Shown here in pieces: positions 1-64,000 of a DNA stretch of 64,000 bases. How positions within the stretch are numbered: position 1 is the stretch's first letter; each line of letters begins with the position of its first letter. The stretch lies in NCBI RefSeq assembly GCF_048403405.1, contig NZ_CP183129.1, one strand, 5' to 3'. The notes under the pieces are model-generated. The model did not search any database. It saw nothing but the letters and a program-made list of their open reading frames with translations, and was not told the DNA's origin. The translations under genes were made by a program, and so were the position numbers. This DNA is from Escherichia coli (GTDB lineage Bacteria > Pseudomonadota > Gammaproteobacteria > Enterobacterales > Enterobacteriaceae).

Positions 1-18
1 GAAGTGTGGTTTGCGGGT

Positions 19-1704
19 ATGTACGATTTTAATCTGGTGTTGCTGCTGCTTCAGCAGATGTGCGTTTTTTTAGTCATTGCGTGGTTAATGAGTAAAACGC
101 CATTATTCATACCGTTAATGCAGGTCACGGTTCGTCTGCCGCATAAATTTCTCTGCTACATCGTCTTTTCCATCTTCTGCATCATGGGCACCTGGTTTGG
201 GCTGCATATTGACGATTCTATTGCCAATACCCGTGCGATAGGCGCGGTAATGGGCGGCTTACTCGGCGGCCCGGTCGTCGGTGGGCTGGTTGGTCTGACC
301 GGCGGGTTACATCGATATTCGATGGGGGGCATGACCGCGCTAAGTTGCATGATCTCGACCATCGTTGAAGGATTGCTCGGCGGCCTGGTACACAGCATCC
401 TGATCCGTCGCGGGCGCACTGATAAAGTCTTTAACCCCATTACCGCCGGTGCCGTCACGTTCGTCGCTGAAATGGTGCAAATGCTGATCATCCTGGCGAT
501 CGCCCGACCTTATGAAGATGCGGTGCGTCTGGTGAGTAATATTGCTGCGCCAATGATGGTCACCAATACCGTCGGCGCGGCGCTGTTTATGCGTATATTG
601 CTCGATAAACGCGCGATGTTTGAAAAATACACTTCGGCTTTTTCTGCCACTGCGCTAAAAGTGGCTGCCTCGACGGAAGGCATTTTGCGCCAGGGGTTTA
701 ACGAAGTGAACAGCATGAAAGTGGCACAGGTGCTGTATCAGGAGCTGGATATTGGTGCAGTCGCGATTACCGATCGAGAGAAATTGCTGGCCTTTACCGG
801 AATTGGTGACGACCACCATTTACCCGGCAAACCGATTTCTTCGACTTATACCTTAAAAGCGATTGAAACCGGTGAAGTGGTCTACGCTGATGGCAACGAA
901 GTACCTTATCGTTGCTCTTTGCATCCGCAATGCAAACTGGGATCGACGCTGGTCATTCCGTTGCGTGGCGAAAATCAGCGGGTGATGGGCACCATCAAAT
1001 TGTATGAAGCCAAAAACCGTTTATTCAGTTCAATCAATCGCACGCTGGGTGAGGGGATTGCGCAACTACTTTCGGCGCAGATCCTTGCCGGGCAATATGA
1101 GCGGCAAAAAGCGATGCTCACCCAGTCAGAGATCAAACTGCTTCACGCTCAGGTGAACCCCCATTTTTTGTTTAATGCGCTTAACACCATTAAAGCGGTG
1201 ATCCGTCGCGACAGCGAACAGGCCAGCCAGCTGGTGCAGTATCTTTCCACTTTTTTCCGCAAAAACTTAAAGCGGCCTTCGGAGTTTGTTACTCTCGCCG
1301 ACGAAATTGAACATGTGAACGCTTATCTGCAAATTGAAAAGGCGCGCTTCCAGTCGCGGTTGCAGGTCAATATTGCTATTCCGCAAGAATTATCCCAGCA
1401 GCAATTGCCCGCGTTTACCCTGCAACCGATAGTGGAAAACGCCATTAAACATGGGACATCACAACTGCTGGATACAGGGCGAGTGGCAATCAGCGCCCGA
1501 CGTGAGGGGCAACATTTGATGCTGGAGATCGAAGACAATGCCGGTTTGTATCAACCGGTAACCAATGCCAGTGGGCTGGGGATGAATCTGGTGGATAAGC
1601 GTTTACGTGAACGGTTTGGCGATGACTATGGGATAAGCGTCGCCTGTGAGCCTGATAGTTACACCCGAATAACGTTACGACTACCATGGAGGGACGAGGC
1701 ATGA
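19..1704 (+). CDS. btsS: LytS-family sensor histidine kinase BtsS (YehU)
   Basis: ORF track 4..1704; ATG at 19 gives 561 aa. Hydrophobic multi-TM N-terminus, H-box [11 protein letters not shown]-box GLGMNLV. Stop overlaps the downstream response-regulator start (ATGA). Confidence 0.9.
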
Positions 1705-2420
1705 TTAAAGTCTTAATTGTCGATGATGAACCGCTTGCACGGGAGAACCTGCGCGTATTTTTGCAGGAGCAGAGCGATATTGAAATCGTTGGAGAGTGTT
1801 CAAACGCCGTAGAAGGGATCGGCGCGGTGCATAAACTGCGCCCGGATGTGCTGTTTCTCGATATCCAGATGCCGCGCATCAGTGGTCTGGAAATGGTGGG
1901 GATGCTCGACCCCGAACATCGACCGTATATCGTTTTTCTCACCGCGTTTGACGAATACGCTATTAAAGCCTTTGAAGAACATGCCTTTGACTATCTGCTG
2001 AAGCCAATTGATGAAGCGCGACTGGAGAAAACGCTGGCGCGTTTGCGTCAGGAACGCAGTAAGCAGGATGTTTCGCTGTTACCGGAAAATCAACAGGCGC
2101 TGAAATTTATCCCTTGTACGGGGCATAGTCGGATCTATTTGCTGCAAATGAAAGATGTGGCATTTGTCAGCAGTCGGATGAGCGGTGTCTACGTTACGAG
2201 TCACGAAGGGAAAGAGGGCTTTACCGAATTGACATTACGTACCCTGGAAAGTCGTACACCACTACTGCGCTGCCATCGTCAGTATCTGGTTAACCTCGCG
2301 CATTTACAGGAGATTCGTCTGGAAGATAACGGCCAGGCCGAGTTGATTTTGCGTAATGGCTTAACCGTGCCGGTCAGCCGCCGTTATCTGAAAAGCTTAA
2401 AAGAGGCGATTGGCCTGTAA
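1701..2420 (+). CDS. btsR: LytTR-family response regulator BtsR (YehT)
   Basis: ORF 1686..2420 trimmed to the ATG at 1701 ([16 protein letters not shown] receiver start); C-terminal LytTR-type region; translationally coupled to btsS. Confidence 0.9.
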
Positions 2421-2466
2421 AAGGCTGCTAAAATGGCTTTTTGCCTCATCAACACCTGAAGGCCTC

Positions 2467-2937
2467 ATGCTAAGTAACGATATTCTGCGCAGCGTGCGCT
2501 ACATTTTGAAAGCCAATAATAATGACCTGGTGCGTATTCTGGCGCTGGGTAATGTCGAAGCCACCGCGGAACAGATCGCCGTCTGGCTACGTAAAGAAGA
2601 CGAAGAGGGTTTTCAGCGTTGTCCGGACATTGTTTTGTCGTCATTCCTCAATGGCCTGATTTATGAAAAACGCGGCAAGGATGAGTCTGCTCCGGCACTG
2701 GAGCCGGAACGTCGCATTAATAACAACATCGTGCTGAAAAAATTACGCATCGCGTTTTCGCTGAAAACCGATGATATTCTGGCGATCCTCACCGAACAGC
2801 AGTTCCGCGTTTCGATGCCGGAAATTACGGCGATGATGCGTGCACCGGATCATAAAAACTTCCGCGAATGCGGCGATCAATTTTTACGTTATTTTCTGCG
2901 TGGACTGGCAGCGCGCCAGCATGTGAAGAAAAGCTAA
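2467..2937 (+). CDS. yehS: DUF1456-family protein YehS
   Basis: ORF 2410..2937 trimmed to the internal ATG at 2467 (MLSNDILRSVRYIL...), matching the recalled 156-aa YehS; synteny after btsR. Confidence 0.8.
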   Translation: MLSNDILRSVRYILKANNNDLVRILALGNVEATAEQIAVWLRKEDEEGFQRCPDIVLSSFLNGLIYEKRGKDESAPALEPERRINNNIVLKKLRIAFSLKTDDILAILTEQQFRVSMPEITAMMRAPDHKNFRECGDQFLRYFLRGLAARQHVKKS

Positions 2938-2946
2938 GACGGGTAT

Positions 2947-2972
2947 GGCGGCCATGCAAAAACATGGCCGCC
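2947..2972. terminator. bidirectional hairpin between convergent yehS and yehR
   Basis: Perfect 10-bp inverted repeat ggcggccatg / catggccgcc (2947-2956 and 2963-2972) with a caaaaa loop, lying between the two converging stop codons. Confidence 0.6.
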
Positions 2973-2978
2973 GACAGA

Positions 2979-3440
2979 TTATTTCACTTCTTTAAAACCA
3001 GCGGCTTTCATCACCAGTTCCATTTGCGCCATAGTGATACCTTTTTTGGCATCTTCAGCAGAAACGTTGATTCCTGAAATACCCTGCAGGGCTTTGAAAT
3101 CCACTTTTTCCATATCGATAGTCACGTTTTCCTGCGCGTAGGTATCGGTATAGGTTAATTTTTCTTCAACACCCGCGATGTTTTTGTATTTGGCGCTTAA
3201 CGGCTCAAGTGTCTTGGCAGCATCTTCTTTGGTGGTTGCACCAATGGAGGCAAATTGAATTTTGGTTTCAGAAGATTGCTTAAGCACCTTGTCACCTTTG
3301 TAGACATAGGTAATGGCAATTTCAGTACCGTTCAGATTGGCGCTGAATTTTTTCGATTCTTCTTTGTCACCGCAGCCAGCAAGAGAGAAAACCAGAACAG
3401 ATGCAACAACGAGGGAAAACAGCTTATTGAAAGCCTTCAT
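2979..3440 (-). CDS. yehR: lipoprotein YehR (DUF1307)
   Basis: ORF 2979..3452 trimmed to the ATG at 3440 (MKAFNKLFSLVVASVLVFSLAGC); signal peptide with lipobox LAGC. Confidence 0.8.
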   Translation of the reverse strand: MKAFNKLFSLVVASVLVFSLAGCGDKEESKKFSANLNGTEIAITYVYKGDKVLKQSSETKIQFASIGATTKEDAAKTLEPLSAKYKNIAGVEEKLTYTDTYAQENVTIDMEKVDFKALQGISGINVSAEDAKKGITMAQMELVMKAAGFKEVK

Positions 3441-3564
3441 GTAAAACTCCATTTTATTTAATCAAGAAACTGGTGACTCTCACCAGGGGCTATATAGGAT
3501 ATGCCTAATACCGTGGCGTGAGCAGTCCGGAACTGGAGTGGAACTCTTAGTAAAAAGCACTATT

Positions 3565-5565
3565 TCATCCTTGTTGCTGAAGCATGGGGAATAATTGTTC
3601 GCAAAGCAAAACACCGTTATTCATTGCTTCTACCCGTGCCTCGCTTTCTGTATTACGAAATTGTGCCAACACATGTGCCAGCCGATAAAAACCGACCGCG
3701 GTGAGGTCATTCGCCAGCAACTCTGCCTGACCAATAGCACTCTGTTCCTGATAGCGCCAGCCGTTATGGAGCAGTTGAATAAGTAACGCCTGGCAGCGCA
3801 TCAGCAACTGATGAGCGGTAGACGGCACAGGCAAAACGCTGGCAGAAGGTAGCGGTGCCACAGGCGCAGTTTCTGCGTCCAGCGCCCAGGCGCGGGTTTT
3901 TGTCATCATCACCCGTGGTTCCAGTGTCAATTGCCCCTCTACAAAGCTGACAAAGCCAGAAACCAGACTCACGGGGTCGTCTGTTTGTTGCAAAAGCGCC
4001 GCCATGCGTTCAACGGCATAAGGCGCGCTGGCTGAGGCTGGCAGTGATAACGTCAGCAGATTATCTTCACCTTCGCCGCTGATTACCTGCGCATCCAGCG
4101 TCTGGCGGCTGCTATCCCAACCGAGCGAAATACACTCAGCGACCGGCAGAATAAATAAGTTATCGACCTGATTAAGAGGCCGTATGCAGGCGGGAGGACG
4201 CTGGCGTAAATATTCCCGCAAAGCCACAATGCCCGGCTGGCGCAATGGCGCGCTCAACATTTGCCAGGCATCAGGCGACAGCGGCACAACGCTGCTTAAG
4301 CGGTTGCGGGTAGCTAACAGCAGCTCGCCATCGGCACTGCGTTTTGCTGCTTGTGAAACAATTTGCCCGCCCGCCAGTGCGCCAGCCTGAAAACTAAACA
4401 GCCGACGCGTAGCTGCCGGTGAGTTTTCCTGTTCACTTCGCGGCCAACTGCGCGAAAGGTGCAAAATACTGCCGGTGTCGGGATCGGTAAACCAGATGCG
4501 TAAACCATAATGCTCAATATCCTGCCAGCAACGCATACCTAAAGACACCAGCCGCAGATGATCAAGCTTTGCTTCTCCGGCAATGCCAGCGCCAACGACC
4601 GTGCGCCACGGCACAGGAGGAACTTCACCAACACTGTCGCGCCGGGTCATCTCTTGTGCGCAATTTAATCGACTGTTTAATGCCGCAAGCTGACGTAAGC
4701 ATTCTCCGGCATAATAGTGGCTGGCGCGGGCGTGGAAGGCATCAACGCTGGCGCGCAGTTGCCGTAGCGATTCACTCACCCATCGCCAGTTGCAGCGTTC
4801 CGCCGCCTGCTGCGCGCGGCTGAAAGCGGCCTCGTAGTGAATAAGCGGCTGGCTGATGCCGCTCAGCCATAATGCCTGGCTTAGTTGTTGAACATATTGA
4901 CGACACGTTTTGCCTTCTTCGCTGGCAAACGGATCGTCAGATGATGTGACGTGTTCGCTGCGCATCTGCCAGATTAAATGAGTCAATTCCGCTTGCTGCG
5001 CTTTTGCCTGGACAAAGGCCTGTACTGCCAGTACGACATGTTCGCAAAGTGTGCCTTCAATACAATCACAGCGTGCGAAGCGAATGCTGCTGCGGGAATA
5101 AAAACGTACATCGCTCATCGGTAAGCGGGCAGAGGGAATTTCGCCCGGCGTACAGAACAACTCAATGGTGATGCCTTTAGCGACCAGTGCCTGTGCGCGT
5201 TTGCGGGTGGCATCGGGCAGGGTAGCCAGTTCTTCCAGCCAGATTGCCGGATCCCACTCTTCTTCTTTTTCCGTAGGCTGGGTGGTGGCGCAAAGTCGCT
5301 GATAACTTAAAACCAGCATCACGCGATGGCGGCACATGCCGCTGGCCCCGCAGCTGCACTGAGCCTCTTTCAGTGCCTGACCGTTCGCCAGCTGGGTGCG
5401 GACACCGTCACTGAAGGTGGCGATTAAAGCGCCGTTCTCATGGCTGATCTCCGGGACGTTGCCATTTTCCAGTTCCTTAAGACTGCGCTTAACAAAACCG
5501 GCATTGCTTAACGCTGTCAGGGGCTGCGGTGTCAGTTCTAATAATTCCGGACGTAGTGAATTCAT
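3565..5565 (-). CDS. yehQ: SWIM zinc-finger protein YehQ
   Basis: ORF 3565..5589; start chosen at the ATG at 5565, which has a GGAGA SD and overlaps the yehP stop (ATGA). Two CxCx5CxH SWIM-like motifs (CSCGASGMCRH, CDCIEGTLCEH). Confidence 0.75.
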   Translation of the reverse strand: MNSLRPELLELTPQPLTALSNAGFVKRSLKELENGNVPEISHENGALIATFSDGVRTQLANGQALKEAQCSCGASGMCRHRVMLVLSYQRLCATTQPTEKEEEWDPAIWLEELATLPDATRKRAQALVAKGITIELFCTPGEIPSARLPMSDVRFYSRSSIRFARCDCIEGTLCEHVVLAVQAFVQAKAQQAELTHLIWQMRSEHVTSSDDPFASEEGKTCRQYVQQLSQALWLSGISQPLIHYEAAFSRAQQAAERCNWRWVSESLRQLRASVDAFHARASHYYAGECLRQLAALNSRLNCAQEMTRRDSVGEVPPVPWRTVVGAGIAGEAKLDHLRLVSLGMRCWQDIEHYGLRIWFTDPDTGSILHLSRSWPRSEQENSPAATRRLFSFQAGALAGGQIVSQAAKRSADGELLLATRNRLSSVVPLSPDAWQMLSAPLRQPGIVALREYLRQRPPACIRPLNQVDNLFILPVAECISLGWDSSRQTLDAQVISGEGEDNLLTLSLPASASAPYAVERMAALLQQTDDPVSLVSGFVSFVEGQLTLEPRVMMTKTRAWALDAETAPVAPLPSASVLPVPSTAHQLLMRCQALLIQLLHNGWRYQEQSAIGQAELLANDLTAVGFYRLAHVLAQFRNTESEARVEAMNNGVLLCEQLFPMLQQQG

Positions 5566-6698
5566 GACTGAAGATTCTCCGCAAGCCATGATGCCAGCTC
5601 GCCCGGTGTCATGGCGGCTATTTGTGCGCCGACATTAACCAGCGCCTGGGCCGTATCGTGGTCATAGCAAGGTGTTGCGGTGCTATCGAGCGCCGCCAGT
5701 CCCAGTACTTTGATGCCGCTCTGGACACACTTTTTCACCTGATGCGTCAGTAATGATGATGAACCCCCTTCATAAAAATCGCTCACGAGGATAATGACGC
5801 TTTTTGCTGTTTGTTCAATAAGTTGCCGACCATACTCTACGGCACTGGCGATATTGGTTCCGCCGCCTAATTGCACTTTCATTAATAACTCTACCGGATC
5901 GGCAACGTCGGCGGTGAGATCGACGACGCTGGTGTCAAACGCCACCAGATGGGTACGAATGCCGGGTAACTGCCATAAACAGGCCGCCATCACCGCAGAG
6001 TGGATCACCGAGTCAACCATCGATCCGCTTTGATCAACCAGTAAGACCAGTTGCCATTGATCGCTATGGCGCTTAATGCGGCTGTTAAAGCGGGGGGATT
6101 CGATATACAACTTGCCGTGTTGCGGATGCCAGTGTTGCAGGTTGGCACGCAGGGTACTTTTGAAATCGAAATTACGCGCCAGTGGAATAAATGAGCGGCG
6201 ACGGCGATCGCGGACACCAGAAAAAGCCTGGCGAACTTCCTTTGCCAGTCGCGCCATAATCTCTTCAACAACCTGGCGCACTATCCGGCGGGCGGCAGCC
6301 AGCACTTCGGGATTCATCAGATGTTTGGTGTGCAAAACGGCGCGTAGCAGGCTTTCAGAAGGCTGCATACGTTCCAGCACGTCGAGATTCGTCACCACAT
6401 CTTCAATGCCGTAGCGCAGTACGGCATCGCTTTCCAGCCGCTCAATCACCCGTTGCGGAAACAGTGTGTGAATACTGTTGATCCACTCAGGGGTGGTGAA
6501 ATTTGAGTCACCTAATCCACCGGAGCGTTCACCACGCTGGAGCCGTTCAGGATCGCGCCCATACAGCCACTCCAGCGCGTGGTCTATCTGCCGGGCGTTG
6601 TCATCCAGCCCACAAAGCGTCGTTTCTGCCGCTTCGCCAAGAATTAATCGCCAGCGTTGTAGCTCACGGGTGGTCAGAAGATCGTTCAGTTCAGACAT
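5562..6698 (-). CDS. yehP: von Willebrand factor A (VWA) domain protein YehP
   Basis: ORF 5562..6926 trimmed to the ATG at 6698 (MSELNDLLTT..., 378 aa). MIDAS-like motif DQSGSM; start overlaps the yehM stop by 8 nt. Confidence 0.85.
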   Translation of the reverse strand: MSELNDLLTTRELQRWRLILGEAAETTLCGLDDNARQIDHALEWLYGRDPERLQRGERSGGLGDSNFTTPEWINSIHTLFPQRVIERLESDAVLRYGIEDVVTNLDVLERMQPSESLLRAVLHTKHLMNPEVLAAARRIVRQVVEEIMARLAKEVRQAFSGVRDRRRRSFIPLARNFDFKSTLRANLQHWHPQHGKLYIESPRFNSRIKRHSDQWQLVLLVDQSGSMVDSVIHSAVMAACLWQLPGIRTHLVAFDTSVVDLTADVADPVELLMKVQLGGGTNIASAVEYGRQLIEQTAKSVIILVSDFYEGGSSSLLTHQVKKCVQSGIKVLGLAALDSTATPCYDHDTAQALVNVGAQIAAMTPGELASWLAENLQS

Positions 6699-8970
6699 GG
6701 AAAACTCCCCAGTGTTGCAGCGATGCCAGTGCCTGCTGTTCGAGTTGTTGATGATGTGCAATGGCTTGCGGTGGACAATGCAACGGCATTTGCAGCGCTG
6801 AAACGGGAAGCTGTGCGAGCTGGTAATGCTCAAGCACCTGATGCGCCAGCGTCCCGCGTTCTCGTGGTGGTAGCCAGGCCATCGCCGCGCGTAAATCGGG
6901 CAGGGCGTTAATAAAATCGTCGTCACTCAGTTGATTTAAATGACTACTGAAACCGGCGATAAATGCCGGCTGACAGGCCAGTTGATGGCGGGCCAGCGCC
7001 AGCAAACCGTGCAGCGCTTCGCCGGATTGTGCCGGGGATAATTGCGCCAGCATTGTCAGCGCCGCTTCGGCACTGGCGTTGGGATGTTCCAGACGCATCA
7101 GTGCGCCAAGAGCCGCGCCGCGATCCAGCGCCGGGGCATGAATCGCCTGACTGCGGCGCTCCAGTAAGGCTACCGCCGCAGAAAGCGAAACGCCGGGTAA
7201 ATTAACGCCGCTATGTAGATCGCGCAGGATATGGCAAAGCGTCTGCCAGCTATGCAGGTGAGCGTGAAACTCCTTTTCATCTGGTCTGCCGTTAGATTCA
7301 CACAGCCACAGCGTGCGATCGATAGCCGCGCATAACGTCGTTTGTAATATCTGCGCGCCTTGCATACCGCTAATTTCATCCAGCCGCCATAAGGCATATA
7401 GCACTTCCAGCGCCTGGCCCATTTCGGCAAATTGATTTTCCTGGGCGATTAATAATGTGAGTTGCTCCAATAATTGTTGACTGAAGGACGCCAGACCCGC
7501 TAACGCCGCCTGGCTAAGACATGTGGTGATGCAGCCGATTCCACCCGCGTCCAGCATATCGGCTTCTAATTTATGGCGTGCGGCTTCCTGGAGTGTTGCA
7601 CCAAAGCAGGCGGCCTCAATCAATGCCGCATGTTGGCTAAGCGGGCGGGTTAATTTCCAGCGTTCTTCACCGTTGCCTGCAAGTGTCAGTGTACTTCCCT
7701 GCTGGCGCACAACCCCTGGGATCTCCAGTATTACCAGCCGATGTAACACCTGACTTTGCGCCAGTCCATTGGAGTTAAAGCGATTTAAGGTAAGCTCCGC
7801 CGGAAGAGAGATTGCGGTACGTTCCAGTTCGCAGGTGACATCTTTTGGCAGAGGCGGTTGTGGCGTAGAAGGGGCAAGTTTACCGAATCCGTCACCCGCT
7901 AATGTGTCTATCAACGTTAGCAGAATCGGATCGGTATCGGGATGAATAACGCCGCGATAGCTCCACGGCAACGGCGCATTCAGGGCTTCTTTAATCAGCG
8001 ATCCTGCTATGGCATCCAGCCAGTCAGTGCGTAACGGTAGTGTATGACCGCGCAACTGTGCCAGTGCCATCGCATGCAGATGAGCGGCAGCCATATCCGC
8101 GGTCGAAGCAGGCAACTTGTGCTGGCGCAAACGGGTGAGAACCGTTTTTAGCAGTTGTTCTCCCGCCTGCTGTAAGCCCCACTGCCAGCACCAGTTTTGC
8201 CAGACCGGGGCAGGCATTCCTGAAAGGTATCCTGCCAGCACATCAAGGCGCTTTTCACTGTAGGGGGTGAGATAACAACCTGTAACGGCATCATCCAGTA
8301 AGAGCAATTCTGGCGTGTTAATTACCTGCAGACATTCGCGCCACATTTTTGCCAGTGCCGGAGCGTGCCAGCCACCGCAGACAACTAACACGTCGCCATT
8401 ATTTTGCTGCATCGCCCATCCAATCCAGCGGGCCATAAAGGCTTCGCGCTGACGATTGAGAGCATCTCCGGGGGAGTCGCCCCGCAGTTGGGCAAAATAG
8501 TGCGCAAGTGCAGAGGGTAATGCAGTTTGCTGGCTTTCATCTTCGAACAAGTGATCCCACAGGGTGTCGCTGTTATCCATGCGGGTGGCACGCAGCAGCA
8601 AGGTCTGGCTTTCCTCTTGCGTATCAGGCGAATCGTCCTCTTCTTCACTCTGCGCCCAGCAAGGCAAATCGATGAAGTAAGTTTGTGCCTGAATACGACG
8701 AGCGGCTTGTAGCGCCTGCCACTCCGGCGAAAATTCAGCAAATGGCGTCCAGGCACCACGCCCGGGGGCCGCACCGTCCTGATACTGGCAATAACTGTAA
8801 ATAGCTACCGGAAGCTGGTGAGCTAACAACAGTTCGTCTACCCGGTCATTAAAATCAGCCGGGCCTTCAATCAACACGTATCGTGGCCGCTGGCTTTCGA
8901 TTAACGATTTCACCAGCCGGGCGCAGGCCGGACTATGATGCCGGATGCCGACAATTAACGGCTCGCTCAT
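6691..8970 (-). CDS. yehM: uncharacterised protein YehM
   Basis: ORF 6691..9111 trimmed to the ATG at 8970 (MSEPLIVGIRHHS..., 759 aa); operon position between yehL and yehP. Confidence 0.8.
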   Translation of the reverse strand: MSEPLIVGIRHHSPACARLVKSLIESQRPRYVLIEGPADFNDRVDELLLAHQLPVAIYSYCQYQDGAAPGRGAWTPFAEFSPEWQALQAARRIQAQTYFIDLPCWAQSEEEDDSPDTQEESQTLLLRATRMDNSDTLWDHLFEDESQQTALPSALAHYFAQLRGDSPGDALNRQREAFMARWIGWAMQQNNGDVLVVCGGWHAPALAKMWRECLQVINTPELLLLDDAVTGCYLTPYSEKRLDVLAGYLSGMPAPVWQNWCWQWGLQQAGEQLLKTVLTRLRQHKLPASTADMAAAHLHAMALAQLRGHTLPLRTDWLDAIAGSLIKEALNAPLPWSYRGVIHPDTDPILLTLIDTLAGDGFGKLAPSTPQPPLPKDVTCELERTAISLPAELTLNRFNSNGLAQSQVLHRLVILEIPGVVRQQGSTLTLAGNGEERWKLTRPLSQHAALIEAACFGATLQEAARHKLEADMLDAGGIGCITTCLSQAALAGLASFSQQLLEQLTLLIAQENQFAEMGQALEVLYALWRLDEISGMQGAQILQTTLCAAIDRTLWLCESNGRPDEKEFHAHLHSWQTLCHILRDLHSGVNLPGVSLSAAVALLERRSQAIHAPALDRGAALGALMRLEHPNASAEAALTMLAQLSPAQSGEALHGLLALARHQLACQPAFIAGFSSHLNQLSDDDFINALPDLRAAMAWLPPRERGTLAHQVLEHYQLAQLPVSALQMPLHCPPQAIAHHQQLEQQALASLQHWGVFHV

Positions 8971-8980
8971 GCATCTTTCC

Positions 8981-10069
8981 TCACGGCAGGCGGTGGCGAG
9001 CTTGATAATAAGCCTGCCAGTGAGCTTCTTTATGTGTGGCGACGCGCTGTTCGAAGTAACGGCGCAGACGCGCGCGATCTTCTTCGTTATCTTTGACGAT
9101 GGTTCCGGCAATACAGTCCACCAGGTCGGCAGGCTCCCCCGCGCGATTCGCTAAAAACCAGGCGCGGACACCCACAGCATGGGCCACGTTAACGGCTTCA
9201 GCGGTGGACATAATCGCTGTCAGTGTATCCATTGACGTTTTCTTTTCGCCGTTGGCACGCAGATCGCGGAACGTGCGCACCAGTAATTCCAGTACCGCGT
9301 CAGGCACTTTATGCGGAATACCGCTATGGGCCAGCAAACGCGCCGAAGCACTGGCAACCAGTTCCAGCTCCTGGGCGAAATCCATAATCGGAAAGACAGT
9401 TTCAAAATCGAAGCGACGCTTTAGCGCAGCACTCATTTCATTGACGCCGCGATCGCGGGTATTGGCAGTGGCAATAATATTAAAGCCTTCCCGCGCATAG
9501 AGCTGACTGGCTTCACCAGTGAGTTCCGGCACCGTCATTACCCTGTCAGAAAGCATACCTAACAGACAGTCTTGTACTTCCAGCGGTGTACGCGTTATCT
9601 CTTCAAAACGGACGATTTTGCCGTCGCGCATTCCCTGGTAAAGCGGGGCAGGGACCAGCGCTTCCGTTGATGGACCATGATTGATAAGCAGAGCGTAGTT
9701 CCAGCCGTACTTGATTTGATCTTCGGTGGTAGATGCGCCGCCCTGGATGGTTAACCCGGCATCGCCGCTAATAGCGGTTGCCAGTAATTCAGACAGGAGA
9801 GATTTTGCGGTGCCAGGTTCCCCCACCAACATCAAACCGCGCCCGGTGGCAAGAGTGACTAACATACGTTCGACAGCGGAGGGACTAATCACCACTTTAC
9901 GGCTAATATTTTGCGCGCTATCGCCAAGGATAAAAGCACGGGCCGCAGGCAAACTTAACTGCCAACCGGGCGGGCAAGGTGCGTTATCATTTTGTTTTAA
10001 TTTTGCCAGTTCATCGGCGTATAACACAGCAGCAGGCGGACGCTGCAGATGATTATTCTGCGGTGACAT
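8981..10069 (-). CDS. yehL: MoxR-like AAA+ ATPase YehL
   Basis: ORF 8981..10135 trimmed to the ATG at 10069 (MSPQNNHLQ..., 362 aa). Walker A GEPGTAKS; Walker B-like IVRFEE. Confidence 0.85.
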   Translation of the reverse strand: MSPQNNHLQRPPAAVLYADELAKLKQNDNAPCPPGWQLSLPAARAFILGDSAQNISRKVVISPSAVERMLVTLATGRGLMLVGEPGTAKSLLSELLATAISGDAGLTIQGGASTTEDQIKYGWNYALLINHGPSTEALVPAPLYQGMRDGKIVRFEEITRTPLEVQDCLLGMLSDRVMTVPELTGEASQLYAREGFNIIATANTRDRGVNEMSAALKRRFDFETVFPIMDFAQELELVASASARLLAHSGIPHKVPDAVLELLVRTFRDLRANGEKKTSMDTLTAIMSTAEAVNVAHAVGVRAWFLANRAGEPADLVDCIAGTIVKDNEEDRARLRRYFEQRVATHKEAHWQAYYQARHRLP

Positions 10070-10180
10070 ATATTCATCCCTGAAATGTATTAATGAAATA
10101 AACGATATTTTACGCGCAATAAATGTTTGGCGCATTAGTTGTTTGAGCGAAAAATATCTGGAAAGCAGATCACAGTAAAT

Positions 10181-10204
10181 AAAAAAACCTGCTGGTGAGG
10201 CAGG
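10181..10204 (-). terminator. rho-independent terminator of the OrzO-like sRNA
   Basis: Hairpin cctgc-tggtgag-gcagg (10188-10204) flanked on the plus strand by aaaaaaa (10181-10187), i.e. a 7-U tract after the hairpin on the minus strand. Confidence 0.65.
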
Positions 10205-10263
10205 TTCTTTTATTTACTATTTTCAGGCCCAACACCGCAGCCTGTGCAACATCGTGTTCCAAC
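10181..10263 (-). ncRNA. orzO: OrzO-like antisense sRNA (type I antitoxin), divergent from the zorO-like toxin gene
   Basis: Minus-strand promoter TTGCAA (10293-10298), 17-nt spacer, TATAAT (10270-10275); roughly 85-nt transcript ending at the terminator. Its 5' region is the reverse complement (19/20) of a leader segment of the downstream toxin mRNA. Confidence 0.6.
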
Positions 10264-10269
10264 GAACGA

Positions 10270-10320
10270 ATTATAACCATCGGTGGACCCCGTTGCAATT
10301 AAGATAATGAGATTTATAAT
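10270..10320. promoter_or_regulatory. divergent promoters sharing one palindromic -35 hexamer
   Basis: TTGCAA at 10293-10298 is its own reverse complement. A TATAAT lies 16 nt downstream on plus (10315-10320) and another 17 nt downstream on minus (10270-10275). Confidence 0.55.
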
Positions 10321-10409
10321 CCAGACGGTTGGGACGTTGCGCCGGATCGGACCAATTTTAAGTCCTGGCTACCGGACGGGTGGTGCTGCAGGTGGTGCCC
10401 TGATCCGGA

Positions 10410-10429
10410 GTGCAACATCGTGGTCCAAC
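10410..10429 (+). promoter_or_regulatory. predicted sRNA target site in the zorO-like leader
   Basis: gtgcaacatcgtggtccaac is a direct repeat (19/20) of 10244-10263, the region transcribed on the opposite strand as the sRNA 5' end. Confidence 0.55.
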
Positions 10430-10501
10430 ATACGTAAACCAGTATCGACAGGCAGTGTAAGGGTAAGGTGCTGGTGTTGCGCTCCTTAATAAGGAGAGCG
10501 G

Positions 10502-10591
10502 ATGGACACGCTGACACAAAAGTTAACCGTGCTCATTGCCGTACTGGAGCTATTAGTGGCTCTGTTACGGTTGATTGATTTGTTGAAGTAA
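10502..10591 (+). CDS. zorO: 29-aa hydrophobic type I toxin, ZorO-like
   Basis: Not in the ORF track (below its size cut-off). ATG at 10502 with AGGAG SD at 10492-10496; peptide MDTLTQKLTVLIAVLELLVALLRLIDLLK; roughly 175-nt leader; matches my recollection of ZorO from EHEC. Confidence 0.7.
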   Translation: MDTLTQKLTVLIAVLELLVALLRLIDLLK

Positions 10592-10612
10592 TGGGCAAAT
10601 TGAAACGCATCT

Positions 10613-10636
10613 AAGGGGGAATACCGTTTCCCCCTT
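10613..10636. terminator. hairpin between convergent zorO-like gene and yehK
   Basis: aggggga (10614-10620) pairs with tccccct (10629-10635), between the two stop codons; U-tract is weak. Confidence 0.45.
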
Positions 10637-10644
10637 TAATAAAG

Positions 10645-10965
10645 CTATTTTTCTATTTCTTGGTTGAATATATTCTGTAGTTCGCGATTAAAAATGGCTA
10701 TTACCGTTTCTGGTGATTCGCCCCGTAATTTTCGCTCATCAATAAACTCATCTCTTATATAAATCAACGCATCATTTATTAGCGGGTCGACATCCTCTCG
10801 ATCACGTTGATGAAATGTTGGATGTAGCCGGAATCGCTCCAGTCGGTAGACGGAACCTGTAAATAATTCAGAGCATTTATGGATCTCAAGTCTGAAGGAA
10901 AACGGATCTTCAGGTACAGGGACCTCATAATCGTAAATAGCAACCAGCTCTTTTTGCACGATCAT
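10645..10965 (-). CDS. yehK: small conserved hypothetical protein (YehK-like)
   Basis: 106-aa ORF 60 nt downstream of yehI on the same strand; size and position match recalled yehK. Confidence 0.55.
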   Translation of the reverse strand: MIVQKELVAIYDYEVPVPEDPFSFRLEIHKCSELFTGSVYRLERFRLHPTFHQRDREDVDPLINDALIYIRDEFIDERKLRGESPETVIAIFNRELQNIFNQEIEK

Positions 10966-11025
10966 CGCTTTTCCCGGTGGCAGGTCGTGTTAATAACGGG
11001 CAGTCGCATCACTGCCCGCTGTGTT

Positions 11026-14000
11026 TTAATGGAAAATGACGTCGGGTGCGCTTAACGCTTCACTCAAATCAAACACATCAAGTTCGGCAAAAGTGACAGA
11101 TTTATTGTCACGGTATACATGAAGAGAACGGAAGCTCATTAGCGCTTTGCTATCAACATTGTAGTGGTTAAAACCGGATGAAAACTTAAGGACCAGCCGG
11201 TACTCGCCCAGGTCATAGACAAATGCATTCTCATAGCCTGACTCCCAGCCTTTGTATCGCATTCCCATAAGTTGCCCAACGGTAGCAGATTTACCTTCCC
11301 AGCGATTCAAACTATTACTGGCTGACTCGTCAGGCGTGAGCAGTACTGTGCGCCGTGCCAATTGGCGAAAAGGCGGCATAATTTCGTAATCGGCAAAAAG
11401 CTGTGCAAACTCACTGCGCATTTCTGCTGCCATTTCTAACGGGTGGGCAATGCCAATCAGAGCATCGGCAGGCAGGTCAATTGGCTCATCTTGCTCATTG
11501 CAGAACTCCCCCTCAGCGGCCACACGAAAGGCGTTGAGTAAACGACGCGGTTCATTTGCCGGATAAACACCCCATATTAATCGCTGAGTAACCAGACGGG
11601 TAAAGGGATGATTAACAAACAGAGAATGAAAATCTGCCAGCGACCAGCGTCGGGTGGTGCGCAGGGCAGTTTCAAGACGCGGGAGCAGGTTTTTGCTCAC
11701 CTGAGTGGCATCTTTTTTTAGCCCTTTTAGTCGGGCCAGTGCCTCGGGTGCTTTCAGTTGATCGTCATCGGCGCGCAACCGGGGAACGCTTTTCTGGCGA
11801 ACGTTTTGCTGATCAAAGATAACCGGGTTAAGGTTTTCATCGAAGCGAACGGTAAATTGCCGTGGACCAAAATCAAAAATCAACGCCTGCGGATCATCAA
11901 GACCCAGTGTTGGGACTAATCTGTCCGCTAACTGTTCCTGGCTTAGCCCTCGATTTTCTGCGACCACCTGAAGAAATTCCGCCGCGTTATCACGTAAGGG
12001 GCGGGATTTCGCCCGTTGCGATATATGATGCAGCTGTATCAGTGCCATATCATTATTCATCTGAGTAAGTATGTTCAGGCCGCTGACGGCACGGGCAGAT
12101 TTGCCTTCCTGTGGCCAGGCAAGGATCTGTGTCGTCAGATCCCGTGCCGTGCTTTCGTCGCCAAAGAGACTTAACGCCAGAAATGCCCAGTTGTCTTTTG
12201 CGGGAGCACCAGCTTGTTGCCACGCGGTGAAAAGATCCCAGGCAAAAGCTGCCAGCGTTTGCGGCTGGCAGAAAGTTTTCAGTTGTTCCAGTCCGCTATA
12301 AAAACGTCCGCCCTGGGTAAAGCGCAGCATTTCGCCGATAATTTCCAGTGCGTCATCGGTAACAGGCTGATTATTCGTGATAAGGCGCGGCCTGGACCAC
12401 ATTGCCGGCTGCCAGAAATCAGGGGCTTTTGGAATGCGTGTCGGGTAAATCTCTATTGGACTCTGTTTAAGTAAATGCTCCAGGGCAGGCCATACATCTG
12501 TACGCTGCCAGCGGTTTGCCGCGGTTTGCAGCAATTCACCATGTCCCTGTTCGTAAAGTAAACGTAGGGCAAGTAATGCAGCTTCGCTATTATCGCTGGA
12601 TTTGGTGAAGACAAGAGGGATAAGTGCAGTAGCCGTATGTTCCGGCCATTGTAAAATCCACTGGCGAGCCAGATCACGCTGCGCCGCGAAACGTCGCCAG
12701 ACGCGGGCAACGGGCAGGGCCAGTTCTGTTGCGCCAAAATTTAAAATTAACGGAAATGTTTCTTTTGGACGATATGAAAAAGCCAACAGCAGACCTGGTA
12801 GAGCATCCAATCCGAAGATACTGAGAAAATAGTCCTCACCCGCGAACAGATGCTTTTTCTCATTGATACGTAGCCAGAAAGTCAAAGCCATCTCACGCGG
12901 CAACTGTGCCAATAAATACAGGTTCCAGATACTCTTTTCCCGACGATAGCGTGAGTAGCTGTCATTTTCCCATATGTTAATTAACACTTCTACGTGACCG
13001 CTGCGAAGCGCCTGTTCTGCTAATTGTGCTTCCGGGGAGTTCCAGCCATTCAGGATCTCTTCAACCCGCCCCTGGTAGTAATGCCACTGAACAATGAGTG
13101 AATTGCGTGCAGCATCCAGTTTTCCGGGGAGTATATAATTCAGAAACAGCCATACATCATCTCCAAAACCCAGCTCCTGTAGTACAACTCGTCCACTTTT
13201 ATGTTCCATGCGTTCCGCAAGAGATTCCGTGCTGAAATAACGGGCAGACTCAGTGGCGGCAAGCCTCTCTCGTTCGCCTGGTTGCCAGTAAACTTGCGGC
13301 GTTAATTCGAACGGTGCCAAATCAAGACGTGGAACTGTCATTTTTTTCTTACTACGCCACGGTGGTGAAACGAGGATTTCAGGCATTTGGCTGTTATCGG
13401 TGCTATCAATAACCGTTTTAGGCGGTGCCGATAAATAACTATTCAGCACTGACCGGGCTTGAGTACTTAACCACGGCATCACCTCTTCTGCCAGTTGTGG
13501 CTGCGATGCCATCAGCGTTTGTAACAGCGTACGCCAGTATTCATCACGTGCTTTTTGCTGTGCAGGCAGCTTTTTGTCTTCGATGATTGGATAACCAGGG
13601 CGCGTAGGTGGTTCTTTTAGCGCCAGCAGTTCTGCCAGTGCGGCAAGCGTCGCATGGGGGAAATTTTTACTGTATTTAGCTACACGTTGCAGGCTGGGTT
13701 TGTTTTTATCAGCAACTAACAGCAGGGTGCGGATGACCTGCGGATGGTTAATTTGTACCAGCAGACTGCCGCAATCTTCTTTATGGGCATACATTGCCAG
13801 GCGTGGAACGGCTGCCAGTCCTTGTTCGCGCAAAAGGGCAGCGCAGGCCGCGTAGCCGAAGTGGTTTTCATGCGACATGTAGCTGGCTTCCCGATCGCTA
13901 AATATATCCTGGCTCCAGTAGCGTTCGAGTTTTCTCACCGCTCTGGGGTCAATAGCAACAACTTTTAACCACTCCTTAGAATGAAAATGAGTCCACGGGC

Positions 14001-14658
14001 ATTCAAGGCTTACCAACTCATTGGCGATTTCTGGTTTTTCCGGGAGGATCAGAGCAATAAAAGGGCGGCGAACTTTGGTTATTCCTGGCAGTGCGGCAAT
14101 GAGTTTGTCGGCGCAACGCTGCCAGCTGCTTTCCTCTGCCAGAGAGAGATGCTTACGCAGTCGGAGATCGAATTCGTTATAGGTTTCTGATCGATAACCA
14201 TAGCCATAATCCTCGTTCTGATACTGCAATGTCACTAGCAGAGGATCACTTTCATAACATCGTGTAATAAACTGGCGTGCAATCACCACCTCAGTCGCAT
14301 ATTCCAGTCCCTCTTGTTGGACGATTTCGTCGAGCAACTGTTGGCTATCATTTTGCGCGATACAGGCTAGCGCCGCCATTGTCCGGGCCGGAACTGAGGG
14401 TTTGTGTTCGCCAATCAAGTTGATGGCCTGCGTAATGGCCGACTGCCACTCCAGTGAAAAATTTTCATAACGCCAGACAATGTTTTTTTTCTTCTCAGCT
14501 TTTTGTAGCAATTCATCACCCAGTGTCTGGATGAGGCTTTCAGTGATAACAGGCACCGGTTCGCCCGGCCAACTGCGATGGCTGAGCGGCGTTTTGCCTT
14601 TTTTATATTTCAGTTCCACTTGGGCGTTATCCGCCAGCCACGGTAATTCCTTGTCCAT
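11026..14658 (-). CDS. yehI: DUF4132-family giant protein YehI (1210 aa)
   Basis: Full ORF from the track. C-terminal region shares motifs with the two upstream paralogs (DFGPRQFTV, HPLEM..FAQLFADYEIMPPFRQL); no N-terminal WGR domain. Confidence 0.85.
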   Translation of the reverse strand: MDKELPWLADNAQVELKYKKGKTPLSHRSWPGEPVPVITESLIQTLGDELLQKAEKKKNIVWRYENFSLEWQSAITQAINLIGEHKPSVPARTMAALACIAQNDSQQLLDEIVQQEGLEYATEVVIARQFITRCYESDPLLVTLQYQNEDYGYGYRSETYNEFDLRLRKHLSLAEESSWQRCADKLIAALPGITKVRRPFIALILPEKPEIANELVSLECPWTHFHSKEWLKVVAIDPRAVRKLERYWSQDIFSDREASYMSHENHFGYAACAALLREQGLAAVPRLAMYAHKEDCGSLLVQINHPQVIRTLLLVADKNKPSLQRVAKYSKNFPHATLAALAELLALKEPPTRPGYPIIEDKKLPAQQKARDEYWRTLLQTLMASQPQLAEEVMPWLSTQARSVLNSYLSAPPKTVIDSTDNSQMPEILVSPPWRSKKKMTVPRLDLAPFELTPQVYWQPGERERLAATESARYFSTESLAERMEHKSGRVVLQELGFGDDVWLFLNYILPGKLDAARNSLIVQWHYYQGRVEEILNGWNSPEAQLAEQALRSGHVEVLINIWENDSYSRYRREKSIWNLYLLAQLPREMALTFWLRINEKKHLFAGEDYFLSIFGLDALPGLLLAFSYRPKETFPLILNFGATELALPVARVWRRFAAQRDLARQWILQWPEHTATALIPLVFTKSSDNSEAALLALRLLYEQGHGELLQTAANRWQRTDVWPALEHLLKQSPIEIYPTRIPKAPDFWQPAMWSRPRLITNNQPVTDDALEIIGEMLRFTQGGRFYSGLEQLKTFCQPQTLAAFAWDLFTAWQQAGAPAKDNWAFLALSLFGDESTARDLTTQILAWPQEGKSARAVSGLNILTQMNNDMALIQLHHISQRAKSRPLRDNAAEFLQVVAENRGLSQEQLADRLVPTLGLDDPQALIFDFGPRQFTVRFDENLNPVIFDQQNVRQKSVPRLRADDDQLKAPEALARLKGLKKDATQVSKNLLPRLETALRTTRRWSLADFHSLFVNHPFTRLVTQRLIWGVYPANEPRRLLNAFRVAAEGEFCNEQDEPIDLPADALIGIAHPLEMAAEMRSEFAQLFADYEIMPPFRQLARRTVLLTPDESASNSLNRWEGKSATVGQLMGMRYKGWESGYENAFVYDLGEYRLVLKFSSGFNHYNVDSKALMSFRSLHVYRDNKSVTFAELDVFDLSEALSAPDVIFH

Positions 14659-14667
14659 GCTCTTTCC

Positions 14668-17600
14668 TTATTCAAACAGGGCTTCAATATCGTTAATGAG
14701 TTCGCTGGCGGTGATGTCGTCGAGCACGGAGAACTGCGCTTCCTGAGTTGAATTACTCCCCCAGCCATAGCTTTCCGCTTTGCCTTCCCATAGCCACAGC
14801 TTGCTTAAGACCTGCTCAGCGCTAAGATCGGCTGGTGACATACCCACCGCAAAACCTTCGTCGATTTCCATGATTAACGACCAGCGACCGAGAGGTTTGA
14901 TCATCCATCCGATCCAGCCTCCATCCTGTGGTTCGCCCTTTATCCAGCCTTTATTTGCCAGCCCCATGACCCGGCCGCTCGGGCATTTTCTGCCTGCCCA
15001 GCGGGTCAGTTCGCTGGCGTTGCGCTCGGCTTCTGTCAGGGCGTAACTGTTACGTTCAAGCTGACGGAACGGTGGTAGCAGTTCGTAGTCGGCAAAAAGC
15101 TGACCAAAGGCGACAGCATCCGTCGGTGATATTTCCAGAACGTGAGGAATGCCAACAGAGATATCGCCTTCCTGCAAGGTGAAAAGATCATCGTCAGCGG
15201 TGCTGTAGCTGTTATCTTCCGCCACCCTAAAGCACGCCTGTAGCTGGTTTTCGGCGCTATAAACGCCCCAAATCAGACGGCGGGTTAAGTGACGAACCAG
15301 CGGATGCTCAACCAGGAAGAGCTGAAAGTTTTCCGGCGACCAGCGGCGGCGCAGGCACATGGCGGATTCCAGCCTTGCTACCTGCTGGGCGGCGACGGTA
15401 CGCGCATCTTTTTTCAGCAATTTGTAGCGGTTAACAGCATCGTTTGCCTGTGATTCATCATCGCTTTTATTGGGTTTAGGTAAGTCTTTCAGGCGGCTGC
15501 CGGAAACATCGCGCACAAACGGTTTTAAGGTTTCATCAAAGCTGACGGTGAACTGCCGTGGGCCAAAATCCAGCAGCAGCGAACCGTTATCATCCAGACC
15601 GAGAGCCGGTGCTAACCGATCTTCAAGCTCCGCTACCGTCAGTTCGCGACTTTCGGCAATGTCGGCAATTTTCTCTTTCGCCCGCTCCTGTAATGCTTTG
15701 AATTTCAGTTTCTGGGCAATGCCGTTAAGCTGCATCAGGGCGATATCACTACTGATAGCGGCGAGGATATCCAGCCCGACGGTGGCGCGTTTATGCTGGG
15801 ATTCACCAGGCCAGGCGCGTATTAATGGCGTCAGTTTGCGGGCGGTGTCATCGTTACCGAGAACGCCTAACGCAGTGAACGCCCAACTCTCTTTCGACGG
15901 CGCGCCAGCGGTCTGCCAGGCGGTAAACAGATCCCAGGCAAATTCAGCCAGTGAGTCGGCGGTACAGGCATCTTTCACCTGCAATAATCCCGGATACAGC
16001 GCCTCCTCCTGATGGAAGCGGAGCATTTCACCGAGGTGCTGGAGTGCGCTATCGGGCAGTGATTGGGCATTTGCTTTTAATACCGGGCGGGTCCAGATCG
16101 ATGGCTGATAAAAGGCCGGAAGAGTGGGGATTTTTGTCGGGTGATTATCTAAGGGATCGAGCGCAAGCATAGCGTTCACCGCATCTGTTACTTCCGGCTG
16201 GTTATAACGCCGGGCGATTTCTTGCAGTAATGGTTGATGACCGTTTTCGGTAAGCATACGCAATGCAGCGCGGGCGTTATCCTGTGCTTCACCGGCTTTG
16301 CCGAGCGCCGCAGACAGCAGGCCGGTAATGGCGTGTTCCGGGTATTTCAGCAGCCAGGTGCGGGCGTCTTGTCGTAGGGTTTTGAGTTTGTTGAAGGCGC
16401 GGGCGACGGCAGGTGCCAGCTCACTCGCTGCGAAGTAATTCGTTATGGGCAAGGCTTCCTGTGGATAGCGTGCAAGTGAGTTTACTAACCCAGGTAATCC
16501 TTTGAGTCCAAAATGTAACATGGCGTATTCGGTATCGGTATGCGGAGATAGAGTAAGGGCATTCCATGCTCTTACTGCTTTCTCCAGCGGCAATGTTGTC
16601 AAAATCCCCAAATGCCAATAATGCCCGGTAGGTGAATGAAACACCTTAAATTCACTTATTAAAGTTGAATAATCTTCATTTAGCCATGCCTCAACTACCG
16701 CTTCGGGAGCTTTAATATATGTACCAGCGATCCGTCGTTGAAAACCCATCCTTGCCAACAGATTGGCAGTACTTTCTTCATGACTAACCGTGATGTGTTT
16801 TGAATACCAGATATATTTCGCCAAAAGTTGATTACTGATTTCTTCTGTCAGATAACTGATTGGCTCAATACCTAATGGTGCTAAATCAAGCACTGGAATC
16901 GGCGATTTTTTCTTTTTCGAAAGCCATGGTGGGGAGACTACTATGGCCGGCAGTAGATCGGCGCTGGCATGGTTTGAGGGCTGTGTCAGTTGTTGCTGGC
17001 ATGATTTCAGCACTGCAACTGCGGGTGTCGAAAGCCAGGGAATGACCTGTTCTGCTAGTGTCGGTTGCGAGATAAGCATCGTCATTAGCATAATGCGCCA
17101 ACTATTCTCTTCTTTTTGCACTAGAAGTTCCGCCAGTGCTGCCAGTGCTGCGTGTGGGAACGCAGCGCAGGCTTTCGTCATTCGATCGTGACAGCGTTTA
17201 GTATGCCCTGCTACACGTATAAGCAGTGTTAATGCGAACGGATGATTGATATGACGCAACACATCGGCGCAGTAGTCACTTGCGACATAGGGAGCAAATC
17301 GGGGCAGGGCCGCAACACCTTGCTCCTGTAATACGGTGGCTGACCATATCGCACCACAATAGTAATCATCAAAAATGGCATATGGCTCGTGATATTTTTC
17401 TAATGAGGCAAGAATGTGCTCATCAGTCGCCACTATTTTTAGCCACTCCAGCGAGGGTAATTTCTTTTGCCCCAGTAGACGCTGGGCAATTTCATGTGCA
17501 ATTTCTGGTTTTTCGGGCAATAACAAAGCAATTAATGGTTGCCGCCATTCTGGAATATGTGGAACTGCGGCAATAAGTTTTTGTGCACATTTTTGCCAGA

Positions 17601-18462
17601 GAGACTCTTCCGCCAGTGATAAATGTTTACGTAGGCGTAATTCAAAGCTGGAATATTGCTGCAAATAATCAGGTGAAATGCCAGACGACAGGAAAACAAT
17701 ATTATTGTTGACATAATCCCATTCAATAGATATTTGTTGAAGATGTATTATTACATCAGTAGCATATTCCAGACCGCCTTCCTGAATAATCTGATCCATA
17801 ACATCCGCACGCTCTTTATATCTCGTGCAGTGCAGTTCAAGTGCCGCGAGTACAGCCATTACCGGTGATGGTAATTTTGTCGTTTTCGGGCTGTTAATCA
17901 GATCGATCGCCTGAGCGATGAAGTTTTGCCACTCTAAAGTACAGGCGCTGAAGTCAAATGTAGCTGTTTTGTTATCCCGTTGCGACACGCCACAGGCTAA
18001 GCGACGTAACTGGGTTAATTTATCTACAGGTGTAACAGGATCTCCGGGAAAGCGGCGATGGCTTAAGGTGGTGGGTACGACTTCAAGCGGAAAAACGACA
18101 GCAATATCTTTTGCCAGCCACGGTAAAATAACGTCTGTATTTTTGTCAGCCACGTAGAATTCTGGTGTAACTGAGGGCTGTTCCTGAATGATGGTAGAAA
18201 AGTCAGATAATTCGAGAGATTTCGTTACCGTTCGAGTATGTTTCGATGTAGCATTCTCCGCATGTTCCACATACCCCTTTTTCGTTTTCTCCGCAATCAG
18301 CTTGAGTTCCGCTTTTTCCGCCGCCGCAGCATCTGCAAAGCTTTTTACCTGACTTTGCCCGTTGGTGCCGACTTTGCCCCAACTGATATTCAGTTCGTTT
18401 CCCTGCTGCTCCACCGCCCAGAATTTATGTGATTTTTCGTCCTGATAAATATAGGTTTTCAT
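14668..18462 (-). CDS. MolR-like giant protein, N-terminal WGR domain plus DUF4132 (1264 aa)
   Basis: N-terminus MKTYIYQDEKSHKFWAVEQQGNELNISWGKVGTNGQ (WGR signature); C-terminal DUF4132-like region; 9-nt gap to yehI. Confidence 0.85.
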   Translation of the reverse strand: MKTYIYQDEKSHKFWAVEQQGNELNISWGKVGTNGQSQVKSFADAAAAEKAELKLIAEKTKKGYVEHAENATSKHTRTVTKSLELSDFSTIIQEQPSVTPEFYVADKNTDVILPWLAKDIAVVFPLEVVPTTLSHRRFPGDPVTPVDKLTQLRRLACGVSQRDNKTATFDFSACTLEWQNFIAQAIDLINSPKTTKLPSPVMAVLAALELHCTRYKERADVMDQIIQEGGLEYATDVIIHLQQISIEWDYVNNNIVFLSSGISPDYLQQYSSFELRLRKHLSLAEESLWQKCAQKLIAAVPHIPEWRQPLIALLLPEKPEIAHEIAQRLLGQKKLPSLEWLKIVATDEHILASLEKYHEPYAIFDDYYCGAIWSATVLQEQGVAALPRFAPYVASDYCADVLRHINHPFALTLLIRVAGHTKRCHDRMTKACAAFPHAALAALAELLVQKEENSWRIMLMTMLISQPTLAEQVIPWLSTPAVAVLKSCQQQLTQPSNHASADLLPAIVVSPPWLSKKKKSPIPVLDLAPLGIEPISYLTEEISNQLLAKYIWYSKHITVSHEESTANLLARMGFQRRIAGTYIKAPEAVVEAWLNEDYSTLISEFKVFHSPTGHYWHLGILTTLPLEKAVRAWNALTLSPHTDTEYAMLHFGLKGLPGLVNSLARYPQEALPITNYFAASELAPAVARAFNKLKTLRQDARTWLLKYPEHAITGLLSAALGKAGEAQDNARAALRMLTENGHQPLLQEIARRYNQPEVTDAVNAMLALDPLDNHPTKIPTLPAFYQPSIWTRPVLKANAQSLPDSALQHLGEMLRFHQEEALYPGLLQVKDACTADSLAEFAWDLFTAWQTAGAPSKESWAFTALGVLGNDDTARKLTPLIRAWPGESQHKRATVGLDILAAISSDIALMQLNGIAQKLKFKALQERAKEKIADIAESRELTVAELEDRLAPALGLDDNGSLLLDFGPRQFTVSFDETLKPFVRDVSGSRLKDLPKPNKSDDESQANDAVNRYKLLKKDARTVAAQQVARLESAMCLRRRWSPENFQLFLVEHPLVRHLTRRLIWGVYSAENQLQACFRVAEDNSYSTADDDLFTLQEGDISVGIPHVLEISPTDAVAFGQLFADYELLPPFRQLERNSYALTEAERNASELTRWAGRKCPSGRVMGLANKGWIKGEPQDGGWIGWMIKPLGRWSLIMEIDEGFAVGMSPADLSAEQVLSKLWLWEGKAESYGWGSNSTQEAQFSVLDDITASELINDIEALFE

Positions 18463-18474
18463 TGCAAAGTCCTT

Positions 18475-21400
18475 TTAATCAAAAAGTGATTCGATGTCGT
18501 TAATGAGTTCGCTGGCGGTGATGGCATCAAGCGCGGAGAACGTGAGCGAGGGCTGTGTACTGTAGCGTTCCCCTGGTGAAGTGATTTTTACGCTTTCAAC
18601 AGGTAGCAGGTCGCTATACCCCGTTTCGCCATAAATTAATGAAAAATGTTCTGTTTCAAGTTCGAGAGCGCCATAAGGGGTAGATTTGCGCATCGCATAG
18701 ACGCTGCCGCTTTCTTCCAGACGTTGCCAGCCTCGACGTTCCAGCCCGACAATGCGCCCGGCCTGGCAAAGACGTCCTTGCCAGCGTATCAATTCATGGG
18801 TATCACGTTCATTATCAGTAAGGTGGTAATAACCACGATCGAGTTGGCGAAAGGGAGGAAGCTTTTCGTAATCAGCATAAATTTGCCCAAATGCAGTGGC
18901 GGATTCAGGAGATATTTCCAGCACATGCGGTATACCGATGTTTCCTGCTGGCAGCGTGAATAACTCATCCTGCGCATCGCTGTAAGTGCTGTCTTCTGCG
19001 ACCCGGAAGCAGGCGATCAGCGTGTTTTCCTCAGTATATACCCCCCATAACACCCGTCGGGTTAAGTGACGTACCAGCGGATGCTCCACCAGAAACAGGC
19101 GGAACTGCTCTGCCGTCCAGCGTCTGCGCTGGCACATATCCTGCTCCAGACGATCAATCTGCTGGCTGGCAATGGCGTGCACATCTTTCTTCAATTGTTT
19201 GAAGAGGTTAACGGAGTCAGTTGCCAGTGTTTGATCATCGCTCTGATTTGGTTTGGGTAAATCTTTCAGGACTTTGCCGTTTGCATCGTGCACTACAGGT
19301 TTTAAGGTTTCGTCAAAACCAACGGTGAATTGACGTGGGCCGAAATCCAGTATCAGCGAGCCACTGTTATCAAGCCCTAAATCTGGAGCCAGGCGGTCTT
19401 CCAGTTCAGCCATAGTCAGCCCACGGTTTTCAGCAACTATGTTGATTTTCTCGCGGGCATGTTCCTGTAATGCTTTGAATTTAATTTTTCGCGCGATGCC
19501 ATTAAGCAGCATTAGCGCAACATCGCTGCCAATATCAGCTAATACATCCAGCCCGTAAACCGCGCGTTTATGCTGGGATTCACCCGGCCAGGCACGGATA
19601 AGCGGGGTTAATTTACGTGCGGTGTCGTCATTGCCTAAAATCCCAAGCGAAGTAAATGCCCAGTTTTCTTTTGCGGGTGCGCCAGCTTCTGTCCATGCCG
19701 TGTAGAGATCCCAGCCAAAGTCAGCCAGTGATTCGTGGGTGAAGGTCTCTTTGATGGTCGCCAGCCCAGCGTAGGAGGTAATGTCGCGTGGAAAGCTCAA
19801 CATTGTGCCCAGGTGGCGCATAGCGTCATCTGGCAGAGGCAGGTTGTTACTTTTAAGCCGTGGTCTGCGCCATAAGGTGAACTGATAAAAGCCGGGCAGT
19901 GGGGCGATTTTAGCGGGATATTCTTCCAGCGGATCGCTATCGAACAATGTTGCCAGCGCAGCTAAAACATCAGGTTGGTTGTATCTCCGGCCGATTTCTT
20001 CAATCGTTTCTCGCTGGTTTAATTTCACTAGCAGGCGGAATGCCTGGCGGGCATATTCCCGATTTTGGCACGGTTTGCCCAGCGCCAAAGGCAGTAGCCC
20101 GGCGGCGGCATGGCGCGGGTTATTTGCCAGCCAATTAATGGCATCCTTGTAAGCCATTTTTTTCTGTAATCGCTGCGCCATTGGTAAGGCTAGTTCACTG
20201 GCCCCAATAAAGAGGGTGAATATCCACAGTCGTTGATGATCTCGTTGCAAGCAGGTCATAAACGCAGGAATGGCCGTACTACCAAAAACTGCCAGAATCT
20301 CTTTCTCACCTGAATATCGCTCCTCAATGATTATTTGGTTGAGAAATGAAATCGCCTGTTGTCCCGGTAAGTAACAAAGCGCAGATAGATTCCAGCTTTT
20401 GTTGGCATTGTTGTGATATTTCGCAAACTCAGCTTTTAGTGCTGGAAAATCAAAGCGCAACAAGGCATCAACAGCGCTTTGCGGTATATATTTTTTTTCA
20501 TGTAAGTCATCTTCGCAATGCAGCCATTCATTAAAACCTAATTGCCAAAGGATTTGTTGTTCTGGTGTAAAAGGAATGAAAGATGTCTCCCAGCTTTCTT
20601 TTTCAATTAGTGGCAGGTCGGTAAATAAGGTTTGCTGTGATGACTGATATTGCGCGATTTCACTGAATCTGGATATGTCAGTATGACTGATTAACTCTGT
20701 AATTCCTGGCGTGATGTCAGTGACTGCAGGGATGGGAAGCACCGGTAAATCAAATACGGGTATTACATTCGTTTTCTTATTTATTACCCACGGTGGAGCG
20801 ACAAACAGCTCCGGCAACATATCCGCAGTGGCGTATTCACATTCTTCAGCGACTAACTGAGTACGACATTCAGATAAGATGCCTGCCGCTTTAGCATTAA
20901 CCCAGGGAATGACGTCAGTGACTAAATCTGGCGTGGCGGTAATCAGTTTGACAAGCGCTTTACGCCACTGTGCATCTTCATGTATTGCCAGTAAAGTTGC
21001 ATAAGCGGCAAGAGCCGCAGCGGGATGTTTTTGACAGGCTTTGCTTAAGTATTCCAGGTGCTTTTTCTTGCCAATTACACCGAGGATCAGAATTTGAATC
21101 GCATCCGGGTGATTCGTTTTCCATAGCCATTTGACAAGATCTTCAGTCTCGCTGATGCGCTCGAAGAGATAAGTGGGATTGTCAGAATGCTCTTCCGTAA
21201 ACTCAAGAAGTATCCGGCTTACACCGCGCACCCCATTATTTGCCAGCAACATTGCCAGATAAGCGCGAAAATCATGATACAACGGTGGGAAGTCGTATTT
21301 TTCTGCTGTAGTCAGAGCGGCGTCATCGGTTACCACCAGTCTTAACCAGGTCATCGCCGGAACGTTTTGATCTGCATAACGTAGCGCCATAGCATTGGCA

Positions 21401-22272
21401 ATATCCGGGCGTTCAGGGAGCAGTAACGCCGCAAAAGGTTGCCGTGCTGGGGATAGCGAGGGAATAGCAGCGAGAACTTTATCTACACAGCGTTGCCACT
21501 CATCTTCTGAAGCGAGTGAAAGATGATGACATAGACGTTGATGCCAGTTCGGTAGTGATTCTGCTTTGAGATCAGGGGGAATAATGGTGGTGACGTCGGC
21601 TTTTACTGGTTTATATTTGAGTTGAAGAGCGAGAAGGGCGATTTCAACGGTAGTTTCCAGACCACAGCGAATGACTAAGTCATCGACCAGTTCATCTGTA
21701 GAGTAAGAGTTCCATAAATTCCAGAGCAATGCCGCATCAGATTGTATACTTCCTGTTTGTTGATTATTCAGAATTCGCCTTTGTAACTCGGCAAACGCCA
21801 GCTGCCAGTTTTCAGGATAAGAGCGGTAATTATTGTCGGGGTCATATGCCCTGGTGTTATTCGCGATGCGCTTCCATATTTGGCCATCTTTGTACAGATA
21901 ATTGATCTCTCTGGGGCGAGAGCGATGAGGAAAAGCAAATCGATTAATATCGCCAGTTACCGGAATGACTGCATCATCAGCCACCCATGGGCGTTTGTTT
22001 TTACTCTCAGGGGAGGTTTCAACTTCAGGAGTGGCTTTGGTGATGGGGGGGATATGCACGTTTGCTAAAGCATTTTCCACATAGCCTTTTTTCGTTTTCT
22101 CTGCGATCAGCTTAAGCTCCGCTTTTGCCGCTGCCGCAGCATCCGCAAAACTTTTTACCTGGTTTTGCCCTTTGGTGCCAACTTTTCCCCAACAGATATG
22201 CAACTCGTTTCCCTGTTGCTCCACCGCCCAGAATTTATGTGATTTTTCGTCCTGAAAGATAAAGTGCCTCAT
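18475..22272 (-). CDS. MolR-like giant protein, N-terminal WGR domain plus DUF4132 (1265 aa), second paralog
   Basis: N-terminus MRHFIFQDEKSHKFWAVEQQGNELHICWGKVGTKGQ, near-identical to the adjacent paralog over about 60 aa; conserved C-terminal block; 12-nt gap to the next gene. Confidence 0.85.
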   Translation of the reverse strand: MRHFIFQDEKSHKFWAVEQQGNELHICWGKVGTKGQNQVKSFADAAAAAKAELKLIAEKTKKGYVENALANVHIPPITKATPEVETSPESKNKRPWVADDAVIPVTGDINRFAFPHRSRPREINYLYKDGQIWKRIANNTRAYDPDNNYRSYPENWQLAFAELQRRILNNQQTGSIQSDAALLWNLWNSYSTDELVDDLVIRCGLETTVEIALLALQLKYKPVKADVTTIIPPDLKAESLPNWHQRLCHHLSLASEDEWQRCVDKVLAAIPSLSPARQPFAALLLPERPDIANAMALRYADQNVPAMTWLRLVVTDDAALTTAEKYDFPPLYHDFRAYLAMLLANNGVRGVSRILLEFTEEHSDNPTYLFERISETEDLVKWLWKTNHPDAIQILILGVIGKKKHLEYLSKACQKHPAAALAAYATLLAIHEDAQWRKALVKLITATPDLVTDVIPWVNAKAAGILSECRTQLVAEECEYATADMLPELFVAPPWVINKKTNVIPVFDLPVLPIPAVTDITPGITELISHTDISRFSEIAQYQSSQQTLFTDLPLIEKESWETSFIPFTPEQQILWQLGFNEWLHCEDDLHEKKYIPQSAVDALLRFDFPALKAEFAKYHNNANKSWNLSALCYLPGQQAISFLNQIIIEERYSGEKEILAVFGSTAIPAFMTCLQRDHQRLWIFTLFIGASELALPMAQRLQKKMAYKDAINWLANNPRHAAAGLLPLALGKPCQNREYARQAFRLLVKLNQRETIEEIGRRYNQPDVLAALATLFDSDPLEEYPAKIAPLPGFYQFTLWRRPRLKSNNLPLPDDAMRHLGTMLSFPRDITSYAGLATIKETFTHESLADFGWDLYTAWTEAGAPAKENWAFTSLGILGNDDTARKLTPLIRAWPGESQHKRAVYGLDVLADIGSDVALMLLNGIARKIKFKALQEHAREKINIVAENRGLTMAELEDRLAPDLGLDNSGSLILDFGPRQFTVGFDETLKPVVHDANGKVLKDLPKPNQSDDQTLATDSVNLFKQLKKDVHAIASQQIDRLEQDMCQRRRWTAEQFRLFLVEHPLVRHLTRRVLWGVYTEENTLIACFRVAEDSTYSDAQDELFTLPAGNIGIPHVLEISPESATAFGQIYADYEKLPPFRQLDRGYYHLTDNERDTHELIRWQGRLCQAGRIVGLERRGWQRLEESGSVYAMRKSTPYGALELETEHFSLIYGETGYSDLLPVESVKITSPGERYSTQPSLTFSALDAITASELINDIESLFD

Positions 22273-22379
22273 TCTGCATCCCTGTAATTTTATCCAGTTG
22301 AATGCTGATGCTACCAGTATTTATGCGGGTTAGAGAGAGACAAAATCGCAAGAAAACAACTTTAGGAATTTATAAAGAA

Positions 22380-22403
22380 AAGGCGCTGTCGATACAGCGC
22401 CTT
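22380..22403 (-). terminator. metG rho-independent terminator
   Basis: 10-bp stem aaggcgctgt / acagcgcctt with a cgat loop; a U-rich tract follows on the minus strand (plus 22373-22379 taaagaaa). Confidence 0.65.
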
Positions 22404-22412
22404 GAAAGGAGA

Positions 22413-24446
22413 TTATTTCACCTGATGACCCGGTTTAGCACCGGCATCCGGGCTTAGCAGGAAAATATCTTTCCCGCCAGGACCGGCAGCCATCACCATG
22501 CCTTCGGAGATACCGAAGCGCATTTTACGTGGTGCCAGGTTAGCCACCATAATGGTATGACGACCAATCAGTGCCTGCGGATCCGGGTAAGCAGAACGAA
22601 TGCCGGAGAAGACATTGCGCTTTTCACCGCCGAGATCCAGCGTCAGGCGCAGCAGTTTGTCAGAACCTTCAACAAACTCTGCGTTTTCGATCAACGCCAC
22701 GCGCAGGTCAACTTTGGCGAAGTCGTCAAAGGTGATGGTTTCCTGAATCGGATCATCTGCCAGTGGGCCAGTTACTGGCGTGGCAGCTGCTTTCACTTCT
22801 TCTTTAGACGCTTCCACCAGTGCTTCAACCTGCTTCATGTCAATACGGTTATACAGCGCCTTGAACGGATTCACTTTGTGGCCCAGCAGCGGTTGCTGGA
22901 TACCATGCCAGGTCAGTTCTGTATTGAGGAATGCTTCTGCACGCTCGGTCAGTTTCGGCAGTACCGGCTTCAGGTAAGTCATCAGCACGCGGAACAGGTT
23001 TATGCCCATCGAGCAAATTGCCTGCAGGTCGGCATCGCGTCCTTCCTGTTTCGCCACCACCCACGGAGCCTGTTCATCGACATAACGGTTAGCCAGATCT
23101 GCCAGCGCCATGATTTCGCGGATCGCTTTACCAAATTCGCGGCTTTCCCACGCTTCACCAATCACTTCAGCGGCATCCGTGAAGGTTTTGTACAGTTGCG
23201 GGTCAGCCAGTTCGCTTGCCAGCACACCGTCAAAACGCTTGTTGATAAAGCCCGCGTTACGGGAGGCCAGGTTAACCACTTTATTCACGATATCGGCATT
23301 CACACGCTGAACGAAATCTTCCAGGTTGAGATCGATATCATCAATGCGCGAAGAAAGTTTCGCAGTGTAGTAGTAACGCAGGCTGTCGGCGTCAAAATGA
23401 TTCAGCCAGGTGCTGGCTTTAATAAAGGTGCCGCGAGACTTGGACATCTTCGCGCCGTTCACCGTCACATAGCCATGAACAAACAGGTTAGTCGGCTTGC
23501 GGAAGTTGCTGCCTTCCAGCATGGCAGGCCAGAACAGGCTGTGGAAGTAAACGATATCTTTACCGATGAAGTGGTACAGCTCGGCGGTGGAATCTTTCTT
23601 CCAGTATTCATCGAAGCTGGTGGTGTCGCCGCGTTTGTCGCACAGATTCTTGAAGGAACCCATGTAGCCAATCGGCGCGTCCAGCCAGACGTAGAAATAT
23701 TTGCCCGGTGCGTTCGGAATTTCAAAACCGAAGTACGGCGCATCGCGGGAGATATCCCACTGTTGCAGGCCGGATTCAAACCACTCCTGCATTTTGTTTG
23801 CCACCTGCTCCTGCAACGCACCGCTGCGGGTCCATGCCTGCAACATTTCGCTGAAAGAGGGCAGATCAAAGAAGAAGTGTTCGGAATCACGCATTACCGG
23901 CGTAGCGCCAGAAACCACCGATTTCGGCTCGATCAGTTCAGTCGGGCTGTAGGTCGCGCCGCAGACTTCGCAGTTATCGCCGTATTGATCCGGGGATTTA
24001 CATTTCGGGCAGGTGCCTTTTACAAAACGGTCCGGCAGGAACATGCCTTTTTCCGGATCGTAAAGCTGAGAGATGGTGCGGTTTTTAATAAAACCGTTCT
24101 CTTTCAGGCGAGAATAAATAAGTTCTGACAACTGGCGGTTCTCTTCGCTGTGCGTCGAGTGATAGTTGTCGTAGCTGATGTTAAAGCCTGCGAAATCAGT
24201 CTGATGCTCCTGACTCATTTCGCCAATCATCTGCTCCGGAGTGATACCAAGCTGCTGAGCTTTCAGCATGATCGGTGTGCCGTGGGCATCGTCGGCGCAG
24301 ATGAAGTTGACCTCGTGGCCGCGCATTCGCTGGTAACGGACCCAGACATCAGCCTGGATGTGCTCCAGCATATGGCCGAGGTGGATTGAGCCGTTAGCGT
24401 ACGGCAGTGCGCACGTCACCAGAATTTTCTTCGCGACTTGAGTCAT
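22413..24446 (-). CDS. metG: methionyl-tRNA synthetase
   Basis: ORF trimmed to the ATG at 24446 ([27 protein letters not shown], 677 aa). Class I synthetase HIGH-type motif, KMSKS, zinc knuckle CPKC..CEVC, C-terminal tRNA-binding region. Confidence 0.95.
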
Positions 24447-24577
24447 AGTAGGCATTACTTCTTAATAGTGAAAAGGGGTTAGATAGTACCAAATGGGAAA
24501 ATGTTAAGTAAGTACTTCTCTATATTCTTCAGGTAAACTATCAGCTGATGGTTTATCTATACAAAAAAGGAGTCGGG

Positions 24578-25687
24578 ATGAACGAACAATCCCAGGCCAA
24601 ATCACCAGAAGCCTTGCGCGCAATGGTCGCCGGGACACTGGCCAATTTTCAGCACCCAACCCTGAAGCATAACCTCACCACGCTGAAAGCGTTGCACCAT
24701 GTCGCCTGGATGGACGACACGTTGCATGTGGAACTGGTTATGCCATTCGTCTGGCATAGCGCGTTCGAAGAGTTAAAAGAGCAATGTAGCGCCGAACTGC
24801 TGCGCATCACCGGGGCGAAAGCTATCGACTGGAAACTGTCGCACAATATCGCCACCTTAAAACGCGTGAAGAATCAGCCGGGAATTAACGGCGTGAAGAA
24901 CATCATTGCGGTCAGCTCCGGTAAAGGCGGCGTGGGTAAATCCTCCACGGCGGTAAACCTGGCGCTGGCACTGGCGGCGGAAGGGGCGAAAGTCGGCATT
25001 CTGGACGCCGATATCTACGGCCCATCAATACCCACCATGCTGGGTGCAGAAAATCAGCGTCCAACTTCGCCGGACGGTACCCATATGGCACCGATTATGT
25101 CTCATGGACTGGCAACCAATTCAATTGGTTATCTGGTCACTGACGACAATGCGATGGTGTGGCGTGGTCCGATGGCGAGCAAGGCGTTAATGCAGATGTT
25201 GCAGGAAACCTTGTGGCCGGATCTCGACTATCTGGTGCTTGATATGCCGCCAGGCACCGGTGACATTCAATTGACACTGGCACAAAACATACCAGTAACT
25301 GGCGCGGTAGTGGTCACCACTCCGCAGGACATTGCGTTGATCGATGCGAAAAAAGGCATTGTGATGTTCGAGAAAGTCGAGGTTCCGGTGCTCGGTATTG
25401 TCGAGAACATGAGTGTGCATATTTGCAGTAACTGTGGTCACCATGAACCGATTTTCGGTACCGGTGGTGCAGAGAAACTGGCCGAGAAATATCACACGCA
25501 GTTGCTGGGGCAGATGCCGTTACACATCTCCTTACGTGAAGATCTCGATAAAGGCACGCCAACGGTTATCAGCCGTCCGGAGAGCGAATTTACCGCTATC
25601 TACCGCCAGCTGGCTGACCGCGTTGCAGCCCAGCTTTATTGGCAGGGAGAAGTCATTCCTGGCGAGATTTCCTTCCGCGCGGTCTAA
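24578..25687 (+). CDS. apbC: Fe-S cluster carrier ATPase ApbC/Mrp
   Basis: ORF 24548..25687 trimmed to the ATG at 24578 with AAGGAG SD (369 aa). P-loop SGKGGVGKSS and CxxC (CSNCGHH). Confidence 0.95.
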   Translation: MNEQSQAKSPEALRAMVAGTLANFQHPTLKHNLTTLKALHHVAWMDDTLHVELVMPFVWHSAFEELKEQCSAELLRITGAKAIDWKLSHNIATLKRVKNQPGINGVKNIIAVSSGKGGVGKSSTAVNLALALAAEGAKVGILDADIYGPSIPTMLGAENQRPTSPDGTHMAPIMSHGLATNSIGYLVTDDNAMVWRGPMASKALMQMLQETLWPDLDYLVLDMPPGTGDIQLTLAQNIPVTGAVVVTTPQDIALIDAKKGIVMFEKVEVPVLGIVENMSVHICSNCGHHEPIFGTGGAEKLAEKYHTQLLGQMPLHISLREDLDKGTPTVISRPESEFTAIYRQLADRVAAQLYWQGEVIPGEISFRAV

Positions 25688-25716
25688 CGCGTATTAACCT
25701 TTTTGGTTGTTTTTCA

Positions 25717-25757
25717 TACACCGCAGAGATGTTACATTGATGCGGTGTATTTGTTTT
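25717..25757 (+). terminator. apbC terminator
   Basis: tacaccgc (25717-25724) pairs with gcggtgta (25742-25749); followed by tttgttttt. Confidence 0.5.
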
Positions 25758-25949
25758 TGCCGCATTAATGAACACTTATTTAATGCTGCAAATATTCTGC
25801 GGACCTTCGTCCGAAACTCTATAAAGTCGATTGATCGTACAGGCAATGCTTCATTGTCATCCTTCGTGGCTGTGTAGTGGATGTACAGCTATAGTTTGTT
25901 ATGCACTCATTCTATCCAGGCATAACCTTTACTACAGGGATAACGTTCA

Positions 25950-26231
25950 ATGAATAAGTACTGGCTGTCAGGAATTATTTTTCTTGCCTATGGAATGGCT
26001 TCTCCCGCGTTCTCTTCACAGACTGCCACATTAACGATTAATGGCAGGATCAGTCCCCCAACATGCAGTATGGCTATGGTTAATGGTCAACCTCAACAGT
26101 ATTGTGGTCAGTTAACGTATGATGTTGATACCCGTCATCAGGTTTCTTCGCCAGTCAAAGGTGTAACGACAGAAGTGGTTGTTGCAGGTAGCGATAGCAA
26201 ACGTCGAATCGTGTTAAATCGCTACGATTAA
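25950..26231 (+). CDS. yehE: small secreted protein YehE
   Basis: 93-aa ORF with an N-terminal signal peptide; lies between apbC and the fimbrial operon. Confidence 0.7.
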   Translation: MNKYWLSGIIFLAYGMASPAFSSQTATLTINGRISPPTCSMAMVNGQPQQYCGQLTYDVDTRHQVSSPVKGVTTEVVVAGSDSKRRIVLNRYD

Positions 26232-26262
26232 TTTGCCACCCTGGTTTTTTAATCGGATTTAG

Positions 26263-26305
26263 AAAGCTGAAATCATTCGTGTGAATGATTTCAGCTTTTT
26301 TATTT
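26263..26305 (+). terminator. yehE rho-independent terminator
   Basis: 16-bp stem aaagctgaaatcattc / gaatgatttcagcttt with a gtgtg loop, then ttttatttat. Confidence 0.8.
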
Positions 26306-26526
26306 ATATCAATAATACCACTTACAAAAATCTGCATTAATTAATAGATGTGATAAATATTTAATATGCTTAAGTATTTGTTGTGTTTATATTGCAATAG
26401 TTAATTTGTTTTAAATCAATAAAACAATATGTTTACATTGCGGCAACTTTTTTGATGTGAGAAATTTGTTTCCAAGAGATACAGACTCTTAACAACCAAA
26501 AAATAAATTTTATTAAGGAACATATT

Positions 26527-27069
26527 ATGAAACGTTCAATTATTGCTGCCGCTGTCTTTTCTTCTTTTTTTATGAGCGCTGGGGTATTTGCCGCAGACGT
26601 TGATACCGGAACATTAACCATTAAAGGGAATATTGCAGAATCTCCGTGTAAATTCGAAGCGGGTGGCGATTCAGTAAGTATTAATATGCCAACTGTACCA
26701 ACCACTGTCTTTGAAGGTAAAGCTAAATACTCGACCTATGATGATGCAGTCGGTGTAACCAGCAGCATGTTAAAAATTAGCTGTCCGAAAGAAGTTGCTG
26801 GTGTAAAACTCTCGTTGATTACCAACGATAAAATAACCGGAAACGATAAGGCGATAGCCAGTAGCAACGATACCGTGGGGTACTATCTCTATTTAGGTGA
26901 TAACAGCGATGTCCTGGATGTTTCTGCACCTTTTAACATTGAGAGTTATAAAACAGCGGAAGGTCAATATGCTATTCCGTTTAAAGCAAAATACCTGAAG
27001 CTGACAGATAATTCAGTGCAATCAGGTGATGTGTTATCTTCTCTGGTTATGCGTGTGGCGCAGGATTAA
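26527..27069 (+). CDS. yehD: fimbrial major subunit YehD
   Basis: 180 aa; signal peptide; fimbrial-subunit fold features (a Cys pair, C-terminal beta-strand motif); first gene of the chaperone-usher operon. Confidence 0.85.
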   Translation: MKRSIIAAAVFSSFFMSAGVFAADVDTGTLTIKGNIAESPCKFEAGGDSVSINMPTVPTTVFEGKAKYSTYDDAVGVTSSMLKISCPKEVAGVKLSLITNDKITGNDKAIASSNDTVGYYLYLGDNSDVLDVSAPFNIESYKTAEGQYAIPFKAKYLKLTDNSVQSGDVLSSLVMRVAQD

Positions 27070-27149
27070 TAAATAAAACTTCAAGTTTCTCCAGGTAATA
27101 AACATGGCCGCTATCCCCATGGCGGCCTTTTAATTTAAGAGGCATTAAG

Positions 27150-27824
27150 ATGAAAGGATTATTAGCTTTACTCATTTCTTCTATGGTCCTTCCTGCACAT
27201 GCCGGTATTGTTATCTACGGGACGCGTATTATTTACCCGGCAGAAAATAAAGAAGTGATGGTGCAGTTGATGAATCAGGGAAACCGTTCTTCGCTGCTGC
27301 AGGCGTGGATTGATGATGGCGATACGTCGTTACCACCAGAAAAAATTCAGGTTCCTTTCATGTTAACGCCACCAGTGGCAAAAATAGGGGCAAATTCCGG
27401 GCAGCAAGTAAAAATCAAAATTATGCCGAATAAACTGCCCACTAATAAAGAGAGCATTTTTTATCTGAATGTTCTGGATATTCCACCAAATAGTCCAGAG
27501 CAAGAGGGCAAGAATGCACTGAAATTTGCAATGCAAAACAGAATTAAATTGTTTTACCGGCCTGCGGGTATTGCGCCAGTAAATAAAGCGACATTTAAAA
27601 AGTTACTGGTAAATCGCAGTGGCAATGGATTGGTGATAAAAAATGACTCAGCAAATTGGGTAACGATTTCGGATGTCAAAGCTAATAATGTCAAAGTCAA
27701 TTATGAAACTATTATGATTGCCCCCTTAGAAAGTCAGAGTATTAATGTCAAAAGTAATAATGCGAATAACTGGTATCTGACCATTATCGATGACCATGGC
27801 AACTATATTAGTGACAAAATTTAA
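27150..27824 (+). CDS. yehC: periplasmic fimbrial chaperone YehC
   Basis: 224 aa; signal peptide MKGLLALLISSMVLPAHA; PapD-like chaperone; an in-frame stop at 27099 precludes a longer N-terminus. Confidence 0.85.
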   Translation: MKGLLALLISSMVLPAHAGIVIYGTRIIYPAENKEVMVQLMNQGNRSSLLQAWIDDGDTSLPPEKIQVPFMLTPPVAKIGANSGQQVKIKIMPNKLPTNKESIFYLNVLDIPPNSPEQEGKNALKFAMQNRIKLFYRPAGIAPVNKATFKKLLVNRSGNGLVIKNDSANWVTISDVKANNVKVNYETIMIAPLESQSINVKSNNANNWYLTIIDDHGNYISDKI

Positions 27825-27839
27825 TTGCAGGAGCTGCCT

Positions 27840-30320
27840 ATGTTGAGAATGACCCCACTTGCATCAGCAATCGTAGCGTTATTGCTCGGCATTGAAGCTT
27901 ATGCAGCTGAAGAAACCTTTGATACCCATTTTATGATAGGTGGAATGAAAGACCAGCAGGTTGCAAATATTCGTCTTGATGATAATCAACCCTTGCCGGG
28001 GCAGTATGACATCGATATTTATGTCAATAAGCAATGGCGCGGGAAATATGAGATCATTGTTAAAGACAACCCGCAAGAAACATGTATATCAAGGGAAATT
28101 ATCAAGCGGTTAGGCATTAATACCGATAACTTTGCCAGCGGTAAGCAATGTTTAACATTTGAGCAACTTGTTCAGGGTGGGAGCTATACCTGGGATATCG
28201 GAGTTTTTCGTCTCGATTTCAGTGTCCCGCAGGCGTGGGTGGAAGAACTGGAAAGTGGCTATGTTCCACCGGAAAACTGGGAGCGGGGTATTAATGCGTT
28301 TTATACCTCTTATTATGTGAGTCAGTATTACAGCGACTATAAAGCGTCGGGTAATAGCAAGAGTACATATGTACGTTTTAACAGCGGGTTAAACTTACTG
28401 GGGTGGCAACTGCATTCTGATGCCAGTTTCAGTAAAACAAATAGCAATCCAGGGGGGTGGAAAAGCAATACCCTGTATCTGGAACGTGGATTTGCCCAAC
28501 TTCTCGGCACGCTTCGCGTGGGTGATATGTACACATCAAGCGATATTTTTGATTCTGTTCGCTTCAGCGGTGTGCGGTTGTTTCGTGATATGCAGATGTT
28601 GCCTAACTCGAAACAGAATTTTACTCCACGGGTGCAGGGGATTGCTCAGAGTAACGCGCTGGTAACTATTGAACAGAACGGTTTTGTGGTTTATCAGAAA
28701 GAGGTTCCTCCTGGCCCGTTTGCGATTACAGATTTGCAGTTGGCCGGTGGTGGAGCAGATCTTGATGTCAGCGTGAAAGAGGCGGACGGTTCGGTAACCA
28801 CCTATCTGGTGCCTTATGCAGCGGTGCCGAATATGCTGCAACCTGGCGTGTCGAAATATGATTTTGCGGCGGGTCGTAGCCATATTGAAGGGGCGAGCAA
28901 ACAAAGTGATTTTGTCCAGGCGGGTTATCAGTATGGTTTTAATAACTTATTGACGCTGTATGGCGGATCGATGGTCGCGAATAATTATTACGCGTTCACT
29001 TTGGGGACTGGCTGGAATACACGCATTGGTGCCATTTCCGTCGATGCCACGAAGTCGCATAGTAAACAAGACAACGGCGATGTGTTTGACGGGCAAAGTT
29101 ATCAAATTGCCTACAACAAATTTGTGAGCCAAACGTCGACGCGTTTTGGTCTGGCGGCCTGGCGTTATTCGTCGCGTGATTACCGGACATTTAACGATCA
29201 TGTTTGGGCAAACAATAAAGATAATTATCGCCGTGATGAAAACGATATCTATGACATTGCCGATTATTACCAGAACGATTTTGGCCGTAAAAATAGCTTT
29301 TCTGCCAATATGAGCCAGTCATTGCCAGAAGGCTGGGGTTCTGTGTCCTTAAGTACGTTATGGCGAGATTACTGGGGGCGTAGCGGCAGCAGTAAGGATT
29401 ATCAGTTGAGTTATTCCAACAACCTGCGACGGATAAGCTATACCCTCGCGGCAAGCCAGGCTTATGACGAGAATCATCATGAAGAGAAACGTTTTAATAT
29501 TTTTATATCGATTCCCTTTGATTGGGGTGATGACGTTACGACGCCTCGTCGGCAAATATATATGTCTAACTCAACGACGTTTGATGATCAGGGTTTTGCC
29601 TCAAATAATACGGGATTATCGGGAACCGTTGGAAGCCGGGATCAATTTAACTATGGGGTCAACCTGAGTCATCAGCATCAGGGAAATGAAACGACAGCTG
29701 GAGCGAATTTAACCTGGAACGCGCCGGTTGCGACAGTGAATGGCAGTTATAGTCAGTCGAGTACTTATCGACAGGCTGGAGCCAGTGTTTCAGGGGGCAT
29801 TGTCGCCTGGTCGGAGGGCGTTAATCTGGCGAACCGTCTTTCCGAAACGTTTGCAGTGATGAATGCGCCAGGAATTAAAGATGCTTATGTCAATGGGCAA
29901 AAATATCGCACAACAAACCGTAATGGAGTGGTGGTATACGACGGAATGACACCTTATCGGGAAAATCACCTGATGCTGGATGTGTCGCAAAGCGATAGCG
30001 AAGCAGAATTGCGCGGTAACCGGAAAATTGCCGCACCTTATCGCGGCGCGGTTGTACTGGTTAATTTTGATACCGATCAGCGCAAGCCCTGGTTTATAAA
30101 AGCGTTAAGAACGGATGGGCAACCATTAACGTTTGGTTATGAAGTCAATGATATCCATGGTCATAATATTGGCGTTGTCGGCCAGGGAAGCCAGTTATTT
30201 ATTCGCACCAATGAAGTACCGCCGTCGGTTAATGTGGCAATTAATAAGCAACAAGGACTTTCATGCACAATCACCTTCGGTAAAGAGATTGATGAAAGTA
30301 GAAATTATATTTGCCAGTAA
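27840..30320 (+). CDS. yehB: fimbrial outer-membrane usher YehB
   Basis: ORF 27825..30320 trimmed to the ATG at 27840 (MLRMTPLASAIVALLLGIEAYA, 826 aa); AGGAG SD upstream; usher size and position. Confidence 0.85.
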   Translation: MLRMTPLASAIVALLLGIEAYAAEETFDTHFMIGGMKDQQVANIRLDDNQPLPGQYDIDIYVNKQWRGKYEIIVKDNPQETCISREIIKRLGINTDNFASGKQCLTFEQLVQGGSYTWDIGVFRLDFSVPQAWVEELESGYVPPENWERGINAFYTSYYVSQYYSDYKASGNSKSTYVRFNSGLNLLGWQLHSDASFSKTNSNPGGWKSNTLYLERGFAQLLGTLRVGDMYTSSDIFDSVRFSGVRLFRDMQMLPNSKQNFTPRVQGIAQSNALVTIEQNGFVVYQKEVPPGPFAITDLQLAGGGADLDVSVKEADGSVTTYLVPYAAVPNMLQPGVSKYDFAAGRSHIEGASKQSDFVQAGYQYGFNNLLTLYGGSMVANNYYAFTLGTGWNTRIGAISVDATKSHSKQDNGDVFDGQSYQIAYNKFVSQTSTRFGLAAWRYSSRDYRTFNDHVWANNKDNYRRDENDIYDIADYYQNDFGRKNSFSANMSQSLPEGWGSVSLSTLWRDYWGRSGSSKDYQLSYSNNLRRISYTLAASQAYDENHHEEKRFNIFISIPFDWGDDVTTPRRQIYMSNSTTFDDQGFASNNTGLSGTVGSRDQFNYGVNLSHQHQGNETTAGANLTWNAPVATVNGSYSQSSTYRQAGASVSGGIVAWSEGVNLANRLSETFAVMNAPGIKDAYVNGQKYRTTNRNGVVVYDGMTPYRENHLMLDVSQSDSEAELRGNRKIAAPYRGAVVLVNFDTDQRKPWFIKALRTDGQPLTFGYEVNDIHGHNIGVVGQGSQLFIRTNEVPPSVNVAINKQQGLSCTITFGKEIDESRNYICQ

Positions 30321-30335
30321 TAGTCAGGTGGTTCT

Positions 30336-31370
30336 ATGAAAATTCGCATAATGCTATTTATATTAATGATGATGGTTATGCCAGTGAGCTATGCAGCATG
30401 TTATAGTGAGTTATCTGTTCAGCACAATTTGGTTGTTCAGGGGGATTTTGCACTTACTCAAACACAAATGGCGACCTATGAGCATAATTTTAATGATTCG
30501 TCATGCGTGAGTACAAATACTATCACCCCTATGAGCCCGTCGGATATTATTGTTGGACTTTATAACGATACCATTAAATTAAATTTACATTTTGAATGGA
30601 CCAATAAAAATAACATCACGTTGTCAAATAATCAGACCAGTTTCACCAATGGTTATTCGGTAACGGTGACACCTGCAGCCAGTAATGCAAAAGTGAATGT
30701 TTCTGCGGGGGGCGGCGGTTCAGTGATGATTAATGGAGTTGCGACATTATCCAGTGCTTCATCATCGACACGCGGGAGTGCCGCAGTACAATTTCTACTG
30801 TGTTTATTAGGTGGCAAGTCATGGGATGCATGTGTAAATAGCTACAGAAATGCATTGGCACAAAATGCAGGTGTCTATTCCTTTAATCTGGCATTGTCAT
30901 ATAACCCGATAACAACGACCTGCAAACCGGACGATTTATTAATTACTTTAGAGAGTACTCCCGTTTCACAATTACCAGCCACAGGTAACAAAGCAACAAT
31001 AAATAGTAAAAAAGGAGATATTATTCTGCGTTGTAAAAATTTATTAGGTCAACAAAATCAAACATCACGAAAAATGCAGGTGTATTTATCAAGTTCTGAT
31101 TTGTGGGGCAGTAGTAACACGATCCTGAAAGGTGCGGAAGATAATGGCGTAGGGTTTATTCTTGAAAGTAATGGTTCGCCAGTCACACTTTTAAATATCA
31201 CTAACAGCAGTAAAGGATATACAAATTTAAAGGAAGTTGCTGCGAAGTCAAAACTTACAGATACAACGGTTTCAATTCCGATAACTGCCAGTTACTACGT
31301 CTACGATACAAACAAAGTTAAATCTGGCGCACTGGAGGCAACCGCATTAATCAACGTGAAATACGACTAA
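30336..31370 (+). CDS. yehA: fimbrial adhesin-like tip subunit YehA
   Basis: 344 aa; signal peptide; last gene of the yehDCBA operon. Confidence 0.8.
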   Translation: MKIRIMLFILMMMVMPVSYAACYSELSVQHNLVVQGDFALTQTQMATYEHNFNDSSCVSTNTITPMSPSDIIVGLYNDTIKLNLHFEWTNKNNITLSNNQTSFTNGYSVTVTPAASNAKVNVSAGGGGSVMINGVATLSSASSSTRGSAAVQFLLCLLGGKSWDACVNSYRNALAQNAGVYSFNLALSYNPITTTCKPDDLLITLESTPVSQLPATGNKATINSKKGDIILRCKNLLGQQNQTSRKMQVYLSSSDLWGSSNTILKGAEDNGVGFILESNGSPVTLLNITNSSKGYTNLKEVAAKSKLTDTTVSIPITASYYVYDTNKVKSGALEATALINVKYD

Positions 31371-31426
31371 TAACAAGCAAGACGAGCAAGTGGCTAATAA
31401 TAAAAAATAACAAGGTGTCTGCATTT

Positions 31427-31453
31427 CCCCCTCATGATGAGGGGGCTTTTTTT
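31427..31453 (+). terminator. yehA rho-independent terminator
   Basis: Palindrome ccccctcat-g-atgaggggg (31427-31445) followed by cttttttt; the T-run overlaps the rcnB stop. Confidence 0.8.
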
Positions 31454-31790
31454 AGCGATGATAAAAAATCTCACCGTCGTAGGCTTTAATGATTTTACCG
31501 TCGGTGTCGCTGATCAACACGTACGCGCCACCCATATAGGTCCAGTGCGTCCCGGCATCAGGCGCGGGCAGGTTACGTAACTGCCACTGCTTAATGTTGT
31601 ACTCATCGGTGCGGTACATCTCTGGGACGGTATCGCCTGGTTTGAAATGCTTAAAGTCAGCAATGAAACTGCTTAACTCATACTTAGAAATTCCCGAGGT
31701 ATTGGTCGAACCCGCGGTGGCTGGTGCGGCCCAGGCGGCACTGGTAACCAGCAAAAGCGCACCCAGCAACATCTTATTTTTAATGGTCAT
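31452..31790 (-). CDS. rcnB: periplasmic Ni/Co homeostasis protein RcnB (YohN)
   Basis: ORF 31452..31970 trimmed to the ATG at 31790 (MTIKNKMLLGALLLVTSAAWA, 112 aa); signal peptide. Confidence 0.85.
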   Translation of the reverse strand: MTIKNKMLLGALLLVTSAAWAAPATAGSTNTSGISKYELSSFIADFKHFKPGDTVPEMYRTDEYNIKQWQLRNLPAPDAGTHWTYMGGAYVLISDTDGKIIKAYDGEIFYHR

Positions 31791-31906
31791 AAACTCTCCA
31801 CTTTGGGGATCTGTAATATCAGTCGCATATCTTTCCTGCCATACAATATAACTGGCAAGCGATATTTTGTTAGTGATCCCATGATTTCGTAAAAAGTGTA
31901 AATGAA

Positions 31907-31927
31907 AGGATGCCCTAAAAGCATCCT
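31907..31927 (-). terminator. possible rcnA terminator or attenuator hairpin
   Basis: aggatgc / gcatcct 7-bp stem with a cctaaaa loop; U-rich tract downstream on the minus strand. Confidence 0.35.
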
Positions 31928-32008
31928 TAGCGAGCAGAGAGTCAGCGGAAATAGCTGATTTAAGAATCATCCTGGGCTGAAGATAACATGCAAGCCTAAA
32001 GGATTGAG

Positions 32009-32833
32009 TTATCGCATTATGCCCATGAAGCCATGTACGCCCATATACACACCAACTAAGCCAATCAACAGACTGGAAAAATAGGGGGCGCGTTTAGCGA
32101 GAGTGTTAAATCCGCTCCAGCGTTTTGCGACCTGCTGAACGCTGATTGCTGCGCCAACGCCTACGGTGACAAGCGTTAACGCCAGGCCAATGCTGAAACT
32201 GACGACCAGTGTTGCGCCCAGTGTCAGGGCTTTCAACTGAATGCATATCAACAGCACGGTAATTGCTGCCGGGCAGGGGATAAGGCCACCGGTTAAGCCA
32301 AATAGCAAAATTTGCCAGTTGGTGACCTCTCTACCATCAAAGCGTCGTTTAATGTCATTGGCATGGGCTCGTGCATGGGCATCCTGATACTCGCCATGTT
32401 CGTGATGGTGATGATGTCCATGGTCGTGGTGATCTTCGTGATCGTGGTGATGATGCTCATGATCATGCTCGTGCATATTCTCCAGCCAGTTTCGTTCGCC
32501 GCGCCAGGTACGCCAGAACATCCAGAACGCGGTGCCAATAATGATCACTGCGGAAATCAACTGGAGCCACGGTTCTGCTGATTGAGCAGTAAAGCGCTTG
32601 CTGATCACCATCCCGCCAAAGGCAATCAACCAGACCACTGCGGTATGCGAAATGGTTGCTGCCAGTCCGAGCATCACCGCCTGTTTAATGGTGCCTTTGA
32701 TGGCGATGATAAACGCCGCCATCATCGTTTTTGAGTGCCCTGGTTCCAGGCCATGAAGCGCACCAAGTAAGATGGCGCTGGGGATGAAGAACCAGGCGTT
32801 TCCTTGCTGAAGAAGAGTTGTAAATTCGGTCAT
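32009..32833 (-). CDS. rcnA: Ni/Co efflux protein RcnA
   Basis: 274 aa; multi-TM protein with a His-rich loop HEHDHEHHHHDHEDHHDHGHHHHHEHGE. Confidence 0.9.
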   Translation of the reverse strand: MTEFTTLLQQGNAWFFIPSAILLGALHGLEPGHSKTMMAAFIIAIKGTIKQAVMLGLAATISHTAVVWLIAFGGMVISKRFTAQSAEPWLQLISAVIIIGTAFWMFWRTWRGERNWLENMHEHDHEHHHHDHEDHHDHGHHHHHEHGEYQDAHARAHANDIKRRFDGREVTNWQILLFGLTGGLIPCPAAITVLLICIQLKALTLGATLVVSFSIGLALTLVTVGVGAAISVQQVAKRWSGFNTLAKRAPYFSSLLIGLVGVYMGVHGFMGIMR

Positions 32834-32870
32834 GATAATAATTCTTAGTATTAATTCGGCAATCTGATTC

Positions 32871-32885
32871 TACTCCCCCCCAGTA
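32871..32885. promoter_or_regulatory. RcnR operator site 1 (TACT-C-tract-AGTA)
   Basis: tactcccccccagta in the rcnA-rcnR divergent intergenic region; matches the known RcnR TACT-G6-N-AGTA type site on the opposite strand. Confidence 0.75.
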
Positions 32886-32890
32886 CCTGA

Positions 32891-32905
32891 TACTACCCCC
32901 CAGTA
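32891..32905. promoter_or_regulatory. RcnR operator site 2
   Basis: tactaccccccagta, a second copy 20 bp from site 1. Confidence 0.75.
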
Positions 32906-32953
32906 GATTAATAGTGCTATGATTTTTCATATTCTTATTAACCAGGTGTTGCC

Positions 32954-33226
32954 ATGTCTCATACCATCCGTGATAAACAGAAACTGAAAGCGCGTGCCAG
33001 TAAGATTCAGGGCCAGGTCGTGGCGCTCAAGAAAATGCTCGACGAGCCGCACGAATGCGCTGCAGTTTTACAACAGATTGCTGCTATCCGTGGCGCGGTA
33101 AACGGTCTGATGCGGGAAGTGATTAAAGGTCATCTGACGGAACACATCGTTCACCAGGGGGATGAGCTAAAACGTGAAGAAGATCTGGATGTCGTTCTGA
33201 AGGTGCTGGATTCTTATATCAAATAA
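32954..33226 (+). CDS. rcnR: Ni/Co-responsive repressor RcnR (CsoR/RcnR family)
   Basis: 90 aa; divergent from rcnA; family and size match. Confidence 0.9.
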
Positions 33227-33325
33227 TTTATTAACGCGATTGTAAAACTGCGGTTTTTACTCGTTTACAACGCGTGCGCTGGACATTACCATCCTCCTCT
33301 GCGATTTATCATCGCAATCAAACGA

Positions 33326-33445
33326 CTCGGGGTGCCCTTCTGCGTGAAGGCTGAGAAATACCCGTATCACCTGATCTGGATAATGCCAGCGTAGGGAAGT
33401 CACGGACCACCAGGTCATTGCTTCTTCACGTTATGGCAGGAGCAA
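33326..33445 (+). promoter_or_regulatory. TPP riboswitch (THI element) in the thiM leader
   Basis: Conserved aptamer motifs ggggtgcccttctgcgtgaaggctgagaaatacccgtatcacctgatctggataatgccagcgtagggaa immediately upstream of the thiM SD and ATG. Confidence 0.85.
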
Positions 33446-33448
33446 ACT

Positions 33449-34237
33449 ATGCAAGTCGACCTGCTGAGTTCCGCGCAATCTGCGCACGCGTTACATCTTT
33501 TTCACCAACATTCCCCTCTTGTGCACTGCATGACCAACGATGTGGTGCAAACCTTTACTGCCAATACCTTGCTGGCGCTCGGTGCATCCCCAGCGATGGT
33601 TATCGAAACCGAAGAGGCCAGTCAGTTTGCGGCTATCGCCAGTGCGTTGCTGATTAACGTTGGCACGCTGACGCAGCCACGCGCACAGGCGATGCGTGCC
33701 GCCATTGAACAGGCAAAACGCTCTCAAACACCCTGGACGCTTGATCCAGTAGCGGTGGGTGCACTCGATTATCGCCGCCGTTTTTGTCTGGAACTTCTGT
33801 CTCATAAGCCAACCGCCATACGTGGTAATGCTTCGGAAATCATGGCATTAGCTGGCGTTGCTAATGGTGGACGGGGAGTGGATACCACTGACGCCGCAGC
33901 TAATGCGATACCCGCTGCACAAACACTGGCACGGGAAACTGGCGCAATCGTCGTGGTCACTGGCGAGATGGATTATGTTACCGATGGACATCGTATCATT
34001 GGTATTCACGGTGGCGATCCGTTAATGACCAAAGTGGTAGGAACTGGCTGTGCATTATCGGCGGTTGTCGCTGCCTGTTGTGCGCTACCAGGCGATACGC
34101 TGGAAAATATCGCATCTGCCTGTCACTGGATGAAACAAGCCGGAGAACGCGCAGTCGCCAGTAGCGAGGGGCCAGGCAGTTTTGTTCCACATTTCCTTGA
34201 TGCGCTCTGGCAATTGACGCCGGAGGTGCAGGCATGA
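33449..34237 (+). CDS. thiM: hydroxyethylthiazole kinase
   Basis: 262 aa; recalled ThiM sequence and length; stop overlaps the thiD start (ATGA). Confidence 0.95.
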
Positions 34238-35034
34238 AACGAATTAACGCTCTGACGATTGCCGGTACTGATCCGAGTGGTGGTGCGGGGATTCAGGCCG
34301 ATCTTAAAACCTTCTCGGCACTTGGCGCTTATGGTTGCTCAGTGATTACTGCACTGGTGGCGCAAAATACCCGTGGCGTACAGTCGGTGTATCGCATTGA
34401 GCCTGATTTTGTCGCCGCCCAGCTCGATTCGGTGTTCAGCGATGTGCGAATCGACACCACTAAAATCGGTATGTTGGCGGAAACCGATATTGTTGAAGCG
34501 GTGGCAGAAAGGTTGCAACGTTATCAGATCAAAAACGTGGTACTTGATACCGTTATGCTGGCAAAAAGCGGCGACCCGCTGCTTTCACCTTCGGCGGTTG
34601 CTACGCTGCGCAGTCGATTATTGCCACAGGTTTCATTAATAACGCCAAACTTGCCCGAAGCTGCCGCCTTGCTCGACGCGCCACACGCGCGCACCGAACA
34701 GGAAATGCTGGAACAAGGGCGATCGCTGTTGGCGATGGGCTGTGGCGCAGTGCTAATGAAAGGTGGTCATCTGGATGATGAGCAAAGCCCGGACTGGCTG
34801 TTTACCCGCGAGGGTGAACAACGGTTTACCGCACCGCGCATTATGACCAAAAACACCCACGGCACTGGTTGTACACTCTCTGCGGCGTTGGCTGCACTAC
34901 GCCCGCGCCATACAAACTGGGCAGACACCGTCCAGGAGGCAAAAAGCTGGCTTTCATCGGCGTTAGCCCAGGCCGACACGCTGGAAGTTGGTCACGGTAT
35001 TGGTCCGGTTCACCACTTCCACGCGTGGTGGTGA
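34234..35034 (+). CDS. thiD: hydroxymethylpyrimidine / phosphomethylpyrimidine kinase
   Basis: 266 aa; PfkB-like kinase; translationally coupled to thiM. Confidence 0.95.
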
Positions 35035-35098
35035 GCACCTTACTATAGCTGCTTTGGTTATTGTCAGTATTTGGCGCTGACATTCAGGGATGAAACCA

Positions 35099-35917
35099 AT
35101 GCAGCTGAGAATCATCAGTCGAAAAAAATTCACCGCTTTATTATGCGCTCTTGGGCTAATTTCCATCGTTGCAATTTATCCGCGTCAGACGGTGAATTTT
35201 TTCTACTCGACAGCAATTCAGATTAAAGACTACATCCACTTCTACGGTTATCGCCCGGTTAAATCTTTCGCTATTCGCATTCCTGCCAGTTACACCATTC
35301 ATGGTATTGATGTTTCACGCTGGCAGGAGCGAATCGACTGGCAGCGGGTGGCAAAAATGCGCGACAACGGTATTCTCTTGCAGTTTGCCTTTATCAAGGC
35401 GACGGAAGGCGAAAAGCTGGTGGACCCCTATTTTTCGCGTAACTGGCAACTAAGCCGCGAAAATGGCCTGCTGCGCGGGGCGTATCATTATTTCTCCCCG
35501 TCGGTATCCGCTTCAGTTCAGGCGCGATTATTTCTGCAAACGGTGGATTTTGCCCACGGCGATCTCCCTGCCGTGCTGGACGTAGAAGAACGGGGAAAAT
35601 TATCGGCAAAAGAATTACGCAAGCGGGTAAGTCAGTGGCTAAAAATGGTCGAAAAACGCACGGGAAAAAAGCCAATTATTTACTCAGGAGCCGTTTTTTA
35701 TCACACGAATCTGGCGGGCTATTTTAATGAATATCCGTGGTGGGTGGCTCACTATTATCAACGTCGCCCGGACAATGACGGCATGGCCTGGCGCTTCTGG
35801 CAGCATTCCGACCGTGGACAGGTAGATGGCATTAATGGTCCGGTGGATTTTAATGTGTTTAATGGCACGGTGGAGGAGTTGCAGGCATTCGTTGATGGGA
35901 TTAAAGAAACGCCTTAA
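35099..35917 (+). CDS. yegX: glycoside hydrolase family 25 (lysozyme-like) protein YegX
   Basis: ORF 35090..35917; the ATG at 35099 is preferred on SD spacing (AGGGA 8 nt upstream), 272 aa; N-terminal TM or signal segment. Confidence 0.8.
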   Translation: MQLRIISRKKFTALLCALGLISIVAIYPRQTVNFFYSTAIQIKDYIHFYGYRPVKSFAIRIPASYTIHGIDVSRWQERIDWQRVAKMRDNGILLQFAFIKATEGEKLVDPYFSRNWQLSRENGLLRGAYHYFSPSVSASVQARLFLQTVDFAHGDLPAVLDVEERGKLSAKELRKRVSQWLKMVEKRTGKKPIIYSGAVFYHTNLAGYFNEYPWWVAHYYQRRPDNDGMAWRFWQHSDRGQVDGINGPVDFNVFNGTVEELQAFVDGIKETP

Positions 35918-35968
35918 ATAAGAAGCAGTGATATACTCCCACCAGATTCCCCGGCAGGAAAAAGACAA

Positions 35969-36715
35969 ATGGAACAAGCGCATACCCAGCTGATTGCCCA
36001 ACTGAACGAACGTATTTTAGCGGCGGATAACACGCCGCTTTATATTAAGTTTGCCGAAACGGTAAAAAATGCCGTGCGCAGCGGGGTGCTGGAGCATGGC
36101 AATATTTTACCCGGTGAGCGTGATTTAAGTCAGTTAACCGGCGTTTCGCGCATTACGGTGCGCAAGGCGATGCAGGCGCTGGAAGAAGAGGGCGTGGTGA
36201 CGCGTTCGCGTGGTTACGGTACGCAGATCAACAACATCTTCGAATACTCGTTGAAAGAAGCGCGAGGTTTTTCTCAGCAGGTGGTATTGCGCGGGAAAAA
36301 GCCCGATACGCTATGGGTTAACAAGCGTGTCGTGAAATGTCCCGAAGAAGTCGCGCAGCAGCTGGCGGTCGAAGCAGGAAGTGATGTCTTTTTGCTTAAG
36401 CGTATTCGCTATGTCGATGAAGAAGCGGTATCGATTGAGGAATCGTGGGTTCCGGCGCATTTAATTCATGATGTTGATGCCATCGGAATTTCTCTTTATG
36501 ACTACTTCCGCAGCCAGCACATTTACCCACAACGTACGCGTTCCCGCGTTAGCGCCCGGATGCCGGATGCCGAGTTTCAGTCACATATTCAGTTAGATAG
36601 CAAAATACCGGTGCTGGTGATCAAGCAAGTGGCGCTTGACCAACAGCAACGGCCTATTGAGTACAGCATCAGCCACTGTCGCAGCGATCTATACGTTTTT
36701 GTGTGCGAGGAGTAG
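35969..36715 (+). CDS. yegW: GntR-family transcriptional regulator YegW
   Basis: 248 aa; N-terminal winged HTH, C-terminal UTRA-like region; converges on yegV with a 27-nt 3' overlap. Confidence 0.85.
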   Translation: MEQAHTQLIAQLNERILAADNTPLYIKFAETVKNAVRSGVLEHGNILPGERDLSQLTGVSRITVRKAMQALEEEGVVTRSRGYGTQINNIFEYSLKEARGFSQQVVLRGKKPDTLWVNKRVVKCPEEVAQQLAVEAGSDVFLLKRIRYVDEEAVSIEESWVPAHLIHDVDAIGISLYDYFRSQHIYPQRTRSRVSARMPDAEFQSHIQLDSKIPVLVIKQVALDQQQRPIEYSISHCRSDLYVFVCEE

Positions 36716-37654
36716 TTCCTCGCGCGTTGGCGCACAATCACCGCCCCGATGCCCGACAACCCACGACGCCACTGCATTGCCCAGTAATACGGCATCCGCC
36801 AGTGGCAGACCAGAGGCCAGCCCGGCAAGTACGCCACCTGCATGACTGTCGCCCGCCCCAATGGTGTCTACAACTTGCGTTGGAAATGCCGGAATGCAGC
36901 CAGAAGCGTCGTTGCTGAAATACCATGCGCCCTCTTTATCGAGACGAATGATCAACGGCGCGGCAAATTTCTCCTGCCATTGCTTGCCAAGTGTTGTTAT
37001 CTCTGCGGATAAAGCAAAACGTTCGGCGGCAATCTCAGCCTCCTGACGATTGAGTGACACTAAAGGTCGACAGGCCATGATCCGCGCCAGTAATGCGTCC
37101 GGGATATCGCCAATACGTGGGCCAAAATCGATAAACGGCGTCACGTCTTGCAGCTTTTCCAGCCATTCCACTAACAATTCGCCGCAGGGCGAGGCCAGTT
37201 GATAACCGGAAAAATAGAGCAGGCTGCCAGGTGCAACGGTTAATCGCGCCAACCATTGGCGATTCCACTGATTTTCCACACCGCTGAACGACATAAACGT
37301 GCGTTCACCATCCGGCTCAACCAGCGCCAGACACCAGCCGTTATCGCCTTCGGCGTTATCGATCAGGCTGATTAAGCCCTCTTTTGCCATCCGGTTGCGA
37401 ATAATCTCCGCCCACACGCCCTGACCGAGCGGCAAGGCATTACCCGCTTCGATGCCGAGGCGCTTTAACGCCACGACAATATTCAGTGCGCAGCCGCCAA
37501 CGTTAACGCTCTGCTGTTTCAGTTCGATATCGCACCCACGCCAGGGGAGGGCATAAGCGTCGGCGATCACATCAATGACCGCCGCGCCGACGACCATCAC
37601 CGACTGACGCGTGGTTAATTCAGGCAGCAGCGTGTGTAATCGAGCGCCGCTCAT
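36689..37654 (-). CDS. yegV: PfkB-family sugar/nucleoside kinase YegV
   Basis: 321 aa; ribokinase-like motifs (GAGD, DTIGAGDSH); start overlaps the yegU stop. Confidence 0.85.
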   Translation of the reverse strand: MSGARLHTLLPELTTRQSVMVVGAAVIDVIADAYALPWRGCDIELKQQSVNVGGCALNIVVALKRLGIEAGNALPLGQGVWAEIIRNRMAKEGLISLIDNAEGDNGWCLALVEPDGERTFMSFSGVENQWNRQWLARLTVAPGSLLYFSGYQLASPCGELLVEWLEKLQDVTPFIDFGPRIGDIPDALLARIMACRPLVSLNRQEAEIAAERFALSAEITTLGKQWQEKFAAPLIIRLDKEGAWYFSNDASGCIPAFPTQVVDTIGAGDSHAGGVLAGLASGLPLADAVLLGNAVASWVVGHRGGDCAPTREELLLAHKNV

Positions 37655-38655
37655 ACCGCCTCCCGTTGTTGACGATATTTCGCCAGCGCTGTGGCATAGC
37701 GGTTGAAATCAAGCTGATTTACCGCATCCAGTTCCGCCTTTAACGCAGGATCGATAGCGTTAACGCCATGCAACGCGCCACAAATTGCTGTCGCCATAGC
37801 ACCGATGGTGTCTGTGTCGCCGCCAAGGTTAGCGCACAGGACGGCGCAACGGTTCGGGGCGGTTTGTGCCAGTTCAACCAGCGCAATGGCGCACGGAACG
37901 GACTCAATAGTGCTGGTACCTGCGCCAACGACCTGGTAAAGCTGTTCGCTGGCGGATTCGGTGCCGTCGGCATTGCGCACAATTTTCAGCGCAATCTCCA
38001 GACGTGCTGCCAGTGAGGCGCTGAAGGTAGTGATGCGTTTTTGTTGAGCATGTCGCGCAATTGAAGGCAGTGAATCAACAATTGCTGACCAGCTTTCTCC
38101 GTCAATGGCACGAGAAATCGCCCATGCGATGACTACCGCCCCCGCAACCGCCAGATCGGATTTATGTGTCGGGCTGGAGGCCAGCGCCACATCATCAATA
38201 AAGGAATCAACATCACGCGCCGGAAGCAAACAACCTAATGGCGAGACGCGCATCGCTGCGCCGTTGGTCACGCCGTTATTTTCCAGTTCAGCAACGGGTT
38301 TACCGTCGCGAATGGCGTTAAGCGCAATCTTCGAGGTCGGACCTAGTACGTTTTTGTTAAAGGCGTCGAAACGCAGCGCCCAGTCGAGAATATTACGCCC
38401 AATCAGATCCGGATCGATCTTGCCTTCACGTTCCAGTAACGCATCTGCCAGACACAGCGCCATCGAGGTATCGTCGGTGAATTCGGCGCGGTTAAAATAA
38501 CAGGCTGCGTTATTCTCCTTTGGTCCAGGCAGAAAACGATCAATCCAGCCAAAGTGTGCTTTAACGCGGCTGCGTGGCCAAAGCTCGGAGGGCATCCCCA
38601 TCGCATCCCCTAACGCCTGCCCATAAAGAGCACCGAGAATACGTTCTGTTTTCAT
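37651..38655 (-). CDS. yegU: ADP-ribosylglycohydrolase-family protein YegU
   Basis: 334 aa; operon position between yegT and yegV with 4-nt overlaps on both sides. Confidence 0.85.
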   Translation of the reverse strand: MKTERILGALYGQALGDAMGMPSELWPRSRVKAHFGWIDRFLPGPKENNAACYFNRAEFTDDTSMALCLADALLEREGKIDPDLIGRNILDWALRFDAFNKNVLGPTSKIALNAIRDGKPVAELENNGVTNGAAMRVSPLGCLLPARDVDSFIDDVALASSPTHKSDLAVAGAVVIAWAISRAIDGESWSAIVDSLPSIARHAQQKRITTFSASLAARLEIALKIVRNADGTESASEQLYQVVGAGTSTIESVPCAIALVELAQTAPNRCAVLCANLGGDTDTIGAMATAICGALHGVNAIDPALKAELDAVNQLDFNRYATALAKYRQQREAV

Positions 38656-39929
38656 TTAACTTCCCCTTGTGTCAACGCAATATCGCGATCATCGACCTTG
38701 ATAGCCGTAATTTCGTTGTCGGATTCGCGGAAAAAAATCATGAACAGCACGGCGATAATGGCAATCATCACCGCGCCAAAAGTCCACATCCCGGACCAGT
38801 TGAAAGTCAGTCCGTTTACCGGTTCCTGATAAGCGAACATCTTTTCCATCATCACACCGCCAAGACGATAGCCGAGCAAACTGCCGAAGCCCTGGCAGCA
38901 GAGCGTGATCAGCCCCTGCGCAGCGGTACGCATATGCACGGGGGCTTTTTTATCGACATAGATGTAAGCGGTAACGTAGTAAAAATCGTAACTTACTCCA
39001 TGCAGCAAAATGCCGAGGAACAGTAACGCGTAGGTGAAATATTCATCCGCACTACCGTAAATAAAGAAGCCATAGCGGATCGCAGCGGTGACCAGACCAA
39101 GTAATAATACCTTTTTGATACCAAAGCGTTTGGTAAAAAACGGCAATGCCAGCATAAAGAAGATTTCAGAAAACTGGCCGAGCGTCATCCAGCCAGTGGC
39201 GTTTTTCATACCGACTTCGGTCAGATAACCGTTGGCAAAGATGTAATAGAACGCCAGTGGCATCGCAAACAGGAATGAACAGAAGAAAAAGACGAGGAAG
39301 TTTTTATCGCGCAGCAGGATCAGCGCATCCAGGCCGAGCATGACTTTAATGTCCATTTTGCCGGTGCTTTTTGGCGGCGTGTCGGGCAGGAAAAACGCAA
39401 ACACACCGAGCAGAGCAGAACTTCCGGCGGTAATCAGCAGCGGGATGTTAGTCGGAGAGATATCGGCATAACCCAGCATTTGCGGCAAAAATCCACATGC
39501 CAGACCGGAGGCAATCCAGCCGATAGTGCCCATCACACGAATGCGTGGGAAATCACGCTCCACATCCGGCACGTTGGCAAAAGCGATACTGTTAGTCAGC
39601 GCAATGGTCGGCATATAGGTTAGCGAGTAGGCCAGCAGTAACGGGAAGAACCCGGCAAAAGTGGTCTGTTGCGCAGCGAAATACATCAGCGCCGCACCAG
39701 CGAACATCAATACCGCCAGCACTTTCTGCGCCGAGAAAAAGCGGTCAGTGATGGAGCCAACCAGAATTGGCGACAGGATCGCCGCAATGGCGGTACAGGC
39801 ATACGACCAGCCAATTTCTCCGGCACTAAAACCGCTTTTACTTAACCACAACCACAATGGCACAAACCACGCGCCCCAGATAAACCATTCAACAAACATC
39901 ATGAACGACAGCTTTGCTGTTGTTTTCAT
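38652..39929 (-). CDS. yegT: MFS nucleoside transporter YegT
   Basis: 425 aa; 12-TM hydropathy pattern; first gene of yegTUV. Confidence 0.85.
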   Translation of the reverse strand: MKTTAKLSFMMFVEWFIWGAWFVPLWLWLSKSGFSAGEIGWSYACTAIAAILSPILVGSITDRFFSAQKVLAVLMFAGAALMYFAAQQTTFAGFFPLLLAYSLTYMPTIALTNSIAFANVPDVERDFPRIRVMGTIGWIASGLACGFLPQMLGYADISPTNIPLLITAGSSALLGVFAFFLPDTPPKSTGKMDIKVMLGLDALILLRDKNFLVFFFCSFLFAMPLAFYYIFANGYLTEVGMKNATGWMTLGQFSEIFFMLALPFFTKRFGIKKVLLLGLVTAAIRYGFFIYGSADEYFTYALLFLGILLHGVSYDFYYVTAYIYVDKKAPVHMRTAAQGLITLCCQGFGSLLGYRLGGVMMEKMFAYQEPVNGLTFNWSGMWTFGAVMIAIIAVLFMIFFRESDNEITAIKVDDRDIALTQGEVK

Positions 39930-40185
39930 CTTTTAATTCCTTCATGACAGGTAATGTAAGGTACGCGATGACAATACCATTTAATGATACCTTTTAAATA
40001 CCTTTGCGGTGAAAACTTGACCGCGGTAACATTTTTTCTGATGAATCGAGCCAACAGAAAACGCTGAAAAAACATCCAAAAGATGGAAAAACTCGCCTGT
40101 AAAGACCAGGATTATGATTGCCCGCAAAAGGTGGGCCAGGACAATCCATAGCCGATATCCAATCGGAATTTACGGGAGCATAGTA

Positions 40186-41238
40186 ATGACAGATATTGCG
40201 CAGTTGCTTGGCAAAGACGCCGACAACCTTTTACAGCACCGTTGTATGACTATTCCTTCTGACCAGCTTTATCTCCCCGGACATGACTACGTAGACCGCG
40301 TGATGATTGACAATAATCGCCCGCCAGCGGTGTTACGTAATATGCAGACGTTATACAACACCGGGCGTCTGGCTGGCACAGGATATCTTTCTATTCTGCC
40401 GGTTGACCAGGGCGTTGAGCACTCTGCCGGAGCTTCATTTGCCGCTAACCCGCTCTACTTTGACCCGAAAAACATTGTTGAACTGGCGATCGAAGCGGGC
40501 TGTAACTGTGTGGCGTCAACTTACGGCGTGCTGGCGTCGGTATCGCGGCGTTACGCGCATCGCATTCCATTCCTCGTCAAACTTAATCACAACGAGACGC
40601 TAAGTTACCCGAATACCTACGATCAAACGCTGTATGCCAGCGTGGAGCAGGCCTTCAACATGGGCGCGGTGGCGGTTGGTGCGACTATCTATTTTGGTTC
40701 GGAAGAGTCACGTCGCCAGATTGAAGAAATTTCTGCGGCTTTTGAACGTGCGCACGAGCTGGGCATGGTGACTGTGCTGTGGGCCTATTTGCGTAACTCC
40801 GCCTTTAAGAAAGATGGCGTTGATTACCATGTTTCCGCCGACCTGACTGGTCAGGCGAACCATCTTGCGGCAACCATAGGTGCAGATATCGTCAAACAAA
40901 AAATGGCGGAAAATAACGGCGGCTATAAAGCAATTAATTACGGTTATACCGACGATCGCGTGTACAGCAAGTTAACCAGCGAAAACCCGATTGATCTGGT
41001 GCGTTATCAGTTAGCTAACTGCTATATGGGCCGGGCTGGGTTGATAAACTCCGGCGGTGCTGCAGGCGGTGAAACTGACCTCAGCGATGCAGTGCGTACT
41101 GCGGTTATCAACAAACGCGCTGGCGGAATGGGGCTGATTCTTGGACGTAAGGCGTTCAAGAAATCGATGGCTGACGGCGTGAAACTGATTAACGCCGTGC
41201 AGGACGTTTATCTCGATAGCAAAATTACTATCGCCTGA
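40186..41238 (+). CDS. fbaB: fructose-bisphosphate aldolase class I
   Basis: ORF 40114..41238 trimmed to the ATG at 40186 ([14 protein letters not shown], 350 aa) with GGGAG SD. Confidence 0.9.
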
Positions 41239-41262
41239 TACGCCTTATACGAACAGCACTAC

Positions 41263-41300
41263 CCCGTATGACGGAAAAGGCGTTTACGTCGCATCCGGCA
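41263..41300. repeat. REP-like palindromic element
   Basis: ccccgtatgacggaaaaggcgtttacgtcgcatccggca, which resembles the reverse complement of the REP consensus (GCCGGATGCG...). Confidence 0.45.
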
Positions 41301-41323
41301 TAAAAACACGCGCACTTTGCTAC

Positions 41324-41351
41324 GGCTTCCCTATCGGGAGGCCGTTTTTTT
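41324..41351 (+). terminator. fbaB rho-independent terminator
   Basis: cggcttccc-tatc-gggaggccg hairpin followed by tttttt. Confidence 0.75.
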
Positions 41352-41411
41352 GCCTGTCATTCTGATTAATTTTCGAATTGTCGTTTTTGTGATCATTATC
41401 TCGACATTTGA

Positions 41412-43611
<2,200 letters not shown>

Positions 43612-43620
43612 GGACGGTAT

Positions 43621-44073
43621 ATGACTAACCTGTTTGTTCGTAGCGGAATTTCTTTTGTCGATCGTAGCGAAGTTTTAACCCATATCGGTAATGAGATGCT
43701 CGCGAAAGGTGTGGTTCATGATACCTGGCCACAGGCATTAATTGCCAGAGAAGCAGAATTCCCTACCGGGATAATGCTTGAGCAGCACGCCATTGCAATA
43801 CCGCATTGTGAGGCGATTCATGCTAAGTCGTCAGCCATTTATCTGTTAAGGCCAACAAATAAAGTTCATTTTCAGCAAGCGGATGATGATAACGACGTGG
43901 CGGTATCGTTGGTTATTGCGTTAATTGTGGAAAATCCGCAGCAGCAATTGAAACTTTTACGCTGTTTATTTGGCAAGTTACAACAGCCCGATATCGTCGA
44001 GACACTAATCACTCTTCCTGAAACCCAGTTAAAGGAATACTTCACAAAGTATGTTTTAGATTCAGACGAATAA
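43621..44073 (+). CDS. gatA: PTS galactitol-specific EIIA
   Basis: 150 aa; operon position. Confidence 0.9.
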   Translation: MTNLFVRSGISFVDRSEVLTHIGNEMLAKGVVHDTWPQALIAREAEFPTGIMLEQHAIAIPHCEAIHAKSSAIYLLRPTNKVHFQQADDDNDVAVSLVIALIVENPQQQLKLLRCLFGKLQQPDIVETLITLPETQLKEYFTKYVLDSDE

Positions 44074-44103
44074 ATCCCTCTGTAACAATAAAAAGGACTA
44101 TTT

Positions 44104-44388
44104 ATGAAACGCAAGATTATTGTCGCTTGCGGAGGCGCGGTTGCGACCTCTACGATGGCGGCGGAAGAAATTAAAGAGTTGTGTCAGAGTCATAATATTC
44201 CTGTTGAATTAATCCAGTGTCGGGTTAATGAAATAGAAACCTATATGGATGGTGTGCATTTGATATGTACTACCGCCAAAGTTGACCGTAGTTTTGACGA
44301 TATTCCGTTAGTTCACGGCATGCCTTTTGTTTCTGGTGTCGGTATCGAAGCATTACAAAATAAAATTCTGACTATCTTACAGGGGTGA
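44104..44388 (+). CDS. gatB: PTS galactitol-specific EIIB
   Basis: 94 aa; N-terminal Cys (IVACGGAV) typical of EIIB. Confidence 0.9.
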
Positions 44389-44391
44389 CCT

Positions 44392-45747
44392 ATGTTTTCA
44401 GAAGTCATGCGTTATATTCTCGACCTCGGCCCTACAGTGATGCTGCCGGTTGTCATCATTATTTTTTCTAAAATATTAGGCATGAAGGCAGGCGATTGCT
44501 TTAAAGCGGGTCTGCATATCGGGATTGGCTTTGTTGGCATTGGCCTTGTGATTGGCTTAATGCTGGATTCCATTGGTCCGGCGGCGAAAGCGATGGCGGA
44601 AAATTTCGACCTGAATCTGCATGTGGTCGATGTCGGCTGGCCGGGCTCTTCACCAATGACCTGGGCGTCGCAAATTGCGCTGGTGGCGATTCCGATTGCG
44701 ATTCTGGTTAACGTGGCGATGTTACTGACCCGTATGACGCGGGTGGTAAATGTTGATATCTGGAATATCTGGCATATGACCTTCACCGGCGCGTTGCTGC
44801 ATCTGGCAACCGGTTCATGGATGATAGGGATGGCGGGTGTGGTAATTCACGCGGCGTTTGTTTATAAGCTCGGCGACTGGTTTGCCCGCGATACCCGAAA
44901 TTTCTTTGAGCTGGAAGGCATTGCTATTCCGCACGGTACGTCGGCGTATCTGGGGCCGATTGCGGTGCTGGTCGATGCTATCATTGAGAAAATCCCAGGC
45001 GTTAACCGAATTAAATTTAGTGCCGATGATATTCAGCGCAAGTTTGGCCCATTTGGCGAACCTGTCACCGTGGGTTTTGTGATGGGGCTGATTATCGGCA
45101 TCCTCGCGGGTTACGATGTCAAAGGTGTATTGCAGCTGGCGGTAAAAACGGCAGCAGTTATGCTGTTGATGCCACGGGTGATTAAACCCATCATGGATGG
45201 TTTAACGCCTATCGCTAAGCAGGCCCGTAGTCGTTTACAGGCGAAGTTCGGCGGTCAGGAGTTCCTGATTGGCCTTGATCCGGCGTTGCTGCTGGGGCAT
45301 ACGGCGGTGGTATCGGCAAGCCTGATTTTTATCCCGCTCACCATTTTAATTGCTGTTTGTGTTCCGGGTAATCAGGTACTGCCGTTTGGCGACCTTGCCA
45401 CCATCGGTTTCTTTGTGGCGATGGCGGTCGCCGTGCATCGTGGAAATCTGTTCCGCACCTTAATCTCGGGTGTCATCATTATGAGCATCACCCTGTGGAT
45501 CGCGACGCAAACTATTGGTTTGCACACCCAACTGGCGGCTAACGCTGGGGCGTTAAAAGCCGGAGGCATGGTGGCATCAATGGATCAGGGCGGTTCTCCC
45601 ATTACCTGGTTACTGATTCAGGTTTTCTCCCCGCAAAATATTCCCGGTTTCATTATTATCGGTGCCATTTATCTTACCGGTATTTTCATGACCTGGCGTA
45701 GAGCGCGTGGTTTTATTAAACAAGAGAAAGCCGTTCTCGCAGAATAA
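44392..45747 (+). CDS. gatC: PTS galactitol-specific EIIC
   Basis: 451 aa; polytopic membrane protein. Confidence 0.9.
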   Translation: MFSEVMRYILDLGPTVMLPVVIIIFSKILGMKAGDCFKAGLHIGIGFVGIGLVIGLMLDSIGPAAKAMAENFDLNLHVVDVGWPGSSPMTWASQIALVAIPIAILVNVAMLLTRMTRVVNVDIWNIWHMTFTGALLHLATGSWMIGMAGVVIHAAFVYKLGDWFARDTRNFFELEGIAIPHGTSAYLGPIAVLVDAIIEKIPGVNRIKFSADDIQRKFGPFGEPVTVGFVMGLIIGILAGYDVKGVLQLAVKTAAVMLLMPRVIKPIMDGLTPIAKQARSRLQAKFGGQEFLIGLDPALLLGHTAVVSASLIFIPLTILIAVCVPGNQVLPFGDLATIGFFVAMAVAVHRGNLFRTLISGVIIMSITLWIATQTIGLHTQLAANAGALKAGGMVASMDQGGSPITWLLIQVFSPQNIPGFIIIGAIYLTGIFMTWRRARGFIKQEKAVLAE

Positions 45748-45794
45748 TTTTTACCTGAGGGGGAGTTTATCCCCCTTAACAATCAGGAGTTTTT

Positions 45795-46835
45795 ATGAAA
45801 TCAGTGGTGAATGATACTGATGGTATCGTGCGCGTTGCAGAAAGCGTCATTCCTGAAATTAAACATCAGGATGAGGTACGGGTAAAAATTGCCAGCTCGG
45901 GCTTATGTGGTTCCGATTTACCCAGGATATTTAAAAATGGTGCACATTATTATCCAATAACGTTAGGCCATGAATTTAGCGGCTATATTGATGCGGTGGG
46001 ATCCGGTGTTGATGATTTACACCCTGGCGATGCGGTTGCCTGTGTGCCGTTATTACCCTGTTTTACTTGTCCAGAGTGTTTGAAAGGGTTTTATTCCCAG
46101 TGCGCAAAATATGATTTTATTGGCTCACGGCGTGATGGTGGGTTTGCCGAATATATTGTCGTTAAGCGGAAAAATGTCTTTGCTCTACCTGCGGATATGC
46201 CTATTGAGGATGGGGCTTTTATTGAGCCGATTACCGTTGGCCTGCATGCTTTTCATTTAGCGCAAGGTTGTGAGAATAAAAACGTTATTATTATTGGTGC
46301 CGGAACCATTGGCCTGCTGGCTATTCAGTGCGCTGTCGCGCTGGGAGCAAAGAGTGTGACGGCTATCGACATTAGCTCAGAAAAACTGGCACTGGCAAAA
46401 TCTTTCGGTGCGATGCAAACATTTAACAGCCTTGAAATGAGCGCGCCGCAAATGCAGGGCGTTTTACGCGAGCTGCGCTTTAATCAGCTTATCCTCGAGA
46501 CGGCTGGCGTCCCGCAAACCGTCGAACTGGCGGTAGAGATTGCCGGGCCTCATGCCCAGCTGGCGCTGGTGGGCACGTTGCATCAGGATTTGCATTTAAC
46601 ATCGGCAACGTTTGGCAAAATATTACGTAAAGAGCTGACGGTTATCGGCAGTTGGATGAACTACTCCAGCCCTTGGCCGGGGCAGGAGTGGGAAACGGCG
46701 AGCCGGTTGCTGACAGAACGTAAGTTAAGCCTGGAGCCATTAATCGCTCACCGTGGAAGCTTTGAAAGCTTCGCCCAGGCGGTGCGTGACATCGCTCGTA
46801 ATGCTATGCCGGGCAAAGTGTTGCTCATTCCCTGA
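45795..46835 (+). CDS. gatD: galactitol-1-phosphate 5-dehydrogenase (Zn-dependent MDR family)
   Basis: 346 aa; GHEFSG zinc-ADH motif; Rossmann GAGTIG. Confidence 0.9.
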   Translation: MKSVVNDTDGIVRVAESVIPEIKHQDEVRVKIASSGLCGSDLPRIFKNGAHYYPITLGHEFSGYIDAVGSGVDDLHPGDAVACVPLLPCFTCPECLKGFYSQCAKYDFIGSRRDGGFAEYIVVKRKNVFALPADMPIEDGAFIEPITVGLHAFHLAQGCENKNVIIIGAGTIGLLAIQCAVALGAKSVTAIDISSEKLALAKSFGAMQTFNSLEMSAPQMQGVLRELRFNQLILETAGVPQTVELAVEIAGPHAQLALVGTLHQDLHLTSATFGKILRKELTVIGSWMNYSSPWPGQEWETASRLLTERKLSLEPLIAHRGSFESFAQAVRDIARNAMPGKVLLIP

Positions 46836-46934
46836 AACCGCGGGCCAGCGTGATGCTGGCCCGGTATTGTGCAAAACAGATCATTCACCAATGGTCCCCC
46901 TTCGTTTACACTAGCCACAATTGAATATGGGTAA

Positions 46935-47714
46935 ATGACGATGAATTCATTCGAGCGAAGGAATAAGATCATCCAATTAGTGAATGAACAGGGAACCGTG
47001 CTTGTTCAGGATCTGGCGGGAGTATTTGCTGCCTCGGAAGCGACAATCCGTGCCGATTTGCGCTTTCTCGAACAAAAAGGCGTAGTTACGCGCTTTCATG
47101 GCGGTGCGGCGAAAATAATGTCCGGTAATAGTGAAACCGAGACTCAGGAAGTTGGGTTTAAAGAGCGATTTCAGCTCGCCAGTGCGCCAAAAAACAGAAT
47201 AGCGCAGGCGGCAGTCAAAATGATCCACGAAGGGATGACCGTTATTCTCGACAGCGGAAGTACCACAATGCTTATCGCCGAAGGTTTAATGACCGCCAAA
47301 AATATCACGGTGATTACCAACAGTCTCCCGGCGGCGTTTGCCCTTTCCGAAAATAAAGACATTACTCTGGTCGTCTGTGGTGGGACCGTCCGCCATAAAA
47401 CACGCTCGATGCATGGTTCCATTGCCGAGCGTTCATTGCAGGATATTAATGCCGATTTAATGTTTGTCGGTGCTGATGGTATTGATGCGGTTAATGGTAT
47501 TACGACCTTTAATGAAGGTTATTCGATTAGCGGGGCAATGGTCACAGCCGCAAATAAAGTGATTGCCGTTCTCGATTCATCGAAATTTAATCGTCGCGGT
47601 TTTAATCAGGTACTGCCAATCGAAAAAATCGACATTATTATTACCGACGATGCTGTGTCAGAGGTGGATAAACTGGCATTGCAGAAGACACGGGTGAAAT
47701 TAATTACGGTGTAG
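46935..47714 (+). CDS. gatR: DeoR-family repressor GatR (intact)
   Basis: 259 aa uninterrupted ORF (alternative ATG at 46941); N-terminal HTH, C-terminal DeoR sugar-binding region. Confidence 0.85.
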   Translation: MTMNSFERRNKIIQLVNEQGTVLVQDLAGVFAASEATIRADLRFLEQKGVVTRFHGGAAKIMSGNSETETQEVGFKERFQLASAPKNRIAQAAVKMIHEGMTVILDSGSTTMLIAEGLMTAKNITVITNSLPAAFALSENKDITLVVCGGTVRHKTRSMHGSIAERSLQDINADLMFVGADGIDAVNGITTFNEGYSISGAMVTAANKVIAVLDSSKFNRRGFNQVLPIEKIDIIITDDAVSEVDKLALQKTRVKLITV

Positions 47715-47725
47715 TATTGTTCTGT

Positions 47726-47759
47726 ATGCCGGATAAGGTTTTTACACCGCATCCGGCAT
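47726..47759. repeat. REP palindromic element
   Basis: atgccggataaggtttttacaccgcatccggcat, with inverted gccggat / atccggc arms, between convergent gatR and yegS. Confidence 0.6.
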
Positions 47760-47795
47760 TACGGATTCTCCCTGGTTCAAGAGAGAATAGTTTGA

Positions 47796-48695
47796 TTAAC
47801 GCAATAATGGACAATCTGGTGGTAATCGACAACGCAACGCCGCCGGAAGTATTTCAATATGGAAGTTTTGCCCACTCAACGGTTCGCCATCAAGATTAAA
47901 AGTGATTTCGTGTGGGGCTTGTATATCAAACCACGACGAAGCGCCTTCGATAATATTCGGGTTATCTTCGTCAGATTTTAAGGTTGATACGAGAGCTGGA
48001 AGAATTTCATCGCCGGTAAAAATGCGCAGTTGCAGCAGGCCATCGTTAATTAACGCGTTCGGGCACAATTGCTGACCGCCACCGGCCTGACGCCCGTTAC
48101 CAATACCAATGACCAGGGCGTCACCTTGCCAGTGAAAGTTTTCACCGCGGATCTCACAACGGTCCGGTTGCAGAGTATCCATGCGCATTAAGCCATGAAT
48201 GATGTAAGAGACGCCACCCAGCGCGGCTTTTAATTTTTCCGGCGTTTCTGTGGTAATACGCGTCCCAAATCCGCCTGTCGCCATATTAATAAAACAGGTT
48301 TGTTTGTTGACCTGCGCCATATCTATCGCAATGGCGTCACCGGCAATTGCCAGTTTCAGCGCCTTATCCAGTGCCTCAGGAATCCTTACACTGGTGGCAA
48401 AATCATTGGCGGTTCCTAATGGCAAAATTCCTAGCGCGGGTATGTCATCCCCCTCACACTGAATCAACGCCGTAGAAACTTCATTAATGGTGCCATCGCC
48501 ACCACCGGCAATCACCGTTGCGACGCTCAACTTCCGGGCCTCCTCTACATATCGTGCGGCATCGCCTTTCTCCCAAGTGACCCGCACATGGATCGTCATT
48601 CCTTCCTCACGCAACAGCATAATTGCTTCGCGCAATGGTAAATTGTCAGTACTTTTGCCATTAAGAATCAGTAAGCTGGCGGGAAATTCTGCCAT
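47796..48695 (-). CDS. yegS: lipid kinase YegS (DAGK catalytic domain family)
   Basis: 299 aa; GGDGT motif of the diacylglycerol-kinase-like family. Confidence 0.9.
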
Positions 48696-49109
48696 GATCG
48701 TATGTGCCTTTATGATTGGTCTGTAGATAGTGTAGAGCAGAAAAGAAAAGGTGGAGTCAGAACAGGATGAAAGTCGGAGGATAAAAAATCAGTTCAAGTA
48801 TGGAGGATTCGGTGGTTACCACCAGGAGCTTGCAATGGGGACAGTGAATGTTAACGGTAGCCATAGGTAAATTTCAAAAAAGAGCATATACCTAATATTC
48901 AACTAAACAGTGGCATCTTCAATATACTATTAAAAATATATTAACCCCCCCATGGGGTTACCCGGAAGGGCCTCCGTGTATGTAATTCCTACTTATGTAG
49001 GAAATGTTGTACAGAACATTTATTATAATCCTATTCAATTATAATAATCATGCCATTATTATATTTAAACACCAGAGCGTGTCGTTGGTATTTAATGGGG
49101 GAAGGTGAG

Positions 49110-49427
49110 ATGAAAAAGATAGCTGCTATATCATTAATTAGTATTTTTCTTATGTCTGGTTGTGCTGTGCATAATGATGAAACAAGTATCGGTAAATTTG
49201 GTCTTGCATATAAAAGTAATATTCAGCGTAAACTCGATAACCAATACTACACCGAAGCCGAAGCTTCTTTAGCCAGGGGCAGAATTTCTGGTGCAGAAAA
49301 TATAGTAAAAAATGATGCAGCTCATTTCTGTGTTACTCAGGGCAAAAAAATGCAGATAGTTGACCTGAAGACAGAAGGTGCAGGATTACATGGCGTCGCT
49401 CGTCTGACATTCAAATGTGGAGAGTGA
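49110..49427 (+). CDS. yegR: small lipoprotein-like protein YegR
   Basis: ORF 49050..49427 trimmed to the ATG at 49110 with SD (MKKIAAISLISIFLMSGCAVHN, 105 aa); lipobox MSGC. Confidence 0.7.
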   Translation: MKKIAAISLISIFLMSGCAVHNDETSIGKFGLAYKSNIQRKLDNQYYTEAEASLARGRISGAENIVKNDAAHFCVTQGKKMQIVDLKTEGAGLHGVARLTFKCGE

Positions 49428-49584
49428 GAATATTTTTTGGTAAGCGTCAAACATGCGCGTTCTGATTGTGCGTAGCCGGAACCTGTACGAGCACGATGCC
49501 GTTAAGTGAAAGGCATCGTGCTATGAAGGGGGATTCTATCGATGTGGTCAATGGAAGACGGTGACCAGGATACGGCTTATGCAT

Positions 49585-49671
49585 AAAAAATAAGCCCGTG
49601 TAAGGGAGATTACACAGGCTAAGGAGGTGGTTCCTGGTACAGCTAGCATTTTATGGGTTATGTTTTTCAGC
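49585..49671 (-). ncRNA. cyaR: CyaR (RyeE) sRNA
   Basis: Minus-strand sequence matches recalled CyaR (GCUGAAAAACAUAACCCAUAAAAUGCUAGCUGUACCAGGAACCACCUCCUUAGCCUGUGUAAUCUCCCUUACACGGGCUUAUUUUUU): terminator hairpin plus U6, anti-SD-like CCUCCUUA; adjacent to yegQ. Confidence 0.8.
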
Positions 49672-49705
49672 GAAACGGATGATAACCTTAATAAATGCAG
49701 CTGTA

Positions 49706-49721
49706 TGTGATCGGTTTCTAA
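49706..49721. promoter_or_regulatory. putative class II CRP site for the cyaR promoter
   Basis: TGTGA-N6-TCTAA centred about 42 bp upstream of the predicted CyaR 5' end; candidate -10 TATCAT at 49679-49684 on the minus strand. Confidence 0.4.
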
Positions 49722-49755
49722 GAATTTTCCATCCGGGAAAAATAATCGAAATTAA

Positions 49756-51117
49756 TCACTTACCGTGGGGGTTACGCGTGGTTTCCCCGGAGAAATTACG
49801 CATCAGGAGCGCGTAATTTAGCTCAAGATCCTGCGGCACCGGGATCCACACAGTATAACCATCGCCTGGTGCGACCGGCATAGCTTCACCTTTGGCGTTT
49901 TCCATATGCTCAAGGGTAAAGTTAATGTTGCCTTGCGGCGTCATCAGCTCAAGGCTGTCGCCAACGGAGAATTTATTTTTCACCGCTACCGCCGCGAGGT
50001 CGCCCTTGCGCTCACCGGTAAACTCACCAACAAACTGCTGGCGGTTAGAAACTGAATAACCGTATTCGTAGTTCTGATAATCGTCGTGAGTATGACGACG
50101 CAGGAAACCTTCGGTATAGCCACGATGCGCCAGACCTTCCAGAGTTTCCAGCAGGCTGGTATCGAATGGTTTGCCCGCAGCGGCATCATCGATAGCTTTA
50201 CGATAAACCTGTGCGGTGCGTGCGCAATAGTAGAAAGATTTGGTACGGCCTTCGATTTTCAGCGAATGCACGCCCATTTTGGTCAGGCGTTCTACATGGG
50301 CGATGGCGCGCAGATCTTTCGAGTTCATGATGTAAGTGCCGTGCTCATCTTCAAACGCGGTCATATACTCGCCCGGACGCTGGGCTTCTTCGATCATAAA
50401 CACTTTGTCAGTTGGTGCGCCGATACCCAGCGTCGGCTCAACATTTTGCACCGGAATCGGCTCGTACTTGTGTACGATGTTGCCAACGTCATCTTCTTTC
50501 CCTTCCTGGACGTTGTACTCCCAGCGGCAGGCGTTGGTGCAGGTGCCCTGGTTCGGGTCGCGCTTGTTGATATAGCCAGAGAGCAGGCAGCGACCGGAGT
50601 AGGCCATGCACAGCGCGCCGTGAACGAAGATCTCGATCTCCATATCCGGCACCTGATTACGAATCTCTTCAATCTCTTCCAGCGACAGCTCGCGAGAGAG
50701 GATCACGCGGGTCAGTCCCATTTGCTGCCAGAATTTCACCGTCGCCCAGTTCACGGCGTTAGCCTGTACCGAGAGATGGATCGGCATTTCAGGGAAGTGC
50801 TCGCGCACCAGCATAATCAGCCCTGGATCGGACATAATCAGCGCATCCGGCCCCATTTCCACCACCGGTTTCAGGTCACGGATAAAGGTTTTCAGCTTGG
50901 CGTTGTGCGGTGCAATGTTGACCACGACATAAAACTTTTTCCCCAGCGCATGGGCTTCATTAATGCCGAGCTGAAGATTTTCGTGGTTGAATTCGTTGTT
51001 GCGCACACGCAGGGAGTAACGTGGCTGGCCCGCATAAACAGCATCTGCGCCATAAGCGAAAGCGTAACGCATATTTTTCAGCGTTCCCGCCGGGGAAAGG
51101 AGTTCCGGTTTAAACAT
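49756..51117 (-). CDS. yegQ: peptidase U32-family protein YegQ (TrhP, tRNA U34 hydroxylation)
   Basis: 453 aa; U32 family features including a Cys-rich segment (CMAYSGRCLLSGY). Confidence 0.9.
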   Translation of the reverse strand: MFKPELLSPAGTLKNMRYAFAYGADAVYAGQPRYSLRVRNNEFNHENLQLGINEAHALGKKFYVVVNIAPHNAKLKTFIRDLKPVVEMGPDALIMSDPGLIMLVREHFPEMPIHLSVQANAVNWATVKFWQQMGLTRVILSRELSLEEIEEIRNQVPDMEIEIFVHGALCMAYSGRCLLSGYINKRDPNQGTCTNACRWEYNVQEGKEDDVGNIVHKYEPIPVQNVEPTLGIGAPTDKVFMIEEAQRPGEYMTAFEDEHGTYIMNSKDLRAIAHVERLTKMGVHSLKIEGRTKSFYYCARTAQVYRKAIDDAAAGKPFDTSLLETLEGLAHRGYTEGFLRRHTHDDYQNYEYGYSVSNRQQFVGEFTGERKGDLAAVAVKNKFSVGDSLELMTPQGNINFTLEHMENAKGEAMPVAPGDGYTVWIPVPQDLELNYALLMRNFSGETTRNPHGK

Positions 51118-51264
51118 AATTCTCTCGTTCTGATGACAGGTCAGATCCGCTTCACCTGATGAAGCGGCCAGGGGAGTGCCCCCACTTTAAGGGCGGGCAT
51201 TGTAGCGCTGTAGGGGGGAGCTGGTAAAGCGCCAGACGCCAACAACACGCGCCCGGCATCGTAA

Positions 51265-51597
51265 TTACGTATTGTCTTTCACCGTCTGGCTTGTGCCATT
51301 GGCTTTAACGGAGGCAATTCCGGTTTCACGAGATTGCGCGGTGGCGTACATCTGGCTGGAGCCGATAATTTGATGATTGGCGGCTTTCAGATTGAAATAG
51401 AATTTGCCGTTGCTTGCCGTTTTTTTCTCATAGCGTTCTTCTTGCGGGCTGTTGCTACGCACCGACGCGATACCCTTTTCCGCAGAGGCTTTTGAGGTAT
51501 ACAGCTCGCTGGTGAGGATAGTCTCACCATTGCCCGCTTTTAGCACAAACCGGAACTGATTATCACTGCTCTTACTGAGTTCAAACCAACCAGCCAT
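51265..51597 (-). CDS. yegP: UPF0339/DUF1508 protein YegP
   Basis: ORF 51265..51636 trimmed to the ATG at 51597 with AAGGAG SD (MAGWFELSKSSDNQFRF, 110 aa); two tandem DUF1508-like repeats. Confidence 0.85.
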   Translation of the reverse strand: MAGWFELSKSSDNQFRFVLKAGNGETILTSELYTSKASAEKGIASVRSNSPQEERYEKKTASNGKFYFNLKAANHQIIGSSQMYATAQSRETGIASVKANGTSQTVKDNT

Positions 51598-51776
51598 AAT
51601 GACTCCTTGATTGAAATTGCGTATCGAAAACAGCATCTAAAGGTACTGTTTGCCAATTAAAGTATGAGCGATTTTCTGGTGCCTGCCAGGGCGGAGAGAT
51701 CATGTCAGTTTGCTGACCATGCGTGGGATAATGTTGCCGGATCTGGTCTGAAGGCCATCTCCGGCAGGTAAAAATG

Positions 51777-52499
51777 TTAAACGATGCGGCAGGCGTCGGC
51801 TTCCCAGCGGTAACCGACGCCGTAAACGGCACGGATAAAGGACTGTTCGGCGTCGAGAGATTCCAGCTTGCGACGCAGGTTTTTAATGTGGCTGTCGATG
51901 GTGCGGTCGGTTACTACGCGGTAGTCGTCATAAAGATGATTGAGCAATTGCTCGCGGGAGAACACTTTTCCTGGTTCATGAGAGAGCGTTTTCAGCAGAC
52001 GAAATTCCGCAGGCGTCAGGTCAAGCATTTTTCCGCGCCATGAAGCCTGAAAACGACCTTCGTCGATAATCAACGGGCTTTCAGCATCCTGTTGCTGCAA
52101 CTCACGCTGCGGTTTGCAACGGCGCAAAATGGTTTTGACGCGCGCTACCACTTCCCGTGGGCTGTACGGCTTGCAGATATAATCATCTGCGCCAATTTCC
52201 AGCCCCAGCAGGCGGTCGATCTCTTCGATTTTTGCTGTCACCATCACGATCGGAATGTCAGAAAAACGACGAATTTCCCGACACAGCGTCAGGCCATCGG
52301 TGCCAGGGAGCATCAGATCCAGCAGGATCAGATCCGGTGGTGTCTGGCGCACATACGGCAGTACCTGATCGCCGTGGCTAATCAACGTTGGCGCATAGCT
52401 CGCAGCACGCAGATAATCAATGAGTAACTGCCCCAGCTTCGGTTCATCTTCCACGATCAAAATACGCGGTGTGTTTTCGTCGATTGGTAACTCGGTCAT
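51777..52499 (-). CDS. baeR: OmpR-family response regulator BaeR
   Basis: 240 aa; receiver domain plus winged-helix output; start overlaps the baeS stop. Confidence 0.95.
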
Positions 52500-53899
52500 A
52501 CTTCTCTCTGTAAATCCCGTTCCAGCGGTAACTCTACTGTAATGCTTACCCCGCCAAAAGGCGAATGGGCAGCAATAATGCGGCCATTATGTGCTTCAAC
52601 AATGTTCAGGCAAATCGCCAGCCCCAGCCCGGAACCGCCGCTGGCACGGTTGCGGGAGCCTTCGGTGCGATAAAAACGTTCAAACAATTTTTGTAGTTGA
52701 TCGTCACTGACACCCGGCGCACTGTCGGCAAAGGTCAGGCGCACCGTTTTGTCGTGCTGCCCGGCAGAGATTTTCAGGCTGCCGCCGCTGTCAGTGTAGC
52801 GCAGGCTGTTTTCAAGTAAGTTATTGAATAACTGCATTAAACGGTCGCGATCGCCAAATACAGTAATACTGTCTGGCAGGGAAAATTGCAGTTTCAGGCC
52901 ACGGCTGGCGAATCGTTCGCGAAATGCGCCGCCCGCCACTTCCAGCAGTGGGATCAAATCTACCGGTGCTTTTTGATAGGCGAGAGCGCCTTCATCAGAC
53001 ATCGACAACTGATGAAGATCGTCAACCAGTTTGGTCAGTGTACCGACCTCCGCCTGTAAAGACGCCACCGTCTCCGGCGTGAATTTACGCACGCCATCCT
53101 GAATGGCTTCCAGTTCACCGCGCAGCACCGCTAATGGCGTACGCAGTTCGTGAGAAATATCGGCCATAAAATCGCGCCGCATTTGCTGGTTTTTCTCCAG
53201 CGTGCTGGCAAGCTGGTTGAAGTCTTGCGCCAGTTTGCCCAGTTCATCTTCACTGGTGGGCGTTACGCGGGTAGTGAAATCGCCCGCCGCCAGTTTGTGC
53301 GTGCCGTCCACCAGCCGTTTTACCGGTGCCAGCAAACCACGCGCCAGCAGAAAGGTAGCGAGTGCCGCGAGTAACGTTGCCAGAGCGACAATCAGCCAGC
53401 TGGTTTGCCGCTGTTGTTTATCGAAATTGATATCAGTATTGCGGGTCAGTCGCTCAACAGGGGAGGCAATCACCGCGCCCACTTCCGCACCGTTGACCAG
53501 AATGGGTCGCCGTGTACCGTCAGGTGGAATCGGCGCTCGCGGACCAACCAGCACTTTGTTGTTTTGATCAACCACCCAGAACTGGGTACGCCAGCCGTGC
53601 GGTGGCATACCCGGGCCGGGTTTATCTTCCGAATTATCGTGTTCAAATGAACGCAGGATCTGAAAGACAAAGCGATCATTGTTGCGCAGGAAGCGCCAGT
53701 TGCCATGCTGCGCATACTGCTCGCCAAGCGCATCACTTAACAGTTGTAATCGCTGTTCATTACCATGCTTGATGTAATCAATAAAGCCACGCTCAAAACT
53801 GATACGCACCGCCCAGTGCATACTGATCAGCAAGACAATGCAGGTGGCGAAAATCGCCAGAAACAGTTTGCCGGTAATACCGGGTCGCCAGAACTTCAT
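52496..53899 (-). CDS. baeS: envelope-stress sensor histidine kinase BaeS
   Basis: 467 aa; two TM segments, HAMP, H-box [10 protein letters not shown], ATPase G-box. Confidence 0.95.
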
Positions 53900-55311
53900 T
53901 GCGCGCTCCTTTTTCGCCGCGAAATAGCTACATTTTGATGCGTATCGTTCGGCACTCTGGCAAAGATGAACGCCGGAAGGGCAATGATAAACGCCATGCT
54001 AAGCCAGGTGTACATAAAGACGGTTTGTGTGGTGCCGCTGTCGACGCTGACATGCTGCGAACCAAAAAGTCCCAGCAACAGCCCGGCGATGGTGACGCCG
54101 ATACTCATCGACAATTGCATAATCATCGACAGCAGGCTGTTTCCGCTGCTCGCCAGATTGTCCGGGAGATCTTTCAGCGTCAGGGTGTTCATGGAGGAGA
54201 AACGCGTCGAGTTGACCATCCCTTGTAAAAACAGGACGAACGGCAAAACGTAGTACCAGCCCAGCAGGGCGGTAGTCATAAACAACAGGGTGACCAGCGA
54301 CAGACCCAGCGTGGTCGCCACCAGTACCCGACGATAACCAAAGCGATTCACCACCTGTACCACAATTCGCTTCATCCCCATGCTGCCGAGCACCATCGGG
54401 ATCATCATCAGTCCGGCATGAAACGGTGAGAAGCCAAGGCCAATTTGCAGGAAAACCGGCGTCATAAAGGGCAACATGCCGCTACCGATACGTCCGGCAA
54501 AACTCCCCGCCAGGCCCAGCGAAAAGGTACGAGTACGGAACAGTTTCAGACTGAAAAGAGCGCGGTTGTTATTTCTGGCGTGCAGCAGATAAAGCACCAG
54601 TGCTACCACGCCAACTGCGACCAGGCCAGCAATCGCCAGCGGCGATAAACCTGTACCTTTACTGCCGTCCAGCGCCAGGGTTAATACCGCCATGCCAACC
54701 GCCAGCAATAAAAAGCCGAAGAGATCAAAGCGCCGCGTCTGCATGGTGTAGTTCGGCATTAACATCAGTGTGGCGATCGCACCGATAATCCCCACCGGAA
54801 TGTTGATCAAAAAGATCCAGTGCCAGGAGGCGTACTCCACCAGCAGGCCGCCGAGCGCCGGACCGAGCAGCGGCCCGACCTGACCGGGTAACGTGACAAA
54901 GGTCATCGCCGCCATATATTGCTCGCGCGGTACGATTTTCATCACCGTCAACCTGCCGACCGGCACCATCATCGCACCGCCAACGCCCTGTAACGCGCGT
55001 GCCAGCAACAGTTCGTTCAGCGTGCCGGAAAGCGCGCAAAACAGTGAACCGAGAGTAAACAGCACGATGGCGGTAAAGAAAATATTGCGCACGCCGACTT
55101 TGTCCGCCAGCCAGCCGCTGGCAGGCAACATCACCGCCACGGTCAGCACATAAGAGACAATGACCATGTGCATATGCAACGGACTTTCCCCGAGGCTTTG
55201 CGCCATTGAGGGAAGGGCGGTGTTAACGATGGTGGTGTCCAGCGACTGCATAAAGAAGCCGAAAGCCACAATCCACAATTGCCAGCGGGTGCTGTCGGGA
55301 AGATCTGTCAT
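53896..55311 (-). CDS. mdtD: MFS transporter MdtD
   Basis: 471 aa; 14-TM-like MFS; overlaps the baeS start. Confidence 0.9.
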
Positions 55312-58300
55312 TTACTCGGTTACCGTTTGTTTAGGTTTACGCGAAAAACGCAGCCGCAGACGGTCGAAAAAGAGATACACCACCGGCGTGGTATACAGCG
55401 TCAGGAGCTGACTCATTACCAGACCGCCGACAATGGTGATCCCCAGGGGTTGCCGCAGCTCCGAGCCGTCACCGCCCGACAATACCAGCGGCAGCGCGCC
55501 AAACAGTGCTGCCAGGGTGGTCATCATAATCGGGCGAAAACGCAGCAGACAGGCCTGGAAAATAGCTTCCTGCGGCGTCAGGTTACCGTGCCGTTGGGCT
55601 TCAAGCGCAAAATCGACCATCATAATGGCGTTTTTCTTCACGATGCCGATTAATAGCATGATCCCTATCAGGGCGATTAGGCTGAACGGGGCATTGAACA
55701 GCTCCAGCGCCAGCAGCGCTCCAACGCCCGCCGAGGGCAGGGTGGAGAGAATCGTCAGCGGATGTACGTAACTCTCGTAAAGGATACCCAGCACGATATA
55801 CACCGTGGCGATGGCGGCGATAATCAGGATCACCTGCGAGTTCATCGTCTCCTGGAATACCTGCGCCGTGCCGGCAAAACTGCCGCGCACCGTCGAAGGC
55901 ACGCCAAGTTGCGTCATTGCGCGATCGATCGCCGCACTGGCGTCCGAGAGCGATTTCCCGGTCGGCAGGTTGAACGAGATGGTCGAGGCTGCCGATAATC
56001 CCTGATGATTCACCGATAGTGGGGCATTCGCCGGTTGCCATTTAGCGAAATACGACAGCGGGATCGCTTTTCCTTCGTTATTGATAACGAACATTTTTTC
56101 CAGCGCGCTGATGTCCTGGGTATAGCGCGGATCCACTTCCATCACCACTTTATACTGGTTCATCGGCTGGTAAATGGTCGAGATTTGCCGCTGACCGAAG
56201 GCGTTATTTAAAAGGCTGTTGGCGGCCTGTACATCGATTCCCAGCCGTGCCATGGTGTCGCGGTCGTAAACCAGATTCATCTCCGCGCCGTTATCCTGCT
56301 GATCGGAGTTCACGTCCGCCAGTTCCGGCAACGTCGCCAGTTTTTTGCGGATTTTCGGCTCCCATTCGCGCAGTGCCGCCAGGTCGTCGGATAACAACGT
56401 GTACTGGTAGCTGGCGTTCGACTGACGCCCACCAACGCGAATATCCTGTACCGCCATCAGGAACAGATTCGCCCCCGGTTCTTTCGCCAGTTTTACGCGC
56501 AGACGGTCGATAATTTGCTGCGCCGTTTCGCTGCGTTCGTCGCGTGGCTTGAGGGTGATAAACATCATCCCACTGTTCACCCGCGAACCGCCGGTAAAGC
56601 CGGTGACATTATCCACCGCCGGATCGTCACGGATAATTTTCATAAAATCCTGCAACTTACCGCGCATCGCCTGAAACGAAATACTCTGATCCGCCTGTAT
56701 CCCGCCCATCAACACGCCGGTGTCCTGCTCCGGGAAGAAGGTTTTCGGGATCGAGATATACAGCCAGATATTCAGCGCAATGGTGCCAAGCAGCACCACG
56801 CCCACCAGACGGGTATGATTGAGCACCCATTTCAGCGACTTGCCATAGCCTTGTTGCAGGGCTACCAACATGCGACCAAAACCACGCAGTCGCTTTTGCT
56901 CGCGCGGCTTGCTGGCTTTCAGCATCCAGCCACACATCATCGGCGTTAGCGTCAGGGAAACCAGCAACGAAATACCAATGGCGACAGAAAGCGTCACGGC
57001 AAACTCGCGTAACAGTCGGCCCGGCAATCCGCCCATCAACAGCAGCGGTAGGAACACCGCCACCAGTGACAGACTCATCGACAGCACCGTAAAACCGACT
57101 TCGCGAGTACCTTGTAGCGCGGCCTGTAGCGGTTTCATCCCCGCTTCCAGATGACGGGCAATGTTTTCCAGCACCACGATGGCGTCATCCACCACAAAGC
57201 CAGTGGCGATGGTGAGCGCCATTAACGAAAGGTTATTGAGACTGAATCCGCACAGGTACATCGCCGCAAACGTACCAATCAGCGAAACCGGCACCGCAAC
57301 GGCGGGAATAATAGTGGCGCGACCCGAGCGCAGGAATAAAAAGACCACCAGAATCACCAGCGCCACCGAGATAATCAGCGTTTGCTCGACTTCTTCCAGC
57401 GAGGCGCGAATGGTGGGGGAGCGATCCTGGGCAATTTGCAGATCAATTGCCGCCGGAATGGTTTCCTGCAACTCCGGTAATTTTGCCCGGATGCTGTCAA
57501 CCGTCTGGATAATATTGGCTTCCGGCAGCTTGCGGATCATCAGCAAAATAGCCGGTTTGGCGTTGGTCATCCCGGCGTTGCGCACATCCTGCACCGAGTC
57601 GGTCACCGTCGCCACATCGCCCAGACGAACCGCGCCGCCGTTGTTGTAATGAATAATCAGCGGCTGATATTCAGCGGCGGTTTTTAGCTCATCGTTGGTC
57701 TGGATCTGCCAGCGGTGAGTGCTATCTTCCAGCGCCCCCTGCGGTTTACGCACGTTGGCATTGCTGATGGCGCTGCGCACATCGTCCAGCGACACGCCCT
57801 GATTAAACAGCGCCTGCGGATTCAGCCCGACGCGTACGGCGGGCAGCGAGCTGCCGCCAACATCGACATCACCGACACCGTCGATTTGCGAAATCGTCGG
57901 AGCCAGCTGCGTCGAGGCGAAATCGTACAGTTCACCCTGCGAATAAGTATCGGACGTTAGCGTGAGGATCATAATTGGCGCATCCGACGGGTTCGCTTTG
58001 CGATAGGTCGGGCGGCTGGGCATCCCGCTGGGCAGCAAACTTTGTGCAGCGTTGATCGCCGCCTGCACATCGCGCGCTGCGCCGTTGATATCCCGGTCAA
58101 AATCAAACTGCAAAATAATGCGCGTGCTGCCGAGCGAACTACTGGAGGTCATTTCACTAACCCCGGCAATGCGCCCAAGTGAGCGCTCCAGCGGCGTGGC
58201 AACGGAAGACGCCATTGTTTCTGGTGACGCACCGGGCAGCGAGGCGCTGACCATAATCACCGGAAAATCGACCTGCGGCAGCGGGGCGACCGGCAGCATA

Positions 58301-58389
58301 CGGAAGCCCAGTATGCCGCACAGGGTAATGGCGACCGACAGTAAAATCGTCGCCACCGGGCGGTAAATGAAGAGGGCAAAAAACTTCAC
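55312..58389 (-). CDS. mdtC: RND multidrug efflux pump subunit MdtC
   Basis: 1025 aa; RND permease; adjacent to mdtB with no gap. Confidence 0.95.
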
Positions 58390-61300
58390 TTACGCCTCCT
58401 CTTCATGACGGGCAAAGCGGCTTTTGGTCCACAATGCCAGGCGGTCGAATAGCAGATAAATCACTGGCGTGGTAAACAGAGTCAGCACCTGGCTGACAAT
58501 CAGACCGCCGACCATGCCGATACCTAACGGACGACGCAGTTCCGCGCCGACCCCGGTACTCAACATCAGCGGCAGCGCGCCAAGCAGTGCCGCCAGAGTG
58601 GTCATCAGGATCGGACGAAAACGCAACAGACAAGCCTGGTAAATAGCTTCGCGCGGCGACATGCCTTGCTCGCGCTCAGCAGCCAGCGCGAAGTCGATCA
58701 TCATGATGGCGTTCTTCTTCACGATACCGATTAGCAAAATAATGCCGATAATTGCAATCACATCCAGTTCGCTACCGGCAATCATTAACGCCAGCAGTGC
58801 GCCGACCCCTGCGGTGGGTAGCGTCGAGAGAATGGTGATCGGGTGAATAAAGCTCTCGTACAGAATGCCGAGCACGATATACATCGCCACCACCGCCGCG
58901 ACAATCAGCCAGACAGTGCTGCCCAGCGCCGACTGGAAGGCGAGGGTGCTGCCCTGGAACTGCGTGGTGATATCCACTGGCAGATTCAGCGTCTTTTCGG
59001 TGTCCATAATCGCCTGCACCGCATCGCCCAGCGAATAGTTATCCGGTACGTTAAAGGAGATGGTCGTTACCGGGAACTGATCCAGATGGTTGATGGAAAG
59101 CGGCGCAAAACGCTGCTCAATTTTGGCAATTGAGCTTAACGGCACCACGCCACCGTCGCTGCTGGTCAGGCGAATGGTATCCAGCGCCGCAAGCCCTGGG
59201 GTATTTTCGGTATTGTGCTCCAGCACCACGCGATACTGGTTGGCCTGAGTATAAATGGTGGAAATCAGCCGCTGACCAAACGCGTTGTACAGGGCGTTAT
59301 CGACATCCGCCATACTGATCCCCAGACGGCTGGCGCTGTCCCTGTCGACATTGACATACGCCACCAGCCCTTTGTCCTGCCAGTCGCTGGAGACATCAGA
59401 AAGCTGTGGCAGCTGCTGGAGTTTTTCCATCAACTGTGGCACCCAGGTACTGAGCGCATCCAGTGACGTGGCCTGCAAGGTAAACTGGTACTGGGTGCGG
59501 CTGACCTGAGTATCGATGGTCAGGTCCTGCGTTGGTTGCAGGAAGAGATCGACGCCCGGCACTTTATCCACCGCCGTTTGCAGACGGGCGATGACTTTTT
59601 GCACCCGGTCATCTCGTTCATCCAGTGGTTTGAGGTTGATCTGCAAACGCGCACTGTTCAGCGACGGGTTAGTGCCATCAACGCCAACAAATGAGGTCAG
59701 GCTTTGCACTGCCGGATCCTGCAAAATCACATCCGCGACCTGGCGTTGCCGCTGGGCCATATTGGCAAAGGAGCTGGATTGCGGTGCCTGCAAAGTGCCC
59801 TGAATAATGCCGTTGTCCTGTACCGGGAAGAAACCTTTCGGAATGAATACCCACAAGAGAACACTAAGCAGCAGCGTGCTGAGTGCCACGCTTAAGGTCA
59901 GCCACGGATGATTCAGCACTTTCGCCAGTCCACGACCATAGGCGGCGATTATCCTGTCGAACATTTTCTCCGAGGCTCGGGAGAAGCGATTCTGTTTACG
60001 CAGCGACTCCTGGCTGAGCATCCGCGCGCACATCATCGGCGTCAGAGTCAGCGACACCACGGCTGAGATCAAAATCGCGACTGCCAGAGTAATAGCAAAT
60101 TCGCGGAACAGTCGCCCGACGATATCGCCCATAAATAGCAGTGGGATCAACACTGCAATCAGTGAGAAGGTCAGCGAGATAATGGTAAAGCCGATTTCAC
60201 CCGCGCCTTTGAGCGCCGCCGCCAACGGTTTTTCGCCTTTTTCGATATAGCGGGAAATGTTTTCGATCACCACGATGGCGTCATCGACCACAAATCCGGT
60301 GGCGATAGTTAACGCCATCAGCGTCAGGTTATTGATTGAAAAATCGAGAAACACCATGACCGCGAAGGTGCCGATTAACGACAGCGGCACTGCGACGCCG
60401 GGAATGATAGTCGCCGGAATATTACGCAAAAACAGGTAGATAATCATGACTACCAGCGCGATAGCCATCATCAATTCAAACTGAGTATCATCGACGGATG
60501 CGCGAATATTGGTGGTACGGTCAGAAAGTACCGTCACTTTTACCGATTTCGGCAAACTCTCGGTGAGTTGTGGCAGCATCTGCCGGATGCTGTCGGCGGT
60601 GGAGATAATGTTAGCACCGGGCTGGCGCTGAACATTCATCACGATGGCCTGTTCTTTGTTCGCCCACGCGCCGAGCCAGCTGTTTTCTGCGCCTTGTTCT
60701 ACGGTTGCGACATCGCCAAGACGAATCGGCGCGCCGTTCTGGTAGGCGATGATCAGCTGGCGATACTCTTCGGCGGATTGCATCTGGTCGTTCGCGGAAA
60801 GCGTGACCGCACGGGAAGGGCCGTCGAGGCTACCTTTTGCCGAGTTAACGTTAGCGCCGGTAATAGCGGTGCGCACGGTTTCGCTGGTCAGGCCGAGGGC
60901 GGCAATCGCCTGAGCGTTAAGTTTGACACGAACAGCCGGACGCTGGCCGCCGGAAAGCGTCACCAGGCCGACACCGGAAATCTGCGAGATTTTCTGCGCG
61001 ACGCGGGTTTCCACCATATCTTCCACTTGCGTCATTGGCATGGCGGTTGAGGTGACGGCGAGCGTCATGATTGGTGGATCTGCCGGGTTCACTTTGCTGT
61101 AAACCGGCGGGTTAGGCAGATCGCTCGGCAACAAGTTGGTCGCAGCGTTAATCGCGGCCTGCACTTCCTGCTCGGCGACATCCAGCGGTAATGTTAGCTG
61201 GAACTGTAAGGTGATAACTGACGCACCGCCGGAACTTTGCGACGACATCTGTTTCAGGCCAGACATCTGCCCAAACTGGCGTTCAAGCGGCGCGGTAACG

Positions 61301-61512
61301 GCAGAGGTCATGACATCCGGGCTCGCACCTGGGTAGAGCGTGACTACCTGAATGGTCGGATAGTCCACTTCCGGCAGCGCCGAAACGGGCAGGGCTCTAT
61401 AACCGATAATCCCAGCGAGTAAGATCGCCACCATCAGCAGCGTGGTGGCGACAGGACGCATAATAAACAGGCGCGACGGGCCGCCTGTGCTGCTCGGGGG
61501 TAACACCTGCAT
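58390..61512 (-). CDS. mdtB: RND multidrug efflux pump subunit MdtB
   Basis: 1040 aa; RND permease paralogous to MdtC. Confidence 0.95.
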
Positions 61513-62759
61513 CAGGAGCGTGCTCCTTTTTTCGCGTATTCGCGGCTGGTGGCTTTCTCTTCCGGAGTGGTGGCGCTCTGGGCTTCCACTACTTCCACTT
61601 TCGCCCCTTCGGTCAGGCGATCAATGCCGTCTGTCACTACGCGGTCGCCCGCAGAAATACCTGCGCGGATCACCACTTTCTGACTGTCCTGAATGCCCGG
61701 CGTCACCAGATGTTTGCTGACCTTGTTTTCGCTATTCAGCACCCAGACAAAATGGCCTTCGTTGCCCATTTGCAGAGCGGCGGTGGGGATCACCACGGCG
61801 TTTTGTTCGGTGTCGACTAACATACGCGCGTTAACAAACTGATTGGGAAACAGCGCATCATCCTGATTATTAAAGCGTGCTTTCACTTTAATCGTACCGG
61901 TAGTGGCATCGATTTGGTTATCGAGGCTTAACAGCGTGCCTTCACTTAATTTCTTCGAGTTGGTGCGATCCCAGGCTTCTACCACCAGCGGTTTTCCGGT
62001 TTTTTGCGCCTGTACTACGGTAGCGATATCGCTTTCCGGCAGGGTAAAGAGCAAATCGATAGGATGCGTCTGGGTGATCACCACAATCCCGGTGGTATCA
62101 CCACTGGAGATTTGGTTACCAACATCAACCTGCTTGAGACCAACGCGACCATCGATTGGTGCGGTGATGCGGCTCCAGTCGAGCTGCAGCTGCGCGCTGG
62201 CGACGCTTGCTTCATCAGCCTTAATGGTGCCTTCGGTTTCACTGACCAGCGCCTGTTGGGCATCCAGCTCCTGGCGGGAGACAAGATTGGTTTTTGCCAG
62301 TTGTTGATAACGCGCCAGGTCACGGCGGGCGTTGGCAAGCGTGGCTTTATCTTTTGCCAGTTGGCCCTGGGCTTGTGCTAATGCAACTTTGAACTGGCTT
62401 GGGTCAATTTCTGCCAGTAAATCGCCTGCTTTGACCTGCTGGCCTTCCTGGAAATGTAACGCCATCAGTTGACCGTCCACGCGGCTGCGCACCGTAACGG
62501 TATTAGCGGCGGTAATGGTGCCAAGCCCGGTGAGATAACGTGGCACAGCTTGTTCTACGGCAGTCGCCGCCTGAACCGGGGCTAATGGGCCGGCACGCAT
62601 ACCACGGCGACCACCCGCTGGCGATTGCTGCGCTTGTTTCGTCGCCCCTGGGGCTGCACTCTGGGAGTCATTGCGGCCTTGCCAGAACCAGAATGCGGCG
62701 ATGGCGGCGATAACCAACACGATTACGATTACCCAACGGGATTTATAACTGCCTTTCAT
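61512..62759 (-). CDS. mdtA: RND efflux membrane fusion protein MdtA
   Basis: ORF 61512..62906 trimmed to the ATG at 62759 ([14 protein letters not shown]..., 415 aa); TM anchor then periplasmic adaptor domains. Confidence 0.9.
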
Positions 62760-62812
62760 CGTTAAGAGTTTCTCTTCCTGAAACGTTTCACGGAATGATA
62801 CTAGTGTAGCCA

Positions 62813-62830
62813 GCCAATAAGGGAGAAAAA
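62813..62830 (-). promoter_or_regulatory. BaeR box upstream of mdtA
   Basis: Minus strand reads TTTTTCTCCCTTATTGGC, matching the recalled BaeR consensus TTTTTCTCCATDATTGGC; about 55 nt upstream of the mdtA start. Confidence 0.65.
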
Positions 62831-62984
62831 TGGAGGAATTATGAAACACTGTCGGGAATCGTCTGAATGACGGGCACATTTGCGAGCACGCATCCAGTAA
62901 TAACACATGAAACTATTTTATCTGCAAGTTAGCGATAGACTGCTTGCATGGCGAAAGGAGGTAAGCCGCCGTTTTCAGCGGGAC

Positions 62985-63130
62985 GCTGAAACGGGAAAGC
63001 CCCTCCCGAGGAAGGGGCCTTAAATAAGGAAAGGGTCATGATGAAGCTACTCATCATCGTGGTGCTCTTAGTGATTAGCTACCCAGCATACTAAGACTAC
63101 CAGGGCGGGGGAAACCCCGCTCTACCCTCA
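62985..63130 (-). ncRNA. sibB: Sib-family antisense sRNA, copy 1 (approximate bounds)
   Basis: Candidate minus-strand promoter TTGACA (63160-63165), 17-nt spacer, TACTTT (63137-63142); transcript would cover the whole ibs ORF and SD in antisense. Ends are estimated. Confidence 0.45.
63038..63094 (+). CDS. ibsB: Ibs-family 18-aa hydrophobic toxin (IbsB-like)
   Basis: Not in the ORF track (below its size cut-off). atgatgaagctactc... encodes MMKLLIIVVLLVISYPAY; SD aaggaaaggg upstream. Confidence 0.75.
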   Translation: MMKLLIIVVLLVISYPAY

Positions 63131-63312
63131 CTCCTGAAAGTATGCCTTCACGATAAGATTGTCAATCTGCAGGCTTTGCAGTCTGCGATCCTGCCAGCAA
63201 ATATTCTTTGCGAGACGTTACGCAATAATCACACTGGAAACTATTTTATCCGCAAGTCAGCGATAGACTGCATACAGGGCGAAAGGAGGTAAGCCGACGA
63301 TTTCAGCGGGAC

Positions 63313-63458
63313 GCTGAAACGGGAAAGCCCCTCCCGAGGAAGGGGCCTTAAATAAGGAAAGGGTCATGATGAAGATACTCATCATCGTGGTGCTCTTAGT
63401 GATTAGCTACCCAGCATACTAAGACTACCAGGGCGGGGGAAACCCCGCTCTACCCTCA
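63313..63458 (-). ncRNA. Sib-family antisense sRNA, copy 2 (approximate bounds)
   Basis: Same promoter elements shifted by 328 bp (TTGACA at 63488-63493 on the minus strand). Confidence 0.45.
63366..63422 (+). CDS. Ibs-family 18-aa toxin, second IbsB-like copy
   Basis: MMKILIIVVLLVISYPAY; differs from copy 1 by L4I. Confidence 0.75.
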   Translation: MMKILIIVVLLVISYPAY

Positions 63459-63644
63459 CTCCTGAAAGTATGCCTTCACGATAAGATTGTCAATCCGCAG
63501 GCTTTGCAGTCTGCGATCCTGCCAGCAAATATTCTTTGCGAGTCGTTACGCAATAATCACAGAGGAAACTATTTTGGTCACGCGTTAGCGATAGACTGCA
63601 TTCAGGGCGAAAGGAGGTAAGCCGACGATTTCAGCGGGACGCTG

Positions 63645-63793
63645 AAACGGGAAACCCTCTCCCGGAGAAGAGGGCTTTTAATAAGGAAAGGGTTATGATG
63701 AAGCACGTCATCATACTGGAGATACTCTTAGTGATTAGCTTCCAGGCTTACTAAGAACACCAGGGGGAGGGAGAAACCTCTCCCTAACCCTCA
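63645..63793 (-). ncRNA. sibA: Sib-family antisense sRNA, copy 3 (approximate bounds)
   Basis: TTGACA at 63823-63828 on the minus strand; the -10 region has diverged (TAATTT-like); antisense to the third ibs ORF. Confidence 0.4.
63695..63754 (+). CDS. ibsA: Ibs-family 19-aa toxin (IbsA-like variant)
   Basis: MMKHVIILEILLVISFQAY; same leader context; carries a Glu in the hydrophobic core. Confidence 0.65.
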   Translation: MMKHVIILEILLVISFQAY

Positions 63794-63974
63794 CTCCTGA
63801 AATTATGTCACTCCGCCCTTAGTGTCAATCGACGGCTCTCCGTTCTTGCGAGGCGAATAGCAAAATTTTCTGCGCCGCCGGGCCTAATTCTGAAAGTTTC
63901 TTCGTTTGCTCTTATTTCATTATTGCAATCGGTATGATACCGGGCCTCAATAATTCTCTAAGAAAGGATTTCTT

Positions 63975-64000
63975 ATGAGCGAACAAATCACGTTTGCCAC
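63975..64000 (+). CDS. 5' end of an unidentified ORF truncated by the window edge
   Basis: ATG at 63975 preceded by AAGGA SD at 7-nt spacing; reads MSEQITFA...; only 26 nt are visible. Confidence 0.35.

What the first reader, a model, noticed from the sequence alone, without database searches (positions are those of the whole stretch)
63695..63754. IbsA-like copy carries a glutamate inside the hydrophobic helix
The third toxin ORF reads ...HVIIL-E-ILLVIS..., placing a charged residue mid-helix in an otherwise fully hydrophobic peptide, whereas I recall IbsA having Val there. Its cognate antisense promoter -10 is also more degenerate than in units 1 and 2. Together these suggest an attenuated or decaying toxin-antitoxin copy.
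Basis: partly seen in the sequence, partly recalled or inferred. Interest (0 to 1): 0.35.

Follow-up and report, generated by a model that had tools for sequence, protein, structure and literature searches.

The report
Rare Glu9 allele of IbsA toxin
This is the well-known E. coli ibsA/sibA toxin-antitoxin gene pair carrying a rare single-letter change that puts a charged glutamate in the middle of the tiny membrane toxin; it probably weakens the toxin, but the rest of the module is intact, so it is an ordinary natural variant rather than a decaying gene.

Summary
The ORF at 63695-63754 does encode MMKHVIILEILLVISFQAY. K-12 IbsA has Val9 (GTG), so the change is one T-to-A at 63720. The window is E. 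coli, at the mdtA / ibs-sib / yegL locus.

The Glu allele is real but rare. It occurs in 15 of 5,426 complete E. coli genomes, against 4,458 with the Val sequence. It arose once: a second private SNP (63772A) is present in exactly the same 15 genomes. Recombination has since placed it next to several different flanks and neighbouring units.

In 45 distinct intact Ibs peptides from other Enterobacteriaceae, position 9 of the 39 19-residue forms is V, I or A. None has a charged residue in the core.

The sibA promoter is base-for-base identical to K-12's, and its -10 is no worse than in units 1 and 2. This SibA copy has the highest Rfam score of the three (145.9 bits). Shine-Dalgarno, start, stop and terminator are intact.

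Verdict: a probably attenuated toxin allele (untested) in an otherwise intact, known type I module. There is no sign of locus decay. Low interest.

The parts
63695..63754 (+). ibsA ORF (19 codons plus stop), encoding MMKHVIILEILLVISFQAY
   Evidence: Translation. It is orthologous in position (between mdtA and yegL) and sequence to K-12 ibsA b4667. RefSeq annotates the identical ORF as ibsA, WP_072146903.1.
63719..63721 (+). Codon 9, GAG (Glu). The derived T-to-A SNP is at 63720; the common allele is GTG (Val).
   Evidence: Alignment A2. The GAG 35-mer is in 15 of 5,426 genomes and the GTG 35-mer in 4,458.
63683..63692 (+). Shine-Dalgarno region AAGGAAAGGG of ibsA, complementary to the SibA region homologous to TRD2
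   Evidence: Identical to K-12 in alignment A2. The TRD2 concept comes from PMC2943612.
63649..63792 (-). SibA antitoxin RNA (144 nt), fully overlapping ibsA
   Evidence: Rfam SIB_RNA RF00113 at 145.9 bits against a gathering score of 56. The ends were transferred from the MG1655 annotation of sibA b4436 through alignment A3.
63800..63828 (-). sibA promoter: -35 TTGACA (63823-63828) and -10 region CATAATTT (63800-63807) preceded by TG
   Evidence: Read directly from the sequence. The string TTGACACTAAGGGCGGAGTGACATAATTTCAGGAG is identical in the window, K-12 and FDAARGOS_1290. The simple promoter scan misses it because the spacer to CATAAT is 15 nt.
63656..63675 (-). SibA terminator hairpin (CCCTCTTCTCCGGGAGAGGG followed by TTT)
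   Evidence: Predicted as a hairpin in every fold. The same inverted repeat is listed on the + strand by the scan.
63772..63772 (.). Second private SNP (G to A), in perfect linkage with Glu9. It lies at SibA +21 in the 5' hairpin loop, which is the 3' hairpin of the ibsA mRNA.
   Evidence: Present in all 15 Glu genomes. Its 35-mer is found in exactly those 15 genomes and no others.
63023..63165 (-). Unit 1: SibB-like RNA opposite the IbsB-like ORF 63038-63094 (MMKLLIIVVLLVISYPAY)
   Evidence: Rfam 141.6 bits; ORF.
63351..63493 (-). Unit 2: SibB-like RNA opposite the IbsB-like ORF 63366-63422 (MMKILIIVVLLVISYPAY)
   Evidence: Rfam 140.8 bits; ORF.

Best explanation
The feature is the chromosomal ibsA/sibA type I toxin-antitoxin module of E. 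coli. It is the third of three tandem ibs-sib units between mdtA and yegL. It carries a rare, single-origin missense allele, Val9 to Glu (GTG to GAG, T-to-A at 63720).

Shown:
- The module is otherwise intact. The 144-nt SibA RNA is encoded antisense across the whole ibsA reading frame and ribosome-binding site, as in K-12.
- The SNP changes both RNAs in a complementary way, so their pairing is preserved.

Inferred:
- SibA is still made and still represses ibsA, because its promoter is unchanged and the cis pairing is kept.
- The charged Glu in the centre of the 12-residue hydrophobic core makes the 19-residue peptide insert into the inner membrane less well. That would make it a weaker toxin or a non-toxic one.
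- Such an allele is close to neutral, because in K-12 ibsA is the one ibs gene whose expression without its cognate Sib is tolerated. It has therefore persisted and been carried by homologous recombination into several lineages.
For: Identity of the module:
- Rfam SIB_RNA at 145.9 bits, the best of the three units.
- Same synteny as K-12, and a 332-nt unit that is 98.2% identical to K-12's.
- The sibA promoter, Shine-Dalgarno sequence, start and stop are identical to K-12.

The allele is derived, rare and arose once:
- 15 of 5,426 genomes carry it, against 4,458 with Val.
- All 15 share the private SNP 63772A, which is found nowhere else.
- The closest Val haplotype (FDAARGOS_1290) differs at only 3 of 332 positions.

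Spread by recombination:
- The carriers' mdtA/mdtB flanks differ by about 2%.
- Neighbouring units differ, and one carrier has only 2 units.
- One carrier (AF39) has a different yegL side.
- Two clonal relatives of the window strain have a K-12-type replacement at this locus.

A charged core residue is abnormal for the family:
- In the 39 distinct 19-aa peptides, position 9 is V in 30, I in 8 and A in 1. None of the 45 distinct intact peptides has a charged residue at 5-16.
- The neighbouring IbsB-like units vary only conservatively.
- The reverse complement of the Rfam consensus also encodes Val at codon 9.
- The summed Hessa core energy goes from -4.46 to -1.47 kcal/mol (scale values recalled from memory).

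Literature:
- The hydrophobic centre of IbsC determines toxicity, and at least 10 hydrophobic residues are needed (PMC9860968, PMC8309996).
- ibsA expression in cells lacking ibsA/sibA has no effect on survival (PMC2943612).
Against: - No toxicity measurement exists for the Glu9 peptide.
- The IbsC sequence tolerates extensive mutation, and even frameshifted products stay toxic (PMC7192591).
- An alanine scan of Salmonella IbsA found only H3 and L11 essential (bioRxiv 10.1101/2025.05.26.656083).
- Glu9 IbsA still has 10 hydrophobic residues at positions 5-16, the reported minimum.
- A buried Glu can be protonated or can drive helix association.
- The allele has spread across divergent backgrounds, which a useless allele need not do.
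- The primary mutagenesis paper (Mok 2010, PMC3009890) and Fozo 2008 (PMC2597788) were not available to read.
Confidence: 0.6

Rival explanations
1. Glu9 IbsA is still a functional toxin, as toxic as wild type or with altered properties. The mid-helix carboxylate would be protonated or buried in a helix-helix or helix-target interface, so the allele is a functional variant rather than a hypomorph.
For: - IbsC is very tolerant to mutation and frameshift (PMC7192591).
- Only two positions are essential in the alanine scan of Salmonella IbsA, and position 9 is not one of them.
- Ten hydrophobic core residues remain.
- Other type I toxins such as TisB and ZorO use charged residues functionally (titles and abstracts).
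- The haplotype persists undamaged in 15 genomes across at least 4 flanking backgrounds.
Against: - No charged residue occurs at positions 5-16 in 45 distinct natural Ibs peptides.
- The hydrophobic centre is reported as the toxicity determinant.
- Ala substitutions say little about Glu.
- On a helical wheel (100 degrees per residue, my own inference) residue 9 lies roughly opposite L11 and H4, on the side more likely to face lipid.
- The allele's frequency is only 0.3%.
Confidence: 0.3
2. The change matters at the RNA level. The T-to-A at 63720, together with the linked G-to-A at 63772, alters SibA or ibsA mRNA structure or stability, and the amino-acid change is a by-product.
For: - The SNP removes the basal CUGGUG/CACCAG helix under the TRD1-bearing stem-loop. 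Predicted SibA MFE goes from -58.5 to -54.8 kcal/mol.
- With both SNPs, the approximate ibsA mRNA goes from -66.6 to -58.7 kcal/mol.
- Two private SNPs lie within 52 nt inside the overlapping transcripts, in perfect linkage.
Against: - The SNP maps to SibA +73 (SibC +74). That is 6 nt past TRD1 and 25 nt before TRD2, the only regions shown to be needed for repression.
- Predicted pairing probability of the TRD-homologous regions is unchanged.
- The Rfam-annotated base pairs are unaffected, and the model score is the highest of the three units.
- Cis-encoded complementarity is preserved automatically.
- Two SNPs in 332 nt is no more than expected for a haplotype whose flank is 2.3% diverged from all others.
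Confidence: 0.07
3. The Glu codon is a sequencing or assembly error in this window.
For: It is a single-base difference from the reference.
Against: The identical 35-mer is present in 15 independently sequenced complete genomes from Japan, the USA, Italy, Spain, the UK and Australia (the two NRZ14408 records give no country). It is always linked to a second private SNP.
Confidence: 0.01

Closest known systems
E. coli K-12 ibsA/sibA (b4667/b4436), a type I toxin-antitoxin module; Rfam RF00113 SIB_RNA
   Same: - Same locus, between mdtA and yegL.
- Same architecture: a 19-codon ORF fully overlapped by a 144-nt antisense RNA.
- Identical sibA promoter, Shine-Dalgarno sequence, start and stop.
- 98.2% identity over the 332-nt unit.
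   Different: - Val9 to Glu in the toxin.
- Five other non-coding SNPs within the 332-nt unit: 63576, 63577, 63626, 63655 and 63772.
- Three tandem units here, against two in K-12.
IbsC of E. coli K-12, the experimentally dissected Ibs toxin (Mok et al. 2010, cited through PMC8309996, PMC9860968 and PMC7192591)
   Same: A 19-residue peptide of the same family with the same MM(K/R)xVIIL...LL.IS..AY layout. Toxicity is attributed to the hydrophobic centre and the C-terminus.
   Different: IbsC has Ile at position 9 (MMRLVIILIVLLLISFSAY). No natural or reported IbsC variant that I could read about carries an acidic residue there. The primary paper could not be read.
Salmonella IbsA (bioRxiv 10.1101/2025.05.26.656083)
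   Same: A 19-residue Ibs toxin repressed by a cis-antisense SibA. It is proposed to act through the Fo a and b subunits of ATP synthase, and an alanine scan shows most positions are tolerant.
   Different: It sits at a different locus (yqiK-rfaE). Only Ala substitutions were tested, and no charged core residue.
Decayed ibs copies in other Enterobacteriaceae, found here
   Same: They are members of the same repeat family that have departed from the hydrophobic consensus.
   Different: Those copies show unambiguous damage. Two have frameshifts (L076, L115). Two have lost the stop codon (L080, L084), and L080 also has Arg in the core. The window copy has one missense change only and is otherwise intact.

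Membership tests
Ibs/Sib type I toxin-antitoxin module (Rfam RF00113 SIB_RNA plus Ibs toxin) | An antisense small RNA that matches the SIB_RNA covariance model above its gathering score | tested here: met
   145.9 bits against a gathering score of 56, full-length match to model positions 1-147, on the minus strand at 63680-63828.
Ibs/Sib type I toxin-antitoxin module (Rfam RF00113 SIB_RNA plus Ibs toxin) | An 18-19-codon ORF on the opposite strand, wholly inside the Sib transcript, starting MM(K/R) and ending S-x-x-(A/T)-(Y/F) | tested here: met
   MMKHVIILEILLVISFQAY. The ORF 63695-63754 lies inside SibA 63649-63792. The pattern matches the 45 family peptides.
Ibs/Sib type I toxin-antitoxin module (Rfam RF00113 SIB_RNA plus Ibs toxin) | An uninterrupted hydrophobic core (residues 5-14), taken to be the transmembrane helix | tested here: not met
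   Glu is at position 9. None of the 45 distinct intact Ibs peptides sampled has a charged residue at 5-16, and position 9 of the 39 19-aa forms is V30/I8/A1.
Ibs/Sib type I toxin-antitoxin module (Rfam RF00113 SIB_RNA plus Ibs toxin) | A Shine-Dalgarno and start region complementary to the Sib target-recognition region, and a functional Sib promoter | tested here: met
   Both are identical in sequence to K-12 sibA/ibsA. Actual promoter activity was not measured.
Ibs/Sib type I toxin-antitoxin module (Rfam RF00113 SIB_RNA plus Ibs toxin) | The peptide is toxic on overexpression and its toxicity is repressed by the cognate Sib RNA | not testable with these tools
   This needs an induction assay. 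No literature on the Glu9 peptide was found.
Ortholog of K-12 ibsA specifically | Same chromosomal position and near-identical nucleotide sequence | tested here: met
   The mdtA / ibs units / yegL-pphC synteny holds in the window's exact match GN02461 and in K-12. Identity over 332 nt is 98.2%. RefSeq gives it the gene name ibsA but the generic product name 'Ibs family toxin'.

The most novel reading that the evidence does not exclude
Glu9 IbsA is a gain- or change-of-function toxin. In this reading, a mid-membrane carboxylate changes how the peptide oligomerises or which membrane target it engages. One candidate target is the proton path of the Fo sector, which Salmonella IbsA is reported to bind. 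The ibsA(Glu)-yegL-yegD block, identical across lineages that are otherwise about 2% diverged, would then reflect positive selection rather than hitch-hiking.
Probability: 0.08. Interest if true: 0.5.

Novelty: already known. Interest (0 to 1): 0.15.

Why it matters
It matters little as it stands. The module is textbook ibsA/sibA, and the variant peptide is already catalogued in RefSeq (WP_072146903.1), although it is not discussed in any paper I could search.

Its modest value is as a ready-made natural experiment. It is a single, charge-introducing substitution in the centre of a 19-residue membrane toxin. It is available in sequenced clinical isolates such as MS 69-1, GN02461 and NRZ14408.

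It could be used to ask whether Ibs toxicity needs an unbroken hydrophobic helix, or instead a specific protein interface as recently proposed for Salmonella IbsA.

The locus also illustrates how tandem ibs-sib repeats act as recombination junctions.

Tried and rejected
Tools that could not be used on the peptide:
- The protein-database tools refuse a 19-residue query: the listing of cluster members (minimum 20 aa) and the search for homologous proteins (minimum 40 aa).
- By their stated limits the family HMM scan and structure prediction would refuse it too, so no HMM, cluster or structure evidence on the peptide was possible.

Papers that could not be read:
- Mok et al. 2010 (PMC3009890 / PMID 20980267) and Fozo et al. 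2008 (PMC2597788) are not held.
- Statements about IbsC mutagenesis therefore come from secondary citations.

Scans with limits:
- The simple promoter scan found no sib promoter, because the TTGACA-to-CATAAT spacer is 15 nt. I read the promoters by eye and by identity to K-12 instead.
The pattern also forces codons 1, 2, 6 and 7. The family survey of 45 peptides is therefore a sample, not a census.

Hypotheses considered and rejected:
- Independent recurrence of the Glu mutation. Rejected because all carriers share 63772A.
- Gene conversion from a paralogous ibs copy. Rejected because no sampled paralogue has A at the second position of codon 9.
- A compensatory RNA pair between 63720 and 63772. 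Rejected because they do not pair with each other in any predicted fold.

I did not determine the ibsA promoter or transcription start. The ibsA mRNA ends used for folding are extrapolated from ibsC.

Full report
**What is at the coordinates**

The last 1.25 kb of the window lies between the start of mdtA (minus strand, ending at 62759) and the start of yegL (63976). It holds three tandem repeat units of about 328 nt.

- Each unit matches the Rfam family SIB_RNA (RF00113) on the minus strand, far above the gathering score of 56 bits. The matches are 63023-63165 (141.6 bits), 63351-63493 (140.8 bits) and 63680-63828 (145.9 bits).
- Each unit carries a tiny ORF on the plus strand. These are 63038-63094 (MMKLLIIVVLLVISYPAY), 63366-63422 (MMKILIIVVLLVISYPAY) and 63695-63754 (MMKHVIILEILLVISFQAY).
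- The window is E. coli. The last 20 kb is 100% identical to five complete genomes, including GN02461 and MS 69-1.
- RefSeq annotates the third ORF there as ibsA, WP_072146903.1.

**Checking the observation**

The Glu is real. Codon 9 is GAG (63719-63721).

- A 35-mer centred on GAG can only be found by megablast if that base is present. It occurs in 15 of 5,426 complete E. coli genomes.
- The same 35-mer with GTG occurs in 4,458 genomes.
- The remaining genomes carry a more divergent Ibs unit at this position, 84-88% identical.

The second part of the observation does not hold. On the minus strand the sibA promoter reads TTGACACTAAGGGCGGAGTGACATAATTTCAGGAG. Units 1 and 2 read TTGACAATCTTATCGTGAAGGCATACTTTCAGGAG.

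- With a 15-nt spacer the -10 is CATAAT (5 of 6, with an upstream TG), against CATACT (4 of 6).
- The 17-nt spacer fits the MG1655-annotated SibA 5' end, which maps to window 63792. With it the -10 is TAATTT against TACTTT.
- Either way unit 3 is not worse.
- All three strings are identical to the K-12 sibA and sibB promoters.

**What differs from the common allele**

Over the 332-nt unit the window differs from the closest Val-bearing genome examined (FDAARGOS_1290) at three positions. These are 63577 (G/T, upstream), 63720 (A/T, the Glu/Val change) and 63772 (A/G). It differs from K-12 at six positions. The Shine-Dalgarno sequence, the ATG ATG start, the stop codon, the SibA terminator hairpin and the sibA promoter are unchanged.

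**Population structure**

I fetched all 15 Glu-carrying loci.

- All 15 share 63720A and 63772A. They split 8/7 on 63577 G/T.
- The 63772A 35-mer is found in exactly the same 15 genomes and nowhere else.
- The two SNPs are therefore in perfect linkage, and the Glu allele arose once.

The allele sits at the edge of a distinctive haplotype.

- The 4.9 kb to the right (yegL-pphC-yegI-yegD, without yegJ) is at least 99% identical in exactly 14 genomes. These are the Glu carriers minus AF39.
- The next best genome is only 97.7% identical.

To the left, the carriers fall into several groups.

- Their mdtA/mdtB regions differ by about 2%.
- Their neighbouring IbsB-like units differ: YPAY, WPAY or FPAY endings, and residues 4-5 LL, IL or WI.
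- One carrier (GMF065) has two units rather than three.
- AF39 carries the Glu unit with a different right flank.

The window's own clonal lineage is seven complete genomes. Two of them (3059 and TUM14771) have a K-12-type two-unit, Val-bearing locus with the K-12-type yegL-yegJ side.

The tandem ibs-sib repeats are thus a recombination junction. The Glu haplotype has been moved among backgrounds without acquiring further damage.

**How unusual Glu is for the family**

Genera included Citrobacter, Escherichia albertii and E. whittamii, Salmonella, Kluyvera, Pluralibacter, Pseudocitrobacter and Leminorella.

- Among 45 distinct intact 18-19-residue peptides, none has D, E, K, R or H at positions 5-16.
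- Position 9 of the 39 19-residue forms is V in 30, I in 8 and A in 1.
- The reverse complement of the Rfam consensus also encodes Val at codon 9.
- Clearly decayed copies exist elsewhere. Two have frameshifts (L076, L115) and two have lost the stop codon (L080, L084); L080 also has Arg in the core.
- That is what decay looks like in this family. The window copy does not look like that.

**Expected effect on the peptide (inference)**

I used central-position Hessa et al. 2005 apparent free energies, with the values recalled from memory.

- The core VIILVILLVISF sums to -4.46 kcal/mol. VIILEILLVISF sums to -1.47 kcal/mol.
- The penalty is therefore about 3 kcal/mol, and the hydrophobic run is split into 4 and 5 residues.

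Reviews of the IbsC mutagenesis say that the hydrophobic centre and the C-terminus determine toxicity. They also say about 10 hydrophobic residues are the minimum (PMC8309996, PMC9860968). Glu9 IbsA sits exactly on that minimum.

Some findings point against a strong effect.

- IbsC tolerates extensive mutation, and even frameshifted products stay toxic (PMC7192591).
- The alanine scan of Salmonella IbsA found only H3 and L11 essential.

Attenuation is therefore likely but not certain. I put it at about 0.6.

**Expected effect on the RNAs**

I mapped the SNP onto the MG1655 SibA annotation and aligned SibA with SibC.

- The SNP is SibA +73, equivalent to SibC +74.
- That is 6 nt beyond TRD1 (+46 to +68) and 25 nt before TRD2 (+99 to +115). 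These are the two regions shown to be sufficient for repression (PMC2943612).
- ViennaRNA predicts loss of a basal CUGGUG/CACCAG helix beneath the TRD1-bearing stem-loop. SibA MFE goes from -58.5 to -54.8 kcal/mol.
- Overall architecture and the pairing probability of the TRD-homologous regions are unchanged.
- The approximate ibsA mRNA loses about 8 kcal/mol with both SNPs.
- Because the antitoxin is cis-encoded, complementarity is preserved.

I see no reason to expect loss of repression. A modest effect on RNA stability cannot be excluded.

**Why a weakened ibsA could persist**

In K-12, ibsA is the exception among ibs genes. Cells lacking SibA are viable, and expression of ibsA in a strain lacking ibsA/sibA had no effect on survival. 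This was attributed to cross-recognition by another Sib RNA (PMC2943612). Loss of IbsA toxicity should therefore cost little, which fits a rare, near-neutral allele riding on a recombining haplotype.

**Comparison with what is known, and novelty**

This is the known ibsA/sibA module at its known locus.

- The membership tests for the Sib RNA, ORF layout, synteny and regulatory sequences are all met.
- The one family feature that fails is the uninterrupted hydrophobic core.
- The variant protein already has a RefSeq accession.
- I found no paper mentioning it.

I rate it as already known, with a minor undocumented allele, and low interest (0.15).

The most novel reading not excluded is that the mid-membrane carboxylate confers an altered function and that the block's spread reflects selection. 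I give that about 8%.

**Limits**

- No tool here accepts a 19-residue protein.
- The two primary papers were unavailable.
- The family survey is a sample.
- The ibsA transcript ends are extrapolated from ibsC.
- Toxicity can only be settled at the bench.

Noticed in passing
window 62760-63975; loci L002, L003, L017: The number of tandem ibs-sib units at the mdtA-yegL locus varies between strains. K-12 and GMF065 have 2, the window has 3 and FDAARGOS_1290 has 4. The IbsB-like peptides differ only conservatively: residues 4-5 are LL, IL or WI, and residue 15 is F, Y or W.
   Followed up: partly
right of the window end; L006:5060-9990: The yegL-pphC-yegI-yegD block next to the Glu allele lacks yegJ. 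It is at least 99% identical in exactly 14 of 5,426 genomes and no more than 97.7% identical in all others. Those 14 genomes differ by about 2% elsewhere. This is a distinctive haplotype of unknown origin, shared across lineages.
   Followed up: partly
L018 and L019 compared with window 44001-64000: Two clonal relatives of the window strain (TUM14771 and 3059) are identical to it up to mdtA. From the ibs units onward they carry a K-12-type two-unit locus and a K-12-type yegL-yegJ-yegI side. This is a recombination breakpoint inside the ibs-sib repeats.
   Followed up: partly
window 63577: A G/T polymorphism splits the Glu carriers 8/7. It lies about 118 nt upstream of the ibsA start codon, possibly in the unmapped ibsA promoter region. 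K-12 has AT at 63576-63577 where the window has GG.
   Followed up: no
window 10181-10256 (-): Rfam OrzO-P antitoxin RNA (RF02083, 101.3 bits). A second type I toxin-antitoxin locus of the zor-orz type is therefore present in the same window.
   Followed up: no
window 49588-49673 (-) and 33318-33414 (+): CyaR/RyeE small RNA (100.7 bits) and a TPP riboswitch (71.8 bits), both above their gathering scores.
   Followed up: no
L076, L080, L084, L089, L094, L115: Damaged or atypical ibs copies occur in other Enterobacteriaceae. Frameshifts: L076 and L115. Arg10 plus stop loss: Citrobacter sedlakii, L080. Stop loss: L084. Gln13: Salmonella arizonae, L089. Pro11: Citrobacter braakii, L094.
   Followed up: no
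RefSeq annotation of L001 compared with L002: RefSeq (PGAP) keeps the gene name ibsA for the Glu allele but gives it the generic product name 'Ibs family toxin'. The Val allele gets 'toxin IbsA'.
   Followed up: no

Follow-up and report, generated by a model that had tools for sequence, protein, structure and literature searches.

yegL, the gene for a TerY-type vWA protein, begins beside the ibs/sib array at the edge of an Escherichia coli sequence and very probably heads the yegL-pphC-yegI operon

The plus-strand reading frame whose first 26 nt close the window (the whole stretch of Escherichia coli DNA analyzed here, 64,000 nt) is almost certainly the 5' end of yegL. This is an already annotated core gene, and positions 63975-64000 hold nothing novel. 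The best overall explanation of the locus, which we hold with considerable confidence, is a gene for a TerY-type vWA protein that heads the yegL-pphC-yegI operon, with YegL as the putative third component of a "TerY-phosphorylation triad" together with the phosphatase PphC and the kinase YegI. E. coli has few eukaryote-like kinase/phosphatase operons; yegL is the first gene of one of them, and this operon has TerY-P architecture.

Start of yegL and its genomic setting

Positions 63960-64000, read directly, are aagaAAGGAtttcttATGAGCGAACAAATCACGTTTGCCAC, and the letters closing the window are tctctaagaAAGGAtttcttATGAGCGAACAAATCACGTTTGCCAC. The ATG at 63975-63977 lies 6 nt downstream of a Shine-Dalgarno-like AAGGA (Table 1). 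Reading the frame backwards from this ATG, a TAA is reached 24 nt upstream, and no ATG, GTG or TTG occurs in frame between this TAA and 63975; the ATG at 63975 is therefore the first possible start of yegL. A stretch of 26 nt is by itself indistinguishable from chance, so the real test is the sequence past the window. The window itself contains only these 26 nt of the gene, and the remainder was deduced from genomes identical to it.

Table 1. Coordinates of features at the array and the start of yegL
Feature	Position	Strand	Basis and remarks
SIB_RNA copies	63023-63165, 63351-63493, 63680-63828	-	Rfam
ibs ORFs	63038-63094, 63366-63422, 63695-63754	+	L001 annotation
Sib antitoxin RNA nearest yegL (sibA-equivalent)	63680-63828	-	Rfam RF00113, 145.9 bits
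Intergenic region between sibA (-) and yegL (+), divergent	63829-63974	.	Rfam match bounds; 98% identical to K-12
TAA, in frame, upstream of yegL start	63951-63953	+	sequence read directly
AAGGA, Shine-Dalgarno-like	63964-63968	+	sequence; identical in K-12
yegL, first 26 nt	63975-64000	+	translation MSEQITFA; CDS (660 nt, 219 aa) runs past the window

Matches to a 601-nt query with its end at 64000 were found in 5416 of 5426 complete E. coli genomes. Among the matches listed, eight genomes were at 100%, and in every listed match the last bases are annotated as yegL. Over a longer distance, positions 39001-64000 (25 kb) are 100% identical, full length, to GN02461, TUM1226, 4621, MS 69-1 and one more genome, and positions 54400-64000 equal, base for base, positions 1-9601 of an extended region from NZ_CP095533.1 (hereafter L001; a window position is the L001 position plus 54399). 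L001 carries the annotation "yegL: vWA domain-containing protein" at 9576-10235, and in its genome the frame from 63975 is open for 219 codons and ends with TGA. The earlier note had described a good Shine-Dalgarno sequence plus ATG opening a plus-strand frame that begins MSEQITFA, and this description agrees with the AAGGA, the spacer, the ATG and the translation found here. An early in-frame stop, which that note held would speak against its reading, is absent from a genome identical over 25 kb. A real plus-strand gene thus begins at 63975, as had been proposed, and the annotation of identical genomes gives its identity as yegL.

The gene (660 nt, at least 80% coverage) is present in 5410 of the 5426 complete E. 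coli genomes, nearly always as one copy per genome and at 95-99% identity. Its product is identical to K-12 YegL (b2073, NP_416577.1) at 216 of 219 aa. At the nucleotide level, 21 differences from K-12 MG1655 fall in 21 codons, 18 of them synonymous and three non-synonymous (S55P, Q147R and K153R). This distribution of codon changes indicates purifying selection on yegL. When a phage collection was searched with YegL, only three unannotated metagenomic fragments at 34-45% identity were found; yegL is not a typical phage gene.

The annotated gene order in MG1655 is dgcE, alkA, yegD, yegI, yegJ, pphC, yegL, sibA/ibsA, sibB/ibsB, mdtA and mdtB. The window and its extension present the mirror image (mdtB, mdtA, three ibs genes, yegL, pphC, yegI, yegD, alkA, dgcE), and yegL sits between the mdtA-side ibs/sib array and pphC both in GN02461 and in MG1655. 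Across the intergenic sequence between ibsA and yegL and the 26 nt of yegL that follow it, identity to K-12 is 98%. The identity of the frame had been expected to tell whether the flank of the array matches K-12; with yegL found there and the MG1655 gene order retained, it does. The gene had also been placed "immediately after" the array. The two do adjoin, but "immediately" overstates their proximity, as the closest Sib RNA match, on the minus strand, has its 5' end at 63828, approximately 146 nt from the yegL ATG, and the ibsA stop (63754) is approximately 220 nt from this ATG.

The array is thus in its canonical place on the chromosome, flanked by mdtA and yegL as it is in K-12. The MG1655 array has two Ibs/Sib modules (sibA/ibsA and sibB/ibsB), whereas the window has three within 63023-63828. 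Given the canonical slot, the extra module is a local difference in copy number rather than a rearrangement. The sibA-equivalent RNA overlaps ibsA on the opposite strand (Table 1). In this IbsA copy, which adjoins yegL, codon 9 (63719-63721) is GAG (Glu) versus GTG (Val) in K-12 IbsA. The stretch with the Glu reads MMKHVIILEILLVISFQAY, its K-12 counterpart being ...ILVILLV..., and the paired Sib RNA has the complementary change. The toxic peptide thereby has a charged residue in its hydrophobic core, which might make it less toxic. On the mdtA side, the mechanical list of open reading frames gives mdtA a GTG start and 464 aa (61512-62906, minus strand), and RefSeq gives 415 aa (61512-62759); the extension is probably an upstream open frame and unlikely to be the real N-terminus. 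MdtA and MdtB, both encoded inside the window, are among the proteins named in a DNA-damage screen (10.1101/354589).

The promoters of both sibA and yegL should lie within the divergent intergenic region. A sigma-70 promoter scan of 63600-64000 returned no sites. An isolated TATGAT (63933-63938) could be a -10 element but has no convincing -35, and for want of a good one it was set aside as a yegL promoter. One terminator-like hairpin was found in the same scan, at 63655-63674; it belongs to the ibsA/sibA module and was rejected as a yegL element. Operon expression has been described as barely detectable in laboratory conditions (10.1101/303594; 10.1101/819920; PMC13232886). In strains that were infecting epithelial cells, yegL and yegI transcripts could be measured and showed differential expression (PMC10519790).

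Fold, metal site and relatives of YegL

YegL is a cytosolic protein of 219 aa. The Pfam VWA family (PF00092) matches residues 23-173 with E = 8.7e-10 and 39.5 bits (cut-off 23.8). An AlphaFold2 model based on a nine-sequence alignment (mean pLDDT 85.5, pTM 0.84) has alternating strands and helices, and only residues 1-15 and 215-219 are disordered in it. Comparison of this model with the PDB by Foldseek yielded 215 matches at E ≤ 0.001. The best-ranked of these were all vWA/MIDAS domains: ITIH4, collagen VI N5, anthrax toxin receptors 1 and 2 and vWF A3, and further integrin I domains, complement C2a, Rea1-MIDAS and archaeal ArnB with its paralogue. A sequence search of the PDB with YegL found no solved relative, the top match being ITIH4 at E = 0.2.

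An alignment was made of YegL, its orthologues on four distant plasmids and the three TerY proteins (TerY1, TerY2, TerY3) encoded in an IncHI2 tellurite-resistance cluster. In this alignment, the MIDAS motif is complete and invariant (D27-x-S29-x-S31, T94 and D131). W191, S195 and S200, which belong to a helix and tail outside the Pfam domain, are also invariant among the orthologues and TerY1-3. BLASTP aligned YegL with TerY1 at 31% identity (E = 5e-26), and the remote tblastn matches, in approximately 2300 plasmid records, are TerY paralogues of ter clusters. On the strength of these matches, YegL is by sequence a TerY-type vWA protein, and its predicted MIDAS metal site is complete. Presumably, the names of both YegL and TerY are carried by the same COG entry.

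NCBIfam families were rejected as assignments for the operon proteins, because all matches (cobaltochelatase vWA, Stp1 PP2C and lanthionine-synthetase kinase domains) were below threshold. The match of YegL to the cobaltochelatase vWA region had E = 6.9e-05 and 21.5 bits against a cut-off of 779.

The yegL-pphC-yegI operon and the TerY-P triad

pphC is adjacent to yegL and co-oriented with it, and the yegL stop overlaps the pphC GTG start by 4 nt (GTGA). The co-oriented yegI follows, its ATG overlapping the pphC stop by 4 nt as well (ATGA, L001 10990-10993, approximately 1.4 kb past the window end). Such overlaps at both junctions suggest that yegL-pphC-yegI would be co-transcribed and translationally coupled. 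Published work draws yegL within the operon, and reports that PphC has phosphatase activity and dephosphorylates autophosphorylated YegI in vitro, and that YegI is a Ser/Thr kinase that autophosphorylates on serines and crosses the inner membrane twice, with both termini cytosolic (10.1101/303594; 10.1101/819920 for both proteins).

PphC matches Pfam PP2C_2 with E = 1.6e-50. At the default threshold, Pfam detected no kinase domain in, and gave no match to, E. coli YegI; the Pfam Pkinase family matches YegI orthologues, one of them over the Pfam cut-off. A hydropathy scan of YegI revealed two hydrophobic segments (approximately 391-409 and 415-433), and its C-terminus comprises the transmembrane part, a coiled coil and a weak helix-hairpin-helix (HhH) match below threshold (E = 0.0011). 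YegI (L001 10990-12927) aligns with the kinase of the IncHI2 ter cluster at E = 3e-07, with its CPWC opposite CPYC, and a complete four-ligand zinc ribbon is at most putative in it. This zinc-ribbon-like CPWC motif is located just past the kinase domain. The CPWC and HhH elements fall within YegI residues of approximately 300-335 and 515-550. The two motifs hint at a possible nucleic-acid-binding element in a membrane kinase.

Relatives of the whole cassette occur on plasmids of Sinorhizobium meliloti, Pseudomonas fulva, Deinococcus sp. and Cupriavidus oxalaticus, where the vWA protein is 63-65% identical to YegL. The proteins have characteristic sizes (vWA approximately 220 aa, PP2C approximately 255-280 aa and kinase approximately 640-690 aa), and the genes overlap, abut or stand a few nt apart; the gene neighborhoods of the four plasmid cassettes are wholly different. 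An intact IncHI2 ter cluster has the order TerY1, TerX, TerY2, TerY3, PP2C, kinase, which includes the same vWA-PP2C-kinase order as in E. coli, and its PP2C aligns to PphC with E = 7e-06.

Some neighbors of these cassettes were also recorded. On a plasmid of Deinococcus sp. KNUC1210 (L005 10155-12150), the YegL-type triad adjoins genes for an HpcH aldolase and a StiP cysteine protease, and HpcH aldolase and StiP genes also go with the IncHI2 ter cluster (L007, L008). For at least one lineage, this plasmid connects the YegL subfamily with the biosynthetic module associated with Ter. The convergent gene after the triad is yegD (Hsp70-like, L001 12943-14295) in E. coli and encodes a J-domain protein on the Cupriavidus plasmid (L006 7865-10251), and an association of the triad with chaperones may be recurrent. 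Neither the J-domain protein nor a hypothetical protein beside the Cupriavidus triad has similarity to E. coli yegD, and a relationship of these neighbors to yegD was rejected on that ground.

According to Anantharaman, Iyer and Aravind (2012), as summarized in PMC11090510 and PMC4978471, the TerY-P (TerY-phosphorylation) triad comprises a TerY-like vWA protein, a PP2C and a Ser/Thr kinase. [quoted passage not shown] (2020) for a TerY-P variant with an OB-fold. It is very likely that yegL-pphC-yegI has this architecture of TerY-type vWA, PP2C and Ser/Thr kinase, the kinase activity of YegI having been published (10.1101/819920).

The locus was also searched with the PADLOC defense models. Neither YegL nor PphC had a match at E ≤ 0.001. 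With the search widened to E ≤ 10, the TerY model reached YegL at E = 0.013 (13 bits), PphC had no match, and YegI had weak matches only (PD-T4-6 and MkoA). With the TerY match this weak, none for PphC and weak matches to unrelated kinases for YegI, the PADLOC-defined TerY-P defense family was rejected for the locus. No ter genes (terZABCDEF, TerD, TerC) were found within 9 kb on either side of yegL, the neighbors there being mdtABCD, ibs/sib, yegD, alkA and dgcE, and this absence rules out membership in a Ter (tellurite resistance) cluster.

Proposed role and comparison with known systems

The metal bound by a vWA domain generally serves to contact an acidic side chain on a partner. In the mechanism that we propose, a divalent cation bound at the MIDAS of YegL would bind an acidic residue of a partner, which could be a target protein or the kinase or phosphatase itself. 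YegL would probably be controlled by phosphorylation in turn, the candidate acceptor being its conserved Ser-rich helix and tail (W191, S195, S200; segment 193-202, SSSLRSVSRS), and through YegL a signal dependent on metal or stress might reach the YegI/PphC switch. That YegL would act as a MIDAS-dependent partner or substrate of YegI/PphC is put forward tentatively, as a quite possible reading of the conserved residues and the operon. Counting against the overall explanation are the very low expression of the operon, the negative promoter scan of 63600-64000, the poor fit of the PADLOC models to YegL and PphC, and the Pfam search that detected no kinase domain in E. coli YegI.

Other explanations of the locus have to be weighed. 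yegL-pphC-yegI could be a stand-alone anti-phage system of TerY-P type (Gao et al. 2020), with YegL as a sensor or adaptor and activation by phage infection. Its gene architecture and order are those of TerY-P, and the cassette is horizontally mobile, appearing on plasmids from four distant lineages, each time in an unrelated setting. Moreover, in a genome-wide screen, endogenous DNA damage rose upon overproduction of YegL and of YegI (10.1101/354589), which counts in its favor, and the weak HhH (E = 0.0011) and zinc-ribbon-like CxxC of YegI would fit a link to nucleic acids. However, the PADLOC TerY-P models miss the proteins (E = 0.013 for TerY, none for PphC and weak, unrelated kinases for YegI), and the validated defense kinase has an OB-fold (PMC11090510), whereas YegI has a pair of transmembrane helices and a C-terminus of coiled coil and HhH. 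The locus is also fixed in 5410 of 5426 genomes, a near-universal core position unlike typical variable defense islands, and its expression is very low. We therefore regard this explanation as unlikely. It is more improbable still that YegL is a generic vWA/MIDAS protein (chelatase-like or adhesion-like metal binding) whose function is separate from PphC and YegI and whose operon linkage is incidental. vWA domains are indeed found in many unrelated systems, and the weak NCBIfam cobaltochelatase vWA match (E = 6.9e-05) points the same way, but this match is far under its cut-off (21.5 vs 779 bits). The vWA-PP2C-kinase order and tight spacing are kept in Alpha-, Beta- and Gammaproteobacteria and in Deinococcota while the surroundings differ completely, and 4-nt overlaps are present at both E. 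coli junctions.

It appears highly improbable that yegL is cryptic and in effect silent, left over from a cassette gained by horizontal transfer and now functionless in E. coli. Operon expression is not robustly detected in laboratory conditions, no consensus promoter was found in the scan of 63600-64000, and K strains tolerate the insertion of yegJ within the operon, all of which would be expected of a remnant. Against this stand an intact frame in 5410 of the 5426 genomes, the 18 synonymous versus three non-synonymous codon changes relative to K-12, the retention of every MIDAS residue, and yegL and yegI transcripts that are measurable and differentially expressed during epithelial infection (PMC10519790). 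Neither a dN/dS near 1 nor frequent frameshifting among natural isolates was seen. A bolder reading is that the core-genome cassette would be a functional, membrane-anchored TerY-P variant, with YegL as a phospho-regulated MIDAS adaptor through which a signal from the envelope, or of phage or DNA damage, would lead to a response directed at DNA. It fits the increased DNA damage upon overproduction of YegL and YegI as well as the HhH and zinc-ribbon-like elements of YegI, yet we consider it doubtful. If true, almost every E. coli would contain an unrecognized stress or anti-phage system.

The closest known counterpart is K-12 YegL, which has the same length (219 aa) and identical Shine-Dalgarno sequence, ATG and first 26 nt, and lies in the same slot beside ibsA/sibA and upstream of pphC; the three substitutions that separate the two proteins (S55P, Q147R and K153R) are conservative or at the surface. 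The operons differ in that K-12 has yegJ inserted between pphC and yegI on the opposite strand, while the genomes identical to the window are without it. The yegJ-free state is that of B strains and most pathogenic strains, yegJ being peculiar to K strains (10.1101/819920; PMC13232886).

TerY1, TerY2 and TerY3 of IncHI2 (R478-type) share with YegL the vWA fold and the invariant MIDAS residues at approximately 30% identity, together with a C-terminal motif F-x-W-[LVI]-[ST]-[ANS]-S...S, and in their cluster, as with YegL, a PP2C phosphatase and a Ser/Thr kinase come next. Specific to YegL are an N-terminal extension of approximately 20 residues (...NPEPRCP) and a P-x-GW-x-x-V C-terminus, whereas TerY3 has a TerY-C metal-binding domain that YegL does not have. 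YegL is not known to be connected with resistance to tellurite. A more distant counterpart is ArnB of the Sulfolobus ArnA/ArnB archaellum regulator, a structural match to the YegL model (8s05_B, 5a8j) with just 17-19% sequence identity. ArnB has a zinc finger and a longer C-terminal part, and belongs to another operon and another domain of life. It is a vWA protein that is phosphorylated and regulated by eukaryote-like kinases, and would illustrate, by analogy and not as evidence for YegL, that a kinase can have a vWA protein as its substrate.

With the TerY-P triad, yegL-pphC-yegI has in common a three-gene vWA/PP2C/kinase module and a zinc-ribbon-like CxxC past the kinase domain. Compared with TerY-P kinases, YegI has two transmembrane helices and a coiled-coil/HhH tail instead of a ZnR or OB-fold end, and compared with TerY-P systems, the E. 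coli operon is chromosomal, part of the core genome, and unattached to restriction or CoCoNuT systems.
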